Shown here piece after piece: positions 1 through 60,037 of a DNA stretch of 60,037 nucleotides. The notes beneath the pieces are model-generated. The model saw nothing but the letters and a program-made list of their open reading frames with translations. It had not been told where the DNA came from and did no database searches. The translations under genes and the position numbers were made by a program. Each line of letters starts with the position of its first letter. Within the stretch, counting starts at the first letter, position 1. Location of the stretch: the IMG/VR virus record IMGVR_UViG_3300030085_002970, positions 1 to 60,037 of that record; one strand, 5' to 3'. This DNA is from a virus. Its lineage: Duplodnaviria; Caudoviricetes.

Positions 1-561
1 ACTTCATCCGGTATTCATGCATGGCATAATGATTATTATGTCCGTAGATTACGCGTAGGAAAAAACGAAGCGATATATTCGTATCTATCGGTTCATCTTC
101 CTGAGCTAGTCAAAGATGAATATTTCAGACCACACGATACCGCTGTGATTGAAATACCACAACACGCACCACAAGGTTCTATTGTCCGAACTGAGTCTGC
201 GTTTGACTTACTCGAAAGAGTTAAACAAGTTTCTGATGAGTGGGTTAAACCTGGTCACAGAGCTGGAAGCAACACTCACAATGTATCTGCTACTATATCT
301 TTGAAAGAAGATGAGTGGGATGAAGCTGGTGAGTGGATGTGGAATAACCGTGATTGCTACAACGGTTTATCAGTGTTACCTTATGATGGTGGAACATATA
401 CTCAAGCTCCGTTTGAAGATATATCTAAAAACGAATACAATGAGCGTATGAAACATTTATCTATAGTTAATCTTGAAAATGTAGTAGAAATGAATGATAA
501 CACAGATCTATCAGGTGAACTTGCTTGCGCTGGTGGTAGCTGTGAAGTAACTAATCTTTAA
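1..561 (+). CDS. nrdJ: Class II (B12-dependent, monomeric RTPR-type) ribonucleotide reductase, C-terminal part; 5' truncated by the window
   Basis: Frame is open from base 1 (TSSGIHAWHNDYYVRRLRVGKNE). Contains HNVSATIS, NGLSVLP, YTQAPFE and the C-terminal redox pair ACAGGSCE. Confidence 0.88.
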   Translation, partial: TSSGIHAWHNDYYVRRLRVGKNEAIYSYLSVHLPELVKDEYFRPHDTAVIEIPQHAPQGSIVRTESAFDLLERVKQVSDEWVKPGHRAGSNTHNVSATISLKEDEWDEAGEWMWNNRDCYNGLSVLPYDGGTYTQAPFEDISKNEYNERMKHLSIVNLENVVEMNDNTDLSGELACAGGSCEVTNL

Positions 562-570
562 TTAAATATT

Positions 571-762
571 ATGAACGAATTAAATTCTAAAATGAATGAC
601 ATGATGCAAACATTAATATCAACTGCTGTTGATGTTGAAAAGTTTGAACAAGGAAATAAATCTGCAGGAACACGAATAAGAAAAGCCATGCAAGAAATTA
701 AAACAATGGCTCAAGAAGTTCGAGTTGAAGTTCAAGAAATTAAAAATAGTGAGTTAGTGTAG
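571..762 (+). CDS. Histone H1-like Hc1-family small protein
   Basis: EKFEQGNKSAGTRIRKAMQEIK matches the GNK(A/S)AGTRxRK signature of Hc1-like proteins. Confidence 0.7.
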   Translation: MNELNSKMNDMMQTLISTAVDVEKFEQGNKSAGTRIRKAMQEIKTMAQEVRVEVQEIKNSELV

Positions 763-766
763 TAAT

Positions 767-792
767 AAAAGGGGCTTCGGCCCCTTTTTTTT
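767..792. terminator. Bidirectional intrinsic terminator at the convergence of the + and - gene blocks
   Basis: AAAA-GGGGC-TTCG-GCCCC-TTTTTTTT between convergent stop codons. Confidence 0.9.
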
Positions 793-1099
793 ACGATAAA
801 AATATATCTATTTCATCTGAAGATCCAACTGTAGCATACATTCCAAAAGCACTATTTCTAGTAGGTATTTCATTTGTAAGAGCTAAGTAATCAGCATTAG
901 ATATTACTTTTTTATATATAAAAGTAAAAGTGCTAGAAGAGCCTGATAAAGGAGAATTTTGTAAATATAAAGTTATTGTACCAGTTCCAGAACTTTTTAC
1001 ATTTGTAATTTGTATTCTTTTAGGTACAAAAGAAGATCCCGGAGCTACTAACTCTGTAGTAACTGCCGTTGATCCTCTTAAATTTTTATATATAGCCAT
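791..1099 (-). CDS. Hypothetical beta-rich protein, possibly virion-associated
   Basis: 102-aa ORF, last gene of the late arm, TAATG-coupled to the upstream gene. Confidence 0.6.
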   Translation of the reverse strand: MAIYKNLRGSTAVTTELVAPGSSFVPKRIQITNVKSSGTGTITLYLQNSPLSGSSSTFTFIYKKVISNADYLALTNEIPTRNSAFGMYATVGSSDEIDIFLS

Positions 1100-1521
1100 T
1101 AAGCCTCTTCGTAAAACATTACAAATTCTAATACAACCGTATCATCAGTATCAGGTGTAGCTGTAACGTCATCTGCGTCAATACAAGTTAAAGGCATCAT
1201 TAGCCAGTCTCCACCATAAAGCTTACCAATTGGCTCTGATTTAATACCTATTGTAACACCTACAGACTTGTCAATAACACCTCTGTAGCCTATATTTCTA
1301 ATGTATATCTTAGCAGCTACGCTATCTTTAGGTTCTATTAACTCGCTAGCCATTGTTACCAAGTCTACAGCAGATGTTGCTGATAACTTTCTTCTTTGAA
1401 AACCTGTAGTACTATCTATATCTGTAAGAGTTCCAGCTTGCGTAAGAGTCATAGACTCATTAATACCACCAAAACCTGGAGCTATATCTGAAGCTATACT
1501 TATTGTGCATGTTGTCGCCAT
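1099..1521 (-). CDS. MATT-family hypothetical protein, paralog 3
   Basis: Starts MATTCTISIASD; contains KIYIRN and IGKLYGGDW shared with the two upstream genes. Confidence 0.75.
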   Translation of the reverse strand: MATTCTISIASDIAPGFGGINESMTLTQAGTLTDIDSTTGFQRRKLSATSAVDLVTMASELIEPKDSVAAKIYIRNIGYRGVIDKSVGVTIGIKSEPIGKLYGGDWLMMPLTCIDADDVTATPDTDDTVVLEFVMFYEEA

Positions 1522-1546
1522 GTTTATTTATTATTAAAAGTTATTA

Positions 1547-1960
1547 TTAAGATGCTGTTAAAATAGTTCCTTCGTGAAAAAGAGCATATTCTACTATATT
1601 AGTACCACCTGTTGATGTTATTTCTATATCTGCATTAGCATCATGAAAGTCTGCTGGAATAAACATCCAGTCACCACCGTATAATCTACCTACAGCTTGA
1701 GCATCAAGCACTACGCTTATGTAGTAAGTTTCATCTGTAGAGTGATTTTTAACATAAAGCTTAGAAGCTTTACTTGCTGTTGGTGTTGAACAGATAATAT
1801 CATAAGCTGTTCCAGTAGCTATTTCTACTACACCATATTCCATTTGATCTAACCCGTCTGCAGTGGTACCAGCTTTCATGCACGTTGTGCTTGCGCTTAC
1901 CGACATTGCATCCGAAAGAAGATCACTTGTTAGCGTTACCGCTGCCGTCGTTGTTGCCAT
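1547..1960 (-). CDS. MATT-family hypothetical protein, paralog 2
   Basis: MATTTAAVTLTSDLLSD, KLYVKN, VGRLYGGDWMFIP. Confidence 0.75.
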   Translation of the reverse strand: MATTTAAVTLTSDLLSDAMSVSASTTCMKAGTTADGLDQMEYGVVEIATGTAYDIICSTPTASKASKLYVKNHSTDETYYISVVLDAQAVGRLYGGDWMFIPADFHDANADIEITSTGGTNIVEYALFHEGTILTAS

Positions 1961-1987
1961 AATTATTTATTTATTTATTGTTAATTT

Positions 1988-2386
1988 TTATTCGTCTGTA
2001 AATAACATATACTCTAACACCATATCCGCGGCACTAGGTTGTATTTTTATATCGTTAGTGTCAGCGTTGGCTTCCCAAGGAAAAAAACACCAATCACCAG
2101 CATATAATTTACCCATTTGTTCAGAGTTAATCTCTATAGTAAAATATTGTGCTGCTGTTGTTGAGGTGTTTTTCAAGTACACTTTATGAGCACCGTTTGC
2201 ATAAGCGTCTCCATCAAAAAGAATATACTGACTAGTACCACTGGTTTTCTTTCTACCTAAACCTCCTGTTCCAACTAAACCAGTAGAATTACCAGCTCCC
2301 GTAAGTGTCGCTGTTGTTGTTAAAGATAACTCATCAGATAATAAGTCTGTGCTAGCTATTGTTATTGTTGCTGTTGTCGTTGCCAT
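1988..2386 (-). CDS. MATT-family hypothetical protein, paralog 1
   Basis: MATTTATITIASTDLLSD, KVYLKN, MGKLYAGDWCFFP. Confidence 0.75.
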   Translation of the reverse strand: MATTTATITIASTDLLSDELSLTTTATLTGAGNSTGLVGTGGLGRKKTSGTSQYILFDGDAYANGAHKVYLKNTSTTAAQYFTIEINSEQMGKLYAGDWCFFPWEANADTNDIKIQPSAADMVLEYMLFTDE

Positions 2387-2396
2387 ATTTTTTTAT

Positions 2397-2864
2397 TTAA
2401 TCGTAATCTATATATTCAATTGTTACTTCTTCTCCTTGTTCTATCGCTTTTGCAATACTAGGATAAATCCTTTTATAAGCGTTAACACTTTTACCGATAA
2501 ATCCATCTGGTAGAAGTTGGTTGTTTTCTTGCGAGTCACCCACCAATAAACACCCAGCGGTATGCTCGTCAGTATTTCCAGTGTGTATAAGAATAAACTC
2601 AAAGTTAGGAACATCAGTGACATGTAACATACCACGATGTATACCAGGATATTTTTTAGTATATCTTTCATGAAAACCACCTTCTTTTCTTAATTCTATA
2701 TTGTATACACCAGCAGGTACTCTAGTTTCTCCTCTAACTTTCAAAGCTCTACGCTCATCTTCAAGTGTATAACAAAGAAACTTTTTACCCATATCTGTTT
2801 CTTCAAAAAGCAAACCGTGTGTTGAATCTGCTTCTGAACTAAATCTTAATACTTTTAATTTCAT
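2397..2864 (-). CDS. DUF5675-family protein (L,D-transpeptidase-like His/Cys), candidate endolysin
   Basis: CYTLED, RVPAGVY and ILIHTGNTDEHTAGCLLVG motifs. Confidence 0.75.
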   Translation of the reverse strand: MKLKVLRFSSEADSTHGLLFEETDMGKKFLCYTLEDERRALKVRGETRVPAGVYNIELRKEGGFHERYTKKYPGIHRGMLHVTDVPNFEFILIHTGNTDEHTAGCLLVGDSQENNQLLPDGFIGKSVNAYKRIYPSIAKAIEQGEEVTIEYIDYD

Positions 2865-2871
2865 AATTTTT

Positions 2872-3588
2872 TTAATAAGTTCCTGGCGCTGGTATGTTTG
2901 TTACAGTTACACCATTTGCAAAACCAGTTGTATTGCCACCTAGCATTTGGTTTATAAAAGCATATTTTACAGTGCTATAATTAGGCTCAATTGGGCCTCC
3001 ATTAGGACCACCAGTAACATAACCTACATTAAACAAATTACCTTGACCATCAAAAAGTAAAATATCTTGATATATACCTAAATCAGGATCAGGAGTAAAA
3101 GTGTATGTAGCGGAAGTTGTTCCATAATAAACAACTCCAGTTGTAGGTGACGCAGCAGGATTAGGAGGCGCCGCCGCTGCTTGAGCCATAGCCTCTGCTA
3201 AACCACTATAATCTCCTCCCATATACCAAGGTAATCCAGTTTCAGGATCTATATTAGCAGTTTCACTTCTTGCTGTCATTGGTTGTTGGGCTAACTGTCT
3301 TGGTGTTAATTTTGGTATAGCGCTTTGTTGATTTAATCTATAATCTCTTAATATAGAGCTAGATGTAATATATTGTCCTTTATCAAGTATTCTTTTAGGT
3401 AAAAAATGACTAACGCCAGCACCCATAGCTCTTGATATATCTTCATGGTTAATACCACCCATATAACCATTAACACCTTTAATAGTATGATGATGATAAC
3501 CTTTTAGCCCAAACTGAGTAGCAAATATAACAGCCTCCATAGGCGTACTGTAAACTGGTATTCCGCTTATAGAACCTATAACACTCAT
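2872..3588 (-). CDS. Hypothetical protein with a His/Gly-rich N-terminal domain
   Basis: 238-aa ORF; GYHHH..GYMGG motif followed by an Ala/Pro linker and a beta-rich C-terminus. Confidence 0.6.
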   Translation of the reverse strand: MSVIGSISGIPVYSTPMEAVIFATQFGLKGYHHHTIKGVNGYMGGINHEDISRAMGAGVSHFLPKRILDKGQYITSSSILRDYRLNQQSAIPKLTPRQLAQQPMTARSETANIDPETGLPWYMGGDYSGLAEAMAQAAAAPPNPAASPTTGVVYYGTTSATYTFTPDPDLGIYQDILLFDGQGNLFNVGYVTGGPNGGPIEPNYSTVKYAFINQMLGGNTTGFANGVTVTNIPAPGTY

Positions 3589-5969
3589 TGTTTTATTATT
3601 TTTACACTAATTATTGCGTTTTTATATTCAATTATCAAATTATATATACCAGGAGTTATTTTAGATACATTTAAAGAATTAATATCCTTTTTGCTAACAA
3701 CAATATCTCCTAGCAAGTTAACTAATTTAACGTTAACTTTTTTACTTATATATATATAGTCACTTGTAGGGTTAGGATATGTAATTAAACCACTTCTAAG
3801 CTCTAATAAATTTGTAGGTCCAGACCAACCATCTTGACAATATTCATATAAGCTCACACAAGTATTATCCCATTCTACATCACAGCAATATTCGTCAATA
3901 TCTATTACCCAAGCAAAGCAAGGATTAGGAAGAGTATATATATCACCAACAGCGCAACCAGCTGAGTATTCACAGGTCGAGTCAGGTACATTAACAAGCG
4001 GATCGTAGTTAATAGCAGTCGGATCATTACAGCCATAAATAGGATAAATGCAGCTACCATTATCAGTGTTTGCATCATCATCATAGTTAAGTGCGGTGCT
4101 ATCAGTACATCCATAATAATATTCAATACAACTTCCATTATCAGTATTACAAGTATCGCAGTAATTCCACATTGTAGGATCAATACAACCAAAAACTACT
4201 GGCATACAACTACCATCATCTGTATTTGCAGATGAGTTATAATTAAAGGCTACAGGGTCAGTGCAGCCCCAAACAACGGGTATGCACGAGCCGTCGTCTG
4301 TATTCGCTAATATATTATAGTTAAAAGCTGTACTATCAGTACAACCTAATACAACATCAATACAAGAGCCATCGTCAGTATTAGCTAATAAATTATAGTT
4401 AATTGCTAAAACGTCAGTACAGCCATAAATAAAAGGTATACAAGTACCATTATCAGTATTTGCTAAAACATCATAATTATACATTGTTGAGTCTATGCAA
4501 CCATATACGAACGGTATACAGCTACCGTTATCAACATTAGCATTTGCATTATAATTAAACATTGATGCATCTGTACAACCATACACTACAGCTATACAAC
4601 TTGAATCTTCTACATTTGCCAAAGGATTATAGTTAAGCGCTGTAGGGTCTGTACAACCTAAAACAGGTAAAACACAAGAGTTATCATCTGTGTTAGCCAG
4701 TGAATCATAATTTATAGCTATAGGATTAGTACAACCTTCTATTACAGGTATACAACTTCCATCATCAACGTTAGCGTTAGGATTATAATTAAACGCTAAA
4801 GAGTTCATACAGCCTTCAATAACTTCAATGCAAGAGCCTTGTATTTCAACATTAGCGTTAGGATTATAATTTAAAGCAGTAGAATCCATACAGCCAAGCA
4901 CAATTAAAGTGTTACAACTTCCATCGTCAAAATCAGCTGCAGGATTATACTCCAAATATATAGGGTTTGTACAACCCGCTAAGTAGTAACAAGTACTATC
5001 ATCAGTGTTAGCTAAGTAATCGTAGTTTAAAGCAGTTGTATCTGTACAACCATAAACTTTTTCAATACAATTATTACCACAATAAGGTTCTCCTGTTACA
5101 GGGAAAAATGGTGGTATAGGATTTACAAAACCACCTTCAATATCTATAGCTACATAATCTTCAGAATATAAACTATAACCACACTGCACAGCTGTAAAGT
5201 CTGATTGTTGTGTTATTTCAAACACTGCTCTAACAGGATAACCTGCTGCTAAGTTAACAAAGAACGTAGTATCAAAACCATCTATTAAAGTATAAGTTCC
5301 GATGTCTTGATAATTAAACGGTGGTAACAAGCTTGTTGCTTGTGATAGTTTTAAACTAGATCCAGCCCAACCGTTACCAGCTAAATCTGTTAATTCTAAC
5401 TCATGCATACAGCTATCTATATTTATATCTGTATTAGCTGAGTCTAAATAATTATATGCTAGTGAGTCTGTACATCCGTATACTTTTGGTGTAAAACACA
5501 TACCAGTGTCTAGTGTAGCTGCTATATCAAACTCTACATAACTAGGGTCCATACAACCAAATACTGGTGGTGGTGGAGGACAACCTGAAGTATATATTGT
5601 ATCATACATTTGATAACCAAAGTCAGCTATAGGCAACTGCCATATAGTATCACCACATTGTTCTATATATACAGAACCATCATTACCACCCCATAAACTA
5701 CCTGCTACACCATCGCCATAGGCGTCATTAATGACAAAATAAAAACTATCAACAGGCGCACAAGCCGCAGCATATTGTGGTTCGTAATCTATAATACCTG
5801 TATAAGGACCACCTTGCATTAATGTATCACCAAAGAAAGTCATTATATACCAAGAAGTTTCTTCTGGATACTGATCAGGATTTATTGTAACATTTAAACT
5901 CCATGTACCAGGAGGACATTGAGCAAAAGCAATATTAAATAAAAATAGAAATGTAATTAATCTTTTCAT
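3585..5969 (-). CDS. Secreted Cys/Asp-rich repeat protein with a T9SS (Por secretion) type-A C-terminal sorting domain
   Basis: Sec signal MKRLITFLFLFNIAFA|Q; 16 GCxDxxAxNY...DDGSC units; C-terminus YPNPTSD...NLLG...PGIY...KIIKQ. Confidence 0.85.
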   Translation of the reverse strand: MKRLITFLFLFNIAFAQCPPGTWSLNVTINPDQYPEETSWYIMTFFGDTLMQGGPYTGIIDYEPQYAAACAPVDSFYFVINDAYGDGVAGSLWGGNDGSVYIEQCGDTIWQLPIADFGYQMYDTIYTSGCPPPPPVFGCMDPSYVEFDIAATLDTGMCFTPKVYGCTDSLAYNYLDSANTDINIDSCMHELELTDLAGNGWAGSSLKLSQATSLLPPFNYQDIGTYTLIDGFDTTFFVNLAAGYPVRAVFEITQQSDFTAVQCGYSLYSEDYVAIDIEGGFVNPIPPFFPVTGEPYCGNNCIEKVYGCTDTTALNYDYLANTDDSTCYYLAGCTNPIYLEYNPAADFDDGSCNTLIVLGCMDSTALNYNPNANVEIQGSCIEVIEGCMNSLAFNYNPNANVDDGSCIPVIEGCTNPIAINYDSLANTDDNSCVLPVLGCTDPTALNYNPLANVEDSSCIAVVYGCTDASMFNYNANANVDNGSCIPFVYGCIDSTMYNYDVLANTDNGTCIPFIYGCTDVLAINYNLLANTDDGSCIDVVLGCTDSTAFNYNILANTDDGSCIPVVWGCTDPVAFNYNSSANTDDGSCMPVVFGCIDPTMWNYCDTCNTDNGSCIEYYYGCTDSTALNYDDDANTDNGSCIYPIYGCNDPTAINYDPLVNVPDSTCEYSAGCAVGDIYTLPNPCFAWVIDIDEYCCDVEWDNTCVSLYEYCQDGWSGPTNLLELRSGLITYPNPTSDYIYISKKVNVKLVNLLGDIVVSKKDINSLNVSKITPGIYNLIIEYKNAIISVKIIKQ
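3970..5052 (-). repeat. 14 tandem ~26-aa (~78-nt) GCTD..A.NY...ANTDDGSC coding repeats; two more copies lie further toward the N-terminus
   Basis: Counted directly in the translation; boundaries approximate. Confidence 0.85.
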
Positions 5970-6115
5970 TAGTAATCTTTATATTTTCTAATTTCTTTTC
6001 TAGCTTCTTTAGTAAGCTTGCCTTGTTTTTTTAACTCTTTTCTAGCTTTTCTTTTTGCTTTACGCAACTCTTTATTACCAAACAAAGCTAGTGGACTTTT
6101 CATTTTAAATGCCAT
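5969..6115 (-). CDS. Small basic protein, 48 aa, absent from the ORF track
   Basis: Translated by hand: MAFKMKSPLALFGNKELRKAKRKARKELKKQGKLTKEARKEIRKYKDY. Fills the gap and is TAATG-coupled to the next gene. Confidence 0.75.
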   Translation of the reverse strand: MAFKMKSPLALFGNKELRKAKRKARKELKKQGKLTKEARKEIRKYKDY

Positions 6116-6117
6116 AA

Positions 6118-6462
6118 CTAAAACTTACTTATTATTAATTCGTCTATATATTCTTGTATTTCTTCTCTAGTAGCTTGCATTTTAAAACTAAGATCTGCTT
6201 GATAACGTTTTACTTCTTCACCATCATCAAACACAATGATAGTAGGTACGATAGCAATAGAATATTTAGCTTGTACATCTCCATCATCAATGCTTAAACT
6301 TTTTTTATTAGCATCAGATAATTTATTAAACCACTCAACATCATTAGCTGAGTTCCAACCTGCGTTGAAGTGTACTACCTTTACTTGACTGAAAGCTGTA
6401 GCTGCTGTAAACACTAATATCATAATTAGCGCGTACAAATATTTTGCTATACACACTTTCAT
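6118..6462 (-). CDS. Exported thioredoxin-fold protein lacking CxxC
   Basis: Signal peptide ending AFS|Q; VVHFNAGWNSAN in place of FxAxWCGPC; cis-Pro motif IVPTIIVF. Confidence 0.7.
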   Translation of the reverse strand: MKVCIAKYLYALIMILVFTAATAFSQVKVVHFNAGWNSANDVEWFNKLSDANKKSLSIDDGDVQAKYSIAIVPTIIVFDDGEEVKRYQADLSFKMQATREEIQEYIDELIISKF

Positions 6463-6737
6463 TATCTTAACTGATCAATCTTATCTTCTATACGTCTGAT
6501 GTCTTCTTTTATTTCTTTAACATCTTCTTGTGTAGTCATAATAGTTTGTCGCACGTTTTGATCTTTCATATCAAACTCCATACGAGTAATATCAGGTTTA
6601 GGAAGTTCTTTAGCTTCAGATATATCTGCTTGTAACGCAAACCACATACCTATAATTGTAGCCATACCAAAACCTATAGCTATTAATGTCTGTATACTAA
6701 CTTTAAAGCTTGTATTTTCATTTAATTCTTTTGCCAT
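6462..6737 (-). CDS. Single-TM membrane protein with a C-terminal coiled coil (start re-called at MAKELNE)
   Basis: TM segment LIAIGFGMATIIGMWFAL, then heptads VKEIKEDIRRIEDKIDQL. Confidence 0.65.
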   Translation of the reverse strand: MAKELNENTSFKVSIQTLIAIGFGMATIIGMWFALQADISEAKELPKPDITRMEFDMKDQNVRQTIMTTQEDVKEIKEDIRRIEDKIDQLR

Positions 6738-6741
6738 TGTA

Positions 6742-7026
6742 TTATTTTTCACCGCATTTTTTGCTTGGATTACTTACTTGTACCCAGTTTTCTTTTCTAA
6801 ACCAATCACGTAAAGTAGCACCTTTTTTACGAGCACCTTTAACATTGCTTTTACTTGATCTTTTATATTTACCGCCTTTTGCAGCTTTACGTTTAGCGCG
6901 CACGACGCTAGCCCGTTCTGAAGCAGACATGCTACGAACTTTAGCAGCGGGCAGACACACTTTTTTTGTACCTCCGCCCTTTACTTTGCTACGCTTTTTA
7001 AGCGGTGAGATCAATTTAAAAGACAT
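6742..7026 (-). CDS. Small basic protein
   Basis: MSFKLISPLKK start, CLP and LRDWFRKENWV; very K/R-rich. Confidence 0.65.
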   Translation of the reverse strand: MSFKLISPLKKRSKVKGGGTKKVCLPAAKVRSMSASERASVVRAKRKAAKGGKYKRSSKSNVKGARKKGATLRDWFRKENWVQVSNPSKKCGEK

Positions 7027-7030
7027 AGTC

Positions 7031-7306
7031 TTACTTCTTTTTCATTTTCATAGCTGCTTTGCCTTTCATTTTCATAGCTGAAGCTTTTTTCATCTTCATT
7101 GCAGCTTTTTTCATCATCATAGTTGAATCTTTTTTAAGCTTCATAGCTGCTTTCTTCATTTTCATAGCAACACCTTCTTCTTTACCAGCTTTCTCTAAGA
7201 TAGCTTTAGCCATTTTAATAGATCCAGCATTTACTTTTTTCATAGCAGATTTTTTCGCCATTTTCATAGGCGCTTTTTTCGCCATTTTCATTGGTCCCTT
7301 TTTCAT
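7031..7306 (-). CDS. Lys/Met/Ala low-complexity histone-like protein (start re-called at MKKGPMKM)
   Basis: Repeated KKA(A/P)MKM units; the ATG at 7306 lies just after the PAP2 gene stop. Confidence 0.7.
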   Translation of the reverse strand: MKKGPMKMAKKAPMKMAKKSAMKKVNAGSIKMAKAILEKAGKEEGVAMKMKKAAMKLKKDSTMMMKKAAMKMKKASAMKMKGKAAMKMKKK

Positions 7307-7307
7307 T

Positions 7308-7850
7308 TTAAATTTTGTTTTTAATGTGGTTATACATTTCTTTACCAAGGTTTTCGCCCATTTTACTATCAGACTTATAGTGCGCATGAGCGACATTGCG
7401 ACTATAAGATATATTTTTTGCAGCTTTAGCAAAAGCTGATTTTGCTTTAGGATGTTTATCACCTAACACTTTAGCTATTAAAACTCCTTGTGTCGAATGA
7501 CCTGAGGGATATGAAGGTGTTTTCATGGAATCCATTTCAATATCATCCATTTTTATATTTAATTTTTTTGCCATTGATTTTGGCCTTGGTCTATTAAAGT
7601 GTTTTTTTAAATCGAGTATTATAGGTGCAGATTTTTTTATTAAATTTGCAACTAGTTTAGGATCGTAATCTTCAATATTTTTCTTTTTAGCAACTTTTTT
7701 AAAAACCGCTTCTATATCATCGTTTTCTTTGACAAACTTTCTACTCATTGGTATTTTAGTAAGCTCTTTAACTTCTTGCATAGTAGTAAAAGAACTATTA
7801 CTTGGTGGTTTTTTCTTTTTAAAAGAAGATATGTTAAAATCTTTAAACAT
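7308..7850 (-). CDS. PAP2 / haloperoxidase-superfamily phosphatase
   Basis: All three motifs present: KKHFNRPRP, PSYPSGH, SRNVAHAHYKSD. Confidence 0.8.
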   Translation of the reverse strand: MFKDFNISSFKKKKPPSNSSFTTMQEVKELTKIPMSRKFVKENDDIEAVFKKVAKKKNIEDYDPKLVANLIKKSAPIILDLKKHFNRPRPKSMAKKLNIKMDDIEMDSMKTPSYPSGHSTQGVLIAKVLGDKHPKAKSAFAKAAKNISYSRNVAHAHYKSDSKMGENLGKEMYNHIKNKI

Positions 7851-8301
7851 TTTTTCTTTGAGCTTTTAATCTTTTTTTAGCAGCTTTAGCTAGCCTTGCT
7901 TGTTCCATTTTACCCATAACCTCAGCTCTTTGCTCTAATACTGTTAGTATTTGTATTTTACGAGCATAAGGTTTATTTATTTTCATTACTTTAGCTATTG
8001 TTTTTCTAGCATCAGCAACAGTAGCAAACTTAATGCTTACTGTATCTTTTGGATTTTCATCAGTATACAACCTTCTATCAGAACCTTTTGGTTTTTTACC
8101 TGTACCAACTTTAGGATCTGCTTTCTTTTTTTTAGGTGAAGGTCTATTTGTTTGCATATTTATAAACCAGTTACATAGTTGTTTATCTCTTGGTGTAGCT
8201 CCAGGTCTAGCTTTTAATTTTTTACATTTATCTATAGTTACATCACCACCATAGATCTTAGCTATTCTAGCTTTCAATACGCCTCTATACGCCTTACTCA
8301 T
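7843..8301 (-). CDS. Basic hypothetical protein
   Basis: 152 aa, K-rich; GTGKKPKGSDRRLYTDENPKDTV. Confidence 0.65.
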   Translation of the reverse strand: MSKAYRGVLKARIAKIYGGDVTIDKCKKLKARPGATPRDKQLCNWFINMQTNRPSPKKKKADPKVGTGKKPKGSDRRLYTDENPKDTVSIKFATVADARKTIAKVMKINKPYARKIQILTVLEQRAEVMGKMEQARLAKAAKKRLKAQRKNV

Positions 8302-8644
8302 TGCCTTTTTTACCTAATCTTTTTCTAACAATGTTCATTGTAGTTTTCATTTTAGCCGCATAGCTAGGATTTTTTTTACGGTTAAAAACTACTTGCTGGT
8401 TTAAACTACTGATAATTCTAGATAAATTACCTTTACGAGATTTAATAAGCCAACTAGCTAAACCTGAAGGTGACAAGCTTTTAAACTTACCTTTTGCATC
8501 AGGAGCATCAGACTCTTTAAACTCACCCATGCGTTTTTTATTAGGCGAAACTTTAACGCAGCTTCCTTTGCTAAAGCGAGTTGTTCCAGGTTTTCTTTTA
8601 TAACCTTTCCAACACTTTAATGGGCTTTTCATTTTAAACGCCAT
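8294..8644 (-). CDS. Basic hypothetical protein
   Basis: Starts MAFKMKSPLKCWKGY..GSCVK. Confidence 0.65.
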   Translation of the reverse strand: MAFKMKSPLKCWKGYKRKPGTTRFSKGSCVKVSPNKKRMGEFKESDAPDAKGKFKSLSPSGLASWLIKSRKGNLSRIISSLNQQVVFNRKKNPSYAAKMKTTMNIVRKRLGKKGNE

Positions 8645-8811
8645 TATTTTTTCTTTTTACTTTTACCCATTTTACCTGGTCCACCAGCTCTAGTACATCT
8701 TACACCCCAACCTGAAGCATAAGCACTAGGCCAAACCTTAAACTTACGTTTTGCTGCTGTTTTACAAGCTGCAGAAATTTTTTTTAATGCTGAACTTTTT
8801 TGTACTTTCAT
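8644..8811 (-). CDS. Small basic protein, 55 aa, absent from the ORF track
   Basis: Translated by hand: MKVQKSSALKKISAACKTAAKRKFKVWPSAYASGWGVRCTRAGGPGKMGKSKKKK; TAATG-coupled. Confidence 0.7.
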   Translation of the reverse strand: MKVQKSSALKKISAACKTAAKRKFKVWPSAYASGWGVRCTRAGGPGKMGKSKKKK

Positions 8812-8815
8812 AATA

Positions 8816-9196
8816 TTAACATTTCCATCTGCGTCTAGCAGCTAAACCTCGTTTACTTTTCCAACTTCTTGATCTAGCGCAGAACGATTTTCTTCTTTTT
8901 GCGTCTTTACTTCCTGGTTTAACTTTTCCTGTTACAGCAGTTTTAAGTTTACTTCCAGGGTTTTTACGTCTATATTCTCTAACTCCCTTAGAAGTCATCC
9001 CAGCACCCTCTTTGATAGTTCTAAAGTTACGACCTTTACCTTTAGTAGTTTTTCTTGGTTCGTTAGTCTTTTTACGCTTACGTTTTTGCATAGGTGAATC
9101 TTCATCTGATAATTTAAAACCAGACAGTATTCCGCCAGCTCTTCTTCTACCACAAGAAGTTACAGGTATTGGATGATTTTTTTGCGTATAAGCCAT
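8816..9196 (-). CDS. Basic protein, DUF6321-like
   Basis: GMTSKGV..YRRKNPGSKLK..RRKSFCARS..RRRWKC. Confidence 0.6.
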   Translation of the reverse strand: MAYTQKNHPIPVTSCGRRRAGGILSGFKLSDEDSPMQKRKRKKTNEPRKTTKGKGRNFRTIKEGAGMTSKGVREYRRKNPGSKLKTAVTGKVKPGSKDAKRRKSFCARSRSWKSKRGLAARRRWKC

Positions 9197-9198
9197 GA

Positions 9199-10242
9199 TT
9201 AAAAGATTACATAATTAACACCACACTTAAAGTCATACCACTCGCGATTCCAGTACTTGTTGTATTTACCTTCAACAAATAAACCTAAGTGTTTATTAAA
9301 CTTGTATCCAAGTATTAATCCGCCAGAATAGTCATACCATTGACCATCTATAAAATTATGATAAGAATACTCTCCTCCACTATCGTAATGGTACGGCATG
9401 AAATTACCCCACGAGTGCAACCAAAAATCTTTTTTATAATGATAATAATCAAAACCTAAAACTACTGAGTATTGAAACTGATTATCTAATTCATTACGTT
9501 TTTTATTTACGTAATCTTCTAATATTTGAGGTATAATAACTTCTTCCCAAACAGCACTACTTGTAGCAACTACGTCGCCTGCTGGGTTTTTATATTCATT
9601 TTCAAATACATCTATACTATAACCTTCTTGTATTGCTAGTTGTGTATAATGTATATAGTCGTTTTCTAGCTTCCACTCTGTTAGCGGGTCAAAGCCATAA
9701 GGCTCTGCAAGTCTTGTAACACCGCCAAAATTAAAAGATAATTTCTTTTTACCACGTAATCTAAATCTCTGTGTAGCTTCGTAATACTCTATATCTGCAA
9801 AACCGTCTTTAACATACTCTACTTTAGTAAGCCATTTATTTCTTACATATCTTACGAAATGTTGTTGATCAAAGTACTCTACGCCTTCTTGTCGTTTATA
9901 GTCTACTTCAAATAAATATTCAAACGGTGATAAACCAACTGTAGCAGCATCGCCATAAGCAGATTCAGTACCATCTTTGAAAGGAGTACTACCTTCGTAT
10001 TGAAAACGTTTTATTTTACGTATACCCATTGTTAACGAATAATCGTATGGCGTAAATACAGTATCGTAACTTAGCACACCTTGGCTTGTAGAGTATACAT
10101 CTCTATCAGCTAAAGATGTTCCACCATTTGCCGCTATGTAAAACGTAGAAAACTTAAACGCTTTTTTAATTTGTGAGCAACACTCTTTAGGAGCTGTACA
10201 CGCTGTTATGAACGCTATTAATATTATTATTATTTTTTTCAT
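9199..10242 (-). CDS. Predicted outer-membrane beta-barrel / lipoprotein
   Basis: Signal with lipobox-like ITAC; aromatic-rich alternating strands; ends GVNYVIF (terminal Phe, BAM-like signal). Confidence 0.6.
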   Translation of the reverse strand: MKKIIIILIAFITACTAPKECCSQIKKAFKFSTFYIAANGGTSLADRDVYSTSQGVLSYDTVFTPYDYSLTMGIRKIKRFQYEGSTPFKDGTESAYGDAATVGLSPFEYLFEVDYKRQEGVEYFDQQHFVRYVRNKWLTKVEYVKDGFADIEYYEATQRFRLRGKKKLSFNFGGVTRLAEPYGFDPLTEWKLENDYIHYTQLAIQEGYSIDVFENEYKNPAGDVVATSSAVWEEVIIPQILEDYVNKKRNELDNQFQYSVVLGFDYYHYKKDFWLHSWGNFMPYHYDSGGEYSYHNFIDGQWYDYSGGLILGYKFNKHLGLFVEGKYNKYWNREWYDFKCGVNYVIF

Positions 10243-10243
10243 T

Positions 10244-13200
10244 TTAAATGTCTAAAAAATATGGTTCTTTTTTCTTTTTCTTTTTCTTCTTTTTCTTTGT
10301 TTCTTCTTTGATCTTTTTCATTTTTTCATTTTCAAGATCTAAGTTGTATTGACTCCAACCAAAAAACATCATTACTCTTTCAAGCGCAGAGTGCTCTTTG
10401 TTTAGAGATTGTCTAATGTTTTGAACTTTATTGTAAGTTTTATTTAAAGGTATATTTACAAGCTCAAAGTAACTAGTCACAGCTGGCCATATAGGATTAT
10501 CTATATCAGAAAGCTTCATGTGATCTATAACCTTTTCATTATAGTTTAATGTTTTTTCAGCAGCAACTATTCTTCTAGCTTTAATACCAAGAGGTGGAGA
10601 TATGTCTAAAGCAGCTCTTAAAACAGCGCTTTCATCTTTGTTGTATTTTACATCTCTTTGTTTGTCCCATTGTATAGCCATATTTTTAACAGTAGCGGCT
10701 ATTGCTCCGTAAACACCCGTACCTCTTAAAACACTATCAATAGCACCGTTAACTGCATATTCAAACTTTTTGCCTCTACTTTTTTCTTCTTTTTCAGTTA
10801 ACTCTTCTTCATCGTCAAACATAGCCATAAACAAAGCTGTTTGTAAACTATAGAATACCATGTTTTGTATGCCTATGTAATAAGTTAGTCTAGCTAAGTT
10901 TGAAACGTCACTTTGAAACTGATTATCGTAAGGAGGTGTTATTCTTCTATTTTTTAAATCTAAAAATGCTTTTTTACCTAGTCTATTAAACTGTGATGTA
11001 ACATTTTGAAAAGCAAGTACAAACTTACCTACAGCAGATCTTTGTTGAGCAGAAATCATATCTTCTCTAGCTGACTGCTGTGTCGATTGTGTTATTTCAT
11101 TAAAATCGTTAAAAGCTTTTAATTCTGCTTCTTTTTGGCTAAGACCTTCTTTTATATACTTGTTAGTTCTATTTCTATAATAAGTAGCACCACCCGTTGA
11201 TATTGCAACACTATCAGCTATTTGTGTAGGAGTAAAACCTGCAGCTAAAAGTTTTTGTATAATTACACGCATTGGAAACCTAGATCTACTAGCCGTTTGA
11301 ACTAGCTCAGCAGCATTAACATCTGTTCTTATACCACCTCTTCTTTGCTTTAAAGTGTCAGAGTTAAATATAAATACCCAATCAGCCCAGTATTGTTTTT
11401 GATTAGCAAATGCTTTAGCCATTGCAAACAAATTGTTATCAGCAAAGTTCATGTAGTTAACAATAGACATCTGCTGTAATAAAGCTGATCTCATGTTAAG
11501 AAACATAACGGTACCTACTGCTCCATTAATAAAGTTTACAAATTGATTTACAATTTTATTTTGACCTTGAGGTCTTTTTTCACCAGTTCTTATAGAATAA
11601 AGCATATCTTCTATAGATTCTCTAACACTTTTACCGTAAGCAGCTTCAATTTTATTTAAATTATCTTTTGAAAATATTTCATTAGAATTTTCTATAAATT
11701 CAGTAAAATATTGAGATCTACCAATTTTACCAGTAGCATCCATGAGATCTGATCGTAAACTACCAATATCCCAAGATTCAGTAGGCGGTATATAACCATC
11801 TACTCTTGATATACTTTCTATAGAGTTAGCATAGTTTTGCAATACAGGATCAAGAGTAACATATTCGTTTAACATATCTTGATCTTTTTTGCTAAGACCT
11901 GGTATTTCATGACCGTTTTTAGTCCATATATAAACTCTTATAGCATCTTCAAAAGTAAAATCACCATCAGCAGTATTCTTTTTTAACTTTTTCTTTATAT
12001 CTGGATAATTTTTATTTAAAGCTTTAAAGTCATTAGCTATAGATTGCATTGCTGTGTCTAATTCTTTATAAGCTCTATTTAAAGGTTTTATTAAAGCTTT
12101 TTCAAAAAAGTCTCTATGTTTATCACCTTTTCTACCTTTACCCATAAAGTTATATAATAGACCTACAAAATCCTCATGCGATGGTGGTATAAAAAATCTA
12201 AACTTACCTTTATCAGAACCACGTTTTCTAGCTTTTATATCACTAAATCTTTTTTCAGACTCTATGCCTGTAACTTCTTCAATTATTTTATTAAAGTCTT
12301 GATCTAAGCTTCTACTAAAATTAATTTTAGCTTGTACAGATTTACCTTTAACATCTAGCTGATCAAATACTTCTTGTACGGCTTTAACGTTAGGCAACGC
12401 GTCATCAACAAAATACATGTCATTATAACCTTCTGAATATTTATCTAACATCCATAAAGCTTTTGCTTCTCCAGTGCTATTACCTAAACCTGTTATATTT
12501 TCTAACGGTATGTTTATACCTTTAGACTTTAACCATTCATGTATAGGTTGCGCAGCTTCTTGCATGCGAGCAGTAAGTACAAATACATTTTTATTTCCGT
12601 ATTTAGCTATTTGGTTTTTCATTTTTTGTAATAACGGCCCTTCTTTTCCACCTCTTACATTAACAAAATCAGAAAAATCAAAGTCCCAGTTTTCTTCAGC
12701 ATACCTTGGACCGTCAATAGGCCATTTAGCAGATGGTATTTTAACTGTTTCACCATCTTTAGTTGCTGTTACAAAGTTTTTACCTTCTATAATTAGTGTT
12801 TCATCAAAATCAAAAGTAGACATGCCTCTTGAAGGCTTTAAACTGTTATCTCTTGCTTTTACCAGTTTTCTAGAGTTTTGTATTTTTAACTGTGAATTTA
12901 ACGTAGTTTCTGTAGATTTTATAAAACTTTTAGTTTGCGAAGCGTCTAGTAAGTTTGCTTTACTATCAACAAACTTAAATTCATTTATTCTAGGTGATAT
13001 TCTATACTTTATCTTACCTTTTTTTGGTCTATCTATCCTAGCTACAAGCTCTATTGTTTCGCCTTCTTTTAACTTTAATCTTTGTATTTTATTGTTTGGA
13101 TTTAAGCGGTTAAATTCAGCAGCTACAGCATTACTAACTTTATCAACATTTTCATTACCTGTTGTCATTACATAAAGTTTTTGTCCAACCTGAACAAAAC

Positions 13201-16200
13201 CTTGAGGCATTTTACTATATTTTCCATGAGCATAAGCCCAAGAAAAATAATCTCCATCTATGTTTGTGCTAGTAGAGTATTTACTTTTATTATCATTTAA
13301 CCAACTAGCTTGAGCGTCTGTTAACTCATTACCATTTTTTATTTCACCTAAACCAGCTTTTTTTAAATCTTTAGATATTTGATTATATTGATCTTTAATT
13401 AAATCACCTATAATATCATCATATAAAACACCATCTTGATTAGCTGTTTCATTTTTATTAGCAAAAGTTAAATTTCCGTTAGATAAAAAGTTTATTGTTT
13501 GTGAAACTCCTCTAGCTATATCTAGCTTAGATTCAACGCCAACAACTATATTATTTAAAGCAACATATATATCACCTTTACCTTTCTTTAATTGTAAAGC
13601 AGTATTAGCAATAGCTTTTTTAAACATAGATTTTATTCTATATTCAAGCGCTAAACCTAGATTTATTTTTTCTCCAGGCTTACTTTTTTTAACTATTTTT
13701 GTAACTAAATCTTGCTTTAACTGCTCATCTTTTAACTCACCATACTCGTTAGCTTGATGCATTTTATATATTATTTCAGCAGCTTTATTTTTGTCTGAGT
13801 TAGAGTATTCTCTACCACCTTTTTCATATCTTTTCTTAAAAGGTATTTTTAAAGAATATTTAGCTTTACCTTTTTTGTCATACTCTATTGATACTATGTT
13901 TTCTAATTTAGTTTTGCCAGTGGCTAGCTTAGAAAGCTCATCAAGTACATTATCAGCCAAGCCATCTATAATTTGAGTTCTAGAAAACATTATATTAGAC
14001 TCTCTACCTATTGCAGCTGCTAACTCTTGTATTTCAGCTTCATAACTAACACCGTCGTCTTCTATCCTACTTCTGACTTCTTCGGACTGTCTAGCTTCCA
14101 TAGTAGCATCTTTAATAAGAGTAATACCTAAAGCTTTAACAAAACCATCTTTTCTAGTTCCTTTTAAACCAGATCTTTCACCTGTTTCAGGATTTATAGC
14201 CGGTTGATCAGCAAATTCAACTAGTTCAGGTTCTGTAGGTATTCTTCTTTTATAAAGATTTACAGCTTGTCCTTGATCAATTTTGTTTAAAGCATCAAGA
14301 GGTAATTGTTCTTTTCTAACGGCATCTTCAACTTCTTTTTTACTTGTAAGTTGTTTTACGAAAGTAGTAAATTTTCTTTTGTCTTCAGGAACTTTTCTTT
14401 CCATTTGAACTAAATCAGCTACAGATATAGTATTAAACATAGCTTCTCTATGGAGCTTCAAGTTCTTTATATAAGGCTTAGCACCAAAAAAGTTTTTTAG
14501 TGGCTTAAAAACATCGCTAGTAAGACTAAAATACTCTTTACGTAACAACTCGTCTATAGCTTTAGCTCTTTTTGACGGATCTTTTATATTCTGAGTTTTA
14601 CGATACGCTATAACAATTGACTTTTTTATAGAGTTAAGTATTGTGCTATACATATCTCCTCCAGTTTCAAAGCCTAATGCTTTTCTAAGCTTAGACTGCT
14701 TGACTTCTTGTTCTTGACCTGTTTGTTCTTTTGTTTTTCTTTGTCTAGCTCTAGCAGCGATAGATACATCTTCTTCTTCAAACTGCTCTATTGAAGCGTC
14801 TGTTTCAGCTTCAACTTGTATTTTTAGCTCACCTTCTTCTGTTCTTTCACCTATTTCTTTAGCTCTAGATACTTCGTCTGCTTTGTACTCTCTGTTATAG
14901 ACATTACCAGCTTTATTAGCTATTTGAGAATTAATCCAACCAAACAAACTATCATTAGTTTCAGGATTAAAGTTTTTAATATGTGGAGTAAGCTCTGCTA
15001 CTACTTTGTCAATAAATTCTCTTGGAGCACGACCTCCTTTATATTTTGCCGCAATTAAATTATCTAAATAACCTTTATTTTTTATTTCTGTTATTATCTG
15101 ATCTACTTCGGCATCGTAGTAAAACTTACCAACATCTTTTTCTCTAAAACTATTACCAAGCTCTGACTCACTACCTAGTTTGTCAATAGCTTGTTTAGAA
15201 AACTTTATGTCAGCATCATCTATAGTAAAATCTTGTTTACTTACAAACTCTTGTATTTCTTTTCTATATATACCTTTTTTAGAGTCGGCAACCATAGCAT
15301 CTAAAAAAGCTTTAGTATCTGCACCTGTTTCAAAGTTTACTTTTTTAAACTCTGTTTCAGTTCTAAATAAATTAGAAATAAATTGACCTACTTTACTAGT
15401 TGGTTCAAAAGCTCCTTGTTTAGATAATTGCGCGTAAAAGTTTAAATATTCTTCGCCATACTCTTTAAACTCTTTTCCAGTTCTATATCCACCTTTGTCT
15501 AGCACTTCCTCTATGAGCTTTTTTTCATTATTACTTAATGTTTTTATAAAATCTTTTACAATTAACTCACCTTTTTCGCTTAAATTACCGTCTTTACCTT
15601 GAACAGTTGTTTTTAATAAACCATGTAAAACTTCATGTATACCTATACCAATAGCGTTGTTTTGAGCAGCAACCTCTGCGTTTATCATTAGCTTACCACC
15701 AATCTTTAAACCGTCAATTTGAAAACCTTTAGTAGTTTTTTCAAAGTCTGCTTCTGTTTTACCTTTAGCTAACATTTCAGTTTTTAAAGCATCAAGAAAC
15801 TCAGCTTCAGTTCTAAATACTTGTTGCTGTAGATTTTTAACATTTTTAATTAAGCTACCAGTGCCATCAAGCTCTTCCATTAGCAAGCTCATATTAGCAT
15901 CGTTCTTAATACTAATAATACCATCGTTATAACTTCTTTCTCTTTGTTTTAAAGTAGACTCTAAAGCTTTAAACTCTTGTTCACTTATTAAACCTTTGTT
16001 AAACAAAGATTTAGCTTCTTTTATTTCTTTTCTAGTTTTTCTTATGTTGCTTAAAAGATTATTTAAGCCATCTTCTTGCTTAGTACTTAAGTACTCTGAT
16101 AATTTACTATTTTGAGCTAAAAACTCATTTAAATCTTCTTGCTGTGCTTGAATTAAATCATCATATTTTTTTTGTTCTTTTATGCTAGTAGTTCTTGCCT

Positions 16201-17557
16201 TTGCTTCAAGAAGTTCTTCTATGTTTTTAACTTTTTGAGCTATAAATCTACTACTTGACTCATCAGCTCTTAAAGCAGCGTTTATTTTTCTACCTCCAGC
16301 TGTAAGAGCGCCACCACCAATTAAACCTGCAAAATACTGATCCCAAGCTTCTTCACTACCCATATAGCTACCTACGTCTTTTATAGCATCTTCAAAAGAC
16401 ATTTGTTTACCTATATTTTGGTTCATACGCTCTATTAAACCTTGACCATACTCAGTCCAAGCTTCTTTTTGACTAGCAGCCAAAAGACCAAAGTAACCTC
16501 TTTTTTTAAAAGATTGTTTGGCTATTTCTCTAGTAATACCTTTAAAACCAGCTCTTTCTAAAGCAAAACCTAAACCACCAAATAAAAGTGGTAAACCTAA
16601 TTCGTCTTCACCATTTTCTAATAATTTTTGAAAACCATCAGGATCGTCACCATACAAAGCTTTAGCCTTTTCTTCGTTAAAAGACATATATGACATACCA
16701 CCCATTTGAAGAGCCATAGAAGTACCAAAGGTAAGCCTAGCGGCTGCAAACTGCATAGCAGCGTCTGTAACAAAGTTTAAACCTTGTAGAAAAGTATCGC
16801 CAACTCTTCCGTTTTTTACAGCATCAAGAAATCCTTTGCTATCTGTTATTGGAAGTTTGGCTATTTTAGCATTAAGTTCAACATTTTTTTTATGAACTTT
16901 TAGTAGTTCTTCTTTATAAAGATCATCAATCTTTTTTCCGTTTTCATCTACTAAGTAAACAGGATTTTCAAACTTTCTAATTGAACCATCATCTGTTATT
17001 TCATATATAGGAAACGAAGCTCTTTTTTTCAATAGCTTATAATACTCAGCGTTTTCAGGAGCGTCATGACCATCTCTTTTGTGAGCTTCTCTATCAAAAC
17101 TAACAGTTTTTCCAGTTTCAGAGTCATACAAGCCTTCTTGTTTAGTTCTAGCATCTCCTGCTCTAAAAAAATTAAGAAAACCGTCAGTATCGTTTAAAGG
17201 ACTAGTATCAACTACGTTTGTCATGAACTCAGAAGTTGGCGTAATTGCAGAATCAAAAAAAGCATTAAGAAAACCTGTTGCTTGATTTACTTTTGATTCA
17301 GTAGCTGGTCCTAAATGTTGTTTAAACATATTCATAAGACCTTCAAAAAAACCAACTTCATCTTCTACTTCTTCGTCAGTTAAATCTAAATCAATACCAC
17401 CACCTAATCTTTGTCTTGGTGAAATAACTGGTTTTGGAGGTTCTGTAGAGTCTTCTAGTTTTTTTGCATCAGGATATGCAGCTAAAAACTCTTGCAACTT
17501 GTCTGATGAAACATCAAATACCTCACCTGTATTAGTATTAATATACTGTTCTGCCAT
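10244..17557 (-). CDS. Giant (2437 aa) putative internal virion/ejection protein with HExxH, PD-(D/E)xK-like and HAD motifs
   Basis: Lies after the tail genes. Motifs IHEVLHG; GLALEY..KGDIYV..VESKL; TFDFDETL..VLTAR..K..FVDD. Confidence 0.7.
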   Translation of the reverse strand: MAEQYINTNTGEVFDVSSDKLQEFLAAYPDAKKLEDSTEPPKPVISPRQRLGGGIDLDLTDEEVEDEVGFFEGLMNMFKQHLGPATESKVNQATGFLNAFFDSAITPTSEFMTNVVDTSPLNDTDGFLNFFRAGDARTKQEGLYDSETGKTVSFDREAHKRDGHDAPENAEYYKLLKKRASFPIYEITDDGSIRKFENPVYLVDENGKKIDDLYKEELLKVHKKNVELNAKIAKLPITDSKGFLDAVKNGRVGDTFLQGLNFVTDAAMQFAAARLTFGTSMALQMGGMSYMSFNEEKAKALYGDDPDGFQKLLENGEDELGLPLLFGGLGFALERAGFKGITREIAKQSFKKRGYFGLLAASQKEAWTEYGQGLIERMNQNIGKQMSFEDAIKDVGSYMGSEEAWDQYFAGLIGGGALTAGGRKINAALRADESSSRFIAQKVKNIEELLEAKARTTSIKEQKKYDDLIQAQQEDLNEFLAQNSKLSEYLSTKQEDGLNNLLSNIRKTRKEIKEAKSLFNKGLISEQEFKALESTLKQRERSYNDGIISIKNDANMSLLMEELDGTGSLIKNVKNLQQQVFRTEAEFLDALKTEMLAKGKTEADFEKTTKGFQIDGLKIGGKLMINAEVAAQNNAIGIGIHEVLHGLLKTTVQGKDGNLSEKGELIVKDFIKTLSNNEKKLIEEVLDKGGYRTGKEFKEYGEEYLNFYAQLSKQGAFEPTSKVGQFISNLFRTETEFKKVNFETGADTKAFLDAMVADSKKGIYRKEIQEFVSKQDFTIDDADIKFSKQAIDKLGSESELGNSFREKDVGKFYYDAEVDQIITEIKNKGYLDNLIAAKYKGGRAPREFIDKVVAELTPHIKNFNPETNDSLFGWINSQIANKAGNVYNREYKADEVSRAKEIGERTEEGELKIQVEAETDASIEQFEEEDVSIAARARQRKTKEQTGQEQEVKQSKLRKALGFETGGDMYSTILNSIKKSIVIAYRKTQNIKDPSKRAKAIDELLRKEYFSLTSDVFKPLKNFFGAKPYIKNLKLHREAMFNTISVADLVQMERKVPEDKRKFTTFVKQLTSKKEVEDAVRKEQLPLDALNKIDQGQAVNLYKRRIPTEPELVEFADQPAINPETGERSGLKGTRKDGFVKALGITLIKDATMEARQSEEVRSRIEDDGVSYEAEIQELAAAIGRESNIMFSRTQIIDGLADNVLDELSKLATGKTKLENIVSIEYDKKGKAKYSLKIPFKKRYEKGGREYSNSDKNKAAEIIYKMHQANEYGELKDEQLKQDLVTKIVKKSKPGEKINLGLALEYRIKSMFKKAIANTALQLKKGKGDIYVALNNIVVGVESKLDIARGVSQTINFLSNGNLTFANKNETANQDGVLYDDIIGDLIKDQYNQISKDLKKAGLGEIKNGNELTDAQASWLNDNKSKYSTSTNIDGDYFSWAYAHGKYSKMPQGFVQVGQKLYVMTTGNENVDKVSNAVAAEFNRLNPNNKIQRLKLKEGETIELVARIDRPKKGKIKYRISPRINEFKFVDSKANLLDASQTKSFIKSTETTLNSQLKIQNSRKLVKARDNSLKPSRGMSTFDFDETLIIEGKNFVTATKDGETVKIPSAKWPIDGPRYAEENWDFDFSDFVNVRGGKEGPLLQKMKNQIAKYGNKNVFVLTARMQEAAQPIHEWLKSKGINIPLENITGLGNSTGEAKALWMLDKYSEGYNDMYFVDDALPNVKAVQEVFDQLDVKGKSVQAKINFSRSLDQDFNKIIEEVTGIESEKRFSDIKARKRGSDKGKFRFFIPPSHEDFVGLLYNFMGKGRKGDKHRDFFEKALIKPLNRAYKELDTAMQSIANDFKALNKNYPDIKKKLKKNTADGDFTFEDAIRVYIWTKNGHEIPGLSKKDQDMLNEYVTLDPVLQNYANSIESISRVDGYIPPTESWDIGSLRSDLMDATGKIGRSQYFTEFIENSNEIFSKDNLNKIEAAYGKSVRESIEDMLYSIRTGEKRPQGQNKIVNQFVNFINGAVGTVMFLNMRSALLQQMSIVNYMNFADNNLFAMAKAFANQKQYWADWVFIFNSDTLKQRRGGIRTDVNAAELVQTASRSRFPMRVIIQKLLAAGFTPTQIADSVAISTGGATYYRNRTNKYIKEGLSQKEAELKAFNDFNEITQSTQQSAREDMISAQQRSAVGKFVLAFQNVTSQFNRLGKKAFLDLKNRRITPPYDNQFQSDVSNLARLTYYIGIQNMVFYSLQTALFMAMFDDEEELTEKEEKSRGKKFEYAVNGAIDSVLRGTGVYGAIAATVKNMAIQWDKQRDVKYNKDESAVLRAALDISPPLGIKARRIVAAEKTLNYNEKVIDHMKLSDIDNPIWPAVTSYFELVNIPLNKTYNKVQNIRQSLNKEHSALERVMMFFGWSQYNLDLENEKMKKIKEETKKKKKKKKKKEPYFLDI

Positions 17558-17563
17558 TATTTA

Positions 17564-19267
17564 TTAAAATTGCTTTTTAAAAAATGAAAATCCACCTTTC
17601 TTTTCTTCTTCTTTTTTCTCATCTTTTTCTTTTTCTTTTTCTTTTTCTATATTAGAACTATCCTTATCATTTGGATCTGTATTAAAAGTATTGTTAATCT
17701 TTGGTCCTTCGCCAAGATAATCCATTATTCCTTTTGTGTTAAAATCACTACCATAAGAGTTTATAACAGCTCTTCTACTAACATTTTTATACTCTGGTTT
17801 ACCATCTTTTATTTCAACTCTTTGCCAGTTTTTACCAGTCCAATTAAAAGTTATACCTGTGTAAGCTCTAAAAGTATAGTTTTCACCCATTTTACCATTT
17901 TCTATATCTTTAAAAAGCTTAACTTCATTAATAATATCATCACCAAAAACTTGATTTGTTTTATTATCTAAATAAATAGAGCCATAGTTTCTATCAGGAT
18001 CTATACCAAATTGAAAAGCTCTTCTATTACTAGGATTTCTTGGATTCTTTTTCTCATATAAGCCTATACCATCTTTGTTTGCTTTTTTAAATTGTTTATC
18101 AGTCCAGGCTAAAAATGCTTCTTTAGCTTGTGGGTTGTTATAATTCATGGCTTCTCTACGAAGTATATTCATGTTAGCTAATATTGTTACATCTTTAAGA
18201 TCTTCTTCGCTAAATATACCGTCTTCACCAGCAAAATCTTTTGCAGTAATTTTTCCATCACCATCGTCTTTAAATCCTTCTGTTTTTAGCGTAACAAGAT
18301 TTAATATTTCGCTTGATAATTCTATATCATCACCACTTATAGCATCAAAATAGCTAATATCAGAACCAGCAAGACCTCTATTTTTAGTTAAAGCTTTCCA
18401 ACCGTTTTCAGTAGCAACAGCTTCTCTTGTTTTCTTTTTAGCTAAGTTTAACATTGTTGTAGTTGCTTCTTTACCTGTTTTTTCACCATGATCTTGAAAG
18501 CCAGCACTTAAAGCATCAACAGCTTGTATAAGCTCTGTTTGTTTAGGTACAATTAAGTTTTCAACATCTCTATGATCTTTCCAAAGAGCTTGTTCTTTTT
18601 TGTCTGTTGTTGTTATTCTTCCTAGCTCATCAATTTCTGAAATATATTTACCATCACTAGTTTTCATATAAAAACCTAGCTCGTCATCTCTATAACCAGT
18701 TTCTGAATATAATCCTTTATGTTTACCTGTTTTTATAGGATCTCCTTGCGCCGTAATAGTACCGTGCCACAATAAATTTTCTGATCCTGTAGCTAACGGA
18801 TCCATATCATCTATAGCAACCTGCTGTAAACTTTTTTGTATTCCATTTCTAGCGTACTGCCCGTCATTTAGTATTTTATTCTTTTTGCTGTCCCAAGCAT
18901 CTTTATCTTTTCTAAACGCGTCTTTATCAAATGATTCGTCATCATTTCTATAATCTCTTCTTTTTGGTTTATTTTTTCTATGAGCTTTCCACTGTTCAGA
19001 TATAGGTTGCACCATGTTTTCGTTACCACCAAAACCCATTTTAGTTTTTAATCTTTCAGCAGCCTCTTTAACCAAAGGCGCTGCTATTTCCAATGTAGTG
19101 TTAATTAACTCAGCACCTTGTTTCGCATATACATTCATTAAGTCAATTTGACTTTTACTCATCTGTTCAAAAGACTTGCTCATGTCTAACGGCACGCCGG
19201 CCATACCAGCTCTTGCCGCTGCCGTTGCTATAGTAGCATCTGCTCCTTGTGTTAGTTTTATTGCCAT
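17564..19267 (-). CDS. Putative internal virion protein
   Basis: 567 aa, charged, between other ejection-type genes; EF-hand-like loop DDGDGKITAKDF. Confidence 0.55.
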   Translation of the reverse strand: MAIKLTQGADATIATAAARAGMAGVPLDMSKSFEQMSKSQIDLMNVYAKQGAELINTTLEIAAPLVKEAAERLKTKMGFGGNENMVQPISEQWKAHRKNKPKRRDYRNDDESFDKDAFRKDKDAWDSKKNKILNDGQYARNGIQKSLQQVAIDDMDPLATGSENLLWHGTITAQGDPIKTGKHKGLYSETGYRDDELGFYMKTSDGKYISEIDELGRITTTDKKEQALWKDHRDVENLIVPKQTELIQAVDALSAGFQDHGEKTGKEATTTMLNLAKKKTREAVATENGWKALTKNRGLAGSDISYFDAISGDDIELSSEILNLVTLKTEGFKDDGDGKITAKDFAGEDGIFSEEDLKDVTILANMNILRREAMNYNNPQAKEAFLAWTDKQFKKANKDGIGLYEKKNPRNPSNRRAFQFGIDPDRNYGSIYLDNKTNQVFGDDIINEVKLFKDIENGKMGENYTFRAYTGITFNWTGKNWQRVEIKDGKPEYKNVSRRAVINSYGSDFNTKGIMDYLGEGPKINNTFNTDPNDKDSSNIEKEKEKEKDEKKEEEKKGGFSFFKKQF

Positions 19268-19269
19268 GT

Positions 19270-19950
19270 TTACCCTACTTGATTAATTATTGTATCTGGA
19301 GCTAAAGCAGCAGCACCCATACTAGCTACACCACCTATTAAAGCTCCACCAAGAGCGCCATACATACCCATACGAGCACCTTGCATCGATGATATATTAG
19401 CAAGTCCAGACATTTGGTTTGCTAAAGCAGCTTGCTGACCAGCGGTAGCCCCAGCTAGTAAATTATACTCAGCTGCTAGCAAAGTACTTTCTCTACCAAA
19501 TTCAGCTTGTTGAACAGCAGCTTCACCTTGAGCTACTAATTGTTGTCTTCTTTGCTCTCCTTGAGCTGCTAACATCCTAGCTTGATCTAATCTTTTAGCG
19601 TAATCAACTGTAGCTTGTCTATCTCTTAATCTACCCTGCTGTGAAAGCGATGTAGCTAAACCAGCAATACCAGAACCACCAGCAGCTCCACTTAATTGAC
19701 TAAGTATACTAGCATCTCTTTGTGCTCCTATTTCTTGCTGTAATCTAACATCTGCATCAGAAACTTGTAAATCTTCAAAAGTATTTTCAACATCTGCAAA
19801 AGGATTTTCAAACTGAAAGTCTGTAAAAGCTTGCCTTTGCGCAGCAACATTTGCTTCTGCAGCAGCTAATCTACCTCTTTGTTCTGCTAGTTGAGAATCT
19901 GTAGCTTGCTGTATTTGATTTTCTATATCTCTTTGTCTATTTTTTCCCAT
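19270..19950 (-). CDS. Putative ejection/pilot protein
   Basis: Gln/Ala-rich coiled coil, GAAGGSGIAGLA and a Gly/Ala hydrophobic C-terminus. Confidence 0.6.
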   Translation of the reverse strand: MGKNRQRDIENQIQQATDSQLAEQRGRLAAAEANVAAQRQAFTDFQFENPFADVENTFEDLQVSDADVRLQQEIGAQRDASILSQLSGAAGGSGIAGLATSLSQQGRLRDRQATVDYAKRLDQARMLAAQGEQRRQQLVAQGEAAVQQAEFGRESTLLAAEYNLLAGATAGQQAALANQMSGLANISSMQGARMGMYGALGGALIGGVASMGAAALAPDTIINQVG

Positions 19951-19951
19951 T

Positions 19952-20368
19952 TTATAAAAATTTAAAAGCTTCGTACTCTGTCTTATGCATATCCCACTTT
20001 AGTTTTTTGTGTATTTTTTGCATAAATCTATTGCCACATACTGTAAAAAGCTGTACTACGCCATAAGACTTTGCTTTGTCTTCTATACACTTTATTAACA
20101 ACTCTAAAACTTGTTGTCTGTCTTTTTCTCTATATTCTGGATTAGATACAACCCAAGTCGGTCCGTAAGCTACTAAAGGATTTATGAAAGGATATAAAAA
20201 TCCAGCAGCTACAGGTATGTCGTTGCTTTCTATTACAAAACATGTACCATCATCTGGTAATAAGTTTCTTTTAACAGGTATTGATCCGTTCCACCACCAC
20301 TTCCACCACTCACAACACATTTCATAATCACCTTCTTTAAAGCTTCTAAAGGTTATTTTATTATTCAT
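19952..20368 (-). CDS. GNAT-family acetyltransferase-like protein
   Basis: PVAAGFLY..WVVSNPEYRE pattern; position before the internal proteins is typical of podoviruses. Confidence 0.6.
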   Translation of the reverse strand: MNNKITFRSFKEGDYEMCCEWWKWWWNGSIPVKRNLLPDDGTCFVIESNDIPVAAGFLYPFINPLVAYGPTWVVSNPEYREKDRQQVLELLIKCIEDKAKSYGVVQLFTVCGNRFMQKIHKKLKWDMHKTEYEAFKFL

Positions 20369-20417
20369 TATTTAATTAAATTTAATTCCATGTTGGTATA
20401 GTCACAGTTTTTGGCCT

Positions 20418-20786
20418 CTATTTACTGCTTTCAATAACTTGAGCACCTATTTCAAATAAGCTAGGCCTAAACCTTTCATCTAATCCACTTATTGGAGAAT
20501 TGTTTATAAATCTTGCTGTAACATAAGTACCTTTAACACCAGCGCTTTCTGCAGTTTGATTTTTAACTACAAAAAGAAAATCATTAACACCTGGAGCAGT
20601 TGTTCCGTTTGTTTCAATTTGGTTAGCTGTTAAAGCACCTGCTGGTCCTATAGCTGTAACGTAACCACAAAAATTTCCATTAAGAGTATCTGTATATCCA
20701 TTTACTACAGGATGGCTTACTATACCATCCCCTATTGATAATAAAGTGTTATCGAAATTATTTGCTAATGTTATTATTATTGCCAT
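20418..20786 (-). CDS. Tail-associated hypothetical protein
   Basis: FLFVVKNQTAESAGVKGTY..ESSK; within the tail cluster. Confidence 0.55.
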   Translation of the reverse strand: MAIIITLANNFDNTLLSIGDGIVSHPVVNGYTDTLNGNFCGYVTAIGPAGALTANQIETNGTTAPGVNDFLFVVKNQTAESAGVKGTYVTARFINNSPISGLDERFRPSLFEIGAQVIESSK

Positions 20787-20787
20787 T

Positions 20788-21990
20788 TTAAGATGCTGTT
20801 CCTACTGTTATAAAATTATCTAATTGCAAAGAAACTGTAGCGTCAAACGCAGGTTGTCCAACGGTTAATATAGTTCCTCTAATATTAATGTTTTGTGAAG
20901 ATCCTTTAAAAGTTAAAACTGTACCAGCCGTTAAAGACTGCGCTACATCACACGTGAATAATCCTTCTGTTTCACTAGCTGTTACAACATTTATATTATT
21001 AGTGCTAGTATTATCGACGCCAGCGCCAGTAAAAGTAACATGACTACCTCCACTTAAACCGTATGTTCCATTAATAGCTACTTTAGCGTTTGATCCATCA
21101 GTAGCTTCATCTGCAACACTACCATCAGCTCTAACTAATCTAGTTATAGTATTACCAACAGCCTCTGTGTTAGTATATTGAAATCTAGTTAAGCCAGTAG
21201 CTTCACAAATTGCTCTACCACCTATTGCTTTAAATTTCATTGTTTCTCCATTTTCAAAAGCAACATTATTATTAAACTCTAGCGTGTTATCTCTTATAGC
21301 TGTAACAACAGTGCCAGCCGTAGGTGCTGTTGTGCCTTTGTGAAAAACTAAAGTCATACCAACACCTATACCAGTCGCGTCTGCTACTACAACCCTATTA
21401 GAGCTAACAGCATCGCCTAAAGGATTTTCAAGTACATTTTCTGTAGTTTCAAAAATAAAATCACTGTCTACAGGTTGTCTAATTAATCTTAAACCAAATC
21501 CATTAGTGTCAGTTTCTACGTTTTCAACAGTTATATTTAAATCTGTATCAACAGTTTTCATAGAACCTGGATTATCAACGACTGTTAATGCACTTGGTAA
21601 AGTTTTATAACTTGATGTTTCAGCTGTAGCAGAAGAAATACTAAGCGTAGTATTAGCTACCTGTGATACAGTTTCAATTATTGATTTTCTATTTCTTGAT
21701 ATTGTAGTTAAACTTGATGGATCAGGAATTAACAAAAAATTATAGTTATTAGTACCTGAAGGAAAAGTTATGCTACTAACATATTTAACAGAGTTTAAAG
21801 TAACTTTTAAATTATTATTTACCCCAAAACTAGAAGTAAAAGTTTTTGTTTTAAAGTCATAAAAAGTACTATTACTTGAAGCTACTTGTAAAAAAAACTC
21901 AGAATTAACACCACCTTCTACAGAAAACTGTCTAACTTCTCCTGCAGTAGATAATTTTGATTTGTTTATTGTTAAGTTATATATTTGCAT
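20788..21990 (-). CDS. Beta-rich putative tail/fibre protein
   Basis: 400 aa, Thr/Ser/Gly/Val-rich. Confidence 0.55.
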   Translation of the reverse strand: MQIYNLTINKSKLSTAGEVRQFSVEGGVNSEFFLQVASSNSTFYDFKTKTFTSSFGVNNNLKVTLNSVKYVSSITFPSGTNNYNFLLIPDPSSLTTISRNRKSIIETVSQVANTTLSISSATAETSSYKTLPSALTVVDNPGSMKTVDTDLNITVENVETDTNGFGLRLIRQPVDSDFIFETTENVLENPLGDAVSSNRVVVADATGIGVGMTLVFHKGTTAPTAGTVVTAIRDNTLEFNNNVAFENGETMKFKAIGGRAICEATGLTRFQYTNTEAVGNTITRLVRADGSVADEATDGSNAKVAINGTYGLSGGSHVTFTGAGVDNTSTNNINVVTASETEGLFTCDVAQSLTAGTVLTFKGSSQNINIRGTILTVGQPAFDATVSLQLDNFITVGTAS

Positions 21991-21999
21991 TTTTTTATT

Positions 22000-24900
22000 T
22001 TAGTAGCCGCCACCGCCGCCAGTTCCTCCGCTAGTTGGCGGTGGAGTAGGACTTGGTGTAGGCGTTTGTACGTTTTGATTAACATTAAAATTATTTGGTT
22101 GTACCAAGTTTACAACTTGAGGTTGAACTTGAGGTTGGTTTGGTAATGGTAAAGAAGCAGCTGCTGGCGCAACATTAGGCTGTGGAGCGTTTGTGTCAAC
22201 AGCCTCTTCAACAACTCCTAGTCCAAAGCTACTATTTTCTCCAGCAGAATAATCCTCGTATAGATAAGGAACTGCATATACATCTTGACCTCTTATTTCA
22301 GAAAGCCACAAAGACTCTTTTTTAATAAAATTTAAAACGTTACCTTGCTCTAAATCTGAAGATATATTAGCAACTGCCCAACCTTCTCTTTCAGTTTCTA
22401 AAAAGTAATCATCATTACTTAAAAAGTTTTCTGGATTTAAACCAATCAAATTGTCACTAGAAAAATCATTTTTAGCTTGACTTCCTTGGTAATTTATAGA
22501 CATAAACTCTTTGGTTACAGATGGCATGTCATTAAACACGACGTCTACAAAAGAATTATAAGCTTGACCATAAAAATTATTAATATCACTTAATATATCA
22601 TGGTGCTCGTAAAGCTTACCTTCTTTTATAGTGTAGTAGTTACTACCTAAACTTAAACCAGATTCTGGAATAAAGCTTTTAAAACTAACCCAACCTTTTG
22701 TTTTTTCTTTATAACTAACAGTTACTCCTTCTGCGTTTTGAGTAGGAAGTTGATAAAAAGTTATATTATCAAGAGTTCCACTAATTAAAGCACCATCTCC
22801 AATTCCAGCATTTTGATAAGGTGTTAAAATAGGACTAGCAAAATTATAACCTGCTATTCCATATAGATTAATAACTATAGTATTTTGAAGTGCAGGCGCT
22901 AAATACAAACTGTTACCTGCGCTACCCGTAGGGCTAGGATTACCTATTCCAAATATATTACCATAGTTCACGTTAGGAGTAATCGACTGACTACTTGGAT
23001 AAATATCAAAGTTTAATGTTCCATTAGATATTGTATAAGTCGGCGTCGGATATACTGTAAAGCCATCACCATTTTGATTATAGTAATACACTTCCATCAT
23101 AAACTGTTCAACACCTGTTGCGGCTGGAGTATTTCCATCATCAAACTGTACACCAGTAAGATTTATATCCATACTAAATCTATAATAAATATTTCCTGTA
23201 GGATTTGTAAATTCTTGAATGTCACCTATATATTGAGTTATCTGAAAAGGATGTCCATTAGGATTTAACGAAGAAACTTGTCCCGCTGGAGCTTCATTAA
23301 ATACTATAGCTTCTTGACCAGAGTCCCAATAAATGTAGTCTTGACCTTGAGAATAATCAAAAAGTCCATTTACTAAACTCCAAGCGCCAGCTGTACCACC
23401 ACCAAAACCTATAGTGTTGTCTTGAAGTATTATATTTTTAATAATACATTTTAAATCACTATTTAAACACTTAAATCTAATCATGTTTGTTATTGAAGCA
23501 TCAGATTCTCTTCCAGCGCCATGCAAGCTATCAAAAACATTTACACCTGGTAAAGCGGTTCCATTAAAAGTACCTGAAGGCGTAGAGTCATCAAAGTTAA
23601 AGCTTATAGAGTATGTACCTGAAGCGTCTACAAAATCACTAAATACAATACCAGCATGTTCTCCAGCAGCATAATCACCTAAATTATTAGCTATAGTAAG
23701 CTCAAGCTTAGTACCTATTGAAGTTGAAAGCACGCTACTACTAGGATTAATGTCACCAATAGGCAAAGGTAAAGCTTCAACATCAAAAGTTAATGTATAT
23801 CCATCCATACTAGGATTTTGAGGAGCTATATTAGAATTATTAGCACTATTAAACTCTTGTTTCCATTCAGGCCTAAATTGAGTTTGAGGACCAAATCCTG
23901 GATATATATTTATATTATCAACATTAAAACACAAAGCGTTATCTTTGTAAAAAGCAGGATAAGGATGATAATCATTACTTACTTCTGTTAACCAGTTTAC
24001 ATGTAAAGGATTGAGTGTTTGATCATAATTACTTGGATTTGTATACCAATTATCTGCGTTACCACCACCATTGAAGTAGTTAGCGTTACTAATATTGTTT
24101 ATTTTAATATCAGTTACATTAATTTCGAAAGGATTAGTACCTGAACTTGAAAAAACGGCTAACTTAAGTTGATTTGCAAAACTAATCCCGTTATTATCAG
24201 GAACACCCATAACACAAGAGTTTGCGCCAACTTGAAATATAGCGCGATAATGAGTGGGATTCGCCCAACCAGTAGCGCTATACAAAGTATCTTCTGGAGT
24301 AGGAGATGCAATAGCTGTAATACTTCCTTGCGGGAGTGCAGGAGAAGAAGATGGTGCCCATAAATCACCATAATAAAAAGGTGGAATATATCCTCCAGAA
24401 CCATTGCCAACATTTGAAGCAAGATCTTGACCTGATGTAAAAACGCCACCAAACTGTCTTGTAACAGTAGCGGCACCCGCAAAAGTATTTATAAAACTAC
24501 CTGCACTATGATCAATAACGCCACAAACCACTATACCTTCTTGTACCCCTGATACAGCACTTAAGTCTTGATACAAGTGAGAGTTGTCTACTTCTATAAC
24601 AACCTCGTACCAGTCGCCTGCTACCCAGTTAAACGAGTTAACTTGATCAATATACTTTGTTCCAGTTACAAGGTTATCCATTTTAAAATTACAACCCGTA
24701 AGATTAGATATACCATTAGAATCAATAGGATAGTTTGCCGGATGTAATGCTCCACCAAATGGATTTTGAATTGTTAAGTTATAGTTACCAGGCGTTACAG
24801 GATATTGATTGTATGCGGTAGTACCGTTTCCTTCTCCAACATATAGATATACGTTTGTTCCATTTGGATCTTGTCCAACTATCCACTCTCCTTCATTAAA

Positions 24901-27900
24901 ATTACCATAAATTTGGTTATGTGGATAATAAGGATTTATACTAGTATCTTGTTGCACAAAAGTATTTCCAAAGTTACTATTTGGTACAGTATTAAAGTTT
25001 TGTGAAAAATCAAAATTCCAGCCAAGTACTCCGTTAGGTATAACTTCAGCCCACGCAGGTATGTCATTTAAAGGATATGGATCAATCTGTGGTAGCGCTG
25101 GAGTTTGTTCCATATAAGGATGCGCAAGAGTCTTTAACTTCTTTATTATAATTTTTTCTAATATAATATTATCTGGAGAGTTAGTATATTGAGCATTTAT
25201 GTAGCTATTACTACCACTAGCTTCACAACCTATTCTAACTCTAAAACTTTGCGCTATCATTGTTTCTTGAATAGTTTCAGCAAAGTTAAAATATATAGTA
25301 TGTGTTTGTTGTAATGTGTTCCAATTATTTAAATCGTGACCACTAACACGACCAAAAGTGTAGCTATTGCTTGTAACAAATCCTGCGTGATGATTAGGTC
25401 CGTTAGGAGGCCCTATTGTAGCATCGTAAGATTGACTAGCCCAATATAACAATGCGTTACCATTTTGCGCGTCTATTAACGTGTCATAGTCGCCATTTAA
25501 AAAGTTCGTACCTGATGTTGGCATTACAGGATTTGTTGATATTACATCATCATTTTCATCAACAAGCTCAATAAACCAAGTAGCACCACCATCACTTTCA
25601 GTATAACCTGGGCGAACATGAAAAGAAGTTCTAAACTCTATCTTTATAACATCACCAGCCCATAGAGTGCTGTTAAATGCCGTTGTAGGATTACCAAATC
25701 CTAAACCTGCTGATGGCTCGTAAACGTTAGTTGTATTGTTTTGTGGATTTCCAGGTCCCCAAGTGTTAACCGCTGGTTGCACGTTGCTATCAATATCTCT
25801 TAGATTACCTGGTGTAGCGTTTGGACTAGTAAGATTTTGATTTGCAAAGTTAAAAGTTATTCTACCTTTGTCAGGAGCACCATCATCTGATTCCCCTCTA
25901 AGACCTTGAAATATTATACCCGGCTTGTTATCAGTTTGACTTCCAACGTTAAGACCCGTCATAGCAGCTGGAACATTACCAAAGTCTTGAGCTATAACAG
26001 GTAGATCACCTATATGATTAATACTAAAGAAACTAAAGTATGGAGCAAAACCAAATGTATGATATGAATGTGTATATTCTACTCCTCTATATGAACCACC
26101 TGTAGTAGTGTTAGTTGCGGAATAAGTTCCATAATAGCTATCGCCTGGCCAAGCGCTCAAAACACCAGCATTAATAGGCCAAGGTATAAAATCACCATTA
26201 GCAGCGTTAATAACATCTCCTACTAGTGCTGTACCAGAGCCGTTATCAATACCAGCATAATCCATTCCATCATTACATCCAAAAGCTATTTCTCTAGTAG
26301 CTGTAGCTATAGTATTTCCATCTCCTATACCCGTAACAAAAAGTGAAGCTTGATCACCACCAACTGTACCAGTAACATAGCCAGGTTCTGGCTCAGAGTT
26401 AAGGTTATAAGCGGAAAAATCAGCAGAATAAACATCAAACAATCCTTCAGTATACACAGCTGGTGTTAGCGGTTGCGCTGGTTGAGCTACTTGCCCAGGA
26501 TTTATATATCCTTGATCTATAGAAGGCCAGTTTCTTATTATTACTTGAGATTCAAAGTTAGATACACTTTCTGCTAATCCTCCATTAACGTCATAATAAA
26601 AGTATGACCCATTATAAACTCCACCATCTTCTTGTATAGGATCTGGAACTGAAGTCGTATATAAATCAACACCGTAGTCAAGGTAAGAATTAAATAAAAA
26701 GTTAAAACTACCAGAGTAAGGGCTATCATATTCCCAAGTAACATTATACTCTTCTTCATTATTATCGTATGTTCCTAATATAAAATTAGCTTGATTTAAA
26801 ATACCTTTAAAATAAGTAGACATACCAGCGTCTGATATTGGAGTAAGTCCGTCCATAGAAAGTCTAAGCACAGCTCCTCTTTGTTTATCAACAAAATAAG
26901 ATCTAAACGAATCATAAGCAAAAGAACTAGCATCTTGACAACCATAGTCACCAACAAAAGGTATAGCTTGACCTAATACGTTTTCTGAAGCTACTAACTG
27001 TGGATTACCATCGGCGTTAAATACCGCATCTTTGTTAGCTAATATTTTTAATATTTTATCTTCACATAGCGTAACTAAATCAGCTTTTCTAGAAAAAAGC
27101 TTTGTAATACTTCCGTATGTAGGGTTTACATCTTTAGTTATTTTTTCTGCAGCAATAAATTGATTTAAATTATTAATACCAGAATTAGAATTATATATAC
27201 CAGAATATATCAAGCCATGCTTTCTTTCTTCTTCTTCGTAAGGAGTTTCTAACGTAGCTGAAGCTTTTGGCCCATTAGTTATTTTCATTTCGTTAAAGCC
27301 ATCTCTAATTCTACTAGTTTCAACACCATCACCAAAAGTAAAAGCATTAGTATGATCTAAAGATTGATCTAAATTATGGTGACCTGATTTTTCTAATTGA
27401 AATATAACCCTATATCCTTGACCATTATTTAAATTAGTACTCGCGCCACTCCAATAAAGAATGTCTGCTGGACTTCCATGAAAATAATCTTCCGCTGCTT
27501 TTACAATAGCAGAAGTATAAGTACCATCATCTCTATAAAACCTTATTTCTTCTCCAACGTAATCTATTAGGTTGCCTGTATTATCAAACCAATTAAAACC
27601 TTCATCTGGATGTACGTCAATACCATTTGAATTTGTAATTAAATTACCACTTCTTACTTGAATAAGATGTGAAGGAGAAGAAGAATATAATATTTGATTA
27701 ACATGAACATCAAAGTTTTGAATATTACTATAAACCATATTAGGAAACTCTACCCTAGAGCCAATAGGCGCAAAACGCTCTATGTTTTCCATAGTTAGTT
27801 CTAAAGGTATTTCTTCAGAAGCTTCGTGATATATATTAAGTTCTGTTTGTTCTCTAGGCTCTGTTTCCCATATTGCTGGGTTTTTAACTATTTCACCAGT

Positions 27901-30900
27901 AACAATTTGAGAATTAGCTGACACTACTTCTATATTCATAAAGTCGTTAATATCAAAGCCAGCACTTCCAAATGCACCGTGGTTACCAGTACTAGTTATA
28001 TCTTTATCTAGTTCTATTATATAACAAGTTCTTCTATTACTTGCTCTACCAAACTCTACTATTTTATCACAAAGAGTATCAAACTCCGCGTTGTTAGTTG
28101 GAGCGTATCCAAACTCCATAGGCCATATAAAAGGAGTTCTACCATAATTTTCAAAAGGAAAAGCCCAGCCAATAGTTGAAGTTAAGCCACCAAAATTATT
28201 CGCAAACAAAGGATTCCATTGCCCACCTTTAGTACCAGTAGCACCAGTTGGGAAAGGAAGAAAAGCATAAGTAGTATTAACGCCTGTGATAAGATCAGCA
28301 TCGCCGTGAGTATTAGCCCAATTTAAAGCTGCTTCTTCTACGCTAATATTATCAGATGCCCAACCAGTTTGAATGTCAGTAGGAACTATTCTTTTTCTCC
28401 AAGGAGTATGATTGTATATGTGTTTTTCACTAATACTAAGTATTTGGTATTCTTCAGTATCTCCTTGGAATCTAAACTTACCACCTATATTGTTTATTAT
28501 ATTATCTATAAAAACTTGTGCCTTTGCATTAGCTGTAGCGCTCGTTGTTTTAGTTGGATCCCATTGATTTATATGTCTATTAGCAAAAGCACTATCGTAT
28601 CCTTGACCAGAAGGCGCTACGCTAGGCTCTTCCCACCAACCCATCATTTCAACATTTCCAGGAACAGGACCTCTACTACCTTGATCCGCCCAGTTACCTT
28701 CAAAACATATTATACCGTCATTACTATCACCAAAAACATCTCCAGAATCTATTTGTCCATTAGTTCCAGCGTTTGTAAACCATCCGCCTCCATGTATTCC
28801 TTGCATCCTAGAAGGAAAACTATCCGTCTTTCCTCTAAAATACATTATACTTGGAGCAGTGTTATTTCCGTAAGTTCCATTTAAACCCGCGCCGTCATGA
28901 AGATCTTCACCTGGAGCTAAAAATGAAACATGTATAAAATGTTTACCAGTACTACCAACAGGTCCGTATGTTGTATCTAAATTATTATTATAAAGACTAT
29001 TATCTTTCCATCTTCTAGCTCCATCACCTGAAATGTTAACTTGAGGATCTGCAGTATGAACCAAGGTGGTTGTTATAGCTCCTTCTAAAGAGTTTATATT
29101 ACTACTCGCGTAAGGCGTAGGAACACCAAAGCTACCAGTTGGAAAATTACCGTAATTAACAGTTCCAACGTTATCTACAGTAAGCCTTATTTCTCCAGTA
29201 TAACCACCGTATTGACCAGAAACACTTTGCGACCCTACACCAAAAACGTTTAAACCTTGATCTTCATAAGCTGGACCCCAGTCTAGTTCCATAAACGAAT
29301 TAGGATTATCCCAAGATACATAACCTATTGGCGCCCATATTTGCTTTGAATAACTAGAAGAGTTCCAAGCGCCAGCCCAACCTTGTCCAGATTCTTTAGC
29401 AAAAGATTGACTACTAGGATTACTAGCAACCATACCCATTTGGTCAAGAAAGAAAAATCCTTCATTATTGTTAGCAGCTAGTATAGCTTCCCAATCAGAT
29501 AAAGTTTGAGTTATATTCTCACCTGAATGATTTGCTATATCTGAAGGTACTATACCAGCTGTTGTTGTATTGCCGGTTACAGAGCTAGAATTACTGTTAG
29601 AGTTTATTTGTCCAGAAAGACCTGTAACTTGACCTTGGTGAAAATAATTATTAGAAACCACATCCATGAATCTAAAACATTCAAATGATCCAGTAACATA
29701 AGAAGAAGCAGCTGTAGCTTGTTGATCTTCAAATATGTTTTGTCTTATAATATTATCTCCGTGAATCTTAACAAAAAACTTACCAGAAAAGTTTTCTGCA
29801 TCTCTTCTTTCTTTTCTTTGTATTTGAAATATAAGATCTTGATGTAAAGTAGCGTGAGCAGCACCAGGTGTATAAGCTGTACCAGCTGGTAGGCATAACT
29901 CAGCATCTGTCTGACTAATAGCTTCAGAAAGTTTTAATTGATAATGATTAGTATCTTCAACCAATTTGATACTGTTTATTCTATATCTAGTTGAAGATTG
30001 ACCGTTAACAGACCAAGTAACATATAAATCTTTAAACTCTTCTGTAGGATTACTACCTTCTTCAAAAGCACTAGCAACAGTTAACGGAGCGTTATTATAA
30101 TTACCTGTTGTTGGACCACCGGTGAGTGGATCATCTGTACCAGTCCATCTTTCTGCAGAAATAACAATTAAATCGTTTCCATCTGCTCTATCCATACGTC
30201 GTGAAGCGTTAGGAAATAGTAGCTCAAGACCACCGTTAAAAGTAGCTGTATCATCAGTAAAAATATCACCAGCATTTATAGCTGTACCTAAATTTTTATA
30301 ATGATAAGATATAGAGTCTGGTACTTCGTTTTTAATATCAACAACTTTGTATTTATTTTCAAAAGGTACTTGACTAGCAGAAGCAGTTCCTAATATTTTT
30401 TTAAGTATTATATAATCATCTACACTTATTTTACTTCTGTCTGTTGATGGAAAAGAAATCCATATATGATCATCTTCATTTTCAAAATCTATATGAGTAG
30501 GTGGACTATAAGCTTTGTCCATTACTAAGTTATAATATTCTCCAGAAGTTTGCTTTATGAAGAATTTATAATAATCAGCCCAGACAGGAGCTTGACTAGT
30601 TATTCTTGATTGTATGATTAAACTTTCACTAGCATTTAATCCTGAGCCAAATGGACTTGTCCAAGGTATATATAAACTAGCTTGAGAAGAAGTAAATACT
30701 GGAGTTTCTCTACCGTATTTATCCCCAAAAACAACACCTACTTGATAATCTCTTTGAGACTTTAAAGATCGAAGACCTCCATGACTAAATGTTTCTGTAG
30801 GGTTATTATTTCTTAAACTATAAGTAGAACTAACTGTAGGATTAAATTCAGTATTACTTACATCTACAATATCATAATTCTGCGTATAATTAGCATAAAC

Positions 30901-32094
30901 TATTCTACTACCAGTTATTTCTTGTGCTTGCGCTTTTTTAGGAACATTGTCATAATTTCTTAACAATTGGTTTTCAGGTAAAGCAGCGTGAATATTTTCT
31001 GCTGTAATTCTATATCTACCTTTATGCCCAACAATGTAACTTGCAGTTCCGCTTACAGGATCTAATTCTATATCAAAAATATTAAGTTTACCTTGAGTGT
31101 TTAAATAACCACCTTCAGCATGTCCATAAAGAGACCACTCTGCGTCTGTTTTTTTAACACTAACTATAGAATAAACTACAGAAGAGTTTTCTTGCATATA
31201 AAGTAAATCTACTTGAACAACATCTTTTGGTATATCGTATGGAACAAAATTACAAAGCTCTATAGACTCTATACAATTAACCATTATTAAATTGTAAGGA
31301 TCTTTAAAAGAGTAAGCGTTTAAATTATTTAAATCATCAAAATACTTAGAATTAAAAATAACATCTGTAAAAGGACTTATAGCAGAATACTCGCCGTCAA
31401 CATATTTATATCTACAAGCAAATCTAGGAAATATTTTTTCAAATAACGGATCAACATTTTTTAAAAGTCCTGTAGAACTGTCTTCTTCAAGACTAGTATT
31501 TACTCTTACATCAGGAGCTTTATTAGGTTTTCTCTTTATAACAGTTATGTTTTCTTCTTCACACTTACCTAAACTTACTCCATTTACAATCAGCTGTGTT
31601 TGACCACCACCAGCTGACCCTTCTATAGATCTAGATATACTTATTTTTTTTGGCTCACCACTACCATCTGTCCAAAATAAAAAATCATCTATTATATTTA
31701 TACCAGTAATTAATTTATTTGGAAACTTTAATACGTCAAAATCTGTATCTTGAAAAACAATAGTAGAAGAGTTTGTGTTTTGATCGTATTCAATTATTTT
31801 ATCAAAATTATTACCAGCAACTAAAGGATTTTGTTTTACAAACCAATATAGTTTATTTTTAGCTTCATCCGCAATACTTCCAACACATAGATGACCATTA
31901 GAGATTACTGACTCAACAGATTTATTACCTAAAATAGCAGACAAACTTCCTTCTCCAGCTGTAAATGTAGAGCCAGAAAACTTACTAGCCATCTGCATAT
32001 TTAAAGCGTGTAGATATTGTCCTTTAGGAACTAACTTTTCATCAAAGTCTTTATTCATTCGACCTTGAGTAAAATTATTTTTAATTTCTGGCAT
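22000..32094 (-). CDS. Tail stabilization/nozzle (muzzle-like) protein, 3364 aa, with large insertions
   Basis: N-terminal MPEIKNNFTQGRMNKDFDEKLVP; SLKSQRDYQVGVVFGDKYGRETPV; LIYSGIYNSNSGINNLNQF; GWVSFKSFIPE. Confidence 0.7.
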   Translation of the reverse strand: MPEIKNNFTQGRMNKDFDEKLVPKGQYLHALNMQMASKFSGSTFTAGEGSLSAILGNKSVESVISNGHLCVGSIADEAKNKLYWFVKQNPLVAGNNFDKIIEYDQNTNSSTIVFQDTDFDVLKFPNKLITGINIIDDFLFWTDGSGEPKKISISRSIEGSAGGGQTQLIVNGVSLGKCEEENITVIKRKPNKAPDVRVNTSLEEDSSTGLLKNVDPLFEKIFPRFACRYKYVDGEYSAISPFTDVIFNSKYFDDLNNLNAYSFKDPYNLIMVNCIESIELCNFVPYDIPKDVVQVDLLYMQENSSVVYSIVSVKKTDAEWSLYGHAEGGYLNTQGKLNIFDIELDPVSGTASYIVGHKGRYRITAENIHAALPENQLLRNYDNVPKKAQAQEITGSRIVYANYTQNYDIVDVSNTEFNPTVSSTYSLRNNNPTETFSHGGLRSLKSQRDYQVGVVFGDKYGRETPVFTSSQASLYIPWTSPFGSGLNASESLIIQSRITSQAPVWADYYKFFIKQTSGEYYNLVMDKAYSPPTHIDFENEDDHIWISFPSTDRSKISVDDYIILKKILGTASASQVPFENKYKVVDIKNEVPDSISYHYKNLGTAINAGDIFTDDTATFNGGLELLFPNASRRMDRADGNDLIVISAERWTGTDDPLTGGPTTGNYNNAPLTVASAFEEGSNPTEEFKDLYVTWSVNGQSSTRYRINSIKLVEDTNHYQLKLSEAISQTDAELCLPAGTAYTPGAAHATLHQDLIFQIQRKERRDAENFSGKFFVKIHGDNIIRQNIFEDQQATAASSYVTGSFECFRFMDVVSNNYFHQGQVTGLSGQINSNSNSSSVTGNTTTAGIVPSDIANHSGENITQTLSDWEAILAANNNEGFFFLDQMGMVASNPSSQSFAKESGQGWAGAWNSSSYSKQIWAPIGYVSWDNPNSFMELDWGPAYEDQGLNVFGVGSQSVSGQYGGYTGEIRLTVDNVGTVNYGNFPTGSFGVPTPYASSNINSLEGAITTTLVHTADPQVNISGDGARRWKDNSLYNNNLDTTYGPVGSTGKHFIHVSFLAPGEDLHDGAGLNGTYGNNTAPSIMYFRGKTDSFPSRMQGIHGGGWFTNAGTNGQIDSGDVFGDSNDGIICFEGNWADQGSRGPVPGNVEMMGWWEEPSVAPSGQGYDSAFANRHINQWDPTKTTSATANAKAQVFIDNIINNIGGKFRFQGDTEEYQILSISEKHIYNHTPWRKRIVPTDIQTGWASDNISVEEAALNWANTHGDADLITGVNTTYAFLPFPTGATGTKGGQWNPLFANNFGGLTSTIGWAFPFENYGRTPFIWPMEFGYAPTNNAEFDTLCDKIVEFGRASNRRTCYIIELDKDITSTGNHGAFGSAGFDINDFMNIEVVSANSQIVTGEIVKNPAIWETEPREQTELNIYHEASEEIPLELTMENIERFAPIGSRVEFPNMVYSNIQNFDVHVNQILYSSSPSHLIQVRSGNLITNSNGIDVHPDEGFNWFDNTGNLIDYVGEEIRFYRDDGTYTSAIVKAAEDYFHGSPADILYWSGASTNLNNGQGYRVIFQLEKSGHHNLDQSLDHTNAFTFGDGVETSRIRDGFNEMKITNGPKASATLETPYEEEERKHGLIYSGIYNSNSGINNLNQFIAAEKITKDVNPTYGSITKLFSRKADLVTLCEDKILKILANKDAVFNADGNPQLVASENVLGQAIPFVGDYGCQDASSFAYDSFRSYFVDKQRGAVLRLSMDGLTPISDAGMSTYFKGILNQANFILGTYDNNEEEYNVTWEYDSPYSGSFNFLFNSYLDYGVDLYTTSVPDPIQEDGGVYNGSYFYYDVNGGLAESVSNFESQVIIRNWPSIDQGYINPGQVAQPAQPLTPAVYTEGLFDVYSADFSAYNLNSEPEPGYVTGTVGGDQASLFVTGIGDGNTIATATREIAFGCNDGMDYAGIDNGSGTALVGDVINAANGDFIPWPINAGVLSAWPGDSYYGTYSATNTTTGGSYRGVEYTHSYHTFGFAPYFSFFSINHIGDLPVIAQDFGNVPAAMTGLNVGSQTDNKPGIIFQGLRGESDDGAPDKGRITFNFANQNLTSPNATPGNLRDIDSNVQPAVNTWGPGNPQNNTTNVYEPSAGLGFGNPTTAFNSTLWAGDVIKIEFRTSFHVRPGYTESDGGATWFIELVDENDDVISTNPVMPTSGTNFLNGDYDTLIDAQNGNALLYWASQSYDATIGPPNGPNHHAGFVTSNSYTFGRVSGHDLNNWNTLQQTHTIYFNFAETIQETMIAQSFRVRIGCEASGSNSYINAQYTNSPDNIILEKIIIKKLKTLAHPYMEQTPALPQIDPYPLNDIPAWAEVIPNGVLGWNFDFSQNFNTVPNSNFGNTFVQQDTSINPYYPHNQIYGNFNEGEWIVGQDPNGTNVYLYVGEGNGTTAYNQYPVTPGNYNLTIQNPFGGALHPANYPIDSNGISNLTGCNFKMDNLVTGTKYIDQVNSFNWVAGDWYEVVIEVDNSHLYQDLSAVSGVQEGIVVCGVIDHSAGSFINTFAGAATVTRQFGGVFTSGQDLASNVGNGSGGYIPPFYYGDLWAPSSSPALPQGSITAIASPTPEDTLYSATGWANPTHYRAIFQVGANSCVMGVPDNNGISFANQLKLAVFSSSGTNPFEINVTDIKINNISNANYFNGGGNADNWYTNPSNYDQTLNPLHVNWLTEVSNDYHPYPAFYKDNALCFNVDNINIYPGFGPQTQFRPEWKQEFNSANNSNIAPQNPSMDGYTLTFDVEALPLPIGDINPSSSVLSTSIGTKLELTIANNLGDYAAGEHAGIVFSDFVDASGTYSISFNFDDSTPSGTFNGTALPGVNVFDSLHGAGRESDASITNMIRFKCLNSDLKCIIKNIILQDNTIGFGGGTAGAWSLVNGLFDYSQGQDYIYWDSGQEAIVFNEAPAGQVSSLNPNGHPFQITQYIGDIQEFTNPTGNIYYRFSMDINLTGVQFDDGNTPAATGVEQFMMEVYYYNQNGDGFTVYPTPTYTISNGTLNFDIYPSSQSITPNVNYGNIFGIGNPSPTGSAGNSLYLAPALQNTIVINLYGIAGYNFASPILTPYQNAGIGDGALISGTLDNITFYQLPTQNAEGVTVSYKEKTKGWVSFKSFIPESGLSLGSNYYTIKEGKLYEHHDILSDINNFYGQAYNSFVDVVFNDMPSVTKEFMSINYQGSQAKNDFSSDNLIGLNPENFLSNDDYFLETEREGWAVANISSDLEQGNVLNFIKKESLWLSEIRGQDVYAVPYLYEDYSAGENSSFGLGVVEEAVDTNAPQPNVAPAAASLPLPNQPQVQPQVVNLVQPNNFNVNQNVQTPTPSPTPPPTSGGTGGGGGY

Positions 32095-32097
32095 ACC

Positions 32098-33792
32098 TTA
32101 GTGTTTTATCCACTTAGACTTACCTCTAAGTATTTGAGTTATTTCTTCTAATTTAATATTTGAAAGTCTTAGTTTAGCTTTTCTAACTGCTGCAAATTTT
32201 TCTTTTTTGTACATAGCTAGTTGACCTCTACCAACTCCTCTTAAAGACATCATGACATCATAAAGCATAAACTTATACATGGCATCTTCTGCTAACTTGT
32301 GAACTTGCATTTCAGATTCAGTACCAAGACTATCGCTGATATAATCTAATATTACATTTTTTCCTGAAATATTAGATGAAAAATGTATTTTACCTAATCT
32401 TTCGTCTATATAAAAAGAACCATTAGCTTGAGCATGCTGAGGATCTAAACCATATCTTTCACCTGCAGCTGGATGAAAAGCGGCGTCATCATAATCATAG
32501 TCAGCAGACTCTAATTGACTTAAAGACTTGAAAGCATCCCAAGTAGAAGAATTATTAGAAGAAGAATTACCTTGAGCTGATTGAAGACTTGTTACAGGTA
32601 AAGCATTTTTTACAGTAACATCATCAATAGTATTATTCATTAATAAAGTTTCTGGCCAAGCATCTGTAGCATGAGCTTCCCAAGGAACATAAGAAGTAAT
32701 TAAAACGTATACTTGATCATATTGAGAAACGTTTATCATTTCTAAAGTTTTAACACCAGTTTGACCAGCAGTCCACTCTACGTATGCAGGTGATCCAAGA
32801 TGAGGAATATCAAAAAGATCTGTATGTTGATTTTGAGAATATGGACCAGCAAATACAGCTGGATCAAAAACATCTGGAAAAGTATTTAAATCTCCAGGTG
32901 AAGTGCTAATTCCAAATCTAAGAGTTGTTGCTGGACTAGTGTAAGTTCCTGCCGCTGTAGCTGGAGCGTTACCTTGGGCCGCTGGATATGCAGGTGTAGC
33001 ACCACCAGTTATAGTTATTGGAAATTGTATGTTTGCAGAGTTAATTCCGTCTGCAGCTTTTGAAACACCGTTAGCAGACAAAGTTATAAATTCTAAATCT
33101 GAAACATCGATTAGCTGCCAACAAGCCATTGCTTTACCATGAGGTGATATTTGACCTGTTTGATAAATGTCGTTATCGTGAGAAGAGTGATTAAATGATA
33201 ATACGCCAGCGTCAACAGTTACGTCTGATCCACCTGAGTTACCAGCACCTGTTGCTCCAAAAACAGTAGAGTTAGATGTTATCCAATCATCAGGTTTTAA
33301 TTTACCATTATTTAAACCACTACTTAAGTACGAACTGTCTGCTGTAGAAGATGAAAAGTCGTTGTTTAGCACTAACTCAAAAGACTCTGGAAAATCATAC
33401 GTTCCATCTGCATGCTGTCTTATTTGAAAAGGATTTGAAGTGCCGTTAGTTCTATAAAGAGGATGCTCTATACCAGAACTATCTACCCAAGTTAATCTAG
33501 TATAGTTAACATAATCATGAGGTAGTATCATTTGTAGAGAAGGAGGTATCTCTATTTGTTGTGATTTAACAGATTTAAAAGTATCAAAAGAAAGTTCTGA
33601 TAAAGCTCTTTGAGCATAGTAAGCTACATCTGCTCTTTTATATTTAGATATAATTTTATCTTCACCAATAAACATAACTTGAAAATTAGCGATTATTTCT
33701 TCTAAAGGTATAAATTGATAATTACCGTGATTATTACCGTAGTAGTAATCATATTGCGTTCCTTCAAAATGTCCTATATTTTCAAAAGCCAT
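32098..33792 (-). CDS. Tail ring/adaptor-type structural protein with a central insertion
   Basis: YQFIPLEEII..ELSFDT..LPHDYVNY at the N-terminus; YISDSLG..VHKLAE..AKLRLSNIK..RGKSKWIKH at the C-terminus. Confidence 0.6.
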   Translation of the reverse strand: MAFENIGHFEGTQYDYYYGNNHGNYQFIPLEEIIANFQVMFIGEDKIISKYKRADVAYYAQRALSELSFDTFKSVKSQQIEIPPSLQMILPHDYVNYTRLTWVDSSGIEHPLYRTNGTSNPFQIRQHADGTYDFPESFELVLNNDFSSSTADSSYLSSGLNNGKLKPDDWITSNSTVFGATGAGNSGGSDVTVDAGVLSFNHSSHDNDIYQTGQISPHGKAMACWQLIDVSDLEFITLSANGVSKAADGINSANIQFPITITGGATPAYPAAQGNAPATAAGTYTSPATTLRFGISTSPGDLNTFPDVFDPAVFAGPYSQNQHTDLFDIPHLGSPAYVEWTAGQTGVKTLEMINVSQYDQVYVLITSYVPWEAHATDAWPETLLMNNTIDDVTVKNALPVTSLQSAQGNSSSNNSSTWDAFKSLSQLESADYDYDDAAFHPAAGERYGLDPQHAQANGSFYIDERLGKIHFSSNISGKNVILDYISDSLGTESEMQVHKLAEDAMYKFMLYDVMMSLRGVGRGQLAMYKKEKFAAVRKAKLRLSNIKLEEITQILRGKSKWIKH

Positions 33793-33795
33793 TTA

Positions 33796-34554
33796 TTATA
33801 TTTTTTCTTGTTGAATACTTTTGTTGTCTTGAGCATTAGCTGATTGTGCTACCGCTTGGTTATCTATTGTAACACCTGCCATCATTAATATTTTGTTAAC
33901 TAAATTTGATTCTTCAGAATAATGAAGTTCAAAATCATTATGATCAGCGGCAGCTGGGTTGTAGTAAGGTTTATCTTGATGAACAACATAAGTCCACTTA
34001 GGCTTACTAGGTTTTCTTAACCAGTTAAGTCTAATAAGATCATTATTCATGTCAGGAAAAGGTCTTATTTTTATACGTGGCTGACCTTGGTAATACTTTA
34101 TAAATATAGGTCTATTTTTATTAAAAGAAGCTTTTTTAGAATTACCATAAATCCAATAATCTGTGTCGCCATCTATTTCTTCTGCTAGTATAAAATCAGG
34201 GTTTGTACTAGGGTTATACCTAACTCTTACACCAGTAAGCCTGTAAAAAGTAGAACCTAAACTATTTGTTAAGTTTACGTTTCCAAAGCTGTCTACAAGA
34301 GTTGCGTTTGGAGAATCTGACCACTGCTTAAACATAGCAATTTTATCTTCTATTACATCTCTAGGATCTGCGTGTAAAGTTTCGTTACCAGGTAATCTTC
34401 TAAATTGACCTAGATCAAAAAAATACTGCTCAAATATATCCATCTGAGCTGTTTCGGCAAATAAGTTAAATTCTTTAGGCGTTAAAAAACCTCTTTTTTC
34501 TTTATTGCAAAGTCTTAATACTGTTTGATATACTTTATTTACACTTACTGCCAT
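33796..34554 (-). CDS. Tail ring / head-tail adaptor protein
   Basis: VYQTVL..NKEKRGFLTPKEFN..AQMDIFEQYF; RKPSKPKW; FELHYSEE. Confidence 0.6.
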   Translation of the reverse strand: MAVSVNKVYQTVLRLCNKEKRGFLTPKEFNLFAETAQMDIFEQYFFDLGQFRRLPGNETLHADPRDVIEDKIAMFKQWSDSPNATLVDSFGNVNLTNSLGSTFYRLTGVRVRYNPSTNPDFILAEEIDGDTDYWIYGNSKKASFNKNRPIFIKYYQGQPRIKIRPFPDMNNDLIRLNWLRKPSKPKWTYVVHQDKPYYNPAAADHNDFELHYSEESNLVNKILMMAGVTIDNQAVAQSANAQDNKSIQQEKI

Positions 34555-34574
34555 TGTTATATTTTTTATAGTTT

Positions 34575-34600
34575 AGCAACCACCCCGTAGAGTGGCTGCT
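34575..34600 (-). promoter_or_regulatory. Intergenic RNA hairpin with a cUACGg tetraloop and no U-tract (stabilizer or processing site)
   Basis: Minus strand reads AGCAGCCACTC-TACG-GGGTGGTTGCT (11-bp stem including G-U pairs). Confidence 0.6.
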
Positions 34601-34613
34601 CTACTATATATGG

Positions 34614-35465
34614 TTACGCGTTTAATCGCTTTTCAATGTTGGAGTAAATCTCCATACCTTCGTCGGTTTTAAACCAGTGAGCTAATGCTGTATAAGGATG
34701 TTCGTCAAAAGGAACAGTCATTATTTTTCTATTATTACTTCCCCACATAAAGTTTCTTTGATCTGAAGAAAGTTTAATAATACCTAGCTCTGTAGCTTTA
34801 ATACCAAAGTTTCTAAGCTCTACATTATCGTCACTAACAAGTTCTAAGAACAATTCTGGATTTCTTCTAGCAAATAGTAGTAAATCTCTTTTAAGTTCCT
34901 TAGAACTCATCTCATTAACTCTAGAACCAACCTCAACACGCATAATAGCTTCAGCCATATCAATATCAATACTTCTAGCTATGTCTAACGCTTCTATTTC
35001 CATTTCTAAAATAGCTATTTCATCAGCAGCAATTTTAGCAGGTTGAAACTCTGTGTATCTTTTGTTTAAATCTGGATGATATAAAGATAACAACTTTTGT
35101 AAAACAACCTCTTCTTTTGGAACAAAAAGATTACCACTTCTAAATATAATGTGAGCTAATCTTTGATCACCTTTCATTTCGTCAACAAAACAAGTCTGTT
35201 GATTTTTACAATATTTCAACTCTCTATTAACTTGCTTTTCTTCATCAAACCAATAAATTCCAGAAGATCTTAAACTTCTTGATAAAGGTTTCTTTCCACC
35301 TTTTAAGTTGTAAATTCTGTCTTTAACTTCCCAATGATTTTTCTTTGGCTTAGCTTCAACTTTTGGTTTTTCAATAACTACTTGAGTCATTTCATTAGCA
35401 GCTTCTACTACAGGCGCTACTTCGGCCTTTGGTGCAGCTTTTGCTGCAGTTTGTTTTTTTGCCAT
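34614..35465 (-). CDS. Conserved phage protein downstream of the major capsid gene
   Basis: 283-aa ORF; WEVKDRIY, RELKYCKNQ, VPFDEHPY. Confidence 0.6.
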   Translation of the reverse strand: MAKKQTAAKAAPKAEVAPVVEAANEMTQVVIEKPKVEAKPKKNHWEVKDRIYNLKGGKKPLSRSLRSSGIYWFDEEKQVNRELKYCKNQQTCFVDEMKGDQRLAHIIFRSGNLFVPKEEVVLQKLLSLYHPDLNKRYTEFQPAKIAADEIAILEMEIEALDIARSIDIDMAEAIMRVEVGSRVNEMSSKELKRDLLLFARRNPELFLELVSDDNVELRNFGIKATELGIIKLSSDQRNFMWGSNNRKIMTVPFDEHPYTALAHWFKTDEGMEIYSNIEKRLNA

Positions 35466-35485
35466 AATAATATAAAATAAAAATT

Positions 35486-35516
35486 AAAAAAAAAGATCGG
35501 GGCCGAAGCCCCGACC
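35486..35516 (-). terminator. Intrinsic terminator after the major capsid gene
   Basis: Minus strand reads GGTCGGGGC-TTCG-GCCCCGATC followed by a T run. Confidence 0.88.
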
Positions 35517-35524
35517 TAATATAA

Positions 35525-37099
35525 TTACTTCAATAACATAAAGTTGTTTGCACCTTGAGTGATCAAACATCTTTCTGATAAGAAGTGTAATTGCATTGCA
35601 TCTAAAGCAGATGTTGCAGCTCCAACAGACCCAGTAACCCAAGTCTTCATTCTACGATCGTCAGTTTGTGAAGCACGGTAACGTACGTGTAGGAACGGAC
35701 GTCTGATGCTTTGACCAACTGTTTGATCATATACAGAAGAAGATCCAGCAGGGATAAATACACCACGAATAGCGTTAGATCCTGCAGCAGCATTAATACC
35801 ACCACGAGTAGCTAGATCATTTAAGTAACGGAAGTCAGACTTATAGAAGTCATAAGATCCTCTACGGAAACCAGAGAAACCTAAGTTCAATGCCATATCT
35901 TCAGAGTTATCAAATACTCCATAAGAAGTACCGTTAGCTCCATAAGAGTTCATACCAGCAAGCATATCATCGATAGCTAAAGAAGTATCTCTGTTACAGA
36001 ATAACATGTTTTCTTCAATAGCACCTTGCTTATCAAACTCTGCTAAAATAGCGTCAAACTCAGCTAAGTTAACTGGAGGAGTTGATGATCCAAGAATACC
36101 AGAACTTACATTACCACGAGTTTCAATAGCGTCAAAAAGACCTTGAGTACCAGTAGCTGTTCCAGCAGCTAAATCAAAAGCATCGTCAGTTAAATCAGCA
36201 GCAGGAACGATTGGATGACCATTGTCAGGCGTTGCAGCAGTAACAGCAGCACCACCCATTCTAGCTTCTAGCATTGCCATTTCTAAATAGTCAGTGAATC
36301 GAGCTCTAGTATCAGACTCAGCTTTTAAATACCATAAGTATCCAGATTGTCCAGCTTCAGTAGAAACTTCAATCCAACCAATACGAGATGCATCAGATCC
36401 TGATACCTCGTAGTAATCTTTCATGATAATTGGCTTATTCATAAAAGACTTGAAAGAAGGCTCGTTAGCAGTTCTTTGATCAGTAGCTGTACCGTTATTA
36501 CCAACATCAGCAGAAGTATTATAACTTCTTCCTTTTTGGAACTCAGAACCGTAAACTAAAATAGTTAAAGCTTGAGCTGTTGTTTCAGTAATACCAGCGT
36601 TACTTAAATCTTGAACACCGTAAGGAGCAACTTCAATTAAATCATGAGTACCACCAGTAGTACCTCTAATAGCTTCAGTAACTAGAGCTTTACAAACTCC
36701 ACCAGCTGAAGCAATGATAACTGTATCGTTAACTCTAATACCGTGATCAGTACCAATGTCATTGCCATCAATATCTGTTTCAATTTCAATAATACCACCT
36801 GATACTACACTACCACCAGTAGCATTGCTTACTTTTCCTTTATAAGAAAGGTGTAAACGACCTTGTTCAGACCATACAACTTGATCAGCTGTCATTGCCT
36901 CTTCAGCTCCAACTTGTGATAAAAAACCTGAAATGGTACGAGGACCAAATACTTCAGCTTCTTTCTCCATTAGATCTGGTACATATTGTTGTGCCCAACC
37001 TTGATTTGCGGTTGTAGCTAGGTCTAAATAGTTTGTCGACAAAGCCTGTTGACCTGTTGCCGGTACGCTATTTAGAACACTTCCACCTGTAATTGCCAT
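35525..37099 (-). CDS. Major capsid protein
   Basis: Follows portal and scaffold and precedes a strong terminator; WSEQGRLH, LNLGFSGFRRGSYDFYK, SERCLITQGANNF. Confidence 0.82.
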   Translation of the reverse strand: MAITGGSVLNSVPATGQQALSTNYLDLATTANQGWAQQYVPDLMEKEAEVFGPRTISGFLSQVGAEEAMTADQVVWSEQGRLHLSYKGKVSNATGGSVVSGGIIEIETDIDGNDIGTDHGIRVNDTVIIASAGGVCKALVTEAIRGTTGGTHDLIEVAPYGVQDLSNAGITETTAQALTILVYGSEFQKGRSYNTSADVGNNGTATDQRTANEPSFKSFMNKPIIMKDYYEVSGSDASRIGWIEVSTEAGQSGYLWYLKAESDTRARFTDYLEMAMLEARMGGAAVTAATPDNGHPIVPAADLTDDAFDLAAGTATGTQGLFDAIETRGNVSSGILGSSTPPVNLAEFDAILAEFDKQGAIEENMLFCNRDTSLAIDDMLAGMNSYGANGTSYGVFDNSEDMALNLGFSGFRRGSYDFYKSDFRYLNDLATRGGINAAAGSNAIRGVFIPAGSSSVYDQTVGQSIRRPFLHVRYRASQTDDRRMKTWVTGSVGAATSALDAMQLHFLSERCLITQGANNFMLLK

Positions 37100-37127
37100 A
37101 ATTAATAAATTTTAAGCGTTAAATAAA

Positions 37128-38294
37128 TTATTTTTTGTTTTTAATTTTAAACTTAAAATCTGAAGAATCATTACCTAAAACTCTAACTTTAACACCACCT
37201 GCTTCAAACTGTTTATGGTTTTCTCTAGGATTCATGTTAATGTTTTTAGCTTTGTTGACACTTTCTTTTAAAGCATCAGCTTTACCTTGTTCGTAAAAAT
37301 GCTTAGCTATAGCATCTGCGTTCATAGCCGTGTATAACGACTTGTGATAGCCAGCAGCATCTTCCATTAATCCATCTTTGTTCAAAAACTTTTTGACAAA
37401 ATTATTAATATCAGTTTGTGCTTCTTTTACTTTACCAGCATCTTTAATGTTAAATCTAAATCTCTTGTCTCCAACGTTGTATTCAAAACCTTTGAATTTG
37501 TTGTTAAAAACATTATCTGTTTTTTTAAGAAATGCAGATTTTTCTTTTTCAAACTTTAGTTTAGTCTCTTCAGACTCCTTGTTATATCGATTAAAAAAGT
37601 CCCAAGCTTTCTGCTGTTCAGGCGTTAAGCGTGATCCTGCTTTAATCTCATTATAATATTTAGACTTTCGCCCGTCTAAGTAGGCTTTAGCCTCGGCAAC
37701 TTGCTCTTTTAAGGCTATTTTCTTTCTTCTAATATCTTTATCTTCATCTACTTCTTCGTCATAAGAAAAACGTTCTTGCATTAAAAAGTTTATTTCTTCA
37801 AAGTTTAGATGAGGTTTAGTTTGTTTATAATACTCTCTTAATAAAGAAATATTATCTAACTTACTATAATCTTGATTTAGTTTTACAAAATCTTCTAAAT
37901 CTCCACCAGTTTCTTCCATAAAGTCAACTAACTTCTGAATATTCTCTGGTAGCGGTTTTCCAGTAGCTTCAGCTTCAGCAACAGCCTCTTCAACTTCTTC
38001 AGCTAGCTCTTCAACTTTTTCTTCAACTTCTTCACTAGTTATTTCTTCAACTATAGGTTGCTCTTGTGTTTCAGCTTCCTGCTGTACTTCTTCTTGTTCC
38101 TGTGCGGGCTCGGCACTTTCATCGCTTCCAACCACTCCTGAGTCGTCAGCTTCGCTTGTTGAAGTTTCTTCTGTTTCTTCTGGTTTAACATCTTCTTGTG
38201 TTTCTACTGGTTTATTCATGTCTACTTTAATCACGTTAGGATCATCAGCAGATTTAAATTTCGTTTCTTCAACGTTTTCTAATTCTTGTTCCAT
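37128..38294 (-). CDS. Capsid scaffolding protein (putative)
   Basis: Very acidic N-terminus, helical body, HFYEQGKADA; lies between portal and capsid genes. Confidence 0.65.
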   Translation of the reverse strand: MEQELENVEETKFKSADDPNVIKVDMNKPVETQEDVKPEETEETSTSEADDSGVVGSDESAEPAQEQEEVQQEAETQEQPIVEEITSEEVEEKVEELAEEVEEAVAEAEATGKPLPENIQKLVDFMEETGGDLEDFVKLNQDYSKLDNISLLREYYKQTKPHLNFEEINFLMQERFSYDEEVDEDKDIRRKKIALKEQVAEAKAYLDGRKSKYYNEIKAGSRLTPEQQKAWDFFNRYNKESEETKLKFEKEKSAFLKKTDNVFNNKFKGFEYNVGDKRFRFNIKDAGKVKEAQTDINNFVKKFLNKDGLMEDAAGYHKSLYTAMNADAIAKHFYEQGKADALKESVNKAKNINMNPRENHKQFEAGGVKVRVLGNDSSDFKFKIKNKK

Positions 38295-38319
38295 AATATA
38301 AAATATAAAAAATTAAGTA

Positions 38320-40734
38320 TTACTTAGGTTCAAACGTACCTAAGTTTAATCCACCTATTATATCATTACCGGCAGATTCAAAGTTTTTAGGTGTACCACC
38401 TCTTTTTCTTTGATCTATTAGTTCTGATTGTTGCGTGGCTTGTATCTTTGTTCTTTCGTCCTTACGATCTTCTTTTTCTTTTTCTCTAGCTTTTAGACCT
38501 TCAACTTCAGCGCCTTTTAACTGCATGTTAAATTGAAACTCTAATTCCATTAATTGTTTTTTGGCTTCAACATCTTGTTGTAGCTTTTGTATTTCAAGCT
38601 GAGACTTCATTTGCTCTAACATCATTTTAGATTCTGTTAAAGCTTTTTGTTTCTGTACTTCTACTTGAGCCGCTTGCTGCGCTGCTTGGGCATTAGACTG
38701 AGACTGAGCTTGTATGTTCTGCATTTGTATCTGTCTATCTTTTAGCTCTTTCTTTTTTCTTCTAACTTTTAAAAGTTGATTAGCTAGCTTTATGTTTTTA
38801 GTTCCTCTAATATCAATAGCGTCTTCAAGCTCTATACTTTTTTGCTGAATAGCCATTTGTATGTTATTTTCTAATTTAGCTTTTTCTTCTTCATCAGGCG
38901 CTAGTTCTAAGAATATACCAAAATCATATAAATGTAATTCAGATATTTCTTCTAACGTTGCTACATTATGAGAACCTATAGCTTGAATAAAAGCATCTCT
39001 TGTAGGAGAATACTCTAAAACATCAGAAACTCTAAGCGATAGTTGTTCTGCAACTTCTGCAGTTAAAAACAAACCAGCTTGTAATATATGTCTTGTGGCA
39101 GTGTTTGAGTTAGCTGCAGCAAGCTTTTGTATACCGACTAAAGCATTTTTATCTGGCATACTACCATCACGAGCTTCGTTAAGCCCAGTGCAGTCTCTAA
39201 TCATTTGCATGTAATAGTTATAGTTTGCTATTAATGCTTGTATTTTGTTTCCACCAGAACCTGATGTAATTTCTTGAATAGGTACTTTACCAGGATTTAA
39301 ATCTCCTTCTTGTGTAAATGATCTACCGATAACAGAACCTGTTTGGAAGAACATGTTTAAAGCTTCTTGCGGATTGTAGTTTGTTCCATTACCTAAATCT
39401 ATTTCAGCTAAACCATCAGCATCAAGATAAACACCGTCTGGCACCATACGCGACATAACTTGTTGTAGCTTTAAATGCGTCAACTGTATCATGTCAGCAA
39501 AACCTGTTATACGTTTAACTAAAGAATCTATTTTATTATTATACATCCTTGGAGCTACAATACTATAGTTCATTTTAACTTTAGTATAATCACTTTTTGG
39601 ACGCATCATATTTTTAGCCATCTCCCACTTTAGTAGTTTGTCAGTTCCTACTATAATAGCTCCTTCATATAATACTTCTACCTGTCTTTCTAGCTTTTCA
39701 AAACCCTCTTGTTTTTCTTGTGGAGGATTAAATGTGTCGTCTTTTTCTATTGGTCTTTGACCTCCAGAAAGAGTAGTTTTTACTTTATAAACTTCGTTCA
39801 TATAAGTTTTATAATTAAAGTATAAAACTTGAAGCTTATTGTTATCGTACTTATAGTTATCACTTGTACTATAAACGTTATTTCTATAAACTGGTTTTTG
39901 ATTTTTTATTTCTTCTAGCTCTTCAGGAGTTAAATGAGGAAACTGTTTTACCAGTTCATTTATAGCGATTTGTTTTACTTCACCTACGTAATATATATCG
40001 TCAAAATATGGTGAGTCTGTGTATGAATAAACTAAATCTGCAGGATCAACATAGTTTACTGTTAAACCTTCTGATGTAGTAAAGTTTGTTTTTACAGCGC
40101 CAATACCTAACACCGCTAAATCGTAATAAAATCTTTTCTTAGTTAATTCATATTTATTACCATCAAATAAAATGTTTAAAGCCTGCTCTTGTGCTAGCTC
40201 TACATTTTGTTTATAATTTAACTGCATGTGCAACGCTAGCTCTTCCGCGTTTTCAGGTAACTCTTGTACTTCGCTTTCTCTTACGTTTACGCCAAGTTCT
40301 CTCTCAAATAAATCATTAACATTTTTAAACTCCATGTCAGACATGATAGCTTCCATGTACTCAGTTCTTCTGTCTATACCGTTTTGAGATTGAGAGTATG
40401 CTTTTATATCATAAGTTCTTTCAGCTATACCATTAACAACTATATCTACAAACTTTGGAATTATAGGTACTGGACTCCAGTCTAGATTTAAATAGCTTAA
40501 ATCACCGTTTATAGAAAGCTCATCTTTATACTTTTGTATTGATTGCTCGCCTCTAGCGTAAAGTCTTAAACTATGAAAATCGTTGTAGTTTGATTTATAT
40601 CTATTACTATTATTTCTTTCGTCATTAAACCACTCTGACTCTATAGCTTTAGCAACCTTGAGCCCGTATTCGTAGCTAATTTTTTCAATATCACTAACTA
40701 CCTGACTTGGAAAATACTTATTAGTGTATGACAT
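38320..40734 (-). CDS. Portal protein
   Basis: 804 aa after the terminase; LDWSPVPIIPKFVDIVVNG, TGLNEARDG, Gln-rich C-terminal barrel helix. Confidence 0.82.
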   Translation of the reverse strand: MSYTNKYFPSQVVSDIEKISYEYGLKVAKAIESEWFNDERNNSNRYKSNYNDFHSLRLYARGEQSIQKYKDELSINGDLSYLNLDWSPVPIIPKFVDIVVNGIAERTYDIKAYSQSQNGIDRRTEYMEAIMSDMEFKNVNDLFERELGVNVRESEVQELPENAEELALHMQLNYKQNVELAQEQALNILFDGNKYELTKKRFYYDLAVLGIGAVKTNFTTSEGLTVNYVDPADLVYSYTDSPYFDDIYYVGEVKQIAINELVKQFPHLTPEELEEIKNQKPVYRNNVYSTSDNYKYDNNKLQVLYFNYKTYMNEVYKVKTTLSGGQRPIEKDDTFNPPQEKQEGFEKLERQVEVLYEGAIIVGTDKLLKWEMAKNMMRPKSDYTKVKMNYSIVAPRMYNNKIDSLVKRITGFADMIQLTHLKLQQVMSRMVPDGVYLDADGLAEIDLGNGTNYNPQEALNMFFQTGSVIGRSFTQEGDLNPGKVPIQEITSGSGGNKIQALIANYNYYMQMIRDCTGLNEARDGSMPDKNALVGIQKLAAANSNTATRHILQAGLFLTAEVAEQLSLRVSDVLEYSPTRDAFIQAIGSHNVATLEEISELHLYDFGIFLELAPDEEEKAKLENNIQMAIQQKSIELEDAIDIRGTKNIKLANQLLKVRRKKKELKDRQIQMQNIQAQSQSNAQAAQQAAQVEVQKQKALTESKMMLEQMKSQLEIQKLQQDVEAKKQLMELEFQFNMQLKGAEVEGLKAREKEKEDRKDERTKIQATQQSELIDQRKRGGTPKNFESAGNDIIGGLNLGTFEPK

Positions 40735-40735
40735 A

Positions 40736-42946
40736 TTATTTTATTATTTTTGACATTGAGCCAGTATTTGTATATCTTGAAATACTTACGTTTAATTTAC
40801 TTTTTTCTTTTTTGGGATTAGGTCTATACAAATGTCTATTACAAGCCATTATTGCTAAGCCAGAGCTAATACTAGCATCAAACTTAGTTCTTTTGTTTAT
40901 GTCAAATTTAGCCCAATCATTTAGAAGATCATTAAAATATAAATCTCCAAAAGTATTATCAGGCATCATGCCAACATGGTTTTGAATATACATTTCTATA
41001 GCGGCTGCATGAGCTTGCTTTATATCTTCACTAGAGTTTGGTATACCACCAACTTCTTTTTCAGCTACTGATAATTTATTCCAAACTTTGTCTGGTCTAT
41101 TCATACTAAAACCTCTATAACCTCTACGTCTTAGATAATATAATAATCTTGGTTTATTATTTTCTGCAAGTATTGGCATACCGTAAAATACTAACGCCAT
41201 CAATACATCTTCAAAAAATATTTCAGCGGTTTGAGGTCTACATAAATACTCTAAGAAAAAATGGTTTGGCGGAGCGTCTTCCATTGAAAACTTTGTTAAT
41301 CCATGGAGCGATCCTTTGGATCCACGACCGTCCACAGTACCGCTAATATCATAGCTATCACAACCAAACGCACCAATATGTTCATTTCCTGGGTATTTAA
41401 TTCCATTTTTATCTATTACTCTGTTTTGCATTTGAACTTTAGGTATCCAGCTAACTTTAAACCTACCATTAGGATCTGGGTAAAATATAACATTTGTGTC
41501 TTTTACTCCGTTAACCCATTGGAAGTTTCCAACTGATAAACCTAAAGATCTTCCAAGTTCTTCATTGTAATCTATCTGTTCGTATATTTTAACTAAATTA
41601 AATATACTATTTTTTGTTTCATCTCTAAACGCGTGCTCTTCAGTTCTTGGAAACTGTCTGTAAAATTCGTTTAAAGCATCTTGATCATTTTTTAATCCCT
41701 CAGCTTCATTATTCCAATGATCAATTACACCTATATCTATTAGTTCACCGTCGGGTCCATAACACTCTCGTCCAGGTGTGTTGAAAACTGGTCGTCCATA
41801 CTCGTCAATAAAGCCTTCATAGTTCCATTCCATTGGGATAAACAAAGAATATAAACCAGAACGTGTTTGACCATTTCTATTTCTTTTTGTGACATCACTG
41901 TCGTTATACAATTTTTTAAAATTATCTCCACCTTTATCAAGAGCATTGCTCGTTGAACCCATCATACACTTACCTATAATCCTACTACCAAGGCGTAAAC
42001 AAGTTTTTGTTACACGCCAGTTGTTTAGAATATTATCAGGTCTTTCCCACTTACCACTTTCATCGTGAACTAGCAGACTGAGTTTTTCACCGTCATAACT
42101 GTTATCACCTGTGTTTTTCCAATCAATAGTAGTGTCAAGTCCAACCAGCTCTTCCTGCTTTTCGTTCGCAGTAATTTTCCTACGCGTAAACTTACTTGCA
42201 GGAACTCTATAAGCAAGTTCACTTTTAGGTCTGTCCATACCATCTTGTATCGGTTTAAAGAAAAACGGATAATTGATAGATATTGGAACAACTTTATCGG
42301 TAAACATTTTTTTAGCATCAGCACCACTCTTAGATAGTATTCCATATCTAGAATCACTTGATATAGTAGCTAAGTTAACTGTTTCAGCAGAACTCATAAA
42401 CGAAAAACCACTACGCCTGTTTTTTAAATAACACATACCATAGCAACGTTTATCAGCTTTACACGCCTCCCAAAATATAAAGAACAATCTGTTGGCTTCT
42501 CTAAAATCTGGAGCGCCAACATCAATTTTACTCCATTGCAAATACATATAATGACTACCTGTTATGTAAGTAGGTTCGTCATTGTTCATAAACCAAAAGC
42601 CTTCATCTCTACGTTTAAACTCTTCGTCTATAAAATCATACCACTGATCTTTGCTTTCTTCTGGATAAGCTCTCCAGTCAAAGATATTTTTAAGTTTATT
42701 TAACTCTTTAGGGTATTCTATTTTTTGCCACTTGTTGTTGTGCACGTGCACTGCTTGCGGTTTAGGTGGCAACCCAATTCGCAAACCTTGTATCTCCAGT
42801 ATCTGTCCAATTTTTCCAGTTTTTGAGATAACCACAATATCATGTTCTTTATTGTATCCATATTCCCATTTACGTTTTTTGTTAAGTCGACTTATTGTAG
42901 TCTTCTTAACTGGTTCAACTATTTTATATAAACTTTGTTCGTACAT
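40736..42946 (-). CDS. terL: Terminase large subunit
   Basis: Walker A KNRRSGFS, Walker B LVHDESGKW, coupling motif GSTSN, nuclease motif FGCDSYD. Confidence 0.88.
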   Translation of the reverse strand: MYEQSLYKIVEPVKKTTISRLNKKRKWEYGYNKEHDIVVISKTGKIGQILEIQGLRIGLPPKPQAVHVHNNKWQKIEYPKELNKLKNIFDWRAYPEESKDQWYDFIDEEFKRRDEGFWFMNNDEPTYITGSHYMYLQWSKIDVGAPDFREANRLFFIFWEACKADKRCYGMCYLKNRRSGFSFMSSAETVNLATISSDSRYGILSKSGADAKKMFTDKVVPISINYPFFFKPIQDGMDRPKSELAYRVPASKFTRRKITANEKQEELVGLDTTIDWKNTGDNSYDGEKLSLLVHDESGKWERPDNILNNWRVTKTCLRLGSRIIGKCMMGSTSNALDKGGDNFKKLYNDSDVTKRNRNGQTRSGLYSLFIPMEWNYEGFIDEYGRPVFNTPGRECYGPDGELIDIGVIDHWNNEAEGLKNDQDALNEFYRQFPRTEEHAFRDETKNSIFNLVKIYEQIDYNEELGRSLGLSVGNFQWVNGVKDTNVIFYPDPNGRFKVSWIPKVQMQNRVIDKNGIKYPGNEHIGAFGCDSYDISGTVDGRGSKGSLHGLTKFSMEDAPPNHFFLEYLCRPQTAEIFFEDVLMALVFYGMPILAENNKPRLLYYLRRRGYRGFSMNRPDKVWNKLSVAEKEVGGIPNSSEDIKQAHAAAIEMYIQNHVGMMPDNTFGDLYFNDLLNDWAKFDINKRTKFDASISSGLAIMACNRHLYRPNPKKEKSKLNVSISRYTNTGSMSKIIK

Positions 42947-43224
42947 TACTTTGATCTGCCTTCCGCGAAACCTTTAAATACTCTTTCTTCTTTTTCTTCA
43001 GGTGTCTTTCCTTCCAAAATATTTTCTTCTTCTTGTACGCGGTTGAGTATTTCAAATGCATCAAATATAGCTAGCTTTTTAGTAGCCGCAGCATTTTTTA
43101 GTCGATCAGCAGATACATCATCTTCAGTGTTAGTGATAATTTGTTCTTCCGCAACTTTAATCAACTCATCAACCGCTTTTCGCCCAGCTAGGATTATACG
43201 CTTCTTCGTTTCCTTGATACTCAT
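42946..43224 (-). CDS. Putative terminase small subunit
   Basis: Small helical protein TAATG-coupled to terL; call is positional. Confidence 0.45.
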   Translation of the reverse strand: MSIKETKKRIILAGRKAVDELIKVAEEQIITNTEDDVSADRLKNAAATKKLAIFDAFEILNRVQEEENILEGKTPEEKEERVFKGFAEGRSK

Positions 43225-43759
43225 ATTTAATTGTAATAAATTTATTCATAACCCTATAAAGCCTTGTATCATTAATAATAAACTCATAGGTTGAAAATGG
43301 TGTAAAGCCTACTAGCTCTTCTTTTTTATAAACTCCGTCAGTATATTTAACTATACCAATACAGCCTTCTTCTTCTCCTACAGCTAGCTTGTTTCTTTGT
43401 TTTATAGGTTGTACAAAACAATAACCACTACAAGCTTTCCACTCATCTTTTGACTTATATAGATATATTTGATCTTCTTTAACTAAATACGTATTTTCAT
43501 TAAAAAAAGATCTACTATTTTTTTCTTTACCTTTTACATCGTGCCACCTTCTAAAAACATTGTGATGAACAATAACTTCATCATTTTTGCTTATACAAGT
43601 TTCAAATGCTGTTGGTGTAGACTTAACAATAGCGTGACGATTTATGAACTCGTGATTAAATATCTCTGTATTTAATATTAGTTCTTTATCACCAACTTTT
43701 TTACTATTATTATATCTACTACCTTTTGGTTCTATAACAAAATCAAAAGGCGCCTTCAT
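43169..43759 (-). CDS. Divergent GroES-like (possibly tandem-domain) protein
   Basis: MKAPFDFVIEP..AIVKSTP..DEVIVHHNVF, then a second unit CFVQPI..GIVKY..ELVGF. Confidence 0.45.
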   Translation of the reverse strand: MKAPFDFVIEPKGSRYNNSKKVGDKELILNTEIFNHEFINRHAIVKSTPTAFETCISKNDEVIVHHNVFRRWHDVKGKEKNSRSFFNENTYLVKEDQIYLYKSKDEWKACSGYCFVQPIKQRNKLAVGEEEGCIGIVKYTDGVYKKEELVGFTPFSTYEFIINDTRLYRVMNKFITIKYEYQGNEEAYNPSWAKSG

Positions 43760-43980
43760 TAATACTCTAAATTATATTCGACTGAAACAGCCATGTTCTT
43801 GTTAAAGTCTTTCCAAGGTATAACGACTTTATCTTTTCTAATATAAATAGAATATTTGTCTTTTTCTTCTATAATATCGCAAATAGTATGACCGCCATAC
43901 ACTTCTTGCCCAACAGCATAGTGCATGGCGTCATTCTTATAGTCTTTGCCGATACTAATCTTTCTTATCAGCTTCGACAT
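43759..43980 (-). CDS. Hypothetical protein
   Basis: 73-aa coupled ORF, IRKISIGKDYKNDAMHY. Confidence 0.65.
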   Translation of the reverse strand: MSKLIRKISIGKDYKNDAMHYAVGQEVYGGHTICDIIEEKDKYSIYIRKDKVVIPWKDFNKNMAVSVEYNLEY

Positions 43981-44257
43981 CTTCTTTATAATTTATGGTA
44001 CCATCTTGCATGTTTATATCATAAGTACCGTATTCTTTTTCAAAATCACTTTGCATAACTGTAACTCTGTCTCTAACAACGGTTAAGTTATGAAGTAAAT
44101 CGTGTTTTCTAGATTCTGTAATACCTATATCCATCTGTAAGCGATGCATTGTATTAACTGTTCCTTGAAGATCTTTTAGTTGCTCTTCAGTAATTTTTTC
44201 TGGTTTAGCCGTAATTTCAATAACGTCTTTTACCTTTGGTGTTTTTCTTTTTGCCAT
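43955..44257 (-). CDS. Coiled-coil hypothetical protein
   Basis: 100-aa ORF ending EKEYGTYDINMQDGTI; AT-rich leader. Confidence 0.6.
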   Translation of the reverse strand: MAKRKTPKVKDVIEITAKPEKITEEQLKDLQGTVNTMHRLQMDIGITESRKHDLLHNLTVVRDRVTVMQSDFEKEYGTYDINMQDGTINYKEDVEADKKD

Positions 44258-44282
44258 TTTTTTTTATTTAATTAAATTAATA

Positions 44283-44972
44283 TTATAAAGATATACTAGT
44301 TCTACTAGCTATATCGTTTCTTACATCTGCTGCACTTTCACTACTTAAAATACTGTTAAATATAACTACTTCATGTACTTCGGCTGAAGTTAAACCGTTA
44401 GATGAGGTACCTATTTGCTCAAAAGCAAAAGTACCAGAGCCTGTTCCAACACCTATTGAAGAACCGTTTCTTAATACTCTTATATCATTACTACCATCTC
44501 TAGTTACTTCTGCTATAGCCTTTTCTGTTCCAAAGCCTCCGCTTAAAGTTATATTAACAGTAGTACCACCGTTTTTCATACGGTAACTAGTAGCTGTACC
44601 ACCTTGTGCAAATCGTATAAAGCTAGTATTGTTTACACTAGACACAAATGTTTCATTGCTTTGTTCTGATAAATTTAATACTACAAACATGTGATAAGCT
44701 CCAGTTAGATTAAATGTGCTAGCTAGGTCTAAGTTATCGTTGTTATTTGCATCAGTAACAAAAGCACCACCACTAAAACCACTACCCTCTTGAGCATCTG
44801 TAGTTTGTGAAGCGTGTCTATTATTACCAGACTGATCATCCCATTGTATACCATCAGTAATAGCTCCTTGACCGGTATTAAACGCTAACCATAATTGAGG
44901 ACTTAGATCGTTTATATTAAAAGCAGAAGACACGTAAGGCATGCCTGATATACTATTTCCTAGTCCTAACAT
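44283..44972 (-). CDS. Concanavalin-A/LamG-like putative tail fibre or lectin protein
   Basis: MLGLGNSI leader, WDDQSGNNRHASQ, EVVIFNSILS. Confidence 0.6.
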   Translation of the reverse strand: MLGLGNSISGMPYVSSAFNINDLSPQLWLAFNTGQGAITDGIQWDDQSGNNRHASQTTDAQEGSGFSGGAFVTDANNNDNLDLASTFNLTGAYHMFVVLNLSEQSNETFVSSVNNTSFIRFAQGGTATSYRMKNGGTTVNITLSGGFGTEKAIAEVTRDGSNDIRVLRNGSSIGVGTGSGTFAFEQIGTSSNGLTSAEVHEVVIFNSILSSESAADVRNDIASRTSISL

Positions 44973-45641
44973 TTATTTCCCAAAGTAACAGATTACACCG
45001 CTTGCAGATGGCTTAAAAGCTGTCCATCTACCGTAGATAGTTATTCCAGCTGGAAATTCTTGCGAAGCGCAAGTTATACCTCCAGCGCCGTGCTGCTCAT
45101 CAATAAAAACTAAAGCTTGATCACCTGTTGGTGTTATATCTGCAGATAATTTAACTTTACTAACCCCATCATAACCAATTACCTTTACTCCTTGCTGGTT
45201 TGGACCACTATATATAGGCACTGGAGTTTCAGCATCTATAGTCATAGCAGTAGCACCAGACTCATCTGCATCACCATTTACTAATAACACATATTGACCT
45301 ACTTTTATTTTACTTGCTGGTGAAGCTACTGTTTCTAAAGTAACATCATCTCCCGCTGCTACATTTGTATCAGCGATCTCGCTTGAGTGTACACCATTAA
45401 AGTTAAAGTAGTTATTACCTGCTGCGTCTACATGATCACTTGTTGAGCCTGATATTGCAAAGTAACCAGGTCCTGTTGTATCTAGTTTTTCTGGCGTTAA
45501 TACAGTTGGTGTATTTTTGTCTAAAAACTGAATAGCTATAATAACGTGATCTTTTGGAGGTACTATTACTTGAGCTATATCAGAGTAAGCACTACCAAGT
45601 TGACCAAAGCCATAAGCTACTTCTGTTGAATTTTGTCCCAT
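44973..45641 (-). CDS. Putative structural protein (start re-called at MGQNSTEV)
   Basis: YGFGQLGS..IIAIQFL..FPAGITIYGRW; ATG lies just after the holin stop. Confidence 0.55.
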   Translation of the reverse strand: MGQNSTEVAYGFGQLGSAYSDIAQVIVPPKDHVIIAIQFLDKNTPTVLTPEKLDTTGPGYFAISGSTSDHVDAAGNNYFNFNGVHSSEIADTNVAAGDDVTLETVASPASKIKVGQYVLLVNGDADESGATAMTIDAETPVPIYSGPNQQGVKVIGYDGVSKVKLSADITPTGDQALVFIDEQHGAGGITCASQEFPAGITIYGRWTAFKPSASGVICYFGK

Positions 45642-45642
45642 T

Positions 45643-46065
45643 TTATTTTTCTTTTGATTGTTCGTTTTTCTTTGAGCTTCCACCGAAGAAGAAGTCTATA
45701 ATTGTATTTACTTTAGCGCTCATAGCACCAAATATCGTTGATATAAAGCTGATTTCAAATTCACCTAGCTCTAAGCTTTTAGTAACAAAATACTTAAACA
45801 TTACAAACGTAATACCAAAGTATGCTACAGTAAATAAAGTTGCTAATACTTTTTGAATAATAGCATCGTCTTTATACATATCGCGTGCAGACTTTCTGTC
45901 CTCTACTTCTTTAGCAAAAGCTTCACGCTCTGCTTCTAGTAATACAGATTTTAAAGCAAGTTTAGCTTCATCTCTCTCTTTGTCAGTTGTAATAACTTTA
46001 TCGAGAATACCTTCTGCATTTTCTACGACCTTACCAAAAAGGCCACCTATTAAGTTGTTTATCAT
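45643..46065 (-). CDS. Holin-like membrane protein (GTA 3TM-holin type)
   Basis: ILDKVITTDKERDEAK..DRKSAR, two hydrophobic helices, FFFGGSS. Confidence 0.6.
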   Translation of the reverse strand: MINNLIGGLFGKVVENAEGILDKVITTDKERDEAKLALKSVLLEAEREAFAKEVEDRKSARDMYKDDAIIQKVLATLFTVAYFGITFVMFKYFVTKSLELGEFEISFISTIFGAMSAKVNTIIDFFFGGSSKKNEQSKEK

Positions 46066-46457
46066 ATCTTATTGTTTTCCCAAGGAAGCTCTCTACTACC
46101 TTCTTCGTATCTTTCTCCAGTGTGTGGATCTATAACATATCCGTTATCTCTTATCCAAGTTTCACCTTTATAGTAAACAGCATAATCATCATAAGTTTCA
46201 TGACCTATTTTCATTGCTGTTATGTGTTGCATTTCGTGAGCTATAGCCTGTTGCATCATTGGACTATTTACATCAATATCTTTACTTACATAAATACTTC
46301 CATCATTGTTTGCTTCTGCTAAAACTCCATCATCTAACTTTTTTCTAAATACAGGCGTGCCAGGTGCTATTTCATTTCCAGCTTTAAAATTAAATCTTCT
46401 TTTAATCTTTCCAGCTCGAGCTTCAAATTTTCTTGATGAACCTAGTTTAAACGCCAT
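46062..46457 (-). CDS. Zincin-like metallopeptidase domain protein
   Basis: AEANNDGSIYV..AIAHEMQH..LPWE. Confidence 0.65.
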   Translation of the reverse strand: MAFKLGSSRKFEARAGKIKRRFNFKAGNEIAPGTPVFRKKLDDGVLAEANNDGSIYVSKDIDVNSPMMQQAIAHEMQHITAMKIGHETYDDYAVYYKGETWIRDNGYVIDPHTGERYEEGSRELPWENNKI

Positions 46458-46458
46458 A

Positions 46459-46899
46459 TTATCTATCTGGATCTTTTATCATATCATCAATAGCTTTGTT
46501 GTAAACTTTATCAGTATATGATTTGTTATCATAAAATATATTTCTTTGTGATGTTGGTAGATCTTCTTCTCCTAACAATACTCTATATATTCTACTTATT
46601 AATTGGCTGCACTTAAACGAAGTTTTAAATATAGAATACTTTATCGTAGTTCTATTTCTTTGTCTCCAAACTTCTATCCAACCTTCTTTTCTTAGACGCT
46701 CCCATCTTTCTTTATCCCAAGAATATGTGTATGTACCGTCTATAAACTCTTGTCTTGTAAACTTATCTTTGCAGTCTAAATATATCAACAGCTCAAGATC
46801 AGCATCTTTTAACCCGTAAGTCTTACAGGCCCATTTTCTAACGAGCCTGTAATACTTAAGGATTTGTAATTCACGTAAATCGTGACTAGTTAGTCTCAA
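46459..46899 (-). CDS. Hypothetical protein, possible winged helix
   Basis: GLKDADLELLIYL..LRKEGWIEVW pattern. Confidence 0.5.
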   Translation of the reverse strand: MRLTSHDLRELQILKYYRLVRKWACKTYGLKDADLELLIYLDCKDKFTRQEFIDGTYTYSWDKERWERLRKEGWIEVWRQRNRTTIKYSIFKTSFKCSQLISRIYRVLLGEEDLPTSQRNIFYDNKSYTDKVYNKAIDDMIKDPDR

Positions 46900-46905
46900 C
46901 TGTTA

Positions 46906-47604
46906 TTAAGATACAGACATTGAACCAGCAGTATCAAACATACCTGTAATGTGATACGCATCTCCTTCATAAACGATCTCAATAAAATCACCAAGCTCAA
47001 ATTTATTAGAAGCAATTACAGCGCTAGTCGAACCTAGAGCATGCTCAACAGTATCACCTGCTTGAAGCGTTATACCATAAAAAGCACCAGCAATAGTAAT
47101 AGTGTGAGCGCCTGAAGCTGCTTCACAAACAAACTTAGCGTTAAACCCATCTACTGGAGATGTAGGTAACGTAATTGTAGAGTTAGCACCAGTTGTTGGA
47201 ACTAATACAACACTACCAGATTGAGCGTTTGTAACAGCAATATCATTAGAGCTGAAAGAAGCATCAATAATGTTTTTAAAGTTACCAGCACCTGTGTCTA
47301 CAGAAATAGATGATACAGCTGTAACGTGAGGCACAAAATACTTACTGTTTTGATCATCTGCAACAACAACCATACCTTGTCTTCCATCTGCTAATAAAGC
47401 AGCTAAAGCTTCCATTACTGACTCTTCTTTTCCAGCAGTTACAGTTAAAACAACTGCATCTGTACTAGTAGCGGTCGCAGCAGCGCCTTGACCTAAAAAT
47501 CTTAACGTTACTGCTGTCGTAGTAGATGACATTGAAGTTAAGTTACTTGCGAAGTTTGCATAAGACGTATCAGACGCATTATGAAATACTAACATGTTTC
47601 CCAT
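46906..47604 (-). CDS. Putative structural protein
   Basis: Ala/Ser/Thr-rich; TITLP..GFNAKF resembles short fibre domains. Confidence 0.5.
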   Translation of the reverse strand: MGNMLVFHNASDTSYANFASNLTSMSSTTTAVTLRFLGQGAAATATSTDAVVLTVTAGKEESVMEALAALLADGRQGMVVVADDQNSKYFVPHVTAVSSISVDTGAGNFKNIIDASFSSNDIAVTNAQSGSVVLVPTTGANSTITLPTSPVDGFNAKFVCEAASGAHTITIAGAFYGITLQAGDTVEHALGSTSAVIASNKFELGDFIEIVYEGDAYHITGMFDTAGSMSVS

Positions 47605-47679
47605 TTTTTTTAATTTTTAAGGATTAATAATAATTTGTTTATCGTTTGTGTTTTGTGGGTTAAGGGTTGTGGTTTAGGC

Positions 47680-47937
47680 TTAATCAATTAATACGACGTC
47701 CATTTGTTTTATAACGCCGTAAAATTTATCGTTATGCTGAACGCCGTGCCCAGCGTGTCTATCATAATAGACTATATCTTTTTCTTTTATACCTTCTACA
47801 AGGTTTCCTACTGATATAACCTTAGCTTTTAAATATCTATTGTCTTCGTTTATATCGTCTGTAAGAACTAATCCACCAACCTTTTTGTGATCTTGCTTTA
47901 TAGGCTCAATCACTATGTAATGATTAACTGCCTTCAT
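47680..47937 (-). CDS. groES: Co-chaperonin GroES (Cpn10)
   Basis: KKVGGLVL mobile loop, AKVISVG, adjacent to groEL. Confidence 0.82.
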   Translation of the reverse strand: MKAVNHYIVIEPIKQDHKKVGGLVLTDDINEDNRYLKAKVISVGNLVEGIKEKDIVYYDRHAGHGVQHNDKFYGVIKQMDVVLID

Positions 47938-49486
47938 TTATTCTAATGTTTGAAATTACACAGTCTGCGGATATAATAGTAGTTACAACTGAAACAGCGT
48001 TTTTAAGTGCAGTCTTAGTTACAAGCACTGGGTCTATGATGCCTGCTTCAACCATATTAACCGGTTTGCCATTAACTACGTTTAAGCCACAGCCTTCTTC
48101 TAAGTTAGCATCAAAGTCGATACCAGCATTATTTATTATAGTGCTAAAAGGTGATTGTATTGCTTTAAGCAGTATCTCTTCACCGACATTGTCGGTCGAA
48201 ATTTTTTGAGAAGCATTTAGCAACGCTACACCACCACCAGGTACAATACCTTCTTTTAAAGCAGCTTTAGTAGCATATATAGCGTCTTCAACACGATCTT
48301 GCTTTTCTTTTAGTTCTACTTTAGAGTTAGCACCTACTTTAACAATACCAACGCAGCCAGATAACATAGTTAATCTATCTTGTAGCTTTCTTTTAATAAA
48401 AGGATTTTGCTCTTCAGCTATACGTTTATTAACTTCATCAATACGATCTTCAACTAACTCATGCATATCTTCTACAGTAACAACAGTACTTGTTTCACTA
48501 GTTTCAGCATATTCAACTTGTCCAAGATCTTCAGGCTTCATAGCATCAAGATCATCTCCAAGCTCTTCGTTAAATAGTGTAGCACCTGTCAATATAGCTA
48601 AATCTTCACATGTATCTTTTTTAGTAGGACCAAAGCCGGGTAAGTCAATAATATTTACTTTAATATTACCTTTCACTTTGTTCATTAGAAGCGCCGACTT
48701 TACTTGCTGTGATACTGGAGCTACTATAAGTAAAGCTCGGTTTTGTTTAATGACATGTTCTAGTATACTTTGTATCTTACGTATATTAGGTATTTCAGAC
48801 ATACATATTAATACATAAGGATTTTCAAGCTCTACCTTCTGTTTATCAGTATTTGTTACAAAATGAGGTGATGTAAAACCACAGTCCATTTGTACACCGT
48901 CTACAACCTCTATATAAGTTTCATCAGTTTCAGAGCCTTCCATTAGTACTACGCCATCTTTACCTACAGCTTCGTAAGCTTCTGATATAATTTTACCAAG
49001 AGCTTCATCGTTATTACAGCTAATAGCTGACACGTTTTTAAGCATGTCACCTTCAACATCTATTTTAATAGTATCTAAATACTCATTTACTTTTTGTAAA
49101 CAAGAGTATATACCTTCTTTAATCTCTCTTACAGAGTGATCTTTTAGATTATTATAAATACTTTTAATTAATGCTTGTGCTAAGACTGTAGCTGTTGTAG
49201 TACCATCACCTGCTTCACGAACAGTATTGCGAGCAGCTTCTTTTAATAAAGTAGCACCCATATTTTCAACCGGATCAAATAAGACTACGCTCTCTGCAAC
49301 GGTTACACCGTCTTTTGTAATGACCGGTTTGCCCCTGCTGTCTTCGTAGATAACACATTTTCCTGAGGCTCCAAGGGTAGACTTAACAGCTCGGGCGAGC
49401 TTATCTACTCCCATGATGATTTTTTCTTTAGCTTCATCGCCAAAGTTAAGATCTTTGACAATTTCGCTAGGTAAATTGTATTCCAT
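47924..49486 (-). CDS. groEL: Chaperonin GroEL (Cpn60)
   Basis: [40 protein letters not shown]; no GGM tail. Confidence 0.95.
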
Positions 49487-49528
49487 TATAGTAAATTAAA
49501 TTAAATTGCTTTTTGTTGTCTGAAGATA

Positions 49529-49753
49529 TTATCTAATCTTTTGTTTATAAATATCACCTTCAGCTGTATATTTAGTAATCACAGTTCTACCATTGTTTTT
49601 AACTTTTGTTTTTCTTATAGTAGGTTTATCTTTTACTTCTCCAGTAATAAACTTGTCGTGATATATAGTTTTACCTTTATCGTCTTTTTTTACTTTACCA
49701 AAAAATCTTCCAAAAAGATTTCTAATATTACCGCTTTTTAGTTTAAATGCCAT
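49529..49753 (-). CDS. Small basic protein
   Basis: MAFKLKSG start, K-rich. Confidence 0.6.
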   Translation of the reverse strand: MAFKLKSGNIRNLFGRFFGKVKKDDKGKTIYHDKFITGEVKDKPTIRKTKVKNNGRTVITKYTAEGDIYKQKIR

Positions 49754-49760
49754 GTTATTA

Positions 49761-50741
49761 TTATTTAGCTTTGAATTTTTTCATTTGAAACCCTTTAGTT
49801 TTACCATAAATACCTTTTACATCTGTTTCACCTATTATTGATTGATCAGGGTTTTGTTCTGTAAATCTTATTTTTGCTTCATTCATTTTTTGTATCAAAC
49901 TAACGTCTGCTGCAAAATCTGGAAACTCTTGCTCAGATGATATATTTTTTCCTTTAAGCACATCTTTAACAACAGCTATTGTTCTAGTCTTATTACCGTC
50001 TATTATAGTTCTAACATCTGTTACCACCCCACCACCTGTAACTAAACCTATAGAACCTTCATCAAATACAGTGCTACCATCAGGTGTTGTTATACCTAGC
50101 CTACCTCTATCTACAGTAATTTTTTTACTTTCACCAAAAGTTTCCTTTACGGTCTTATCGCCCATACGCGTTTTTATACTACCAGGCCTTCCATATTTTT
50201 CAGCTAAATACTCTTGTGAAGTATATTCACTAGGTTTAGCTATTAAGCTTTTATTTTTAATATCAGCTATCTGATAGTTTATTCCTGGTTTTTCAGCTTC
50301 TTCTGTTTTCTTTATATTAAGCTTGTTTTTTTGTATTTGAGCATCAAGAGCAGCAAGTCTATCTATTTTCTTTTGTTTTCTCTCTTCTATTTTCTTTTGT
50401 TGATTTAATTTTCCTTGTATTTTCTTTTGCTCTTTCTCTTCTTTTATCTTTTTTTGAAGATTTGCGTACTGCTCTTTTCTTTGTTTATCTTTTTCAACTA
50501 GCTCTAGCATTTTTTCTTCACTCACTTTTGACTTCGATGTCTTAAATTTACCAAGAATAGGCATAGAAGCAGATGTTCTTGATTTAGGTGGCGAATAATC
50601 TATGCTGCGAGTTACGTAACTACCGTCTTTTTTTCTTCTATAAGTCTTATCACCTATCTTTATCTTTCTAGCTAAAGTATCGCCTGTGCTTTTAAACACA
50701 GACGTACTTTTACTATATGATTTTGGTAGCTTAAAAGCCAT
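49761..50741 (-). CDS. Basic hypothetical protein with a coiled coil
   Basis: MAFKLPKS start; K/Q/E-rich coiled coil. Confidence 0.65.
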   Translation of the reverse strand: MAFKLPKSYSKSTSVFKSTGDTLARKIKIGDKTYRRKKDGSYVTRSIDYSPPKSRTSASMPILGKFKTSKSKVSEEKMLELVEKDKQRKEQYANLQKKIKEEKEQKKIQGKLNQQKKIEERKQKKIDRLAALDAQIQKNKLNIKKTEEAEKPGINYQIADIKNKSLIAKPSEYTSQEYLAEKYGRPGSIKTRMGDKTVKETFGESKKITVDRGRLGITTPDGSTVFDEGSIGLVTGGGVVTDVRTIIDGNKTRTIAVVKDVLKGKNISSEQEFPDFAADVSLIQKMNEAKIRFTEQNPDQSIIGETDVKGIYGKTKGFQMKKFKAK

Positions 50742-50742
50742 A

Positions 50743-51033
50743 TTATTTAAATGTTTTAATAACTTTAGGCCCTTTTGTAGCCTCTAATTTTTTCGTGAAG
50801 TGCTCGATGCTTCCATCAATGGCTTTTTCTGCGCCTTCTAGCGTTTCTCTACGTGTAACATCGACAAATTCATCGCTGTCAGGCTTAGAAACCTCTGTTT
50901 GATAGTAGCCGTTTGGTAATTGGGTAATACGCCAGTTAGCTTTATTAGCTAAATGCTCCCATTGACTTTTAGTTTTCTCGTTTACTTGTGGATTACCGGT
51001 CCACGTACTAGTTTTGTAATACAAATACGTCAT
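50743..51033 (-). CDS. Hypothetical protein
   Basis: 96-aa ORF, WRITQLPNGYYQTE. Confidence 0.65.
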   Translation of the reverse strand: MTYLYYKTSTWTGNPQVNEKTKSQWEHLANKANWRITQLPNGYYQTEVSKPDSDEFVDVTRRETLEGAEKAIDGSIEHFTKKLEATKGPKVIKTFK

Positions 51034-51086
51034 TTTAATTGGTTTTTAGGTTAATATTAGTTTACGATGTATATAGTTACTTACAA

Positions 51087-51320
51087 TTACTCAGATTTAG
51101 TACCTTTACCATCATTGCCTCTATTAGCTTTGACAGATTTGAACTTACCATCTTTGTGATCGTAGTCTTTTCCTTTGATATTTACACCTTTTTTCAAAGC
51201 AGCGCGTCTTTTACGCTGATTTTCAGCTTTTTTCTTACGTCTATCAGGCGTCATTGCGTACTTTTTATCGCGAATAGCCTTCATACGTCTTGCCGTAGCT
51301 GTTAGTTTTTGTTTTGCCAT
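51087..51320 (-). CDS. Basic protein with a minimal HNH-like motif; first gene of the late arm
   Basis: GKDYDHKDG..SVKANRG. Confidence 0.55.
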   Translation of the reverse strand: MAKQKLTATARRMKAIRDKKYAMTPDRRKKKAENQRKRRAALKKGVNIKGKDYDHKDGKFKSVKANRGNDGKGTKSE

Positions 51321-51357
51321 GATAATATTATTACATAGTAGTAAAGATAGTTAAAAA

Positions 51358-51404
51358 TGTGACAAAAGGTAGCTACTAAGTAACCTTAATAGGCTAATGT
51401 CACA
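51358..51404. promoter_or_regulatory. Dyad site A: TGTGACA-N33-TGTCACA
   Basis: Perfect 7-bp inverted repeat with internal AGGTAG..TAAGTAA..TAATAGGC. Confidence 0.65.
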
Positions 51405-51420
51405 TAAAATACGTTAGAAA

Positions 51421-51600
51421 TATAGGAGTAGAGTGCTGCCCCCTACCTACCTGATAGCCAGCCAGTTACAAAATTTTTTATAAATGACCCCACGGGCCCA
51501 TAATTGTAGCAAATTCGTACAGATTTTTTGCCTTTTACACAAATTAGGCACGCGGCGGTAGGCCGCCAGGCCGGGCCGGGCCGTGTATAGCATTGCCGTT
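51421..51600. other. GC-rich non-coding divergence region; candidate terminus, pac site or origin
   Basis: Strand switch, GGCGG-TAGG-CCGCC hairpin (51554-51567), (GGCCG)x3 (51569-51583). Confidence 0.45.
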
Positions 51601-51602
51601 TG

Positions 51603-51632
51603 CACAAATTAGTTTAGTCTGTTTATAGATAA
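51603..51632 (+). promoter_or_regulatory. Early promoter-like box 1, CACAAATT-N16-AGATAA
   Basis: Upstream of the ATG at 51664. Confidence 0.75.
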
Positions 51633-51663
51633 CTATACTGTAACTAAATTAAATTAAATTATT

Positions 51664-51897
51664 ATGACTAACTTAACTACTAAAAGATTTGTAATGCGCA
51701 AGACCTTAATTGGTACTAACACAGTAATAACATTTACAACTAAGAAAGGTAACACATACAGCTACGACCACGACGCAGTATACTCAGCTAATCAAGAGAA
51801 ACTAGAAAGTATGGAATGCTGGCATAAGTATGGTAACTATACTAACTCAAACAACTTACCAACTTGGGCTAGAGAGCATCAAGTAACTGCTGAGTAA
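51664..51897 (+). CDS. Early hypothetical protein, paralog A
   Basis: Shares MECWHKYGNYTNSNNLPTWARE with 52188-52406. Confidence 0.8.
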   Translation: MTNLTTKRFVMRKTLIGTNTVITFTTKKGNTYSYDHDAVYSANQEKLESMECWHKYGNYTNSNNLPTWAREHQVTAE

Positions 51898-51965
51898 GCA
51901 GTGAAGCTAACGCCGCCGCAAGGCGGTGTATAGCATGTGTGTATAGCAATTTTACTCGCCACTCG

Positions 51966-51995
51966 CACAAATTCAGTTAGTCTACCTTCAGATAA
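51966..51995 (+). promoter_or_regulatory. Early promoter-like box 2
   Basis: CACAAATT-cagttagtctaccttc-AGATAA, upstream of the ATG at 52026. Confidence 0.75.
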
Positions 51996-52025
51996 TATAA
52001 ATGTAACTAATAAAAAATAATACTT

Positions 52026-52154
52026 ATGCGTACAGATATTTTAGCGACTATAGACGAGTTAAATCAGTATTTAAATGGCTACGTTACTGACGAAGCAATA
52101 GTAACTGCATTAAAAGAATTGTTGCACAAATTAAATAAGACTACTAACAGATAA
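52026..52154 (+). CDS. 42-aa ORF, absent from the track
   Basis: MRTDILATIDELNQYLNGYVTDEAIVTALKELLHKLNKTTNR; follows box 2. Confidence 0.55.
   Translation: MRTDILATIDELNQYLNGYVTDEAIVTALKELLHKLNKTTNR
52125..52154 (+). promoter_or_regulatory. Early promoter-like box 3
   Basis: CACAAATT-aaataagactactaac-AGATAA, upstream of the ATG at 52188. Confidence 0.75.
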
Positions 52155-52187
52155 TAAAGACGTATTAAATAACTTAAATTAAATATT

Positions 52188-52406
52188 ATGACTAAGAAAA
52201 GATTTGTATTAAGTAGAGCTCTACTAGGACAAGAAGTAGTAATTGAATTTACTAACAAAAAAGGTATTACTTACAAGTATGACCATGACCAAGTGTATGC
52301 TGTAAACCAAGAACGTATTGAAAATATGGAGTGTTGGCACAAATACGGTAATTATACAAATAGTAATAATCTACCTACATGGGCAAGAGAGTGCACTGTT
52401 GAATAA
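52188..52406 (+). CDS. Early hypothetical protein, paralog B
   Basis: Close paralog of 51664-51897. Confidence 0.8.
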   Translation: MTKKRFVLSRALLGQEVVIEFTNKKGITYKYDHDQVYAVNQERIENMECWHKYGNYTNSNNLPTWARECTVE

Positions 52407-52409
52407 ACA

Positions 52410-52456
52410 GTGACACTTGCCTATTACTAACTAATTACTTAACTACCTAATGTCAC
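52410..52456. promoter_or_regulatory. Dyad site B: GTGACA-N35-TGTCAC, inverted relative to site A
   Basis: Reverse complement carries AGGTAG..TAAGTAA..TAATAGGC as in site A. Confidence 0.65.
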
Positions 52457-52462
52457 ACTATT

Positions 52463-52579
52463 ATGACTTATATACTTGAACTAATAACACTAATGACAAT
52501 TGTAGGTACAATTTGTTACCTAACTGAAAAATTTGTCATAGAAAAAGACAATGAGTGCAATAGCTCTCAAAGAAAATAA
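52463..52579 (+). CDS. 38-aa hydrophobic ORF, absent from the track
   Basis: MTYILELITLMTIVGTICYLTEKFVIEKDNECNSSQRK. Confidence 0.4.
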   Translation: MTYILELITLMTIVGTICYLTEKFVIEKDNECNSSQRK

Positions 52580-52606
52580 TACTATAAACAATTAACCTAC
52601 TTTATT

Positions 52607-52738
52607 ATGACAAAAGAATTTTATAAACTAGCAGACTATTATGCTTGGAAACTATTCAGTGAATTTGGCTTTGATACATGCAAGTATGAAGAGCGACAGA
52701 TAATCTTACACAAATTAAATTTGTCTACTAACAGATAA
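52607..52738 (+). CDS. 43-aa ORF, absent from the track
   Basis: MTKEFYKLADYYAWKLFSEFGFDTCKYEERQIILHKLNLSTNR. Confidence 0.55.
   Translation: MTKEFYKLADYYAWKLFSEFGFDTCKYEERQIILHKLNLSTNR
52709..52738 (+). promoter_or_regulatory. Early promoter-like box 4
   Basis: CACAAATT-aaatttgtctactaac-AGATAA, upstream of the ATG at 52766. Confidence 0.75.
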
Positions 52739-52765
52739 TATAACTGAATCAAAATTATATATACT

Positions 52766-52996
52766 ATGCCAAATACTATTAAAAAACACCAACTTAAAAT
52801 TATTACTTTAAACGGTACTAAGTACTACGGTTACTTACTACATCAACTACCTAAAAAGTACGAAGAAATATCTATGCTCGATCAATTTAACCTTAACGGT
52901 TTTACTTACATCAGCGAGCATGCCGTTGAACTTACTAAAAACCAATTAGACACTCGCACAAGCAATGTAGCGCTTGGCAACTTAAAAACTATATAA
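52766..52996 (+). CDS. Early hypothetical protein
   Basis: 76-aa ORF after box 4. Confidence 0.65.
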   Translation: MPNTIKKHQLKIITLNGTKYYGYLLHQLPKKYEEISMLDQFNLNGFTYISEHAVELTKNQLDTRTSNVALGNLKTI

Positions 52997-52998
52997 CT

Positions 52999-53265
52999 AT
53001 GAATACTATGGCACAAGACATACTACGCGAGCAAAAGTTAGCAGAGTTAGCATTAGCAATCAGACACCACGATCATTACCATAATATGAGTGATGACCAC
53101 AGAGTATACAGTTCAGGTAGATCTGAGCGAGATACTATAATGCACGAGCTAGAAGATATGTTTGATAAAGTATCAGACAGATTAGAGTTCTGGAATACTA
53201 ACTGCCCAGATGGCGTCGGTTACAAGCAAGATTACATTAACGAGTTAAAAGCAGAAGGTAAGTAA
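52999..53265 (+). CDS. Early hypothetical protein
   Basis: HDHYHNMSDDHRVYSSG (HDxxxxxSDD motif seen in small phage proteins). Confidence 0.65.
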   Translation: MNTMAQDILREQKLAELALAIRHHDHYHNMSDDHRVYSSGRSERDTIMHELEDMFDKVSDRLEFWNTNCPDGVGYKQDYINELKAEGK

Positions 53266-53401
53266 TATGACACCAATAGACTTAGCAGTATACTTAACAT
53301 TCTACTATTATTTAGTAGCACTAAAAAGATTTATATATGCCTAATATAGTAGTAATTTGGCCGTGTTAGCGTTTTGCTATACACAGCCGCTAAAATACTT
53401 G

Positions 53402-53431
53402 CACAAATTAAAATCAGCCACCGTCAGATAA
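53402..53431 (+). promoter_or_regulatory. Early promoter-like box 5
   Basis: CACAAATT-aaaatcagccaccgtc-AGATAA, upstream of the ATG at 53457. Confidence 0.75.
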
Positions 53432-53456
53432 TATATATGACAAAAGCTTATTAACT

Positions 53457-53672
53457 ATGGCAAACTATTGTAAGTGTGGTGCACCCGTACACCCAGTAAG
53501 ACAAAAATACGGGTACAAAACTTGTGTAAGTTGTAGTGGTATCGAGCGTGTTGCTTGTGCTCCATTAACTAATCACAAGACAGGTAATACAATACAAATA
53601 GTGTCGCAAGCACAGTCTGCAGCACTAATAAAAGCAGGTAGTCGTAAAGGTTACGGTACTTGTCTTAAATAA
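53457..53672 (+). CDS. Small C4 zinc-finger protein (DksA/TraR-finger-like)
   Basis: CKCGAPVHPVR..GYKTCVSC. Confidence 0.6.
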   Translation: MANYCKCGAPVHPVRQKYGYKTCVSCSGIERVACAPLTNHKTGNTIQIVSQAQSAALIKAGSRKGYGTCLK

Positions 53673-53826
53673 TAAAGTAGGTGTCGTCACTGTGTAAAGT
53701 AACCGCAACCCGCGAAAATGAAAGCGGTTCCTACTTTATAATAAACGAGTGTGGCGCGTGAGATGTGTATGTGTATGAGGTTCTTAGCCCTCCACAATCT
53801 TACTCACTTGGCCACCTCGTTTTATT
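53672..53826 (+). ncRNA. Candidate structured RNA made of two adjacent multi-stem hairpins; strand assumed from context
   Basis: ATAAAGTAGG/CCTACTTTAT with AACCGC/GCGGTT; AAACGAG-T-GTGGC/GCCAC-CTCGTTT with inner stems. Confidence 0.5.
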
Positions 53827-53851
53827 AAGTAACAAATTAAATTAAATAGAT

Positions 53852-54040
53852 ATGATAGTATTAACAGTATTAGACTTTGAAGATGGTAGAGTATACCAGT
53901 ATAAATTAGAGAACGCTTGTGAAGATATGGGAGGAAAACAATTCGAAGATATTATTGAAGCACAAGGTCACAGATTAAAAGATTGCGAGTGGATGTCGCA
54001 TAGCGACGACACTATTAACAAGATTAAAATAGAATTATAA
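53852..54040 (+). CDS. Hypothetical protein
   Basis: VLDF..G.VYQY..CEWM; AT-rich leader. Confidence 0.6.
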   Translation: MIVLTVLDFEDGRVYQYKLENACEDMGGKQFEDIIEAQGHRLKDCEWMSHSDDTINKIKIEL

Positions 54041-54222
54041 TGAAAGAATTTGAAACAGATATATTCTGGTTAGATAAATTTGAAGGAAAAGCTCAAGGAG
54101 GCTTATGGTTTCGAGCATTTGACTTAAATAAATTTATACAAAAAGTACAAACTGACGACAAGAAAGTTGTTGGTATAAGATTTGAAGGAAATAATTTAGA
54201 ACTAATATTTACAGAAAAATAA
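54040..54222 (+). CDS. Hypothetical protein
   Basis: TAATG-coupled 60-aa ORF. Confidence 0.6.
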   Translation: MKEFETDIFWLDKFEGKAQGGLWFRAFDLNKFIQKVQTDDKKVVGIRFEGNNLELIFTEK

Positions 54223-54743
54223 TGGAATACATGTCAACAGAAATTAGAAGCGCGCGTGAAGCGATGACTATCTTCAAGATACTAGGTATCAAAGAGATAA
54301 CAACAGAGCGTCAACGTAAAAATGGTACGCAAGTATTTGAGCTACCTATACATCAAATGTGGCAAACATGCGAGCCAAAACCTTTGCGATTTGCTACATA
54401 TAAAACAGGTTATGTGCGTAATGTAAGTGACTACAACTCAAGCTCTTACCAAATTAACAAAACTAAAAAGCAACCAGCAGGTAATGGCTATCACTTTGAA
54501 CATACAGAGCGTATACTTATTGAAAATTGGGAAGAGCGATTGATATACTTAGCTAAGTTTATTATAAAGAACTACTATCAAAAACCTACATACTTAATGA
54601 ACGACTATACTATTGAGTGTTTGAAAGAAGCTTATTACGAGCAAAACAAAACAGGTTTACCATTTGATGAAGATGACAAGTTCTTCTGTAGCACAGACGA
54701 CGTACAAGTAATAGTTAACGGACATAGATACAATTTATCATGA
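54222..54743 (+). CDS. Hypothetical protein
   Basis: TAATG-coupled; EITTERQRKNGT, YKTGYVR, YQINK. Confidence 0.65.
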   Translation: MEYMSTEIRSAREAMTIFKILGIKEITTERQRKNGTQVFELPIHQMWQTCEPKPLRFATYKTGYVRNVSDYNSSSYQINKTKKQPAGNGYHFEHTERILIENWEERLIYLAKFIIKNYYQKPTYLMNDYTIECLKEAYYEQNKTGLPFDEDDKFFCSTDDVQVIVNGHRYNLS

Positions 54744-54961
54744 GTCCATTTTATAAAGACACAAGAGTAAACGGTAAGCTAGTTAGACTAGAAGACGTTA
54801 TAGAAGAAACATATAATAGAGCATTAACAACTATTGATGATGCTTTATATGAGTTAATAAATAAAGATGAAGATGATCCAGATGAGTTTTATGAAGACTA
54901 TAAAGAAGCATTTGGACATGTAGTAGAACAATTAAATAAATTTCACAATGTTGAAGATTAA
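54740..54961 (+). CDS. Acidic hypothetical protein
   Basis: ATGA overlap with the upstream gene; D/E-rich. Confidence 0.55.
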   Translation: MSPFYKDTRVNGKLVRLEDVIEETYNRALTTIDDALYELINKDEDDPDEFYEDYKEAFGHVVEQLNKFHNVED

Positions 54962-55008
54962 GAATATATTTAAGTACGAACCTGAACTAGTTAAAAATTT
55001 AAAAGAGT

Positions 55009-55152
55009 ATGACAAAAAAGAGAAAGCTAAACAGCAAAAATCCAAAGTACAAAACAAAAGCAGAAGTAAAAGCAACAACTAAAGAAGTAGCTAAAAAAGT
55101 ATTTGTAGCTGAATCTAACGGTGCTAAAGTATATGCTGTGTTTTACAAGTAA
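55009..55152 (+). CDS. 47-aa basic ORF, absent from the track
   Basis: MTKKRKLNSKNPKYKTKAEVKATTKEVAKKVFVAESNGAKVYAVFYK; stops immediately before box 6. Confidence 0.55.
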   Translation: MTKKRKLNSKNPKYKTKAEVKATTKEVAKKVFVAESNGAKVYAVFYK

Positions 55153-55182
55153 CACAAATTAAAAACGATTACTAATAGATAA
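55153..55182 (+). promoter_or_regulatory. Early promoter-like box 6
   Basis: CACAAATT-aaaaacgattactaat-AGATAA, upstream of the ATG at 55213. Confidence 0.75.
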
Positions 55183-55212
55183 TATAATAAACCAAATTAA
55201 ATTAAACCAATT

Positions 55213-55587
55213 ATGACTAAATTAGAATTAGAAGTAAAGTTAGAAGCTTTACAAAAGTTACTAGGTGAAAAAGTAACAGAACAAACAAATTATCAAAACC
55301 AAATAAACGAGTTACAGCAAAAGCTAGATGACTTAAACAAACCAAAGCTTACAGGCGAGCAATTTAATCAAGTTGCAAAAGCAATTGAAACCGCCGTTAT
55401 GAACTACCCACTTGACGACGTTGACAACTATAGCATTGACTATGGTATTGACTATGATAACAGAATAACTTGTGAATCATTTACCTTTGACTCTGCTGAT
55501 GACTTAGCTGAAGACATAACTCGAGGTGTTGAGCACTTGTTTGCTATAGTAGATGATGAAGATGATAACCAAGAAAACCAAGACTAA
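55213..55587 (+). CDS. Coiled-coil plus acidic hypothetical protein
   Basis: 124 aa; very acidic C-terminal half. Confidence 0.65.
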   Translation: MTKLELEVKLEALQKLLGEKVTEQTNYQNQINELQQKLDDLNKPKLTGEQFNQVAKAIETAVMNYPLDDVDNYSIDYGIDYDNRITCESFTFDSADDLAEDITRGVEHLFAIVDDEDDNQENQD

Positions 55588-55588
55588 T

Positions 55589-55780
55589 ATGAAAGACGGT
55601 GTATATGAAAGCGATAACGCTAGATACTTTGTACAAAACGGTAAAGTGCTAATGCATTTAAAAGGTATCGGTTGGTACAAAACAACTAAACATTTTAACT
55701 TCGGTAAATGGGTGTCAGAGCTTAACTCAGCAATGAGTGATAACTTTAGTCATGCATATACTATAGCAAAACAGTGGTAA
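55589..55780 (+). CDS. Hypothetical protein (start re-called at MKDGVYE)
   Basis: ATG directly after the upstream stop. Confidence 0.55.
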   Translation: MKDGVYESDNARYFVQNGKVLMHLKGIGWYKTTKHFNFGKWVSELNSAMSDNFSHAYTIAKQW

Positions 55781-56385
55781 TGAATTTGTTAACACAGAAC
55801 AGTAAAATTAAAAAGACATCAAAGAAGTTTGGAGTTAGGTTATTTAATTTCGGTATACCAGCATATAAATCGGTGTCAGGTAAAATTACCTGCCCGTTTG
55901 CTGGTGACTGTGTTAAGTTCTGCTACGCTCAGAAAGGCGCTTACATCTGGTCAAACGTTAAACCAGCATTTGAAAAGCGTTACGAGCTTACCAAAACAGA
56001 TGACTTTGTTAATAAGATGAACGAAGAAATAGCTAAAAAGAAACCTGACTATGTAAGGGTTCATGACAGCGGCGATTATTATTCACCAGCGTATTTACGT
56101 AAGTGGCTCGACGTTGCTATACACAACCCACACGTTCGCTTTTACAGCTATACTAACAGCGTTAAAATGCTTAAAAGTGTGACACTGCCTGCTAACTACG
56201 ATATTATATTCAGCGATTCAGGCAAGCAAAAGCATTTAATTGACAAGCAAAACGATCGACACACTAAAATATTTCATAGTCATGACGAACTACTATCAGC
56301 AGGTTATGTAGACTCTTCTGAGTACGATCTAATGGCTACGAAATGGTATAACAAGAATAATAAAATAGGATTAATATTTCACTAA
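55780..56385 (+). CDS. Gp88-like protein (Cys-cluster, radical-SAM-like motif)
   Basis: CPFAGDCVKFCYAQKG, VRVHDSGDYY, FYSYT; TAATG-coupled start. Confidence 0.65.
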   Translation: MNLLTQNSKIKKTSKKFGVRLFNFGIPAYKSVSGKITCPFAGDCVKFCYAQKGAYIWSNVKPAFEKRYELTKTDDFVNKMNEEIAKKKPDYVRVHDSGDYYSPAYLRKWLDVAIHNPHVRFYSYTNSVKMLKSVTLPANYDIIFSDSGKQKHLIDKQNDRHTKIFHSHDELLSAGYVDSSEYDLMATKWYNKNNKIGLIFH

Positions 56386-56386
56386 C

Positions 56387-56647
56387 ATGACAGCAGATGT
56401 AGTAAAAAACTATATTATTAACGAACTTAATAGTGAGCCAAGGCATAATTGTAAAGCATTGGCTTACGCGTTTAATGAAGTGTCGAATAGAACTAACATA
56501 GACGCTAAAAAATTAATGGCGCTATTATTAAATAACAAACCTATACCCGAAGAAAACACTCATAGCTACGGTTTCCACACCTGGCAAGGCCGTGAGTTAA
56601 TAGAAGGTATGCAAAATTTTTATTATGAGTACGAGAGCACAAGTTAG
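56387..56647 (+). CDS. Hypothetical protein
   Basis: 86-aa ORF in the operon. Confidence 0.55.
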   Translation: MTADVVKNYIINELNSEPRHNCKALAYAFNEVSNRTNIDAKKLMALLLNNKPIPEENTHSYGFHTWQGRELIEGMQNFYYEYESTS

Positions 56648-56987
56648 ATTTGCTACGCGCGAATCAGGGCAATCATTTGCCACACATCCAAAAGTTATAC
56701 ATGCGCAGTTTTATGTACATTACGATGGTTATCCAGAAGGACTAGGCGTTGATATAGCTAAATCATTTACTAAGTATGGTAAGTTAAATCATTGGGAGCT
56801 AGAAGAGTTAACAGCTAGACACGATGACTTAGAATATATATATTATATATGGCAACACCCTATGAAAGAAACATTTATAAGTATATTTGCAGTACGACCA
56901 TTTACAGATCTAACTGGCGAGTGTATATTTGTAGGTACACCAAGTGATCTTATAGATAAGTACTCACAAATTAAAAACGAAAGCTAA
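56625..56987 (+). CDS. Hypothetical protein of the MSTR..YxHxDGYPEGLG phage family
   Basis: Motif seen directly in the translation. Confidence 0.65.
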   Translation: MSTRAQVRFATRESGQSFATHPKVIHAQFYVHYDGYPEGLGVDIAKSFTKYGKLNHWELEELTARHDDLEYIYYIWQHPMKETFISIFAVRPFTDLTGECIFVGTPSDLIDKYSQIKNES

Positions 56988-56994
56988 TGGATAA
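56965..56994 (+). promoter_or_regulatory. Early promoter-like box 7 (GGATAA variant)
   Basis: CACAAATT-aaaaacgaaagctaat-GGATAA with the same 16-nt spacer. Confidence 0.65.
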
Positions 56995-57256
56995 TATAAC
57001 TATGACAGATAAACAATTAAACGAACTAGTAGATAAACTAGCAGGCGCTATGATTAAGCGTATCTACGGTTACGAACAAAAAGATGCTAGAGATAGAATG
57101 TCTTATTATGCTGATGACTTAAACGATCACGCTGTTGGAGAATTAGCTAGGTTAATGACACTAATAAACTTATATGAAGACCGTGAAGAGTACGAAAAGT
57201 GTGCTGCAGTTAAAAAGCATTTAGACAAAGTTAATAAAATTGTAGAAAACTTATGA
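56987..57256 (+). CDS. Hypothetical protein with a C-terminal UVR-like motif
   Basis: EDREEYEKCAAVKK; the true start may be the second Met at 57002. Confidence 0.55.
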   Translation: MDNITMTDKQLNELVDKLAGAMIKRIYGYEQKDARDRMSYYADDLNDHAVGELARLMTLINLYEDREEYEKCAAVKKHLDKVNKIVENL

Positions 57257-57738
57257 ACATATTTTATTTACACCAAAACCCAGAACAAGCCGCTAGGTAT
57301 CAATACAATAAGCATGTTGTTAAAATGATACTTGAGTCAGCTCAAATGTTATGTACCGCACATCACTGTATTATGACTGACGATGCTGATGTACCATATA
57401 AGATAGCACATAAAAACCATCCATCTAGTATATGGGCTAGACAATCAGGTGAAAATTATACATGGTTGTATAGGCACATGATGGAGCTAGGTAGAGAATA
57501 TGAAAGACGTTATGGTAAAAAGCATTTATCTATAATTAAATGTGAAGATCCATTATCTATATTGCCAGGCGGTATATTAGAAACAGGATTAACAAAAATG
57601 CCACAGTGTATGCCTGATGAATACAAAGATGATTGCAGTATACAAGCTTATTGGAACTATTATATACATGGTAAAAAAGATATTGCAAACCTTAAAACCG
57701 AAAAATTATATGAGCAACGACCTAAAGAAACGTATTAA
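57253..57738 (+). CDS. Pyrimidine-dimer DNA glycosylase / DenV-like protein
   Basis: MNIFYL..KHVVKMILESAQML..HKNHPSSIW..EYERRYGKKH..PQCMPDEYK..AYWNYY. Confidence 0.75.
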   Translation: MNIFYLHQNPEQAARYQYNKHVVKMILESAQMLCTAHHCIMTDDADVPYKIAHKNHPSSIWARQSGENYTWLYRHMMELGREYERRYGKKHLSIIKCEDPLSILPGGILETGLTKMPQCMPDEYKDDCSIQAYWNYYIHGKKDIANLKTEKLYEQRPKETY

Positions 57739-57841
57739 GCAATTTAATGAAATTAAATTTGCAAACGATAAAGGCAAAAGAATTATTATCGCATCGTTAA
57801 AACCAGTGGGGACTGTGACAACAGCCCCTAAGAATAATTAA
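57710..57841 (+). CDS. 43-aa hypothetical ORF (start re-called at MSNDL)
   Basis: Fills the gap between the glycosylase and HTH genes. Confidence 0.4.
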   Translation: MSNDLKKRIKQFNEIKFANDKGKRIIIASLKPVGTVTTAPKNN

Positions 57842-57858
57842 TAATAGGCTTATGTCAT
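57814..57858. promoter_or_regulatory. Dyad site C: TGTGACA-N32-TGTCAT, overlapping the start codon of the HTH gene
   Basis: Right arm TAATAGGC-tta-TGTCA as in sites A and B. Confidence 0.65.
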
Positions 57859-58478
57859 ACGATAGAAACCTTACATATTTAAATAATAATAAGATTATAT
57901 ATAGACGCTTACCTATAACTGATAAACCAGATATTGATACTAAAGAGTTTATGTACTTTGAAAACGGAACACATCAGTGTTATGAGTTGTTTCGATCGTC
58001 TGCAAAAATAAATACTTATAAATCTCTTAAATGGCATTTACTTACATTATGGTATTTAAATCCAAGTTTAAATCCTGACAAGTTTACAGATCTAGCATTA
58101 TATATAACTCACAAGCCAAACGGCTTTGTTACTTTTAATATAACAACAGATGCTTTAAATAAAATAATATATGAGATTAGCATGTTAGATCTTGATCGTC
58201 CACCTAAAAACAAGTTGCGTAAAGTTATATTTAAACCTTTTAGTGGATTGACAAAAGAAATGAAATTATCTATTGTAGGTCAACTAATAGGCGTAACAAA
58301 CAAGATACATCCAGATGACATATATGCAGTTATGATAGATATGCATGACATGAATAAAAAGATTACAATAGGACGCATCGCAGGGCTATTAGACTGTTCA
58401 GCTAGAACTATATATAGACACATGTGTAATGATTTAAAAAGAGAAAAAGAATTATTAAACCAACAATTATTAAAATGA
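57852..58478 (+). CDS. DNA-binding protein with a C-terminal helix-turn-helix (regulator or replication initiator)
   Basis: KKITIGRIAGLLDCSARTIYRHM. Confidence 0.7.
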   Translation: MSYDRNLTYLNNNKIIYRRLPITDKPDIDTKEFMYFENGTHQCYELFRSSAKINTYKSLKWHLLTLWYLNPSLNPDKFTDLALYITHKPNGFVTFNITTDALNKIIYEISMLDLDRPPKNKLRKVIFKPFSGLTKEMKLSIVGQLIGVTNKIHPDDIYAVMIDMHDMNKKITIGRIAGLLDCSARTIYRHMCNDLKREKELLNQQLLK

Positions 58479-59227
58479 AAAAATATAATCAAGAAAATTA
58501 TAATAGGTATAAAAACGATTTAAAAGTTAACATAAAACGTATAGGTAAAAAAGAGTGGAAAAGTTATAGTAGAGATGAGTTAATTATTATGTTTATGCCT
58601 TTAGTAGAAAATCTTGCTAGAAAATTTTCAACATCACCTCAAGCTTCTGGTGTTATGACTATAACAGATATGATAGAAGAAGGTAGTGTTGGACTTATTA
58701 AAGCTGTTGATAAGATTATATGGAATACTATATATGAAGCTGATAATCCAGAAAAAAGACTTAAATCTTTTTTAGCTAAACGAATTAAAGGTGCAATACG
58801 TAGAGCTATAGATAATAATCGTGGCAGCATGCGCATACCAGAGCACAAGCTTAATGAAATAAGAAAAGACTTTGATAATGATAAAAAAGCAGCTGAAATG
58901 TATTTTAACTCTATATTTACATCAATAGAAGCTTTAGAAAATAAAAATGTTATATATGATATACCAGATGTTGAAGAAGAATTAAACAATAAAGACATTA
59001 ATAAAGCTTTATTAAAAATACTAGACTTATATTTAAACGATAAAGAGTCTCAAGTTATAAAAATGAGTTATGGACTTGACTGTAATAAAAAGTCTGCTAC
59101 TGAAATAGCTAATCATTTAGGTATTAAAGGCAACAGTTCTTATGTACGTGTTTCGCAGTTAAAAAAGCAAGCTATTGACAAGTTAAAACACAGTGTAAAA
59201 CACTCGCAAGTAGCTGATTATCTGTAA
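58475..59227 (+). CDS. Phage-encoded sigma-70-family RNA polymerase sigma factor
   Basis: Region 2: LVENLARKF..DMIEEGSVGLIKAVDK..RIKGAIRRAI..MRIP. Region 4: VIKMSYGL..SATEIANHLG..VRVSQLKKQAIDKLK. Confidence 0.85.
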   Translation: MKKYNQENYNRYKNDLKVNIKRIGKKEWKSYSRDELIIMFMPLVENLARKFSTSPQASGVMTITDMIEEGSVGLIKAVDKIIWNTIYEADNPEKRLKSFLAKRIKGAIRRAIDNNRGSMRIPEHKLNEIRKDFDNDKKAAEMYFNSIFTSIEALENKNVIYDIPDVEEELNNKDINKALLKILDLYLNDKESQVIKMSYGLDCNKKSATEIANHLGIKGNSSYVRVSQLKKQAIDKLKHSVKHSQVADYL

Positions 59228-59289
59228 GTTACTTTGTTAAAAGTAAAGATTATCGTGTGACTATATATATAACAAAACCAATATACCAA

Positions 59290-59832
59290 ATGACAGAATT
59301 AACTAAAAAATTAGCTGATGTACAGACTAAGTTAAAAGCTAAAAAGTCTTCATACAATAGCTTCGGTAAGTACTACTTCCGTAAAGCTGAAGACATCCTC
59401 GAAGGCGTTAAGCCGTTTTTATTACAACACAATATTTATGTAACAGTATCAGAAGAATTAATTGCTTCAGAGCCTATGCCTATGATACAGACAACTGCTA
59501 CAATTAGCGATGGCAAAAGTGCTATACACGCTACAGCAGTAGTTGGCGTAGATTTACAGCAGAAAGGTATGCAGACTGCTCAACAATTTGGTGCAGCTTC
59601 TACTTATGCTAAAAAATATGCGCTTGGCAATTTATTTTTAATTGATGATACTGAAGATGCTGATGCTACAAACAAACACGGCAAAGCACAACAGGTTACA
59701 CAAAAGCCAAAAGCTAAAATAACAAAAGATCAAATGACTAAAGCTATTGAATTTGTAAAAGGCGGTGGATCAGTAGATGCTATTAAAAAGAAATATGAAC
59801 TAACACCAGCGCAAATTAAACAACTAGCTTAA
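59290..59832 (+). CDS. ERF-family ssDNA-annealing protein (start re-called at MTELTKK)
   Basis: KAKKSSYNSFGKYYFRKAEDIL..QQFGAASTYAKKYALGNLFLIDD..DAD. Confidence 0.82.
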   Translation: MTELTKKLADVQTKLKAKKSSYNSFGKYYFRKAEDILEGVKPFLLQHNIYVTVSEELIASEPMPMIQTTATISDGKSAIHATAVVGVDLQQKGMQTAQQFGAASTYAKKYALGNLFLIDDTEDADATNKHGKAQQVTQKPKAKITKDQMTKAIEFVKGGGSVDAIKKKYELTPAQIKQLA

Positions 59833-60037
59833 TGACAAAAGAAATTTACACTAAACTAAGAAACGATGAGCACTATTATGGTGACTTTGGCAAACAGTTT
59901 CTAAGCAACTCGGATATAAGTGTATTACTTAAAAATCCTAAAGACTTGCATAAACCAAAGCCTAGTAGTCCAGCGTTTTTAGTTGGCGGTTACTTTCATA
60001 CCGCAATACTTGAGCCTGATAAACTCAAACGGTTTAA
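59832..60037 (+). CDS. ExoVIII/RecE-like PD-(D/E)xK exonuclease, N-terminus; 3' truncated
   Basis: Translated by hand: ..DEHYYG..FLSNSDISVLLKNP..AFLVGGYFHTAILEPDK; coupled to the ERF gene. Confidence 0.65.
   Translation, partial: MTKEIYTKLRNDEHYYGDFGKQFLSNSDISVLLKNPKDLHKPKPSSPAFLVGGYFHTAILEPDKLKRF

Follow-up and report, generated by a model that had tools for sequence, protein, structure and literature searches.

The late operon of the uncultured phage analysed here ends in a block that contains three linked genes, encoding an outer-membrane beta-barrel, an inner-membrane coiled-coil protein and an exported thioredoxin-like protein, and comparison of homologous loci indicates that these form a conserved set found only in phages (the trio). 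The three proteins have export signals and assignable folds, and in related phages their genes lie beside those for endolysin and holin. We infer that the three proteins contact one another and serve in lysis; the chances are, in our judgement, about even that they act at the outer-membrane step, replacing a missing spanin. The trio would link the inner and outer membranes and act at the last lysis step in the spanin's place: a holin candidate (45643-46065) would open the inner membrane, a YkuD-fold DUF5675 enzyme (2397-2864) would cut the peptidoglycan, and the trio would destabilise or open the outer membrane.

To our knowledge, little is understood of how Bacteroidota phages cross the outer membrane when they lyse the cell. 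The trio is abundant, with 3376 barrel homologues at E<=1e-3; it is confined to phages and is placed among lysis genes in related ones. If it opens the outer membrane, it would be a new lysis mechanism; it would also provide a marker by which lysis cassettes could be recognised in uncultured marine phages, and would show a thioredoxin fold put to a new use. As a separate outcome, DUF5675 can be assigned as a probable endolysin class.

Composition of the block

The window, which is the whole stretch of DNA analysed (60,037 bp; IMG/VR record IMGVR_UViG_3300030085_002970), is a complete phage genome. Its sequence points to an uncultured ocean podophage with flavobacteria-like hosts; the relatives of its terminase infect Flavobacteriaceae. 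The block forms the end of the late operon and is tightly packed on the minus strand, where all six ORFs named by the first-pass annotation were recovered with identical coordinates. That annotation had proposed a single envelope module; the proposal held for the trio, whose genes are linked, but not for the cargo, PAP2 and DUF5675 genes, and the block is a composite of four separate parts: the trio, a T9SS type A cargo, DUF5675, and a cassette of basic proteins with PAP2. A hydropathy scan of the window's ORFs found a strongly hydrophobic segment in only five plausible genes, three of them inside the block.

A further ORF (5969-6115, minus strand), encoding a basic protein of 48 aa, was read from the sequence between the thioredoxin-like and cargo genes; it had gone unlisted because the ORF lists had a 50-aa minimum, and it accounts for what had seemed a gap of 148 nt (6118 to 5969). 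At the N-terminus the protein is similar to 8294-8644 and 6742-7026, and the stop of its gene overlaps the start of the cargo gene. Scans of the window for sigma-70 promoters (49 sites vs 44.9 expected), whose consensus does not fit Bacteroidota, and for terminator-like sites (8 vs 5.0 expected) were both uninformative. One metatranscriptome library yielded contigs 90-99% like parts of the region; such libraries may contain DNA and these contigs give no expression levels, and the bins that lacked RNA cover (2921-3706 and 9995-10242) carry no meaning.

Linkage of the three genes

Barrel homologues were sorted into four lineages (clades 1 to 4), across which identity to the window's barrel drops to 24-36%. 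A locus counted as informative if the barrel had 4.5 kb or more of flank on each side, and all three genes were found in 102 of the 106 such loci (45/45 in clade 1, 42/46 in clade 2, 14/14 in clade 3 and 1/1 in clade 4). In 198 of 207 loci no more than 60 nt separate the coiled-coil and thioredoxin-like genes; both partners were missing from four clade-2 loci whose flanks measured 6 kb. The trio appeared in three gene orders, and in two loci (L246 and L247) the coiled-coil, thioredoxin-like, barrel, M15 and holin genes follow one another without a gap; none of the ORFs upstream of this run in L247 matches a virion protein of the window. Independent occurrence across relatives had been named in advance as evidence against a module; the barrel, transmembrane coiled-coil and thioredoxin-like genes do not occur independently, being linked across all four barrel lineages.

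Every atlas cluster is viral. Viral-contig stretches for three of the trio lineages numbered 438, 96 and 130, the trio was present in marine metagenomes from 12 studies, and the ten distant homologues that were looked up all lie on metagenome contigs of at most 45 kb. No phage record in GenBank matches the barrel or the thioredoxin-like protein, so no phenotype is on record for a phage with the trio, and a literature search found no description of it. Metagenome-assembled genomes place trio contigs in bins of Sphingobacteriales, Parvibaculum and Rickettsiales; these bins are mutually inconsistent and were therefore not used for host assignment. The Rickettsiales bin has no terminase of the phage's type, and its trio locus looks like phage DNA.

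In this genome the trio is split by an inserted 2.46-kb cassette of seven genes (6738-9198, minus strand), which is unrelated to the exported genes. Six encode small, very basic proteins of pI 10.0-11.7 (8816-9196, a DUF6321 protein with E 9.6e-11; 8644-8811; 8294-8644; 7843-8301; 7031-7306; and 6742-7026; all minus strand). In contigs from two DNA runs of two studies and from one RNA-library run, 6737 is followed immediately by 9199, with the intervening 2461 bases missing, and in most relatives the barrel stop is 3-8 nt from the coiled-coil start, with the cassette elsewhere. Pelagiphage DNA matches fall in the DUF6321 gene (8818-9055) and at 7909-8129; gp21 and gp22 of pelagiphage HTVC028P gave no alignment with the thioredoxin-like or coiled-coil proteins, and gp24 gave a weak one (E 0.066). 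The remaining cassette gene (7308-7850, minus strand) encodes a PAP2-superfamily phosphatase homologue of 180 aa, which narrowly passes the Pfam PAP2 cut-off (E 8.8e-7; 29.2 vs 27.2 bits), shows three motifs in translation (..RPRP, PSGHS and SRxxxxxHxxxD) and occurs in 12 of 80 clade-1 loci. The gene is present in the block as had been described, but its product has neither a signal peptide nor a transmembrane helix, and an envelope location therefore has no support.

The linkage counts bear on whether the block simply holds unrelated exported accessory genes, brought together solely by a permissive insertion site where the late operon ends. The acquisition of the cassette speaks for such a site, as do the close terminase relatives (Elemovirus, MW202828.1), in which the operon ends at the giant virion protein and the whole block is absent. 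Against this, the three genes were kept together in nearly all informative loci through four lineages and three gene orders, with start and stop codons that overlap or nearly touch; these counts leave the explanation close to refuted, and we give it almost no chance.

The outer-membrane barrel

The barrel gene (9199-10242, minus strand) starts 1 nt past the stop of the gene for a 2437-aa virion protein and encodes 347 aa, with a lipobox at the N-terminus (..ITAC) and F as its C-terminal residue. The AF2 model (pLDDT 77.8, pTM 0.72) has 14 strands, and its top structural matches in the Foldseek and VIA-wide searches were all outer-membrane barrels; the best was EstA (Z 11.5, rmsd 6.0, 187 aligned), and each of the 17 VIA-wide rows with Z>=9 was a barrel of this kind. 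The model and these matches bear out the barrel assignment, on which the proposed module had been made to depend, and the signal peptide, the even number of strands and the aromatic C-terminus are those of a predicted outer-membrane beta-barrel. The last residue is aromatic (F or Y) in 199 of 206 unique homologues, and the lipobox was found in 23 of 73 clade-1 loci and in 0 of 134 loci of the other clades. No Pfam family, PorP/SprF and PorV included, was matched at E<=1 by any of 28 members of the barrel family.

Two regions of the barrel stand out: residues 73-98 form a conserved loop, and residues 180-254 are a 75-residue insert that varies. The most conserved residues (G73, R75, K76, F80, G91 and E93) are located in the loop after strand 4. 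When orientation is taken from the usual strand parity, loop 73-98 would face the periplasm and the large variable insert would lie in an outward loop.

A phage barrel in the host outer membrane might also serve superinfection exclusion or receptor masking, by altering the surface, alone or with its partners and the cargo, against adsorption by other phages or progeny, much as has been proposed for lambda Lom and further outer-membrane proteins of phages. Receptor interference, with citation of Lom binding LamB, has been suggested for phage outer-membrane barrels in a preprint that reports 1,603 of them from huge phages (10.64898/2026.10.24.761521). The barrel described here has a large outward loop that varies in length, and in 71 of 80 clade-1 loci the trio has a T9SS surface cargo as its neighbour. 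Exclusion genes are usually lineage-specific add-ons, whereas the trio persists to about 25% identity; moreover, conservation within the barrel is highest in the loop that would be periplasmic rather than at the surface, an obligatory inner-membrane and periplasmic partner is unexpected for a receptor mask, and in clades 2 and 4 the trio touches endolysin and holin genes. We consider exclusion unlikely.

The inner-membrane and periplasmic partners

The coiled-coil protein (6462-6737, minus strand; 91 aa from the ATG) consists of an N-terminal tail of ~16 residues, one transmembrane helix, a Pro-rich linker and a charged helical C-terminal domain of about 55-59 residues with 3-4 heptad spacing. 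Counts of K+R among 162 unique homologues favoured an N-in/C-out topology in 118, were equal in 35 and gave the opposite in 9, which suggests a small type II inner-membrane protein with its helical domain in the periplasm. None of the 162 contains Cys, so disulfide-linked dimers as in spanins cannot form, and no holin family in Pfam, PHROG or NCBIfam was matched. Its stop codon and the start codon of the thioredoxin-like gene share 1 nt (TAATG).

The latter gene (6118-6462, minus strand) encodes 114 aa, beginning with a signal peptide of the signal peptidase I type that ends ..AFS before Q, and WNSAN stands in place of the WCGPC of thioredoxin. The window's own copy is below threshold on Pfam Thioredoxin (E 0.0098); a profile of 22 homologues matches solved thioredoxins (2vim_A at E 1.5e-7) and a clade-2 homologue (L121) passes the Pfam model (E 2.2e-9; 37.7 vs 23.5 bits), from which a thioredoxin fold is predicted for the family. 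CxxC was found in 0 of 180 unique homologues, and N..N replaces it in an invariant set of residues (N33, N37, N40, P73 and T74). The signal peptide, the thioredoxin-like domain and the lack of CxxC agree with the redox-dead exported thioredoxin described previously. The invariant NxxN, at the position equivalent to the active site, together with the invariant cis-Pro loop suggests a peptide-binding adaptor, perhaps for barrel loop 73-98 or for the C-terminus of the coiled-coil protein. The idea that the last residue of the protein mimics an outer-membrane-protein sorting signal was rejected, F being last in only 69 of 180 homologues.

Surface cargo and secreted neighbours

The cargo gene (3585-5969, minus strand) encodes 794 aa with a signal peptide, read by eye, that ends ..AFA before Q, and with a T9SS type A tail at residues 731-794 that exceeds both curated cut-offs (PF18962, E 2e-7, 31.6 vs 27 bits; TIGR04183, 27 vs 23 bits), as the earlier designation of a surface cargo had it. 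The protein contains 47 Cys and 14 repeat copies, the last 12 of which are spaced 26-27 aa. Present in 71 of 80 clade-1 but 5 of 80 clade-2 loci, it is predicted to be a lineage-specific, variable surface protein outside the trio. Clade 2 has an unrelated secreted protein in its stead, also Cys-rich and bearing an LDLa-like motif, whose gene comes immediately after that of the barrel in 75 of 80 loci; the tail of this protein looks T9SS-like by eye, and its candidacy as a T9SS cargo was unsupported by Pfam, NCBIfam or BLASTP against the window's tail. Clades 3 and 4 have no such cargo between or beside the trio genes. The gene between those for the cargo and DUF5675 (2872-3588, minus strand; 238 aa) had no Pfam, PHROG or NCBIfam match and occurs in 14 of 80 clade-1 loci.

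These neighbours raise the alternative of an export helper set, in which the dead thioredoxin would hold disulfide-rich cargo in the periplasm and the barrel would be its outer-membrane partner or anchor, as with PorV or PorP/SprF. The many cysteines and T9SS tail of the window's cargo, the position of the clade-2 protein, and a variant clade-1 gene order in which the cargo and barrel genes are adjacent all fit this alternative. It is nonetheless quite unlikely, in our estimate: clades 3 and 4 keep the trio without such a cargo, the clade-2 protein has no T9SS tail by Pfam or NCBIfam, 0 of 28 barrel sequences match the PorP/SprF or PorV families, and PorV itself (6h3i_F; Z 8.0, rmsd 6.5, 190 aligned) ranks under generic barrels at Z 9-11.5.

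Lysis genes and the role of the trio

DUF5675 (2397-2864, minus strand; 155 aa, no signal peptide; Pfam E 4.4e-26, 91.4 vs 26.7 bits), previously listed as a lysin candidate, yielded an AF2 model (pLDDT 80.1) with the fold of YkuD/L,D-transpeptidase cysteine peptidases. In the VIA search the 15 best rows were all YkuD-fold peptidoglycan enzymes, the next row having Z 2.0; alignment with Pgp2 gave Z 8.3 and rmsd 3.1 over 112 aligned. H94 and C105 were invariant in 20 sequences, and DUF5675 and M15 were mutually exclusive (73 vs 32 loci, 0 with both). Foldseek found no match at E<=0.001 and phmmer none to any PDB chain. The fold and the mutual exclusion with M15 make DUF5675 a likely endolysin, a cytoplasmic candidate separate from the trio, and a DUF5675 protein also figures among the C82-like lysin candidates of a 2026 preprint (10.64898/2026.04.11.717860). 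The holin candidate (45643-46065, minus strand; 140 aa) lies 35 kb from the trio and is a homologue of the holin adjacent to the trio in clades 2 and 4 (BLASTP E 3e-7 to L133:8675-9058, which scores 25.1 vs 24.8 bits on PF11351 GTA_holin_3TM); it also has a weak PHROG holin match (E 7.7e-4).

In clades 2 and 4 an M15 endolysin lies within 600 nt of the trio in 28/28 loci and a holin in 26/32; the corresponding counts in the window's own clade were 0/7 for M15, 0/26 for holin and 6/42 for DUF5675. A lipobox scan of all six frames of the window identified the barrel as the sole lipobox protein; with no other lipoprotein the window has no canonical spanin, as had been noted before. The two readings originally offered for the block, spanin-like lysis and host-surface remodelling, are partly supported, and because of the fold, the linkage, the adjacency of M15 and holin genes and the lack of a canonical spanin we favour spanin-like trans-envelope lysis.

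Several observations weigh against a lysis role. No lysis gene adjoins the trio in the phage's own lineage, the holin being 35 kb away; the outer-membrane lipoprotein that is the hallmark of an o-spanin is not conserved; the ~55-59-residue periplasmic part of the coiled-coil protein is short for bridging the periplasm; and the regular company of a Cys-rich secreted protein that the barrel has in clades 1 and 2 is just as compatible with a role connected to secretion. We rejected the notion that every locus provides a lipid anchor, whether on the barrel or on a separate small lipoprotein, as 181 of 207 loci have neither; within the cassette, a small lipoprotein was picked up in 3 of 207 loci and is convincing in L088 alone.

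The same gene neighbourhoods could suit a control on lysis timing, with the single-pass protein and its periplasmic partner as a holin/antiholin pair resembling T4 T and RI and the barrel serving as sensor or anchor in the outer membrane. In keeping with such a pair are the trio's place next to holin and endolysin genes in two clades (2 and 4), the single-transmembrane architecture and the small exported partner encoded with a 1-nt overlap; a separate holin homologue is already present, however, the coiled-coil protein matches no holin family, and an outer-membrane barrel has no known part to play in a circuit of this kind. We think this very unlikely and retain the outer-membrane step of lysis as the preferred role of the trio.

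Comparison with known systems

The cargo resembles that of the 'Cryophage' (Bellas et al. 2020, PMC7468147) in its Sec signal peptide, its T9SS type A sorting domain and its variability between relatives; it differs from what is described there in its Cys-rich repeats, in having no recognised enzyme domain and in lying beside the trio. DUF5675 shares the YkuD fold, over the whole 155-aa model, with C. jejuni Pgp2, H. pylori Csd6, E. coli DpaA and Salmonella Tlde1a (Z 8.3 to 6.1) and, like YkuD-fold L,D-peptidases, has an invariant His and Cys, here 11 residues apart; it has no sequence match to any solved chain.

Like the phage outer-membrane barrels already described (lambda Lom and the huge-phage OMPs; PF24653 Phage_OMP is named only by the atlas), the barrel would be Sec-exported into the host outer membrane. 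It has no sequence match to them and differs in its 14 strands, its large insert and its fixed inner-membrane and periplasmic partners. The word 'spanin' is absent from the huge-phage preprint (10.64898/2026.10.24.761521).

No sequence similarity of the trio to two-component spanins was found, and the likeness is one of architecture. As in lambda Rz/Rz1 (PMC6139136), there is an inner-membrane N-in/C-out protein with a coiled-coil periplasmic domain, here predicted, a partner gene that overlaps or directly follows, and an outer-membrane component; the trio also stands beside endolysin and holin genes in several lineages, in a genome with no other spanin. The N-terminal transmembrane helix, N-in/C-out orientation and helical periplasmic domain of an i-spanin are all found in the coiled-coil protein under its predicted topology, whereas no trio protein is a small outer-membrane lipoprotein with a lipobox, as an o-spanin is. 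Where an o-spanin would be encoded there is a gene for a soluble thioredoxin fold rather than for a small proline-rich lipoprotein, the coiled-coil protein lacks the Cys needed for the disulfide-linked dimers described for two-component spanins (PMC6139136), and the outer-membrane part is a 14-strand barrel of ~350 aa whose lipid anchor is not conserved, giving three parts instead of two. With the unimolecular spanin (T1 gp11) the trio would share its presumed task at the outer membrane during lysis; no protein of the window joins a lipobox to a C-terminal transmembrane segment, and the barrel ends in a beta-strand. The unimolecular type was the only spanin in the Bacteroidetes phages of the data set in a 2025 ISME J survey (PMC12596118), and a 2018 census of 677 phages with Gram-negative hosts reported 91 that had no spanin (Kongari et al., PMC6139136). 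Tentatively, and at somewhat less than even odds, we propose that the trio is a third kind of outer-membrane-disrupting lysis machine, a three-part bridge anchored by a beta-barrel rather than by lipid, used by a large share of ocean Bacteroidota phages and moving between unrelated phages together with endolysin and holin genes.

A conserved barrel, coiled-coil and thioredoxin-like unit

Relatives of the outer-membrane barrel encoded at 9199-10242 (minus strand) were found on 438 viral-contig stretches. Neighborhoods were fetched for four barrel lineages: 80 loci among these stretches for the window's own lineage (clade 1), 80 for the P0133-like lineage (clade 2; barrel 31-36% identical), 80 for the P0194-like lineage (clade 3; ~25%) and 2 for the P0135-like lineage (clade 4). 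Genes for the two partners, the inner-membrane coiled-coil protein (6462-6737, minus strand) and the exported thioredoxin-like protein (6118-6462, minus strand), were detected with HMMs built from the fetched loci; loci reaching at least 4.5 kb either side of the barrel were considered informative. Both partners were present in 102 of 106 informative loci (45/45, 42/46, 14/14 and 1/1 in clades 1 to 4), so the co-occurrence across relatives that the first-pass annotation had put forward as a check was found for these three genes. In 198 of 207 loci, no more than 60 nt separated the coiled-coil gene from the thioredoxin-like gene. The barrel comes first and the pair after it in clades 1 and 2; the pair precedes the barrel in clades 3 and 4 and in 10 clade-1 loci. 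The linkage of the trio therefore survives rearrangement. Four exceptional clade-2 loci kept the barrel and its secreted neighbor and lacked the pair in the 6-kb flanks, beyond which it may lie. We are highly confident that these three genes form a genuine unit, conserved and confined to phages.

The prediction that 9199-10242 folds as a membrane barrel was borne out: its AlphaFold model (28-sequence alignment; pLDDT 77.8, pTM 0.72) contains 14 strands, with residues 180-254 forming a helical insert, and the best Foldseek matches were all outer-membrane barrels, at low TM-scores (0.25-0.36). An independent alignment against all representative structures placed autotransporter barrels, CymA, OmpG, Omp33, LpxR, KdgM, OMPLA and Tsx at Z scores from 11.5 down to 9. 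Searches of Pfam, PHROG and NCBIfam families yielded no match, and the protein is, by its model, a generic 12-14-strand outer-membrane barrel of no specific family. A large protein collection held 3376 homologues at E<=1e-3; an exhaustive search extended full-length relatives down to 25% identity, and the ten distant relatives looked up were all on metagenome contigs of at most 45 kb.

Genome context and host

The 60,037-base record has a completeness rating of 100%. Its late operon, tightly packed and nearly all on the minus strand, runs from ~51 kb down to 791 in the order GroEL, holin candidate (45643-46065), large terminase, portal, capsid proteins, giant virion proteins of 3364 and 2437 aa, and trio region. 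The GroEL (47924-49486; PHROG E 5.6e-136) is phage-encoded together with a GroES-like protein (43169-43759), as in related Elemovirus phages. The terminase matches 87 GenBank phage records, the best being an uncultured podovirus (63%). In these relatives the operon ends at the giant protein, and the gene for the M15 endolysin is found upstream of that for the terminase; the block at 791-10242 is therefore extra in the window phage.

Hosts were given for 86 of the 87 (Flavobacterium 68, Cellulophaga 15, Tenacibaculum 2, Maribacter 1). In the thioredoxin-like family the residue that follows the predicted cleavage site of the signal peptide is almost invariably a glutamine, which is also visible in the barrel and in the T9SS cargo, consistent with the Bacteroidetes Q-rule (PMC5837995). 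Together with the T9SS tail and the terminase relatives, this glutamine points to a Bacteroidota host; MAG bins holding trio contigs were assigned to mutually inconsistent taxa.

Genes surrounding the trio

All ORFs named in the first-pass annotation were located in the block, where start and stop codons overlap or almost touch and the apparent gap from 6118 to 5969 is filled by a 48-aa basic ORF (5969-6115), too short for the 50-aa ORF list. That annotation had proposed a possible multi-gene envelope module; the exported trio stood as its core, and the PAP2 protein and the T9SS cargo fall outside it. The PAP2 protein, above the Pfam threshold as is DUF5675, has no export signal and is encoded amid six small proteins with pI values of 10.6-11.7 in a basic cassette (6738-9198). 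This cassette occurs in a minority of loci, at variable locations. In contigs of two DNA runs, each from a different study, and of one RNA-library run, 6737 is followed directly by 9199 and exactly 2461 bases are absent, which makes the cassette an insertion polymorphism; in the window it separates the barrel gene from the coiled-coil gene.

The cargo (3585-5969, minus strand) scores above both curated thresholds for T9SS type A. It contains 47 cysteines and a repeat in 14 copies, of which the final 12 are spaced 26-27 residues apart. Its presence depends on lineage: it accompanied the trio in 71 of 80 clade-1 loci (tblastn). The clade-2 barrel was directly followed by another secreted protein (75/80 loci), which is Cys-rich, has acidic repeats and an LDLa motif scoring below threshold, and in which Pfam and NCBIfam detected no T9SS tail; neither protein accompanies the trio in clades 3 and 4.

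Several further features of the block were observed. At the DNA level, the DUF6321 gene at 8816-9196 and the gene at 7843-8301 are 70-75% identical to hypothetical genes from phages of Pelagibacter and Methylophilales (19 records), a conservation unusually high across phages of hosts from different phyla; gp22 of pelagiphage HTVC028P is a DUF6321 homologue, encoded within a few genes of the M15 peptidase in that phage. Near-identical first nine residues (M-A/S-F-K-M/L-K/I-S-P-L) are shared by 8294-8644, 6742-7026 and 5969-6115, which could reflect paralogy or a common N-terminal signal. The product of 7031-7306 (91 aa, 35% K+R) consists mostly of M-K-M-K-K-type repeats, and its true start is probably the ATG at 7306, 1 nt past the PAP2 stop, rather than that of the listed 143-aa GTG ORF. 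Three tandem paralogues of ~130-140 aa with acidic, Thr/Ala-rich N-termini (1988-2386, 1547-1960 and 1099-1521) belong to a family present in 44 of 81 clustered sources (80 clade-1 loci plus the window), mostly right after DUF5675. Convergent with the operon end lies a 63-aa ORF (571-762, plus strand) that matches the chlamydial histone H1-like Hc1 family (Pfam E 1.8e-20).

Lysis genes in relatives and in the window

Clade-2 loci run from the barrel through the secreted protein and, often, a 2-TM peptide to the coiled-coil and thioredoxin-like genes, followed by an M15 peptidase (Pfam 3e-18) and a protein whose GTA_holin_3TM score is right at threshold; in clade 4 the coiled-coil, thioredoxin-like, barrel, M15 and holin genes are contiguous. 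Across these two clades the distance from the trio was at most 600 nt for M15 in 28/28 loci and for the holin in 26/32. The window's 45643-46065 is homologous to this holin (E 3e-7), and no M15 peptidase was found in the window. Upstream ORFs of the clade-4 locus L247 had no match to the window's virion proteins.

Other genes were seen at these sites. The 2-TM protein (60-77 aa; L157:7559-7792 and relatives) lies inside the trio cassette in 44/80 clade-2 loci and may be a second holin or antiholin. An extremely basic 44-46-aa protein ending in (K/R)GQG(R/K) stands beside lysis genes in clades 4 and 2 (L246:4559-4696, L247:8854-8994, L088:5595-5729, L002:4799-4936) and in HTVC028P (gp25), and several cassettes of clade 2 contain an inserted staphylococcal-nuclease-like gene (L088:8610-8984, L110:8016-8369, L089:7802-8215; Pfam SNase E 8.8e-11). 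In MW202828.1, the closest GenBank relative, which is without the trio, a 207-aa protein (35390-36013) that starts with a signal-anchor and is rich in strands towards its C-terminus is encoded between a holin-like gene and the M15 endolysin, and may be that phage's outer-membrane lysis factor.

In 160 loci plus the window, M15 occurred alone in 32, DUF5675 (window 2397-2864, minus strand) alone in 73, and both in none. The DUF5675 model (pLDDT 80.1) aligned solely with YkuD-fold peptidoglycan enzymes (Pgp2, Z 8.3; DpaA, 7.6; Csd6, 7.5; mycobacterial L,D-transpeptidases, 7.1-7.5; Tlde1a, 6.2; next row, 2.0), His94 and Cys105 are invariant, and a 2026 preprint (10.64898/2026.04.11.717860) independently names a DUF5675 protein as a C82-like lysin candidate. 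From the mutual exclusion, the fold, the invariant residues and the preprint listing, we read DUF5675 as the window phage's predicted endolysin.

Comparison of the trio with spanins

The coiled-coil protein combines a single TM helix with a C-terminal half that is helical and charged, its predicted periplasmic domain comprising residues 36-91; K+R counts favored an N-in/C-out orientation in 118 of 162 unique homologues (35 ties, 9 opposite), and in this predicted topology it has the layout of an i-spanin. The thioredoxin-like protein carries a signal peptide and no CxxC; its homology to thioredoxin was detected by the family profile (E 1.5e-7), one homologue exceeding the Pfam threshold, and the residues replacing the active site and those of the cis-Pro loop are invariant. 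The most conserved barrel residues lie in loop 73-98 after strand 4, a region of low model confidence that, from the strand parity of alignment and model, we infer to face the periplasm. Judged by conservation, this loop and the invariant thioredoxin-like residues are plausible candidate contact sites.

Of the possible mechanisms, a role for the trio in the outer-membrane step of lysis has the best support, and we propose it with about even confidence. Against it, M15 and holin adjoined the trio in 0/7 and 0/26 loci of the window's own clade, the coiled-coil protein has a short periplasmic helix, the barrel of clades 1 and 2 has a secreted Cys-rich protein as its regular companion, and no carrier phage is cultured, GenBank having yielded none.

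No description of the trio was found in the searched library for DUF5675, Flavobacterium/Bacteroidetes spanins, lysis cassettes and phage-encoded OMPs; in its available text, the North Sea flavophage paper annotates just two unimolecular spanins (PMC8776804). A lipobox scan of all frames of the window matched the barrel alone, so the window contains no canonical o-spanin or unimolecular spanin, in agreement with the first-pass annotation, which recognised no canonical spanin pair elsewhere in it. Conservation does not extend to a lipid anchor: a barrel lipobox was present in 23/73 clade-1 loci and in none of the other clades, and a small lipoprotein was flagged in 3/207 loci. A proline-rich lipoprotein of 53-61 aa (L088:6778-6963 and L110:7053-7214; lipobox ..AGC or ..TGC) directly follows the barrel in a small number of clade-2 phages; it resembles a classical o-spanin and might pair with the coiled-coil protein in those phages. 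Unlike in a spanin pair, the place of the o-spanin in the window's trio is taken by a partner with a soluble thioredoxin fold.

Follow-up and report, generated by a model that had tools for sequence, protein, structure and literature searches.

Can a phage supply its own cargo to the machinery by which its host moves proteins to the outside? The question is raised by one gene of an uncultured marine phage, whose whole genome (60,037 bases, CheckV completeness 100%) is the window analysed here, and in which a PHROGs search finds a terminase, a portal and virion proteins. An initial annotation had read the product of this gene as phage-encoded cargo for the host's type IX secretion system (T9SS). 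That reading now has behind it a Sec signal, a C-terminal domain (CTD) scoring over curated cut-offs and a model of that domain resembling solved CTDs, and we put the probability that the gene would encode a genuine phage-borne substrate of the host T9SS at roughly three in four, judging from the sequence features set out below.

The terminase matches 87 phage records, 86 of which bear the name of a host genus, Flavobacterium in 68, Cellulophaga in 15, Tenacibaculum in 2 and Maribacter in 1, with 45-63% identity to cultured relatives, and the genome is, on its sequence, podovirus-like and related to phages of Flavobacteriaceae. All four of these bacterial genera possess a T9SS, and the hosts of the cultured relatives suggest that the host of the present phage would have one too. 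Profiles of integrases and resolvases (PF00589 and PF00239) match nothing anywhere in the record, which extends to a complete genome the earlier remark that no integrase was in view, and the phage appears lytic. The cultured relatives examined (MW202828.1, Flavobacterium phage elemoE 6-9C) lack the CTD-encoding gene, which is therefore dispensable for this type of phage.

Gene context and relatives of the cargo gene

The cargo gene and the features around it are collected in Table 1. It lies on the structural-gene strand, within a tight run of structural genes and at the distal end of that strand, and in a lytic-looking phage this position agrees with the late operon in which it had first been placed. 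Translational coupling had been proposed on both sides and is suggested by the geometry of the overlaps, of which the ATGA at 3585-3588, shared with the downstream ORF, stands as described; the TAATG at 5969 is present too, but its partner is a 48-aa ORF with a tblastn match at only one of 38 related viral loci (L028), and for that reason perhaps no real gene. The downstream 238-aa ORF has no family match in profile searches.

Table 1. Positions of the cargo gene, its parts and the neighbouring genes in the window
Feature	Position	Strand	Basis or remark
Cargo gene (P0001), 794 aa	3585..5969	-	ORF and translation, no internal stop; relatives at 38 viral loci
Sec-type signal peptide, residues 1-17, predicted cleavage AFA|Q	5919..5969	-	read from sequence
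Head domain A, residues 18-130, beta-sandwich, invariant D.YGDG..G	5580..5918	-	AF2 model; conserved columns
Two Cys repeats, residues 138-187	5409..5558	-	pattern scan
Head domain B, residues 188-301, beta-sandwich	5067..5408	-	AF2 model
14 Cys repeats (stalk), 26-residue period, residues 307-666	3972..5051	-	pattern scan
Cys module with CCxxxWDxxC, residues 671-717, small, helical in AF2 model	3819..3959	-	
Putative T9SS type A C-terminal sorting domain, residues 731-794	3588..3779	-	PF18962, TIGR04183, Foldseek
Very basic 48-aa ORF, stop overlaps cargo start (TAATG)	5969..6115	-	doubtful gene
238-aa ORF downstream, start overlaps cargo stop (ATGA)	2872..3588	-	poorly conserved
Exported thioredoxin-fold protein without CxxC, 114 aa	6118..6462	-	directly upstream of cargo in most relatives
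96-aa protein, one N-terminal hydrophobic helix, charged coiled-coil-like C-terminal half	6462..6752	-	hydropathy window residues 16-34
Exported 347-aa protein, aromatic-rich (21%), ends ...NYVIF	9199..10242	-	
DUF5675 protein, 155 aa, putative endolysin	2397..2864	-	PF18925 91.4 bits

The gene might be a functionless passenger or an assembly chimera, that is, a host gene gained by chance or by mis-assembly. The repeat and domain A do have cellular relatives, and short contigs aligned to the repeat region give many spurious joints. Against this, the architecture of the cargo and its neighbours recur in conserved synteny in 38 viral contigs from many samples, collected by six exact peptide patterns; across 2800-3780 a contig from an independent DNA run shows 0 differences, and it crosses the 3' junction of the cargo gene to the gene downstream; the head is strongly conserved; and the full-length architecture was found in none of 401 sampled Bacteroidota genomes. 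Synteny, junction coverage and head conservation together largely refute the passenger or chimera, which we regard as barely credible, and the chimeric host insertion named at the outset as the finding that would overturn the T9SS proposal gains no support. A single RNA run holds related sequence, in contigs 90-95% identical, for which DNA carry-over is possible.

Seven of the 401 bacterial genomes do match the cargo, with matches that span only the repeat array or, in two of the seven, domain A, and the Cys module is met in a single genome as a marginal 29-residue match (E 8.5e-4). All five cellular ORFs whose C-terminus falls inside the locus (L039, L049, L051, L057 and L058) match PF18962, and these type A cargo proteins share with the phage protein the order of a head, an array of the same two-cysteine repeat and a PF18962 CTD; their heads are subtilase, PKD or DUF5122 domains, unlike those of the phage cargo. 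At the level of sequence, then, the two-cysteine repeat is a stalk module of T9SS cargo that is used in cells as well.

Export signals and architecture of the cargo

The N-terminus, as read from the sequence, consists of MKR, a 12-residue hydrophobic core and AFA|Q, with Gln at position +1, in agreement with the Sec signal ending in A|Q that had been noted before. Among the 120 best homologues, 116 retain a hydrophobic N-terminus, the four others being truncated ORF calls; 95 of those 116 follow a strict small-x-small|Q pattern and the other 21 show [AGS]-Q by eye.

At the other end, PF18962 matches residues 731-792 with 31.6 bits against a cut-off of 27, and TIGR04183, the profile with which the annotation had suggested checking its C-terminal T9SS domain, matches residues 731-794, the extreme C-terminus, with 27 bits against 23; both scores thus stand only about 4 bits over their curated cut-offs. 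A six-frame search of the whole genome gives 36.6 bits at 3594-3779 and no other match. The domain recurs among relatives, PF18962 matching 23 of the 27 phage homologues scanned (E ≤ 0.001) and a precomputed domain list giving a CTD in 104 of the 120 best homologues. The C-terminus of the cargo shows YPNP, G.Y and a basic end resembling K..K, which may correspond to the PxGxYVV-like and KxxxK-like motifs of type A CTDs, and [YF]PNP falls within the last 110 residues in 117 of the 120. No profile match to a type B CTD was found, an NCBIfam scan at E ≤ 1 giving only TIGR04183 and a weak NF052644.

A model of residues 640-794 reaches pLDDT 84-89 over the CTD, and its top Foldseek matches (8glk_D, 8gl6_D and 8glj_D) are the CTDs of NucA, RemA and FspA on the translocon of Flavobacterium johnsoniae, 8glk_D with E 2.7e-3, a target TM of 0.65 and an rmsd of 2.5 over 65 columns; PorZ (5m11) and the RgpB CTD (7pq4) are also among the matches. 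These E-values, of about 3e-3 to 2e-2, fall short of the 0.001 line of the tool and lend moderate support to the CTD fold. The cargo thus has both features that define T9SS type A cargo in sequence, the Sec signal and the CTD.

Between the two signals the repeat unit GC..(D/N)....N(Y/F)......C occurs 16 times, the number of Cys/Asp-rich repeats counted at first sight and resolved by the pattern scan into 2 + 14, and the 120 best homologues carry between 7 and 26 copies. The CCxxxWDxxC motif, likewise reported in the initial annotation, lies at residues 695-704, and its module is kept in 119 of the 120. Head domain A is most like the Ca-dependent CBM 2xhh (Z 6.8, rmsd 3.9 over 96 residues) and head domain B resembles the PLAT/C2-like 1lox (Z 6.8) and 1olp (Z 6.7); these likenesses are weak, the known-fold matches of both heads having Z below 8, and to call the cargo a binding protein is an argument from its modelled architecture. 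The head is 85-95% identical at 22 loci and the last 128 residues 39-74% identical. Profile searches with Pfam, NCBIfam and PHROGs found no enzyme or membrane-active domain in the cargo.

These features bear on a second alternative, in which the protein would be part of the virion, as a tail fibre or decoration, and the CTD-like beta-sandwich merely structural. The gene is on the structural-gene strand, and phages commonly bear repeat-rich fibres and Ig-like domains. T9SS-domain ORFs that adjoin the head module have, moreover, been described in gut phages by de Jonge et al. (2019, Viruses, PMC6949934), who left their function open. We nevertheless consider a virion protein very improbable, since a cleavable Sec signal kept so widely among homologues would take the protein out of the cytoplasm, where virions assemble, and its 47 cysteines would need an oxidising compartment; nor does the cargo match any structural PHROG, the only match being a weak one through the repeat to phrog_2192, which has no annotated function, and its absence from the cultured relatives examined also speaks against a virion part.

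Under the preferred reading, that of T9SS cargo, the protein would be exported by Sec late in infection and its cysteines oxidised in the periplasm, after which the CTD would be recognised by the translocon and shuttle of the host (SprA/PorV) and then removed. A stalked, adhesin-like protein would in this way reach the surface of the infected cell or the medium, where the conserved head may bind a conserved ligand. The infected cell thus probably secretes or displays a phage protein, as far as its encoded signals tell. Our best guess at its purpose is that, around lysis, it modifies or masks the exterior of the dying cell and of the debris, since its gene goes with the late and lysis genes and not with early ones. 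The uses suggested in the initial annotation, namely superinfection exclusion, adhesion, grazing avoidance or jamming, are conjectural.

The envelope trio and a possible docking site

Upstream of the cargo gene lie three genes, whose products are a 347-aa protein that is exported, a coiled-coil membrane protein and a thioredoxin lacking CxxC; hundreds of marine viral contigs carry this trio. The 114-aa protein has a weak but consistent likeness to thioredoxin (best PDB E 0.0031; TIGR01068 at E 6.8e-4 and 19.8 bits, under the cut-off of 96.8), CxxC being absent from it and from 27 distinct homologues, and its gene is present at 31 of the 38 cargo loci; the 96-aa gene is conserved beside the other two. 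The 347-aa protein is, we infer, likely an outer-membrane barrel. It has no match in Pfam (E ≤ 10), NCBIfam or the PDB, and was found in none of the 401 sampled Bacteroidota genomes. Nor is it a PorP/SprF protein by the comparisons made, PF11751 giving no match and hhalign against 16 PorP/SprF proteins from four Bacteroidota genomes a probability of 6%.

On the other side, 721 bases downstream of the cargo gene, is the DUF5675 gene, whose phage homologues carry the annotation L,D-carboxypeptidase/transpeptidase or peptidoglycan hydrolase. The cargo thus sits between trio and putative endolysin. That it always adjoins a phage-only trio is a new observation here, absent from the initial annotation, as is the occurrence of the trio in other phage clades free of cargo and adjoining the putative endolysin, both as read from gene order. 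At four of seven loci of the P0259 clade DUF5675 comes directly after the trio; none of 87 trio loci of two distant clades, 15 of these loci extending 5 kb or more to either side, has a Cys-module or CTD match; and PF18962 matches none of five whole viral records with the trio, four of them rated 100% complete. The cargo gene would on this account be a clade-specific addition, inserted between trio and putative endolysin, and the trio would work without it in other phages.

The same gene order could be taken to favour a role in lysis, the cargo acting on the outer membrane together with the lysis-linked trio, or one as a jammer, which would occupy the translocon and shuttle late in infection and so shut down gliding and secretion without being a binding protein. 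The place of the gene between trio and DUF5675, and the direct succession of these two in the P0259 clade, are in keeping with both. We think either role unlikely: trio-bearing phages manage without the cargo, which is therefore not a core part of lysis; a jammer would need neither a head kept at such high identity nor a stalk of such variable length; and the domain searches found nothing membrane-active or enzymatic in the cargo.

A further possibility extends the T9SS-cargo reading and does not exclude it. After export and removal of the CTD, the Cys module would be the new C-terminal end and might dock on the 347-aa protein to form a phage-built surface fibre, the host supplying secretion and the phage the anchor. 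Cargo residues 640-794 were modelled together with residues 25-347 of the 347-aa protein, beside three controls. The complex reaches an ipSAE of 0.63 (runs 0.63, 0.66 and 0.62), the best control 0.00; among solved complexes 58 of 80 attain this mark, and among mismatched pairs 2 of 110, counts that apply only roughly because own alignments were used. The runs share at least 80% of their contacts, with pLDDT 76-77 for the partner, and the predicted interface joins cargo residues 683-717, that is, the Cys module and not the CTD, to partner residues 54-56, 192-214 and 229-233, including invariant columns. This model of the Cys module docking onto the 347-aa protein is new here, and supports rather than establishes the contact.

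Genetic linkage points the same way. The 347-aa gene is present at 28 of the 38 cargo loci, and in the other 10 the cargo lies about 800 bases or less from the upstream end of the locus; conversely, among the 80 best loci with the 347-aa gene, a Cys-module ORF is present at every one of the 59 with 5 kb or more downstream. The linkage outlasts changes of gene order, as at L027 and L028 and at six of the 59, where the Cys-module ORF lies upstream of the 347-aa gene. Pairwise identity of the partner tracks that of the Cys module (Spearman 0.72, 38 loci) more closely than that of the physically nearer head (0.45), with a bootstrap difference of 0.28 (95% range 0.08-0.44); in a 27-locus subset the correlation falls to 0.42, though no other value for that protein is higher, kinship being uncontrolled in these figures. 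Against the docking reading, partner and trio occur in other clades without the cargo, and the conserved surface of the partner therefore cannot be kept for it; the predicted contact might equally be periplasmic; and the partner bears no likeness to PorP/SprF. We accordingly hold a phage-built fibre to be possible but tentative, and more doubtful still the full sequence in which the host T9SS exports the fibre and the freed Cys module plugs into the phage outer-membrane protein, so that the dying cell gains a new structure on its surface.

Known systems and significance

The present gene is not the first of its kind, phage genes with T9SS tails having already been reported from sequence (PMC7468147, PMC6949934), a precedent that the initial annotation does not mention. 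Bellas et al. (2020, Nat Commun, PMC7468147) described the metagenomic genome of 'Cryophage', which encodes proteins with type A T9SS domains, and proposed on bioinformatic evidence only that a host system is hijacked, the cargo differing between phage variants. Cryophage comes from glacier cryoconite and its cargo comprises an endoglucanase, a GH39 and a PA14 protein, whereas the present phage is marine, podovirus-like and of Flavobacteriaceae type, with a cargo in which no enzyme domain is detectable; the passages on Cryophage mention no linked envelope trio, and the present cargo adjoins one. In the gut phages of de Jonge et al. (PMC6949934) one T9SS-domain ORF is likewise combined with a tandem repeat domain, but the repeats are BACON rather than two-cysteine units, and neither a signal peptide nor a partner protein is claimed in the account of these ORFs.

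Matrishin et al. (2023, PMC10367356) reported uncharacterised proteins of Porphyromonas gingivalis phages whose signal peptides expose an N-terminal Gln, which they read as an adaptation to the export machinery of Bacteroidota; the terms T9SS, 'type IX' and CTD are absent from their main text, and those phages are temperate ones of an oral pathogen, whereas the present phage is marine and lacks an integrase. Among cellular systems, type B CTD cargo works with a cognate protein of PorP/SprF-like type as shuttle or anchor (Gorasia et al. 2022, PMC9143113; Paillat et al. 2025, PMC12618676), and if docking occurs the likeness would be that a cargo gene is linked to an exported outer-membrane partner that sets the destination of the cargo. 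Unlike those systems, the present CTD is of type A, the partner is no detectable member of PorP/SprF and also occurs without cargo, and contact is predicted through the module before the CTD and not through the CTD itself.

The idea is directly testable, as T9SS mutants and reporter-CTD assays exist in Flavobacterium johnsoniae. If exit through the T9SS proves true, the gene would show clearly how a lytic phage can alter the exterior of its host through a phylum-specific secretion system. The trio may in its own right be a new outer-membrane step of lysis, and should the division of labour between host secretion and phage anchor hold, the added cargo would turn a lysis-linked envelope machine into the anchor of a long, ligand-binding stalk, with possible uses in masking receptors on cells and debris or in tethering the lysing cell to particles or neighbouring hosts. 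The cargo family is common in marine DNA, with 38 viral contigs found by the exact peptide patterns and >6,000 protein clusters matching at E ≤ 0.001, many of these clusters possibly by the repeat only. It bears on flavobacterial phages that abound in the ocean, where properties of the cell surface govern attachment to particles and the turnover of polysaccharides.

Anatomy and sorting domain of the cargo protein

The open reading frame at 3585-5969 on the minus strand, read in the initial annotation as phage-encoded cargo for the host's type IX secretion system (T9SS), is uninterrupted and encodes a 794-residue protein, here called the cargo, with 47 cysteines. Translation, a pattern scan and structural models recovered all the elements that had been described for it, each where it had been placed; they are listed in the table with the surrounding genes. 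A hydrophobic N-terminus followed by [AGS]-Q is found in 116 of the 120 best homologues, the other four being truncated gene calls, and the glutamine at +1 matches the 'Q-rule' described for substrates of signal peptidase I in Bacteroidota (Bochtler 2018, PMC5837995).

Features of the cargo protein and of other genes in the phage genome (residue numbers refer to the cargo; all genes lie on the minus strand)
Feature	Location	Remarks
Signal peptide, Sec-type	N-terminus	MKR, 12-residue hydrophobic core, AFA↓Q
Head domain A, first beta-sandwich	residues 18-130	invariant D.YGDG..G motif
Proline linker and two cysteine repeats	residues 138-187	
Head domain B, second beta-sandwich	residues 188-301	
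Fourteen more repeats	residues 307-666	26-residue period
Cys module, small	residues 671-717	six cysteines including CCxxxWDxxC
C-terminal sorting domain (CTD), after short linker	residues 731-794	
Three neighbouring paralogous ORFs	1099-2386 (-)	140, 137 and 132 aa; MATT start, common G[KR]LY[AG]GDW motif; no family match
DUF5675 protein	2397-2864 (-)	155 aa; 91.4 bits
Block of small, extremely basic ORFs	5969-9196 (-)	
Basic ORFs sharing an N-terminal motif	5969-6115, 6742-7026, 8294-8644 (-)	M[AS]FK..SPL
Basic-block ORF	8816-9196 (-)	DUF6321 match
Thioredoxin-like protein	6118-6462 (-)	114 aa
Membrane protein, putative coiled coil	6462-6752 (-)	96 aa
PAP2-like ORF	7308-7850 (-)	180 aa; PAP2 phosphatase superfamily, 29.2 bits (cut-off 27.2); weakly acid phosphatase PhoC
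347-aa protein	9199-10242 (-)	
Giant ORFs in structural module	10244-17557, 22000-32094 (-)	2,437 and 3,364 aa; jointly 29% of genome
GroES-like	43169-43759 (-)	phrog_13932
GroEL-like	47924-49486 (-)	phrog_5725, E 5.6e-136

The CTD matches PF18962 at 31.6 bits (gathering score 27; Pfam) and TIGR04183, the type A profile with which the initial annotation had proposed to check its reading, at 27 bits against a cut-off of 23 (NCBIfam); no type B model of NCBIfam was matched at E ≤ 1. A six-frame search located the domain once in the whole window, at 3594-3779 (36.6 bits), and PF18962 is also matched at E ≤ 0.001 by 23 of 27 scanned phage relatives and, in precomputed annotation, by 104 of the 120 database homologues that rank best. 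Residues 640-794 were modelled with AlphaFold2 from 23 phage sequences, at pLDDT 84-89 over the tail. When this model was compared with the PDB by Foldseek, the CTDs of NucA, RemA and FspA bound to the translocon of Flavobacterium johnsoniae ranked highest (for 8glk_D, E 2.7e-3, target TM-score 0.65 and rmsd 2.5 Å over 65 columns; for 8glj_D, 30% identity), with PorZ and the RgpB CTD also among the matches. The small size of the domain keeps these E-values modest, but the ranking obtained with the predicted structure agrees with the profile matches. Taken with the Sec signal, these sequence and model results leave the reading of the cargo as a phage-encoded T9SS substrate well supported.

No enzyme family was detected in the cargo with Pfam, NCBIfam or PHROGs. 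The head, comprising domains A and B, models as two beta-sandwiches (AlphaFold2, mean pLDDT 77), for which Foldseek returned nothing from the PDB at E ≤ 0.001. In a wide structural search with VIA-align, domain A reached Z 6.8 at best to a calcium-dependent carbohydrate-binding module and domain B Z 6.7-6.8 to PLAT/C2-like domains, values that may reflect merely a common arrangement, so that the fold family of both is left unnamed; searches of the ESM Atlas with each domain gave unnamed clusters only, mostly viral, with scores of 0.86-0.90. The repeat matches PF25721 and phrog_2192 weakly, both of unknown function, and its copy number varies from 7 to 26 among homologues, some of which have an extra N-terminal domain. 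The Cys module alone matches no Pfam family at E ≤ 10. From this architecture we infer a stalked binding protein.

The stalk has relatives in cells. Seven of 401 sampled Bacteroidota genomes match the cargo at E ≤ 1e-10, through the repeat array or, in two cases, domain A, in ORFs of 679-5,840 residues; none of the seven has the complete architecture. An exact peptide pattern scan of genome contigs gave one Chitinophagales MAG, matching via the repeats and domain A only. All five of the ORFs from the sampled genomes whose C-terminus lies within the fetched locus carry PF18962, behind subtilase, PKD or DUF5122 domains, which marks the repeat, as judged from sequence, as a stalk module found in ordinary T9SS cargo. 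The Cys module was found in one of the 401 genomes, as a marginal 29-residue match, and the 347-aa protein in none.

Phage genome and conservation of the locus

The window is an entire IMG/VR record with a CheckV completeness of 100%. PHROGs identified a large terminase (E 3.7e-175), a portal (6e-146) and three virion structural proteins, and these genes, together with the GroEL- and GroES-like genes, share the strand of the cargo; an annotated co-chaperonin adjoins the terminase in an elemo phage relative. The terminase matched 87 phage records, of which 86 are named for Flavobacterium (68), Cellulophaga (15), Tenacibaculum (2) or Maribacter (1), the closest being that of the uncultured podovirus MW202828.1 (63%). 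No tRNA genes were found in the window, so these give no hint of the host. The initial annotation saw no integrase, and this holds across the complete window, where tyrosine integrase and resolvase families have no match while control genomes do match. From the terminase to position 791 successive genes overlap or are separated by gaps of a few bases, a spacing that makes late co-expression of the cargo with this run of genes plausible. A scan for Sigma-70-type promoters, whose consensus does not cover Bacteroidota promoters, gave 43 sites against 42.0 ± 6.6 in shuffles, and terminator-like sites numbered 8 against 4.5 ± 2.0, none of them at the gene boundaries of the cassette.

Relatives of the cargo are encoded on 38 viral contigs, with the recurrent order 347-aa protein, 96-aa membrane protein, 114-aa thioredoxin-like protein, cargo, variable stretch, DUF5675. 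The head (residues 18-306) retains 85-95% identity in 22 of these 38 loci; the last 128 residues of the cargo are just 39-74% identical. Contigs from independent marine metagenome runs also hold the stretch, one of them covering 2800-3780 with zero differences and so spanning the 3' junction, another spanning the cargo start codon with 10 differences. A chimeric host insertion, raised in the initial annotation as an outcome that would overturn its reading, is answered by this conserved synteny and by these independent contigs. The one run recorded as RNA holds 0.05 of the words sampled. Where it has contigs, on the cargo (4876-5403) and the thioredoxin-like gene, they are relatives of 90-95% identity and were set aside as evidence of expression, since DNA carry-over is possible. 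No match to the cargo, the thioredoxin-like protein or the 347-aa protein was obtained by tblastn in 50,697 phage records, nor any to PF18962 in the two relatives checked, MW202828.1 and Flavobacterium phage elemoE 6-9C.

The neighbouring trio and a predicted docking interface

Three genes, here called the trio, recur with the cargo. The 114-aa protein combines a signal peptide, with Gln at +1, and a weak but consistent similarity to thioredoxins (best PDB E 0.0031, with nearly all of the 56 listed chains being thioredoxins), and CxxC is missing from it and from 27 distinct homologues. In the 96-aa protein there is a single hydrophobic helix near the N-terminus, and the C-terminal half is charged. 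A signal peptide, an aromatic content of 21% and the C-terminus ...NYVIF are the three features from which the 347-aa protein is provisionally taken for an outer-membrane barrel. It matches no Pfam family at E ≤ 10 and no NCBIfam family at E ≤ 1; against the PDB its single sequence gave chance-level matches only (E ≥ 0.38) and its profile none. There was no detectable kinship to PorP/SprF (hhalign probability 6%, 16 members), and a home-made beta-moment score gave no separation (0.08, against 0.01-0.08 for soluble controls and 0.08-0.15 for PorP/SprF barrels). Its N-terminus is lipoprotein-like and Cys-containing (..C..PK.CC[SG]Q) in the window and in 4 more of the 21 sequences aligned, and in the rest a plain signal peptide of the ..A↓Q kind, so that lipidated and non-lipidated forms of the protein may both exist.

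Downstream of the cargo, the DUF5675 protein is probably an endolysin, judging from phage homologues annotated as L,D-carboxypeptidase/transpeptidase or peptidoglycan hydrolase. It contains H...(8 residues)..T.GC, a pattern similar to the catalytic motif of YkuD-type L,D-transpeptidases, which would suit the label 'L,D-carboxypeptidase/transpeptidase' of a Pseudomonas phage homologue. Several further features of the region were observed. The PAP2-like ORF has no membrane helix in a hydropathy scan; a phage lipid or undecaprenyl phosphatase amid envelope genes would be unusual. The block of basic ORFs, which here lies between the 347-aa gene and the other trio genes, follows DUF5675 in related loci such as L002 and L011-L013, and so has moved. 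In some relatives (proteins P0003, P0023, P0060 and P0064; loci L001, L004 and L005) the signal peptide of the cargo resembles the one on the neighbouring thioredoxin-like protein, M.(K/R)FTKF.YA.IM..VFT.AT.F[GS]Q, and not the MKRLITFLF type, a hint that these adjoining genes have recombined at their 5' ends.

The 347-aa gene is present in 28 of the 38 cargo loci; the remaining 10 have their upstream end within about 800 bases of the cargo. Conversely, among the best 80 of at least 591 viral stretches encoding the 347-aa protein, an ORF with the Cys module occurs in all 59 that extend at least 5 kb downstream of the 347-aa gene (downstream of it in 53, upstream in 6), the other 21 loci being cut short. 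One of the latter, L066, is the sole locus of the 80 with DUF5675 directly after the 347-aa gene, and has no membrane protein, thioredoxin-like gene or cargo in the 2.1 kb downstream or 7 kb upstream.

When residues 640-794 of the cargo were modelled in complex with the mature 347-aa protein, the ipSAE was 0.63 (0.63, 0.66, 0.62), and the best of three controls scored 0.00. Of 80 solved complexes 58 attain that mark, as do 2 of 110 mismatched pairs, counts that apply here only approximately because our own alignments were used. At least 80% of contacts agree between runs, with pLDDT 76-77 for the partner, and the predicted interface is formed by the Cys module (683-717), not the CTD, against partner residues 54-56, 192-214 and 229-233, which include invariant columns. 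The model lends support to a putative binding of the Cys module to the 347-aa protein. Pairwise identities of the partner across 38 non-identical loci follow those of the Cys module (Spearman 0.72) more closely than those of the physically nearer head (0.45), with a partial correlation of 0.63 and the observed value reached in 0 of 2,000 label permutations. In a 27-locus, six-part subset the value for the Cys module is 0.42, against 0.29 for the head, 0.32 for the CTD and 0.14 for DUF5675; the covariation is therefore less firm than it first seemed, 0.42 being the highest for the 347-aa protein but no longer striking, with shared descent uncontrolled.

These results would fit a 347-aa protein dedicated to the cargo as its partner; clades that have the trio alone speak against this. 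A profile search for the 347-aa family over 1.84 billion representatives gave 392 at E ≤ 0.001, and two distant members taken from it led to 87 viral loci in which the three trio genes are present. None of these 87, of which 15 have at least 5 kb on both sides, matched the Cys-module profile, the CTD profile of the cargo family or the module pattern, and PF18962 matched nothing in five whole viral records with the trio, four with a completeness rating of 100%. DUF5675 comes straight after the trio in 4 of the 7 loci of one clade. As the trio is found without the cargo, it has a job of its own, probably one connected with lysis, and the cargo is a clade-specific addition between trio and endolysin. 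The dependence is one-sided, the cargo always occurring with the trio where this could be checked and the trio often without the cargo, a pattern that fits docking of the one on the other.

Published phage cargo and a proposed role

Phage genes for T9SS cargo are, as a kind, already in print. Bellas et al. (2020, PMC7468147) reported T9SS-tail genes from the sequence of 'Cryophage', and ORFs with T9SS sorting domains were noted in gut phage lineages by de Jonge et al. (2019, PMC6949934); in P. gingivalis phages, Matrishin et al. (2023, PMC10367356) described Q-rule signal peptides, in a main text that does not use 'T9SS' or 'CTD'. Searches of main texts in the open-access literature yielded no further reports of phage T9SS cargo, no experimental test of any such cargo and no description of the present cargo family or trio. 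What is added here is the anatomy of the cargo, the cellular origin of its stalk and the independence of the trio from it, together with a model-based and unproven lead, the docking of the Cys module on the 347-aa protein.

In the proposed mechanism the cargo would be exported by Sec and would form its disulfides in the periplasm, where its CTD would be recognised by the translocon and shuttle of the host and then cleaved off, the protein being either released or kept on the surface. Superinfection exclusion, one of the roles suggested in the initial annotation, seems less likely, since the gene sits with lysis genes. A functional analogy is provided by the Llp lipoprotein of phage T5, which masks the receptor on the debris of lysed cells. 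The company of lysis and late genes, the strongly conserved head and the free length of the stalk lead us to think that the cargo would act outside the cell at about the moment of lysis, with a binding or masking role.
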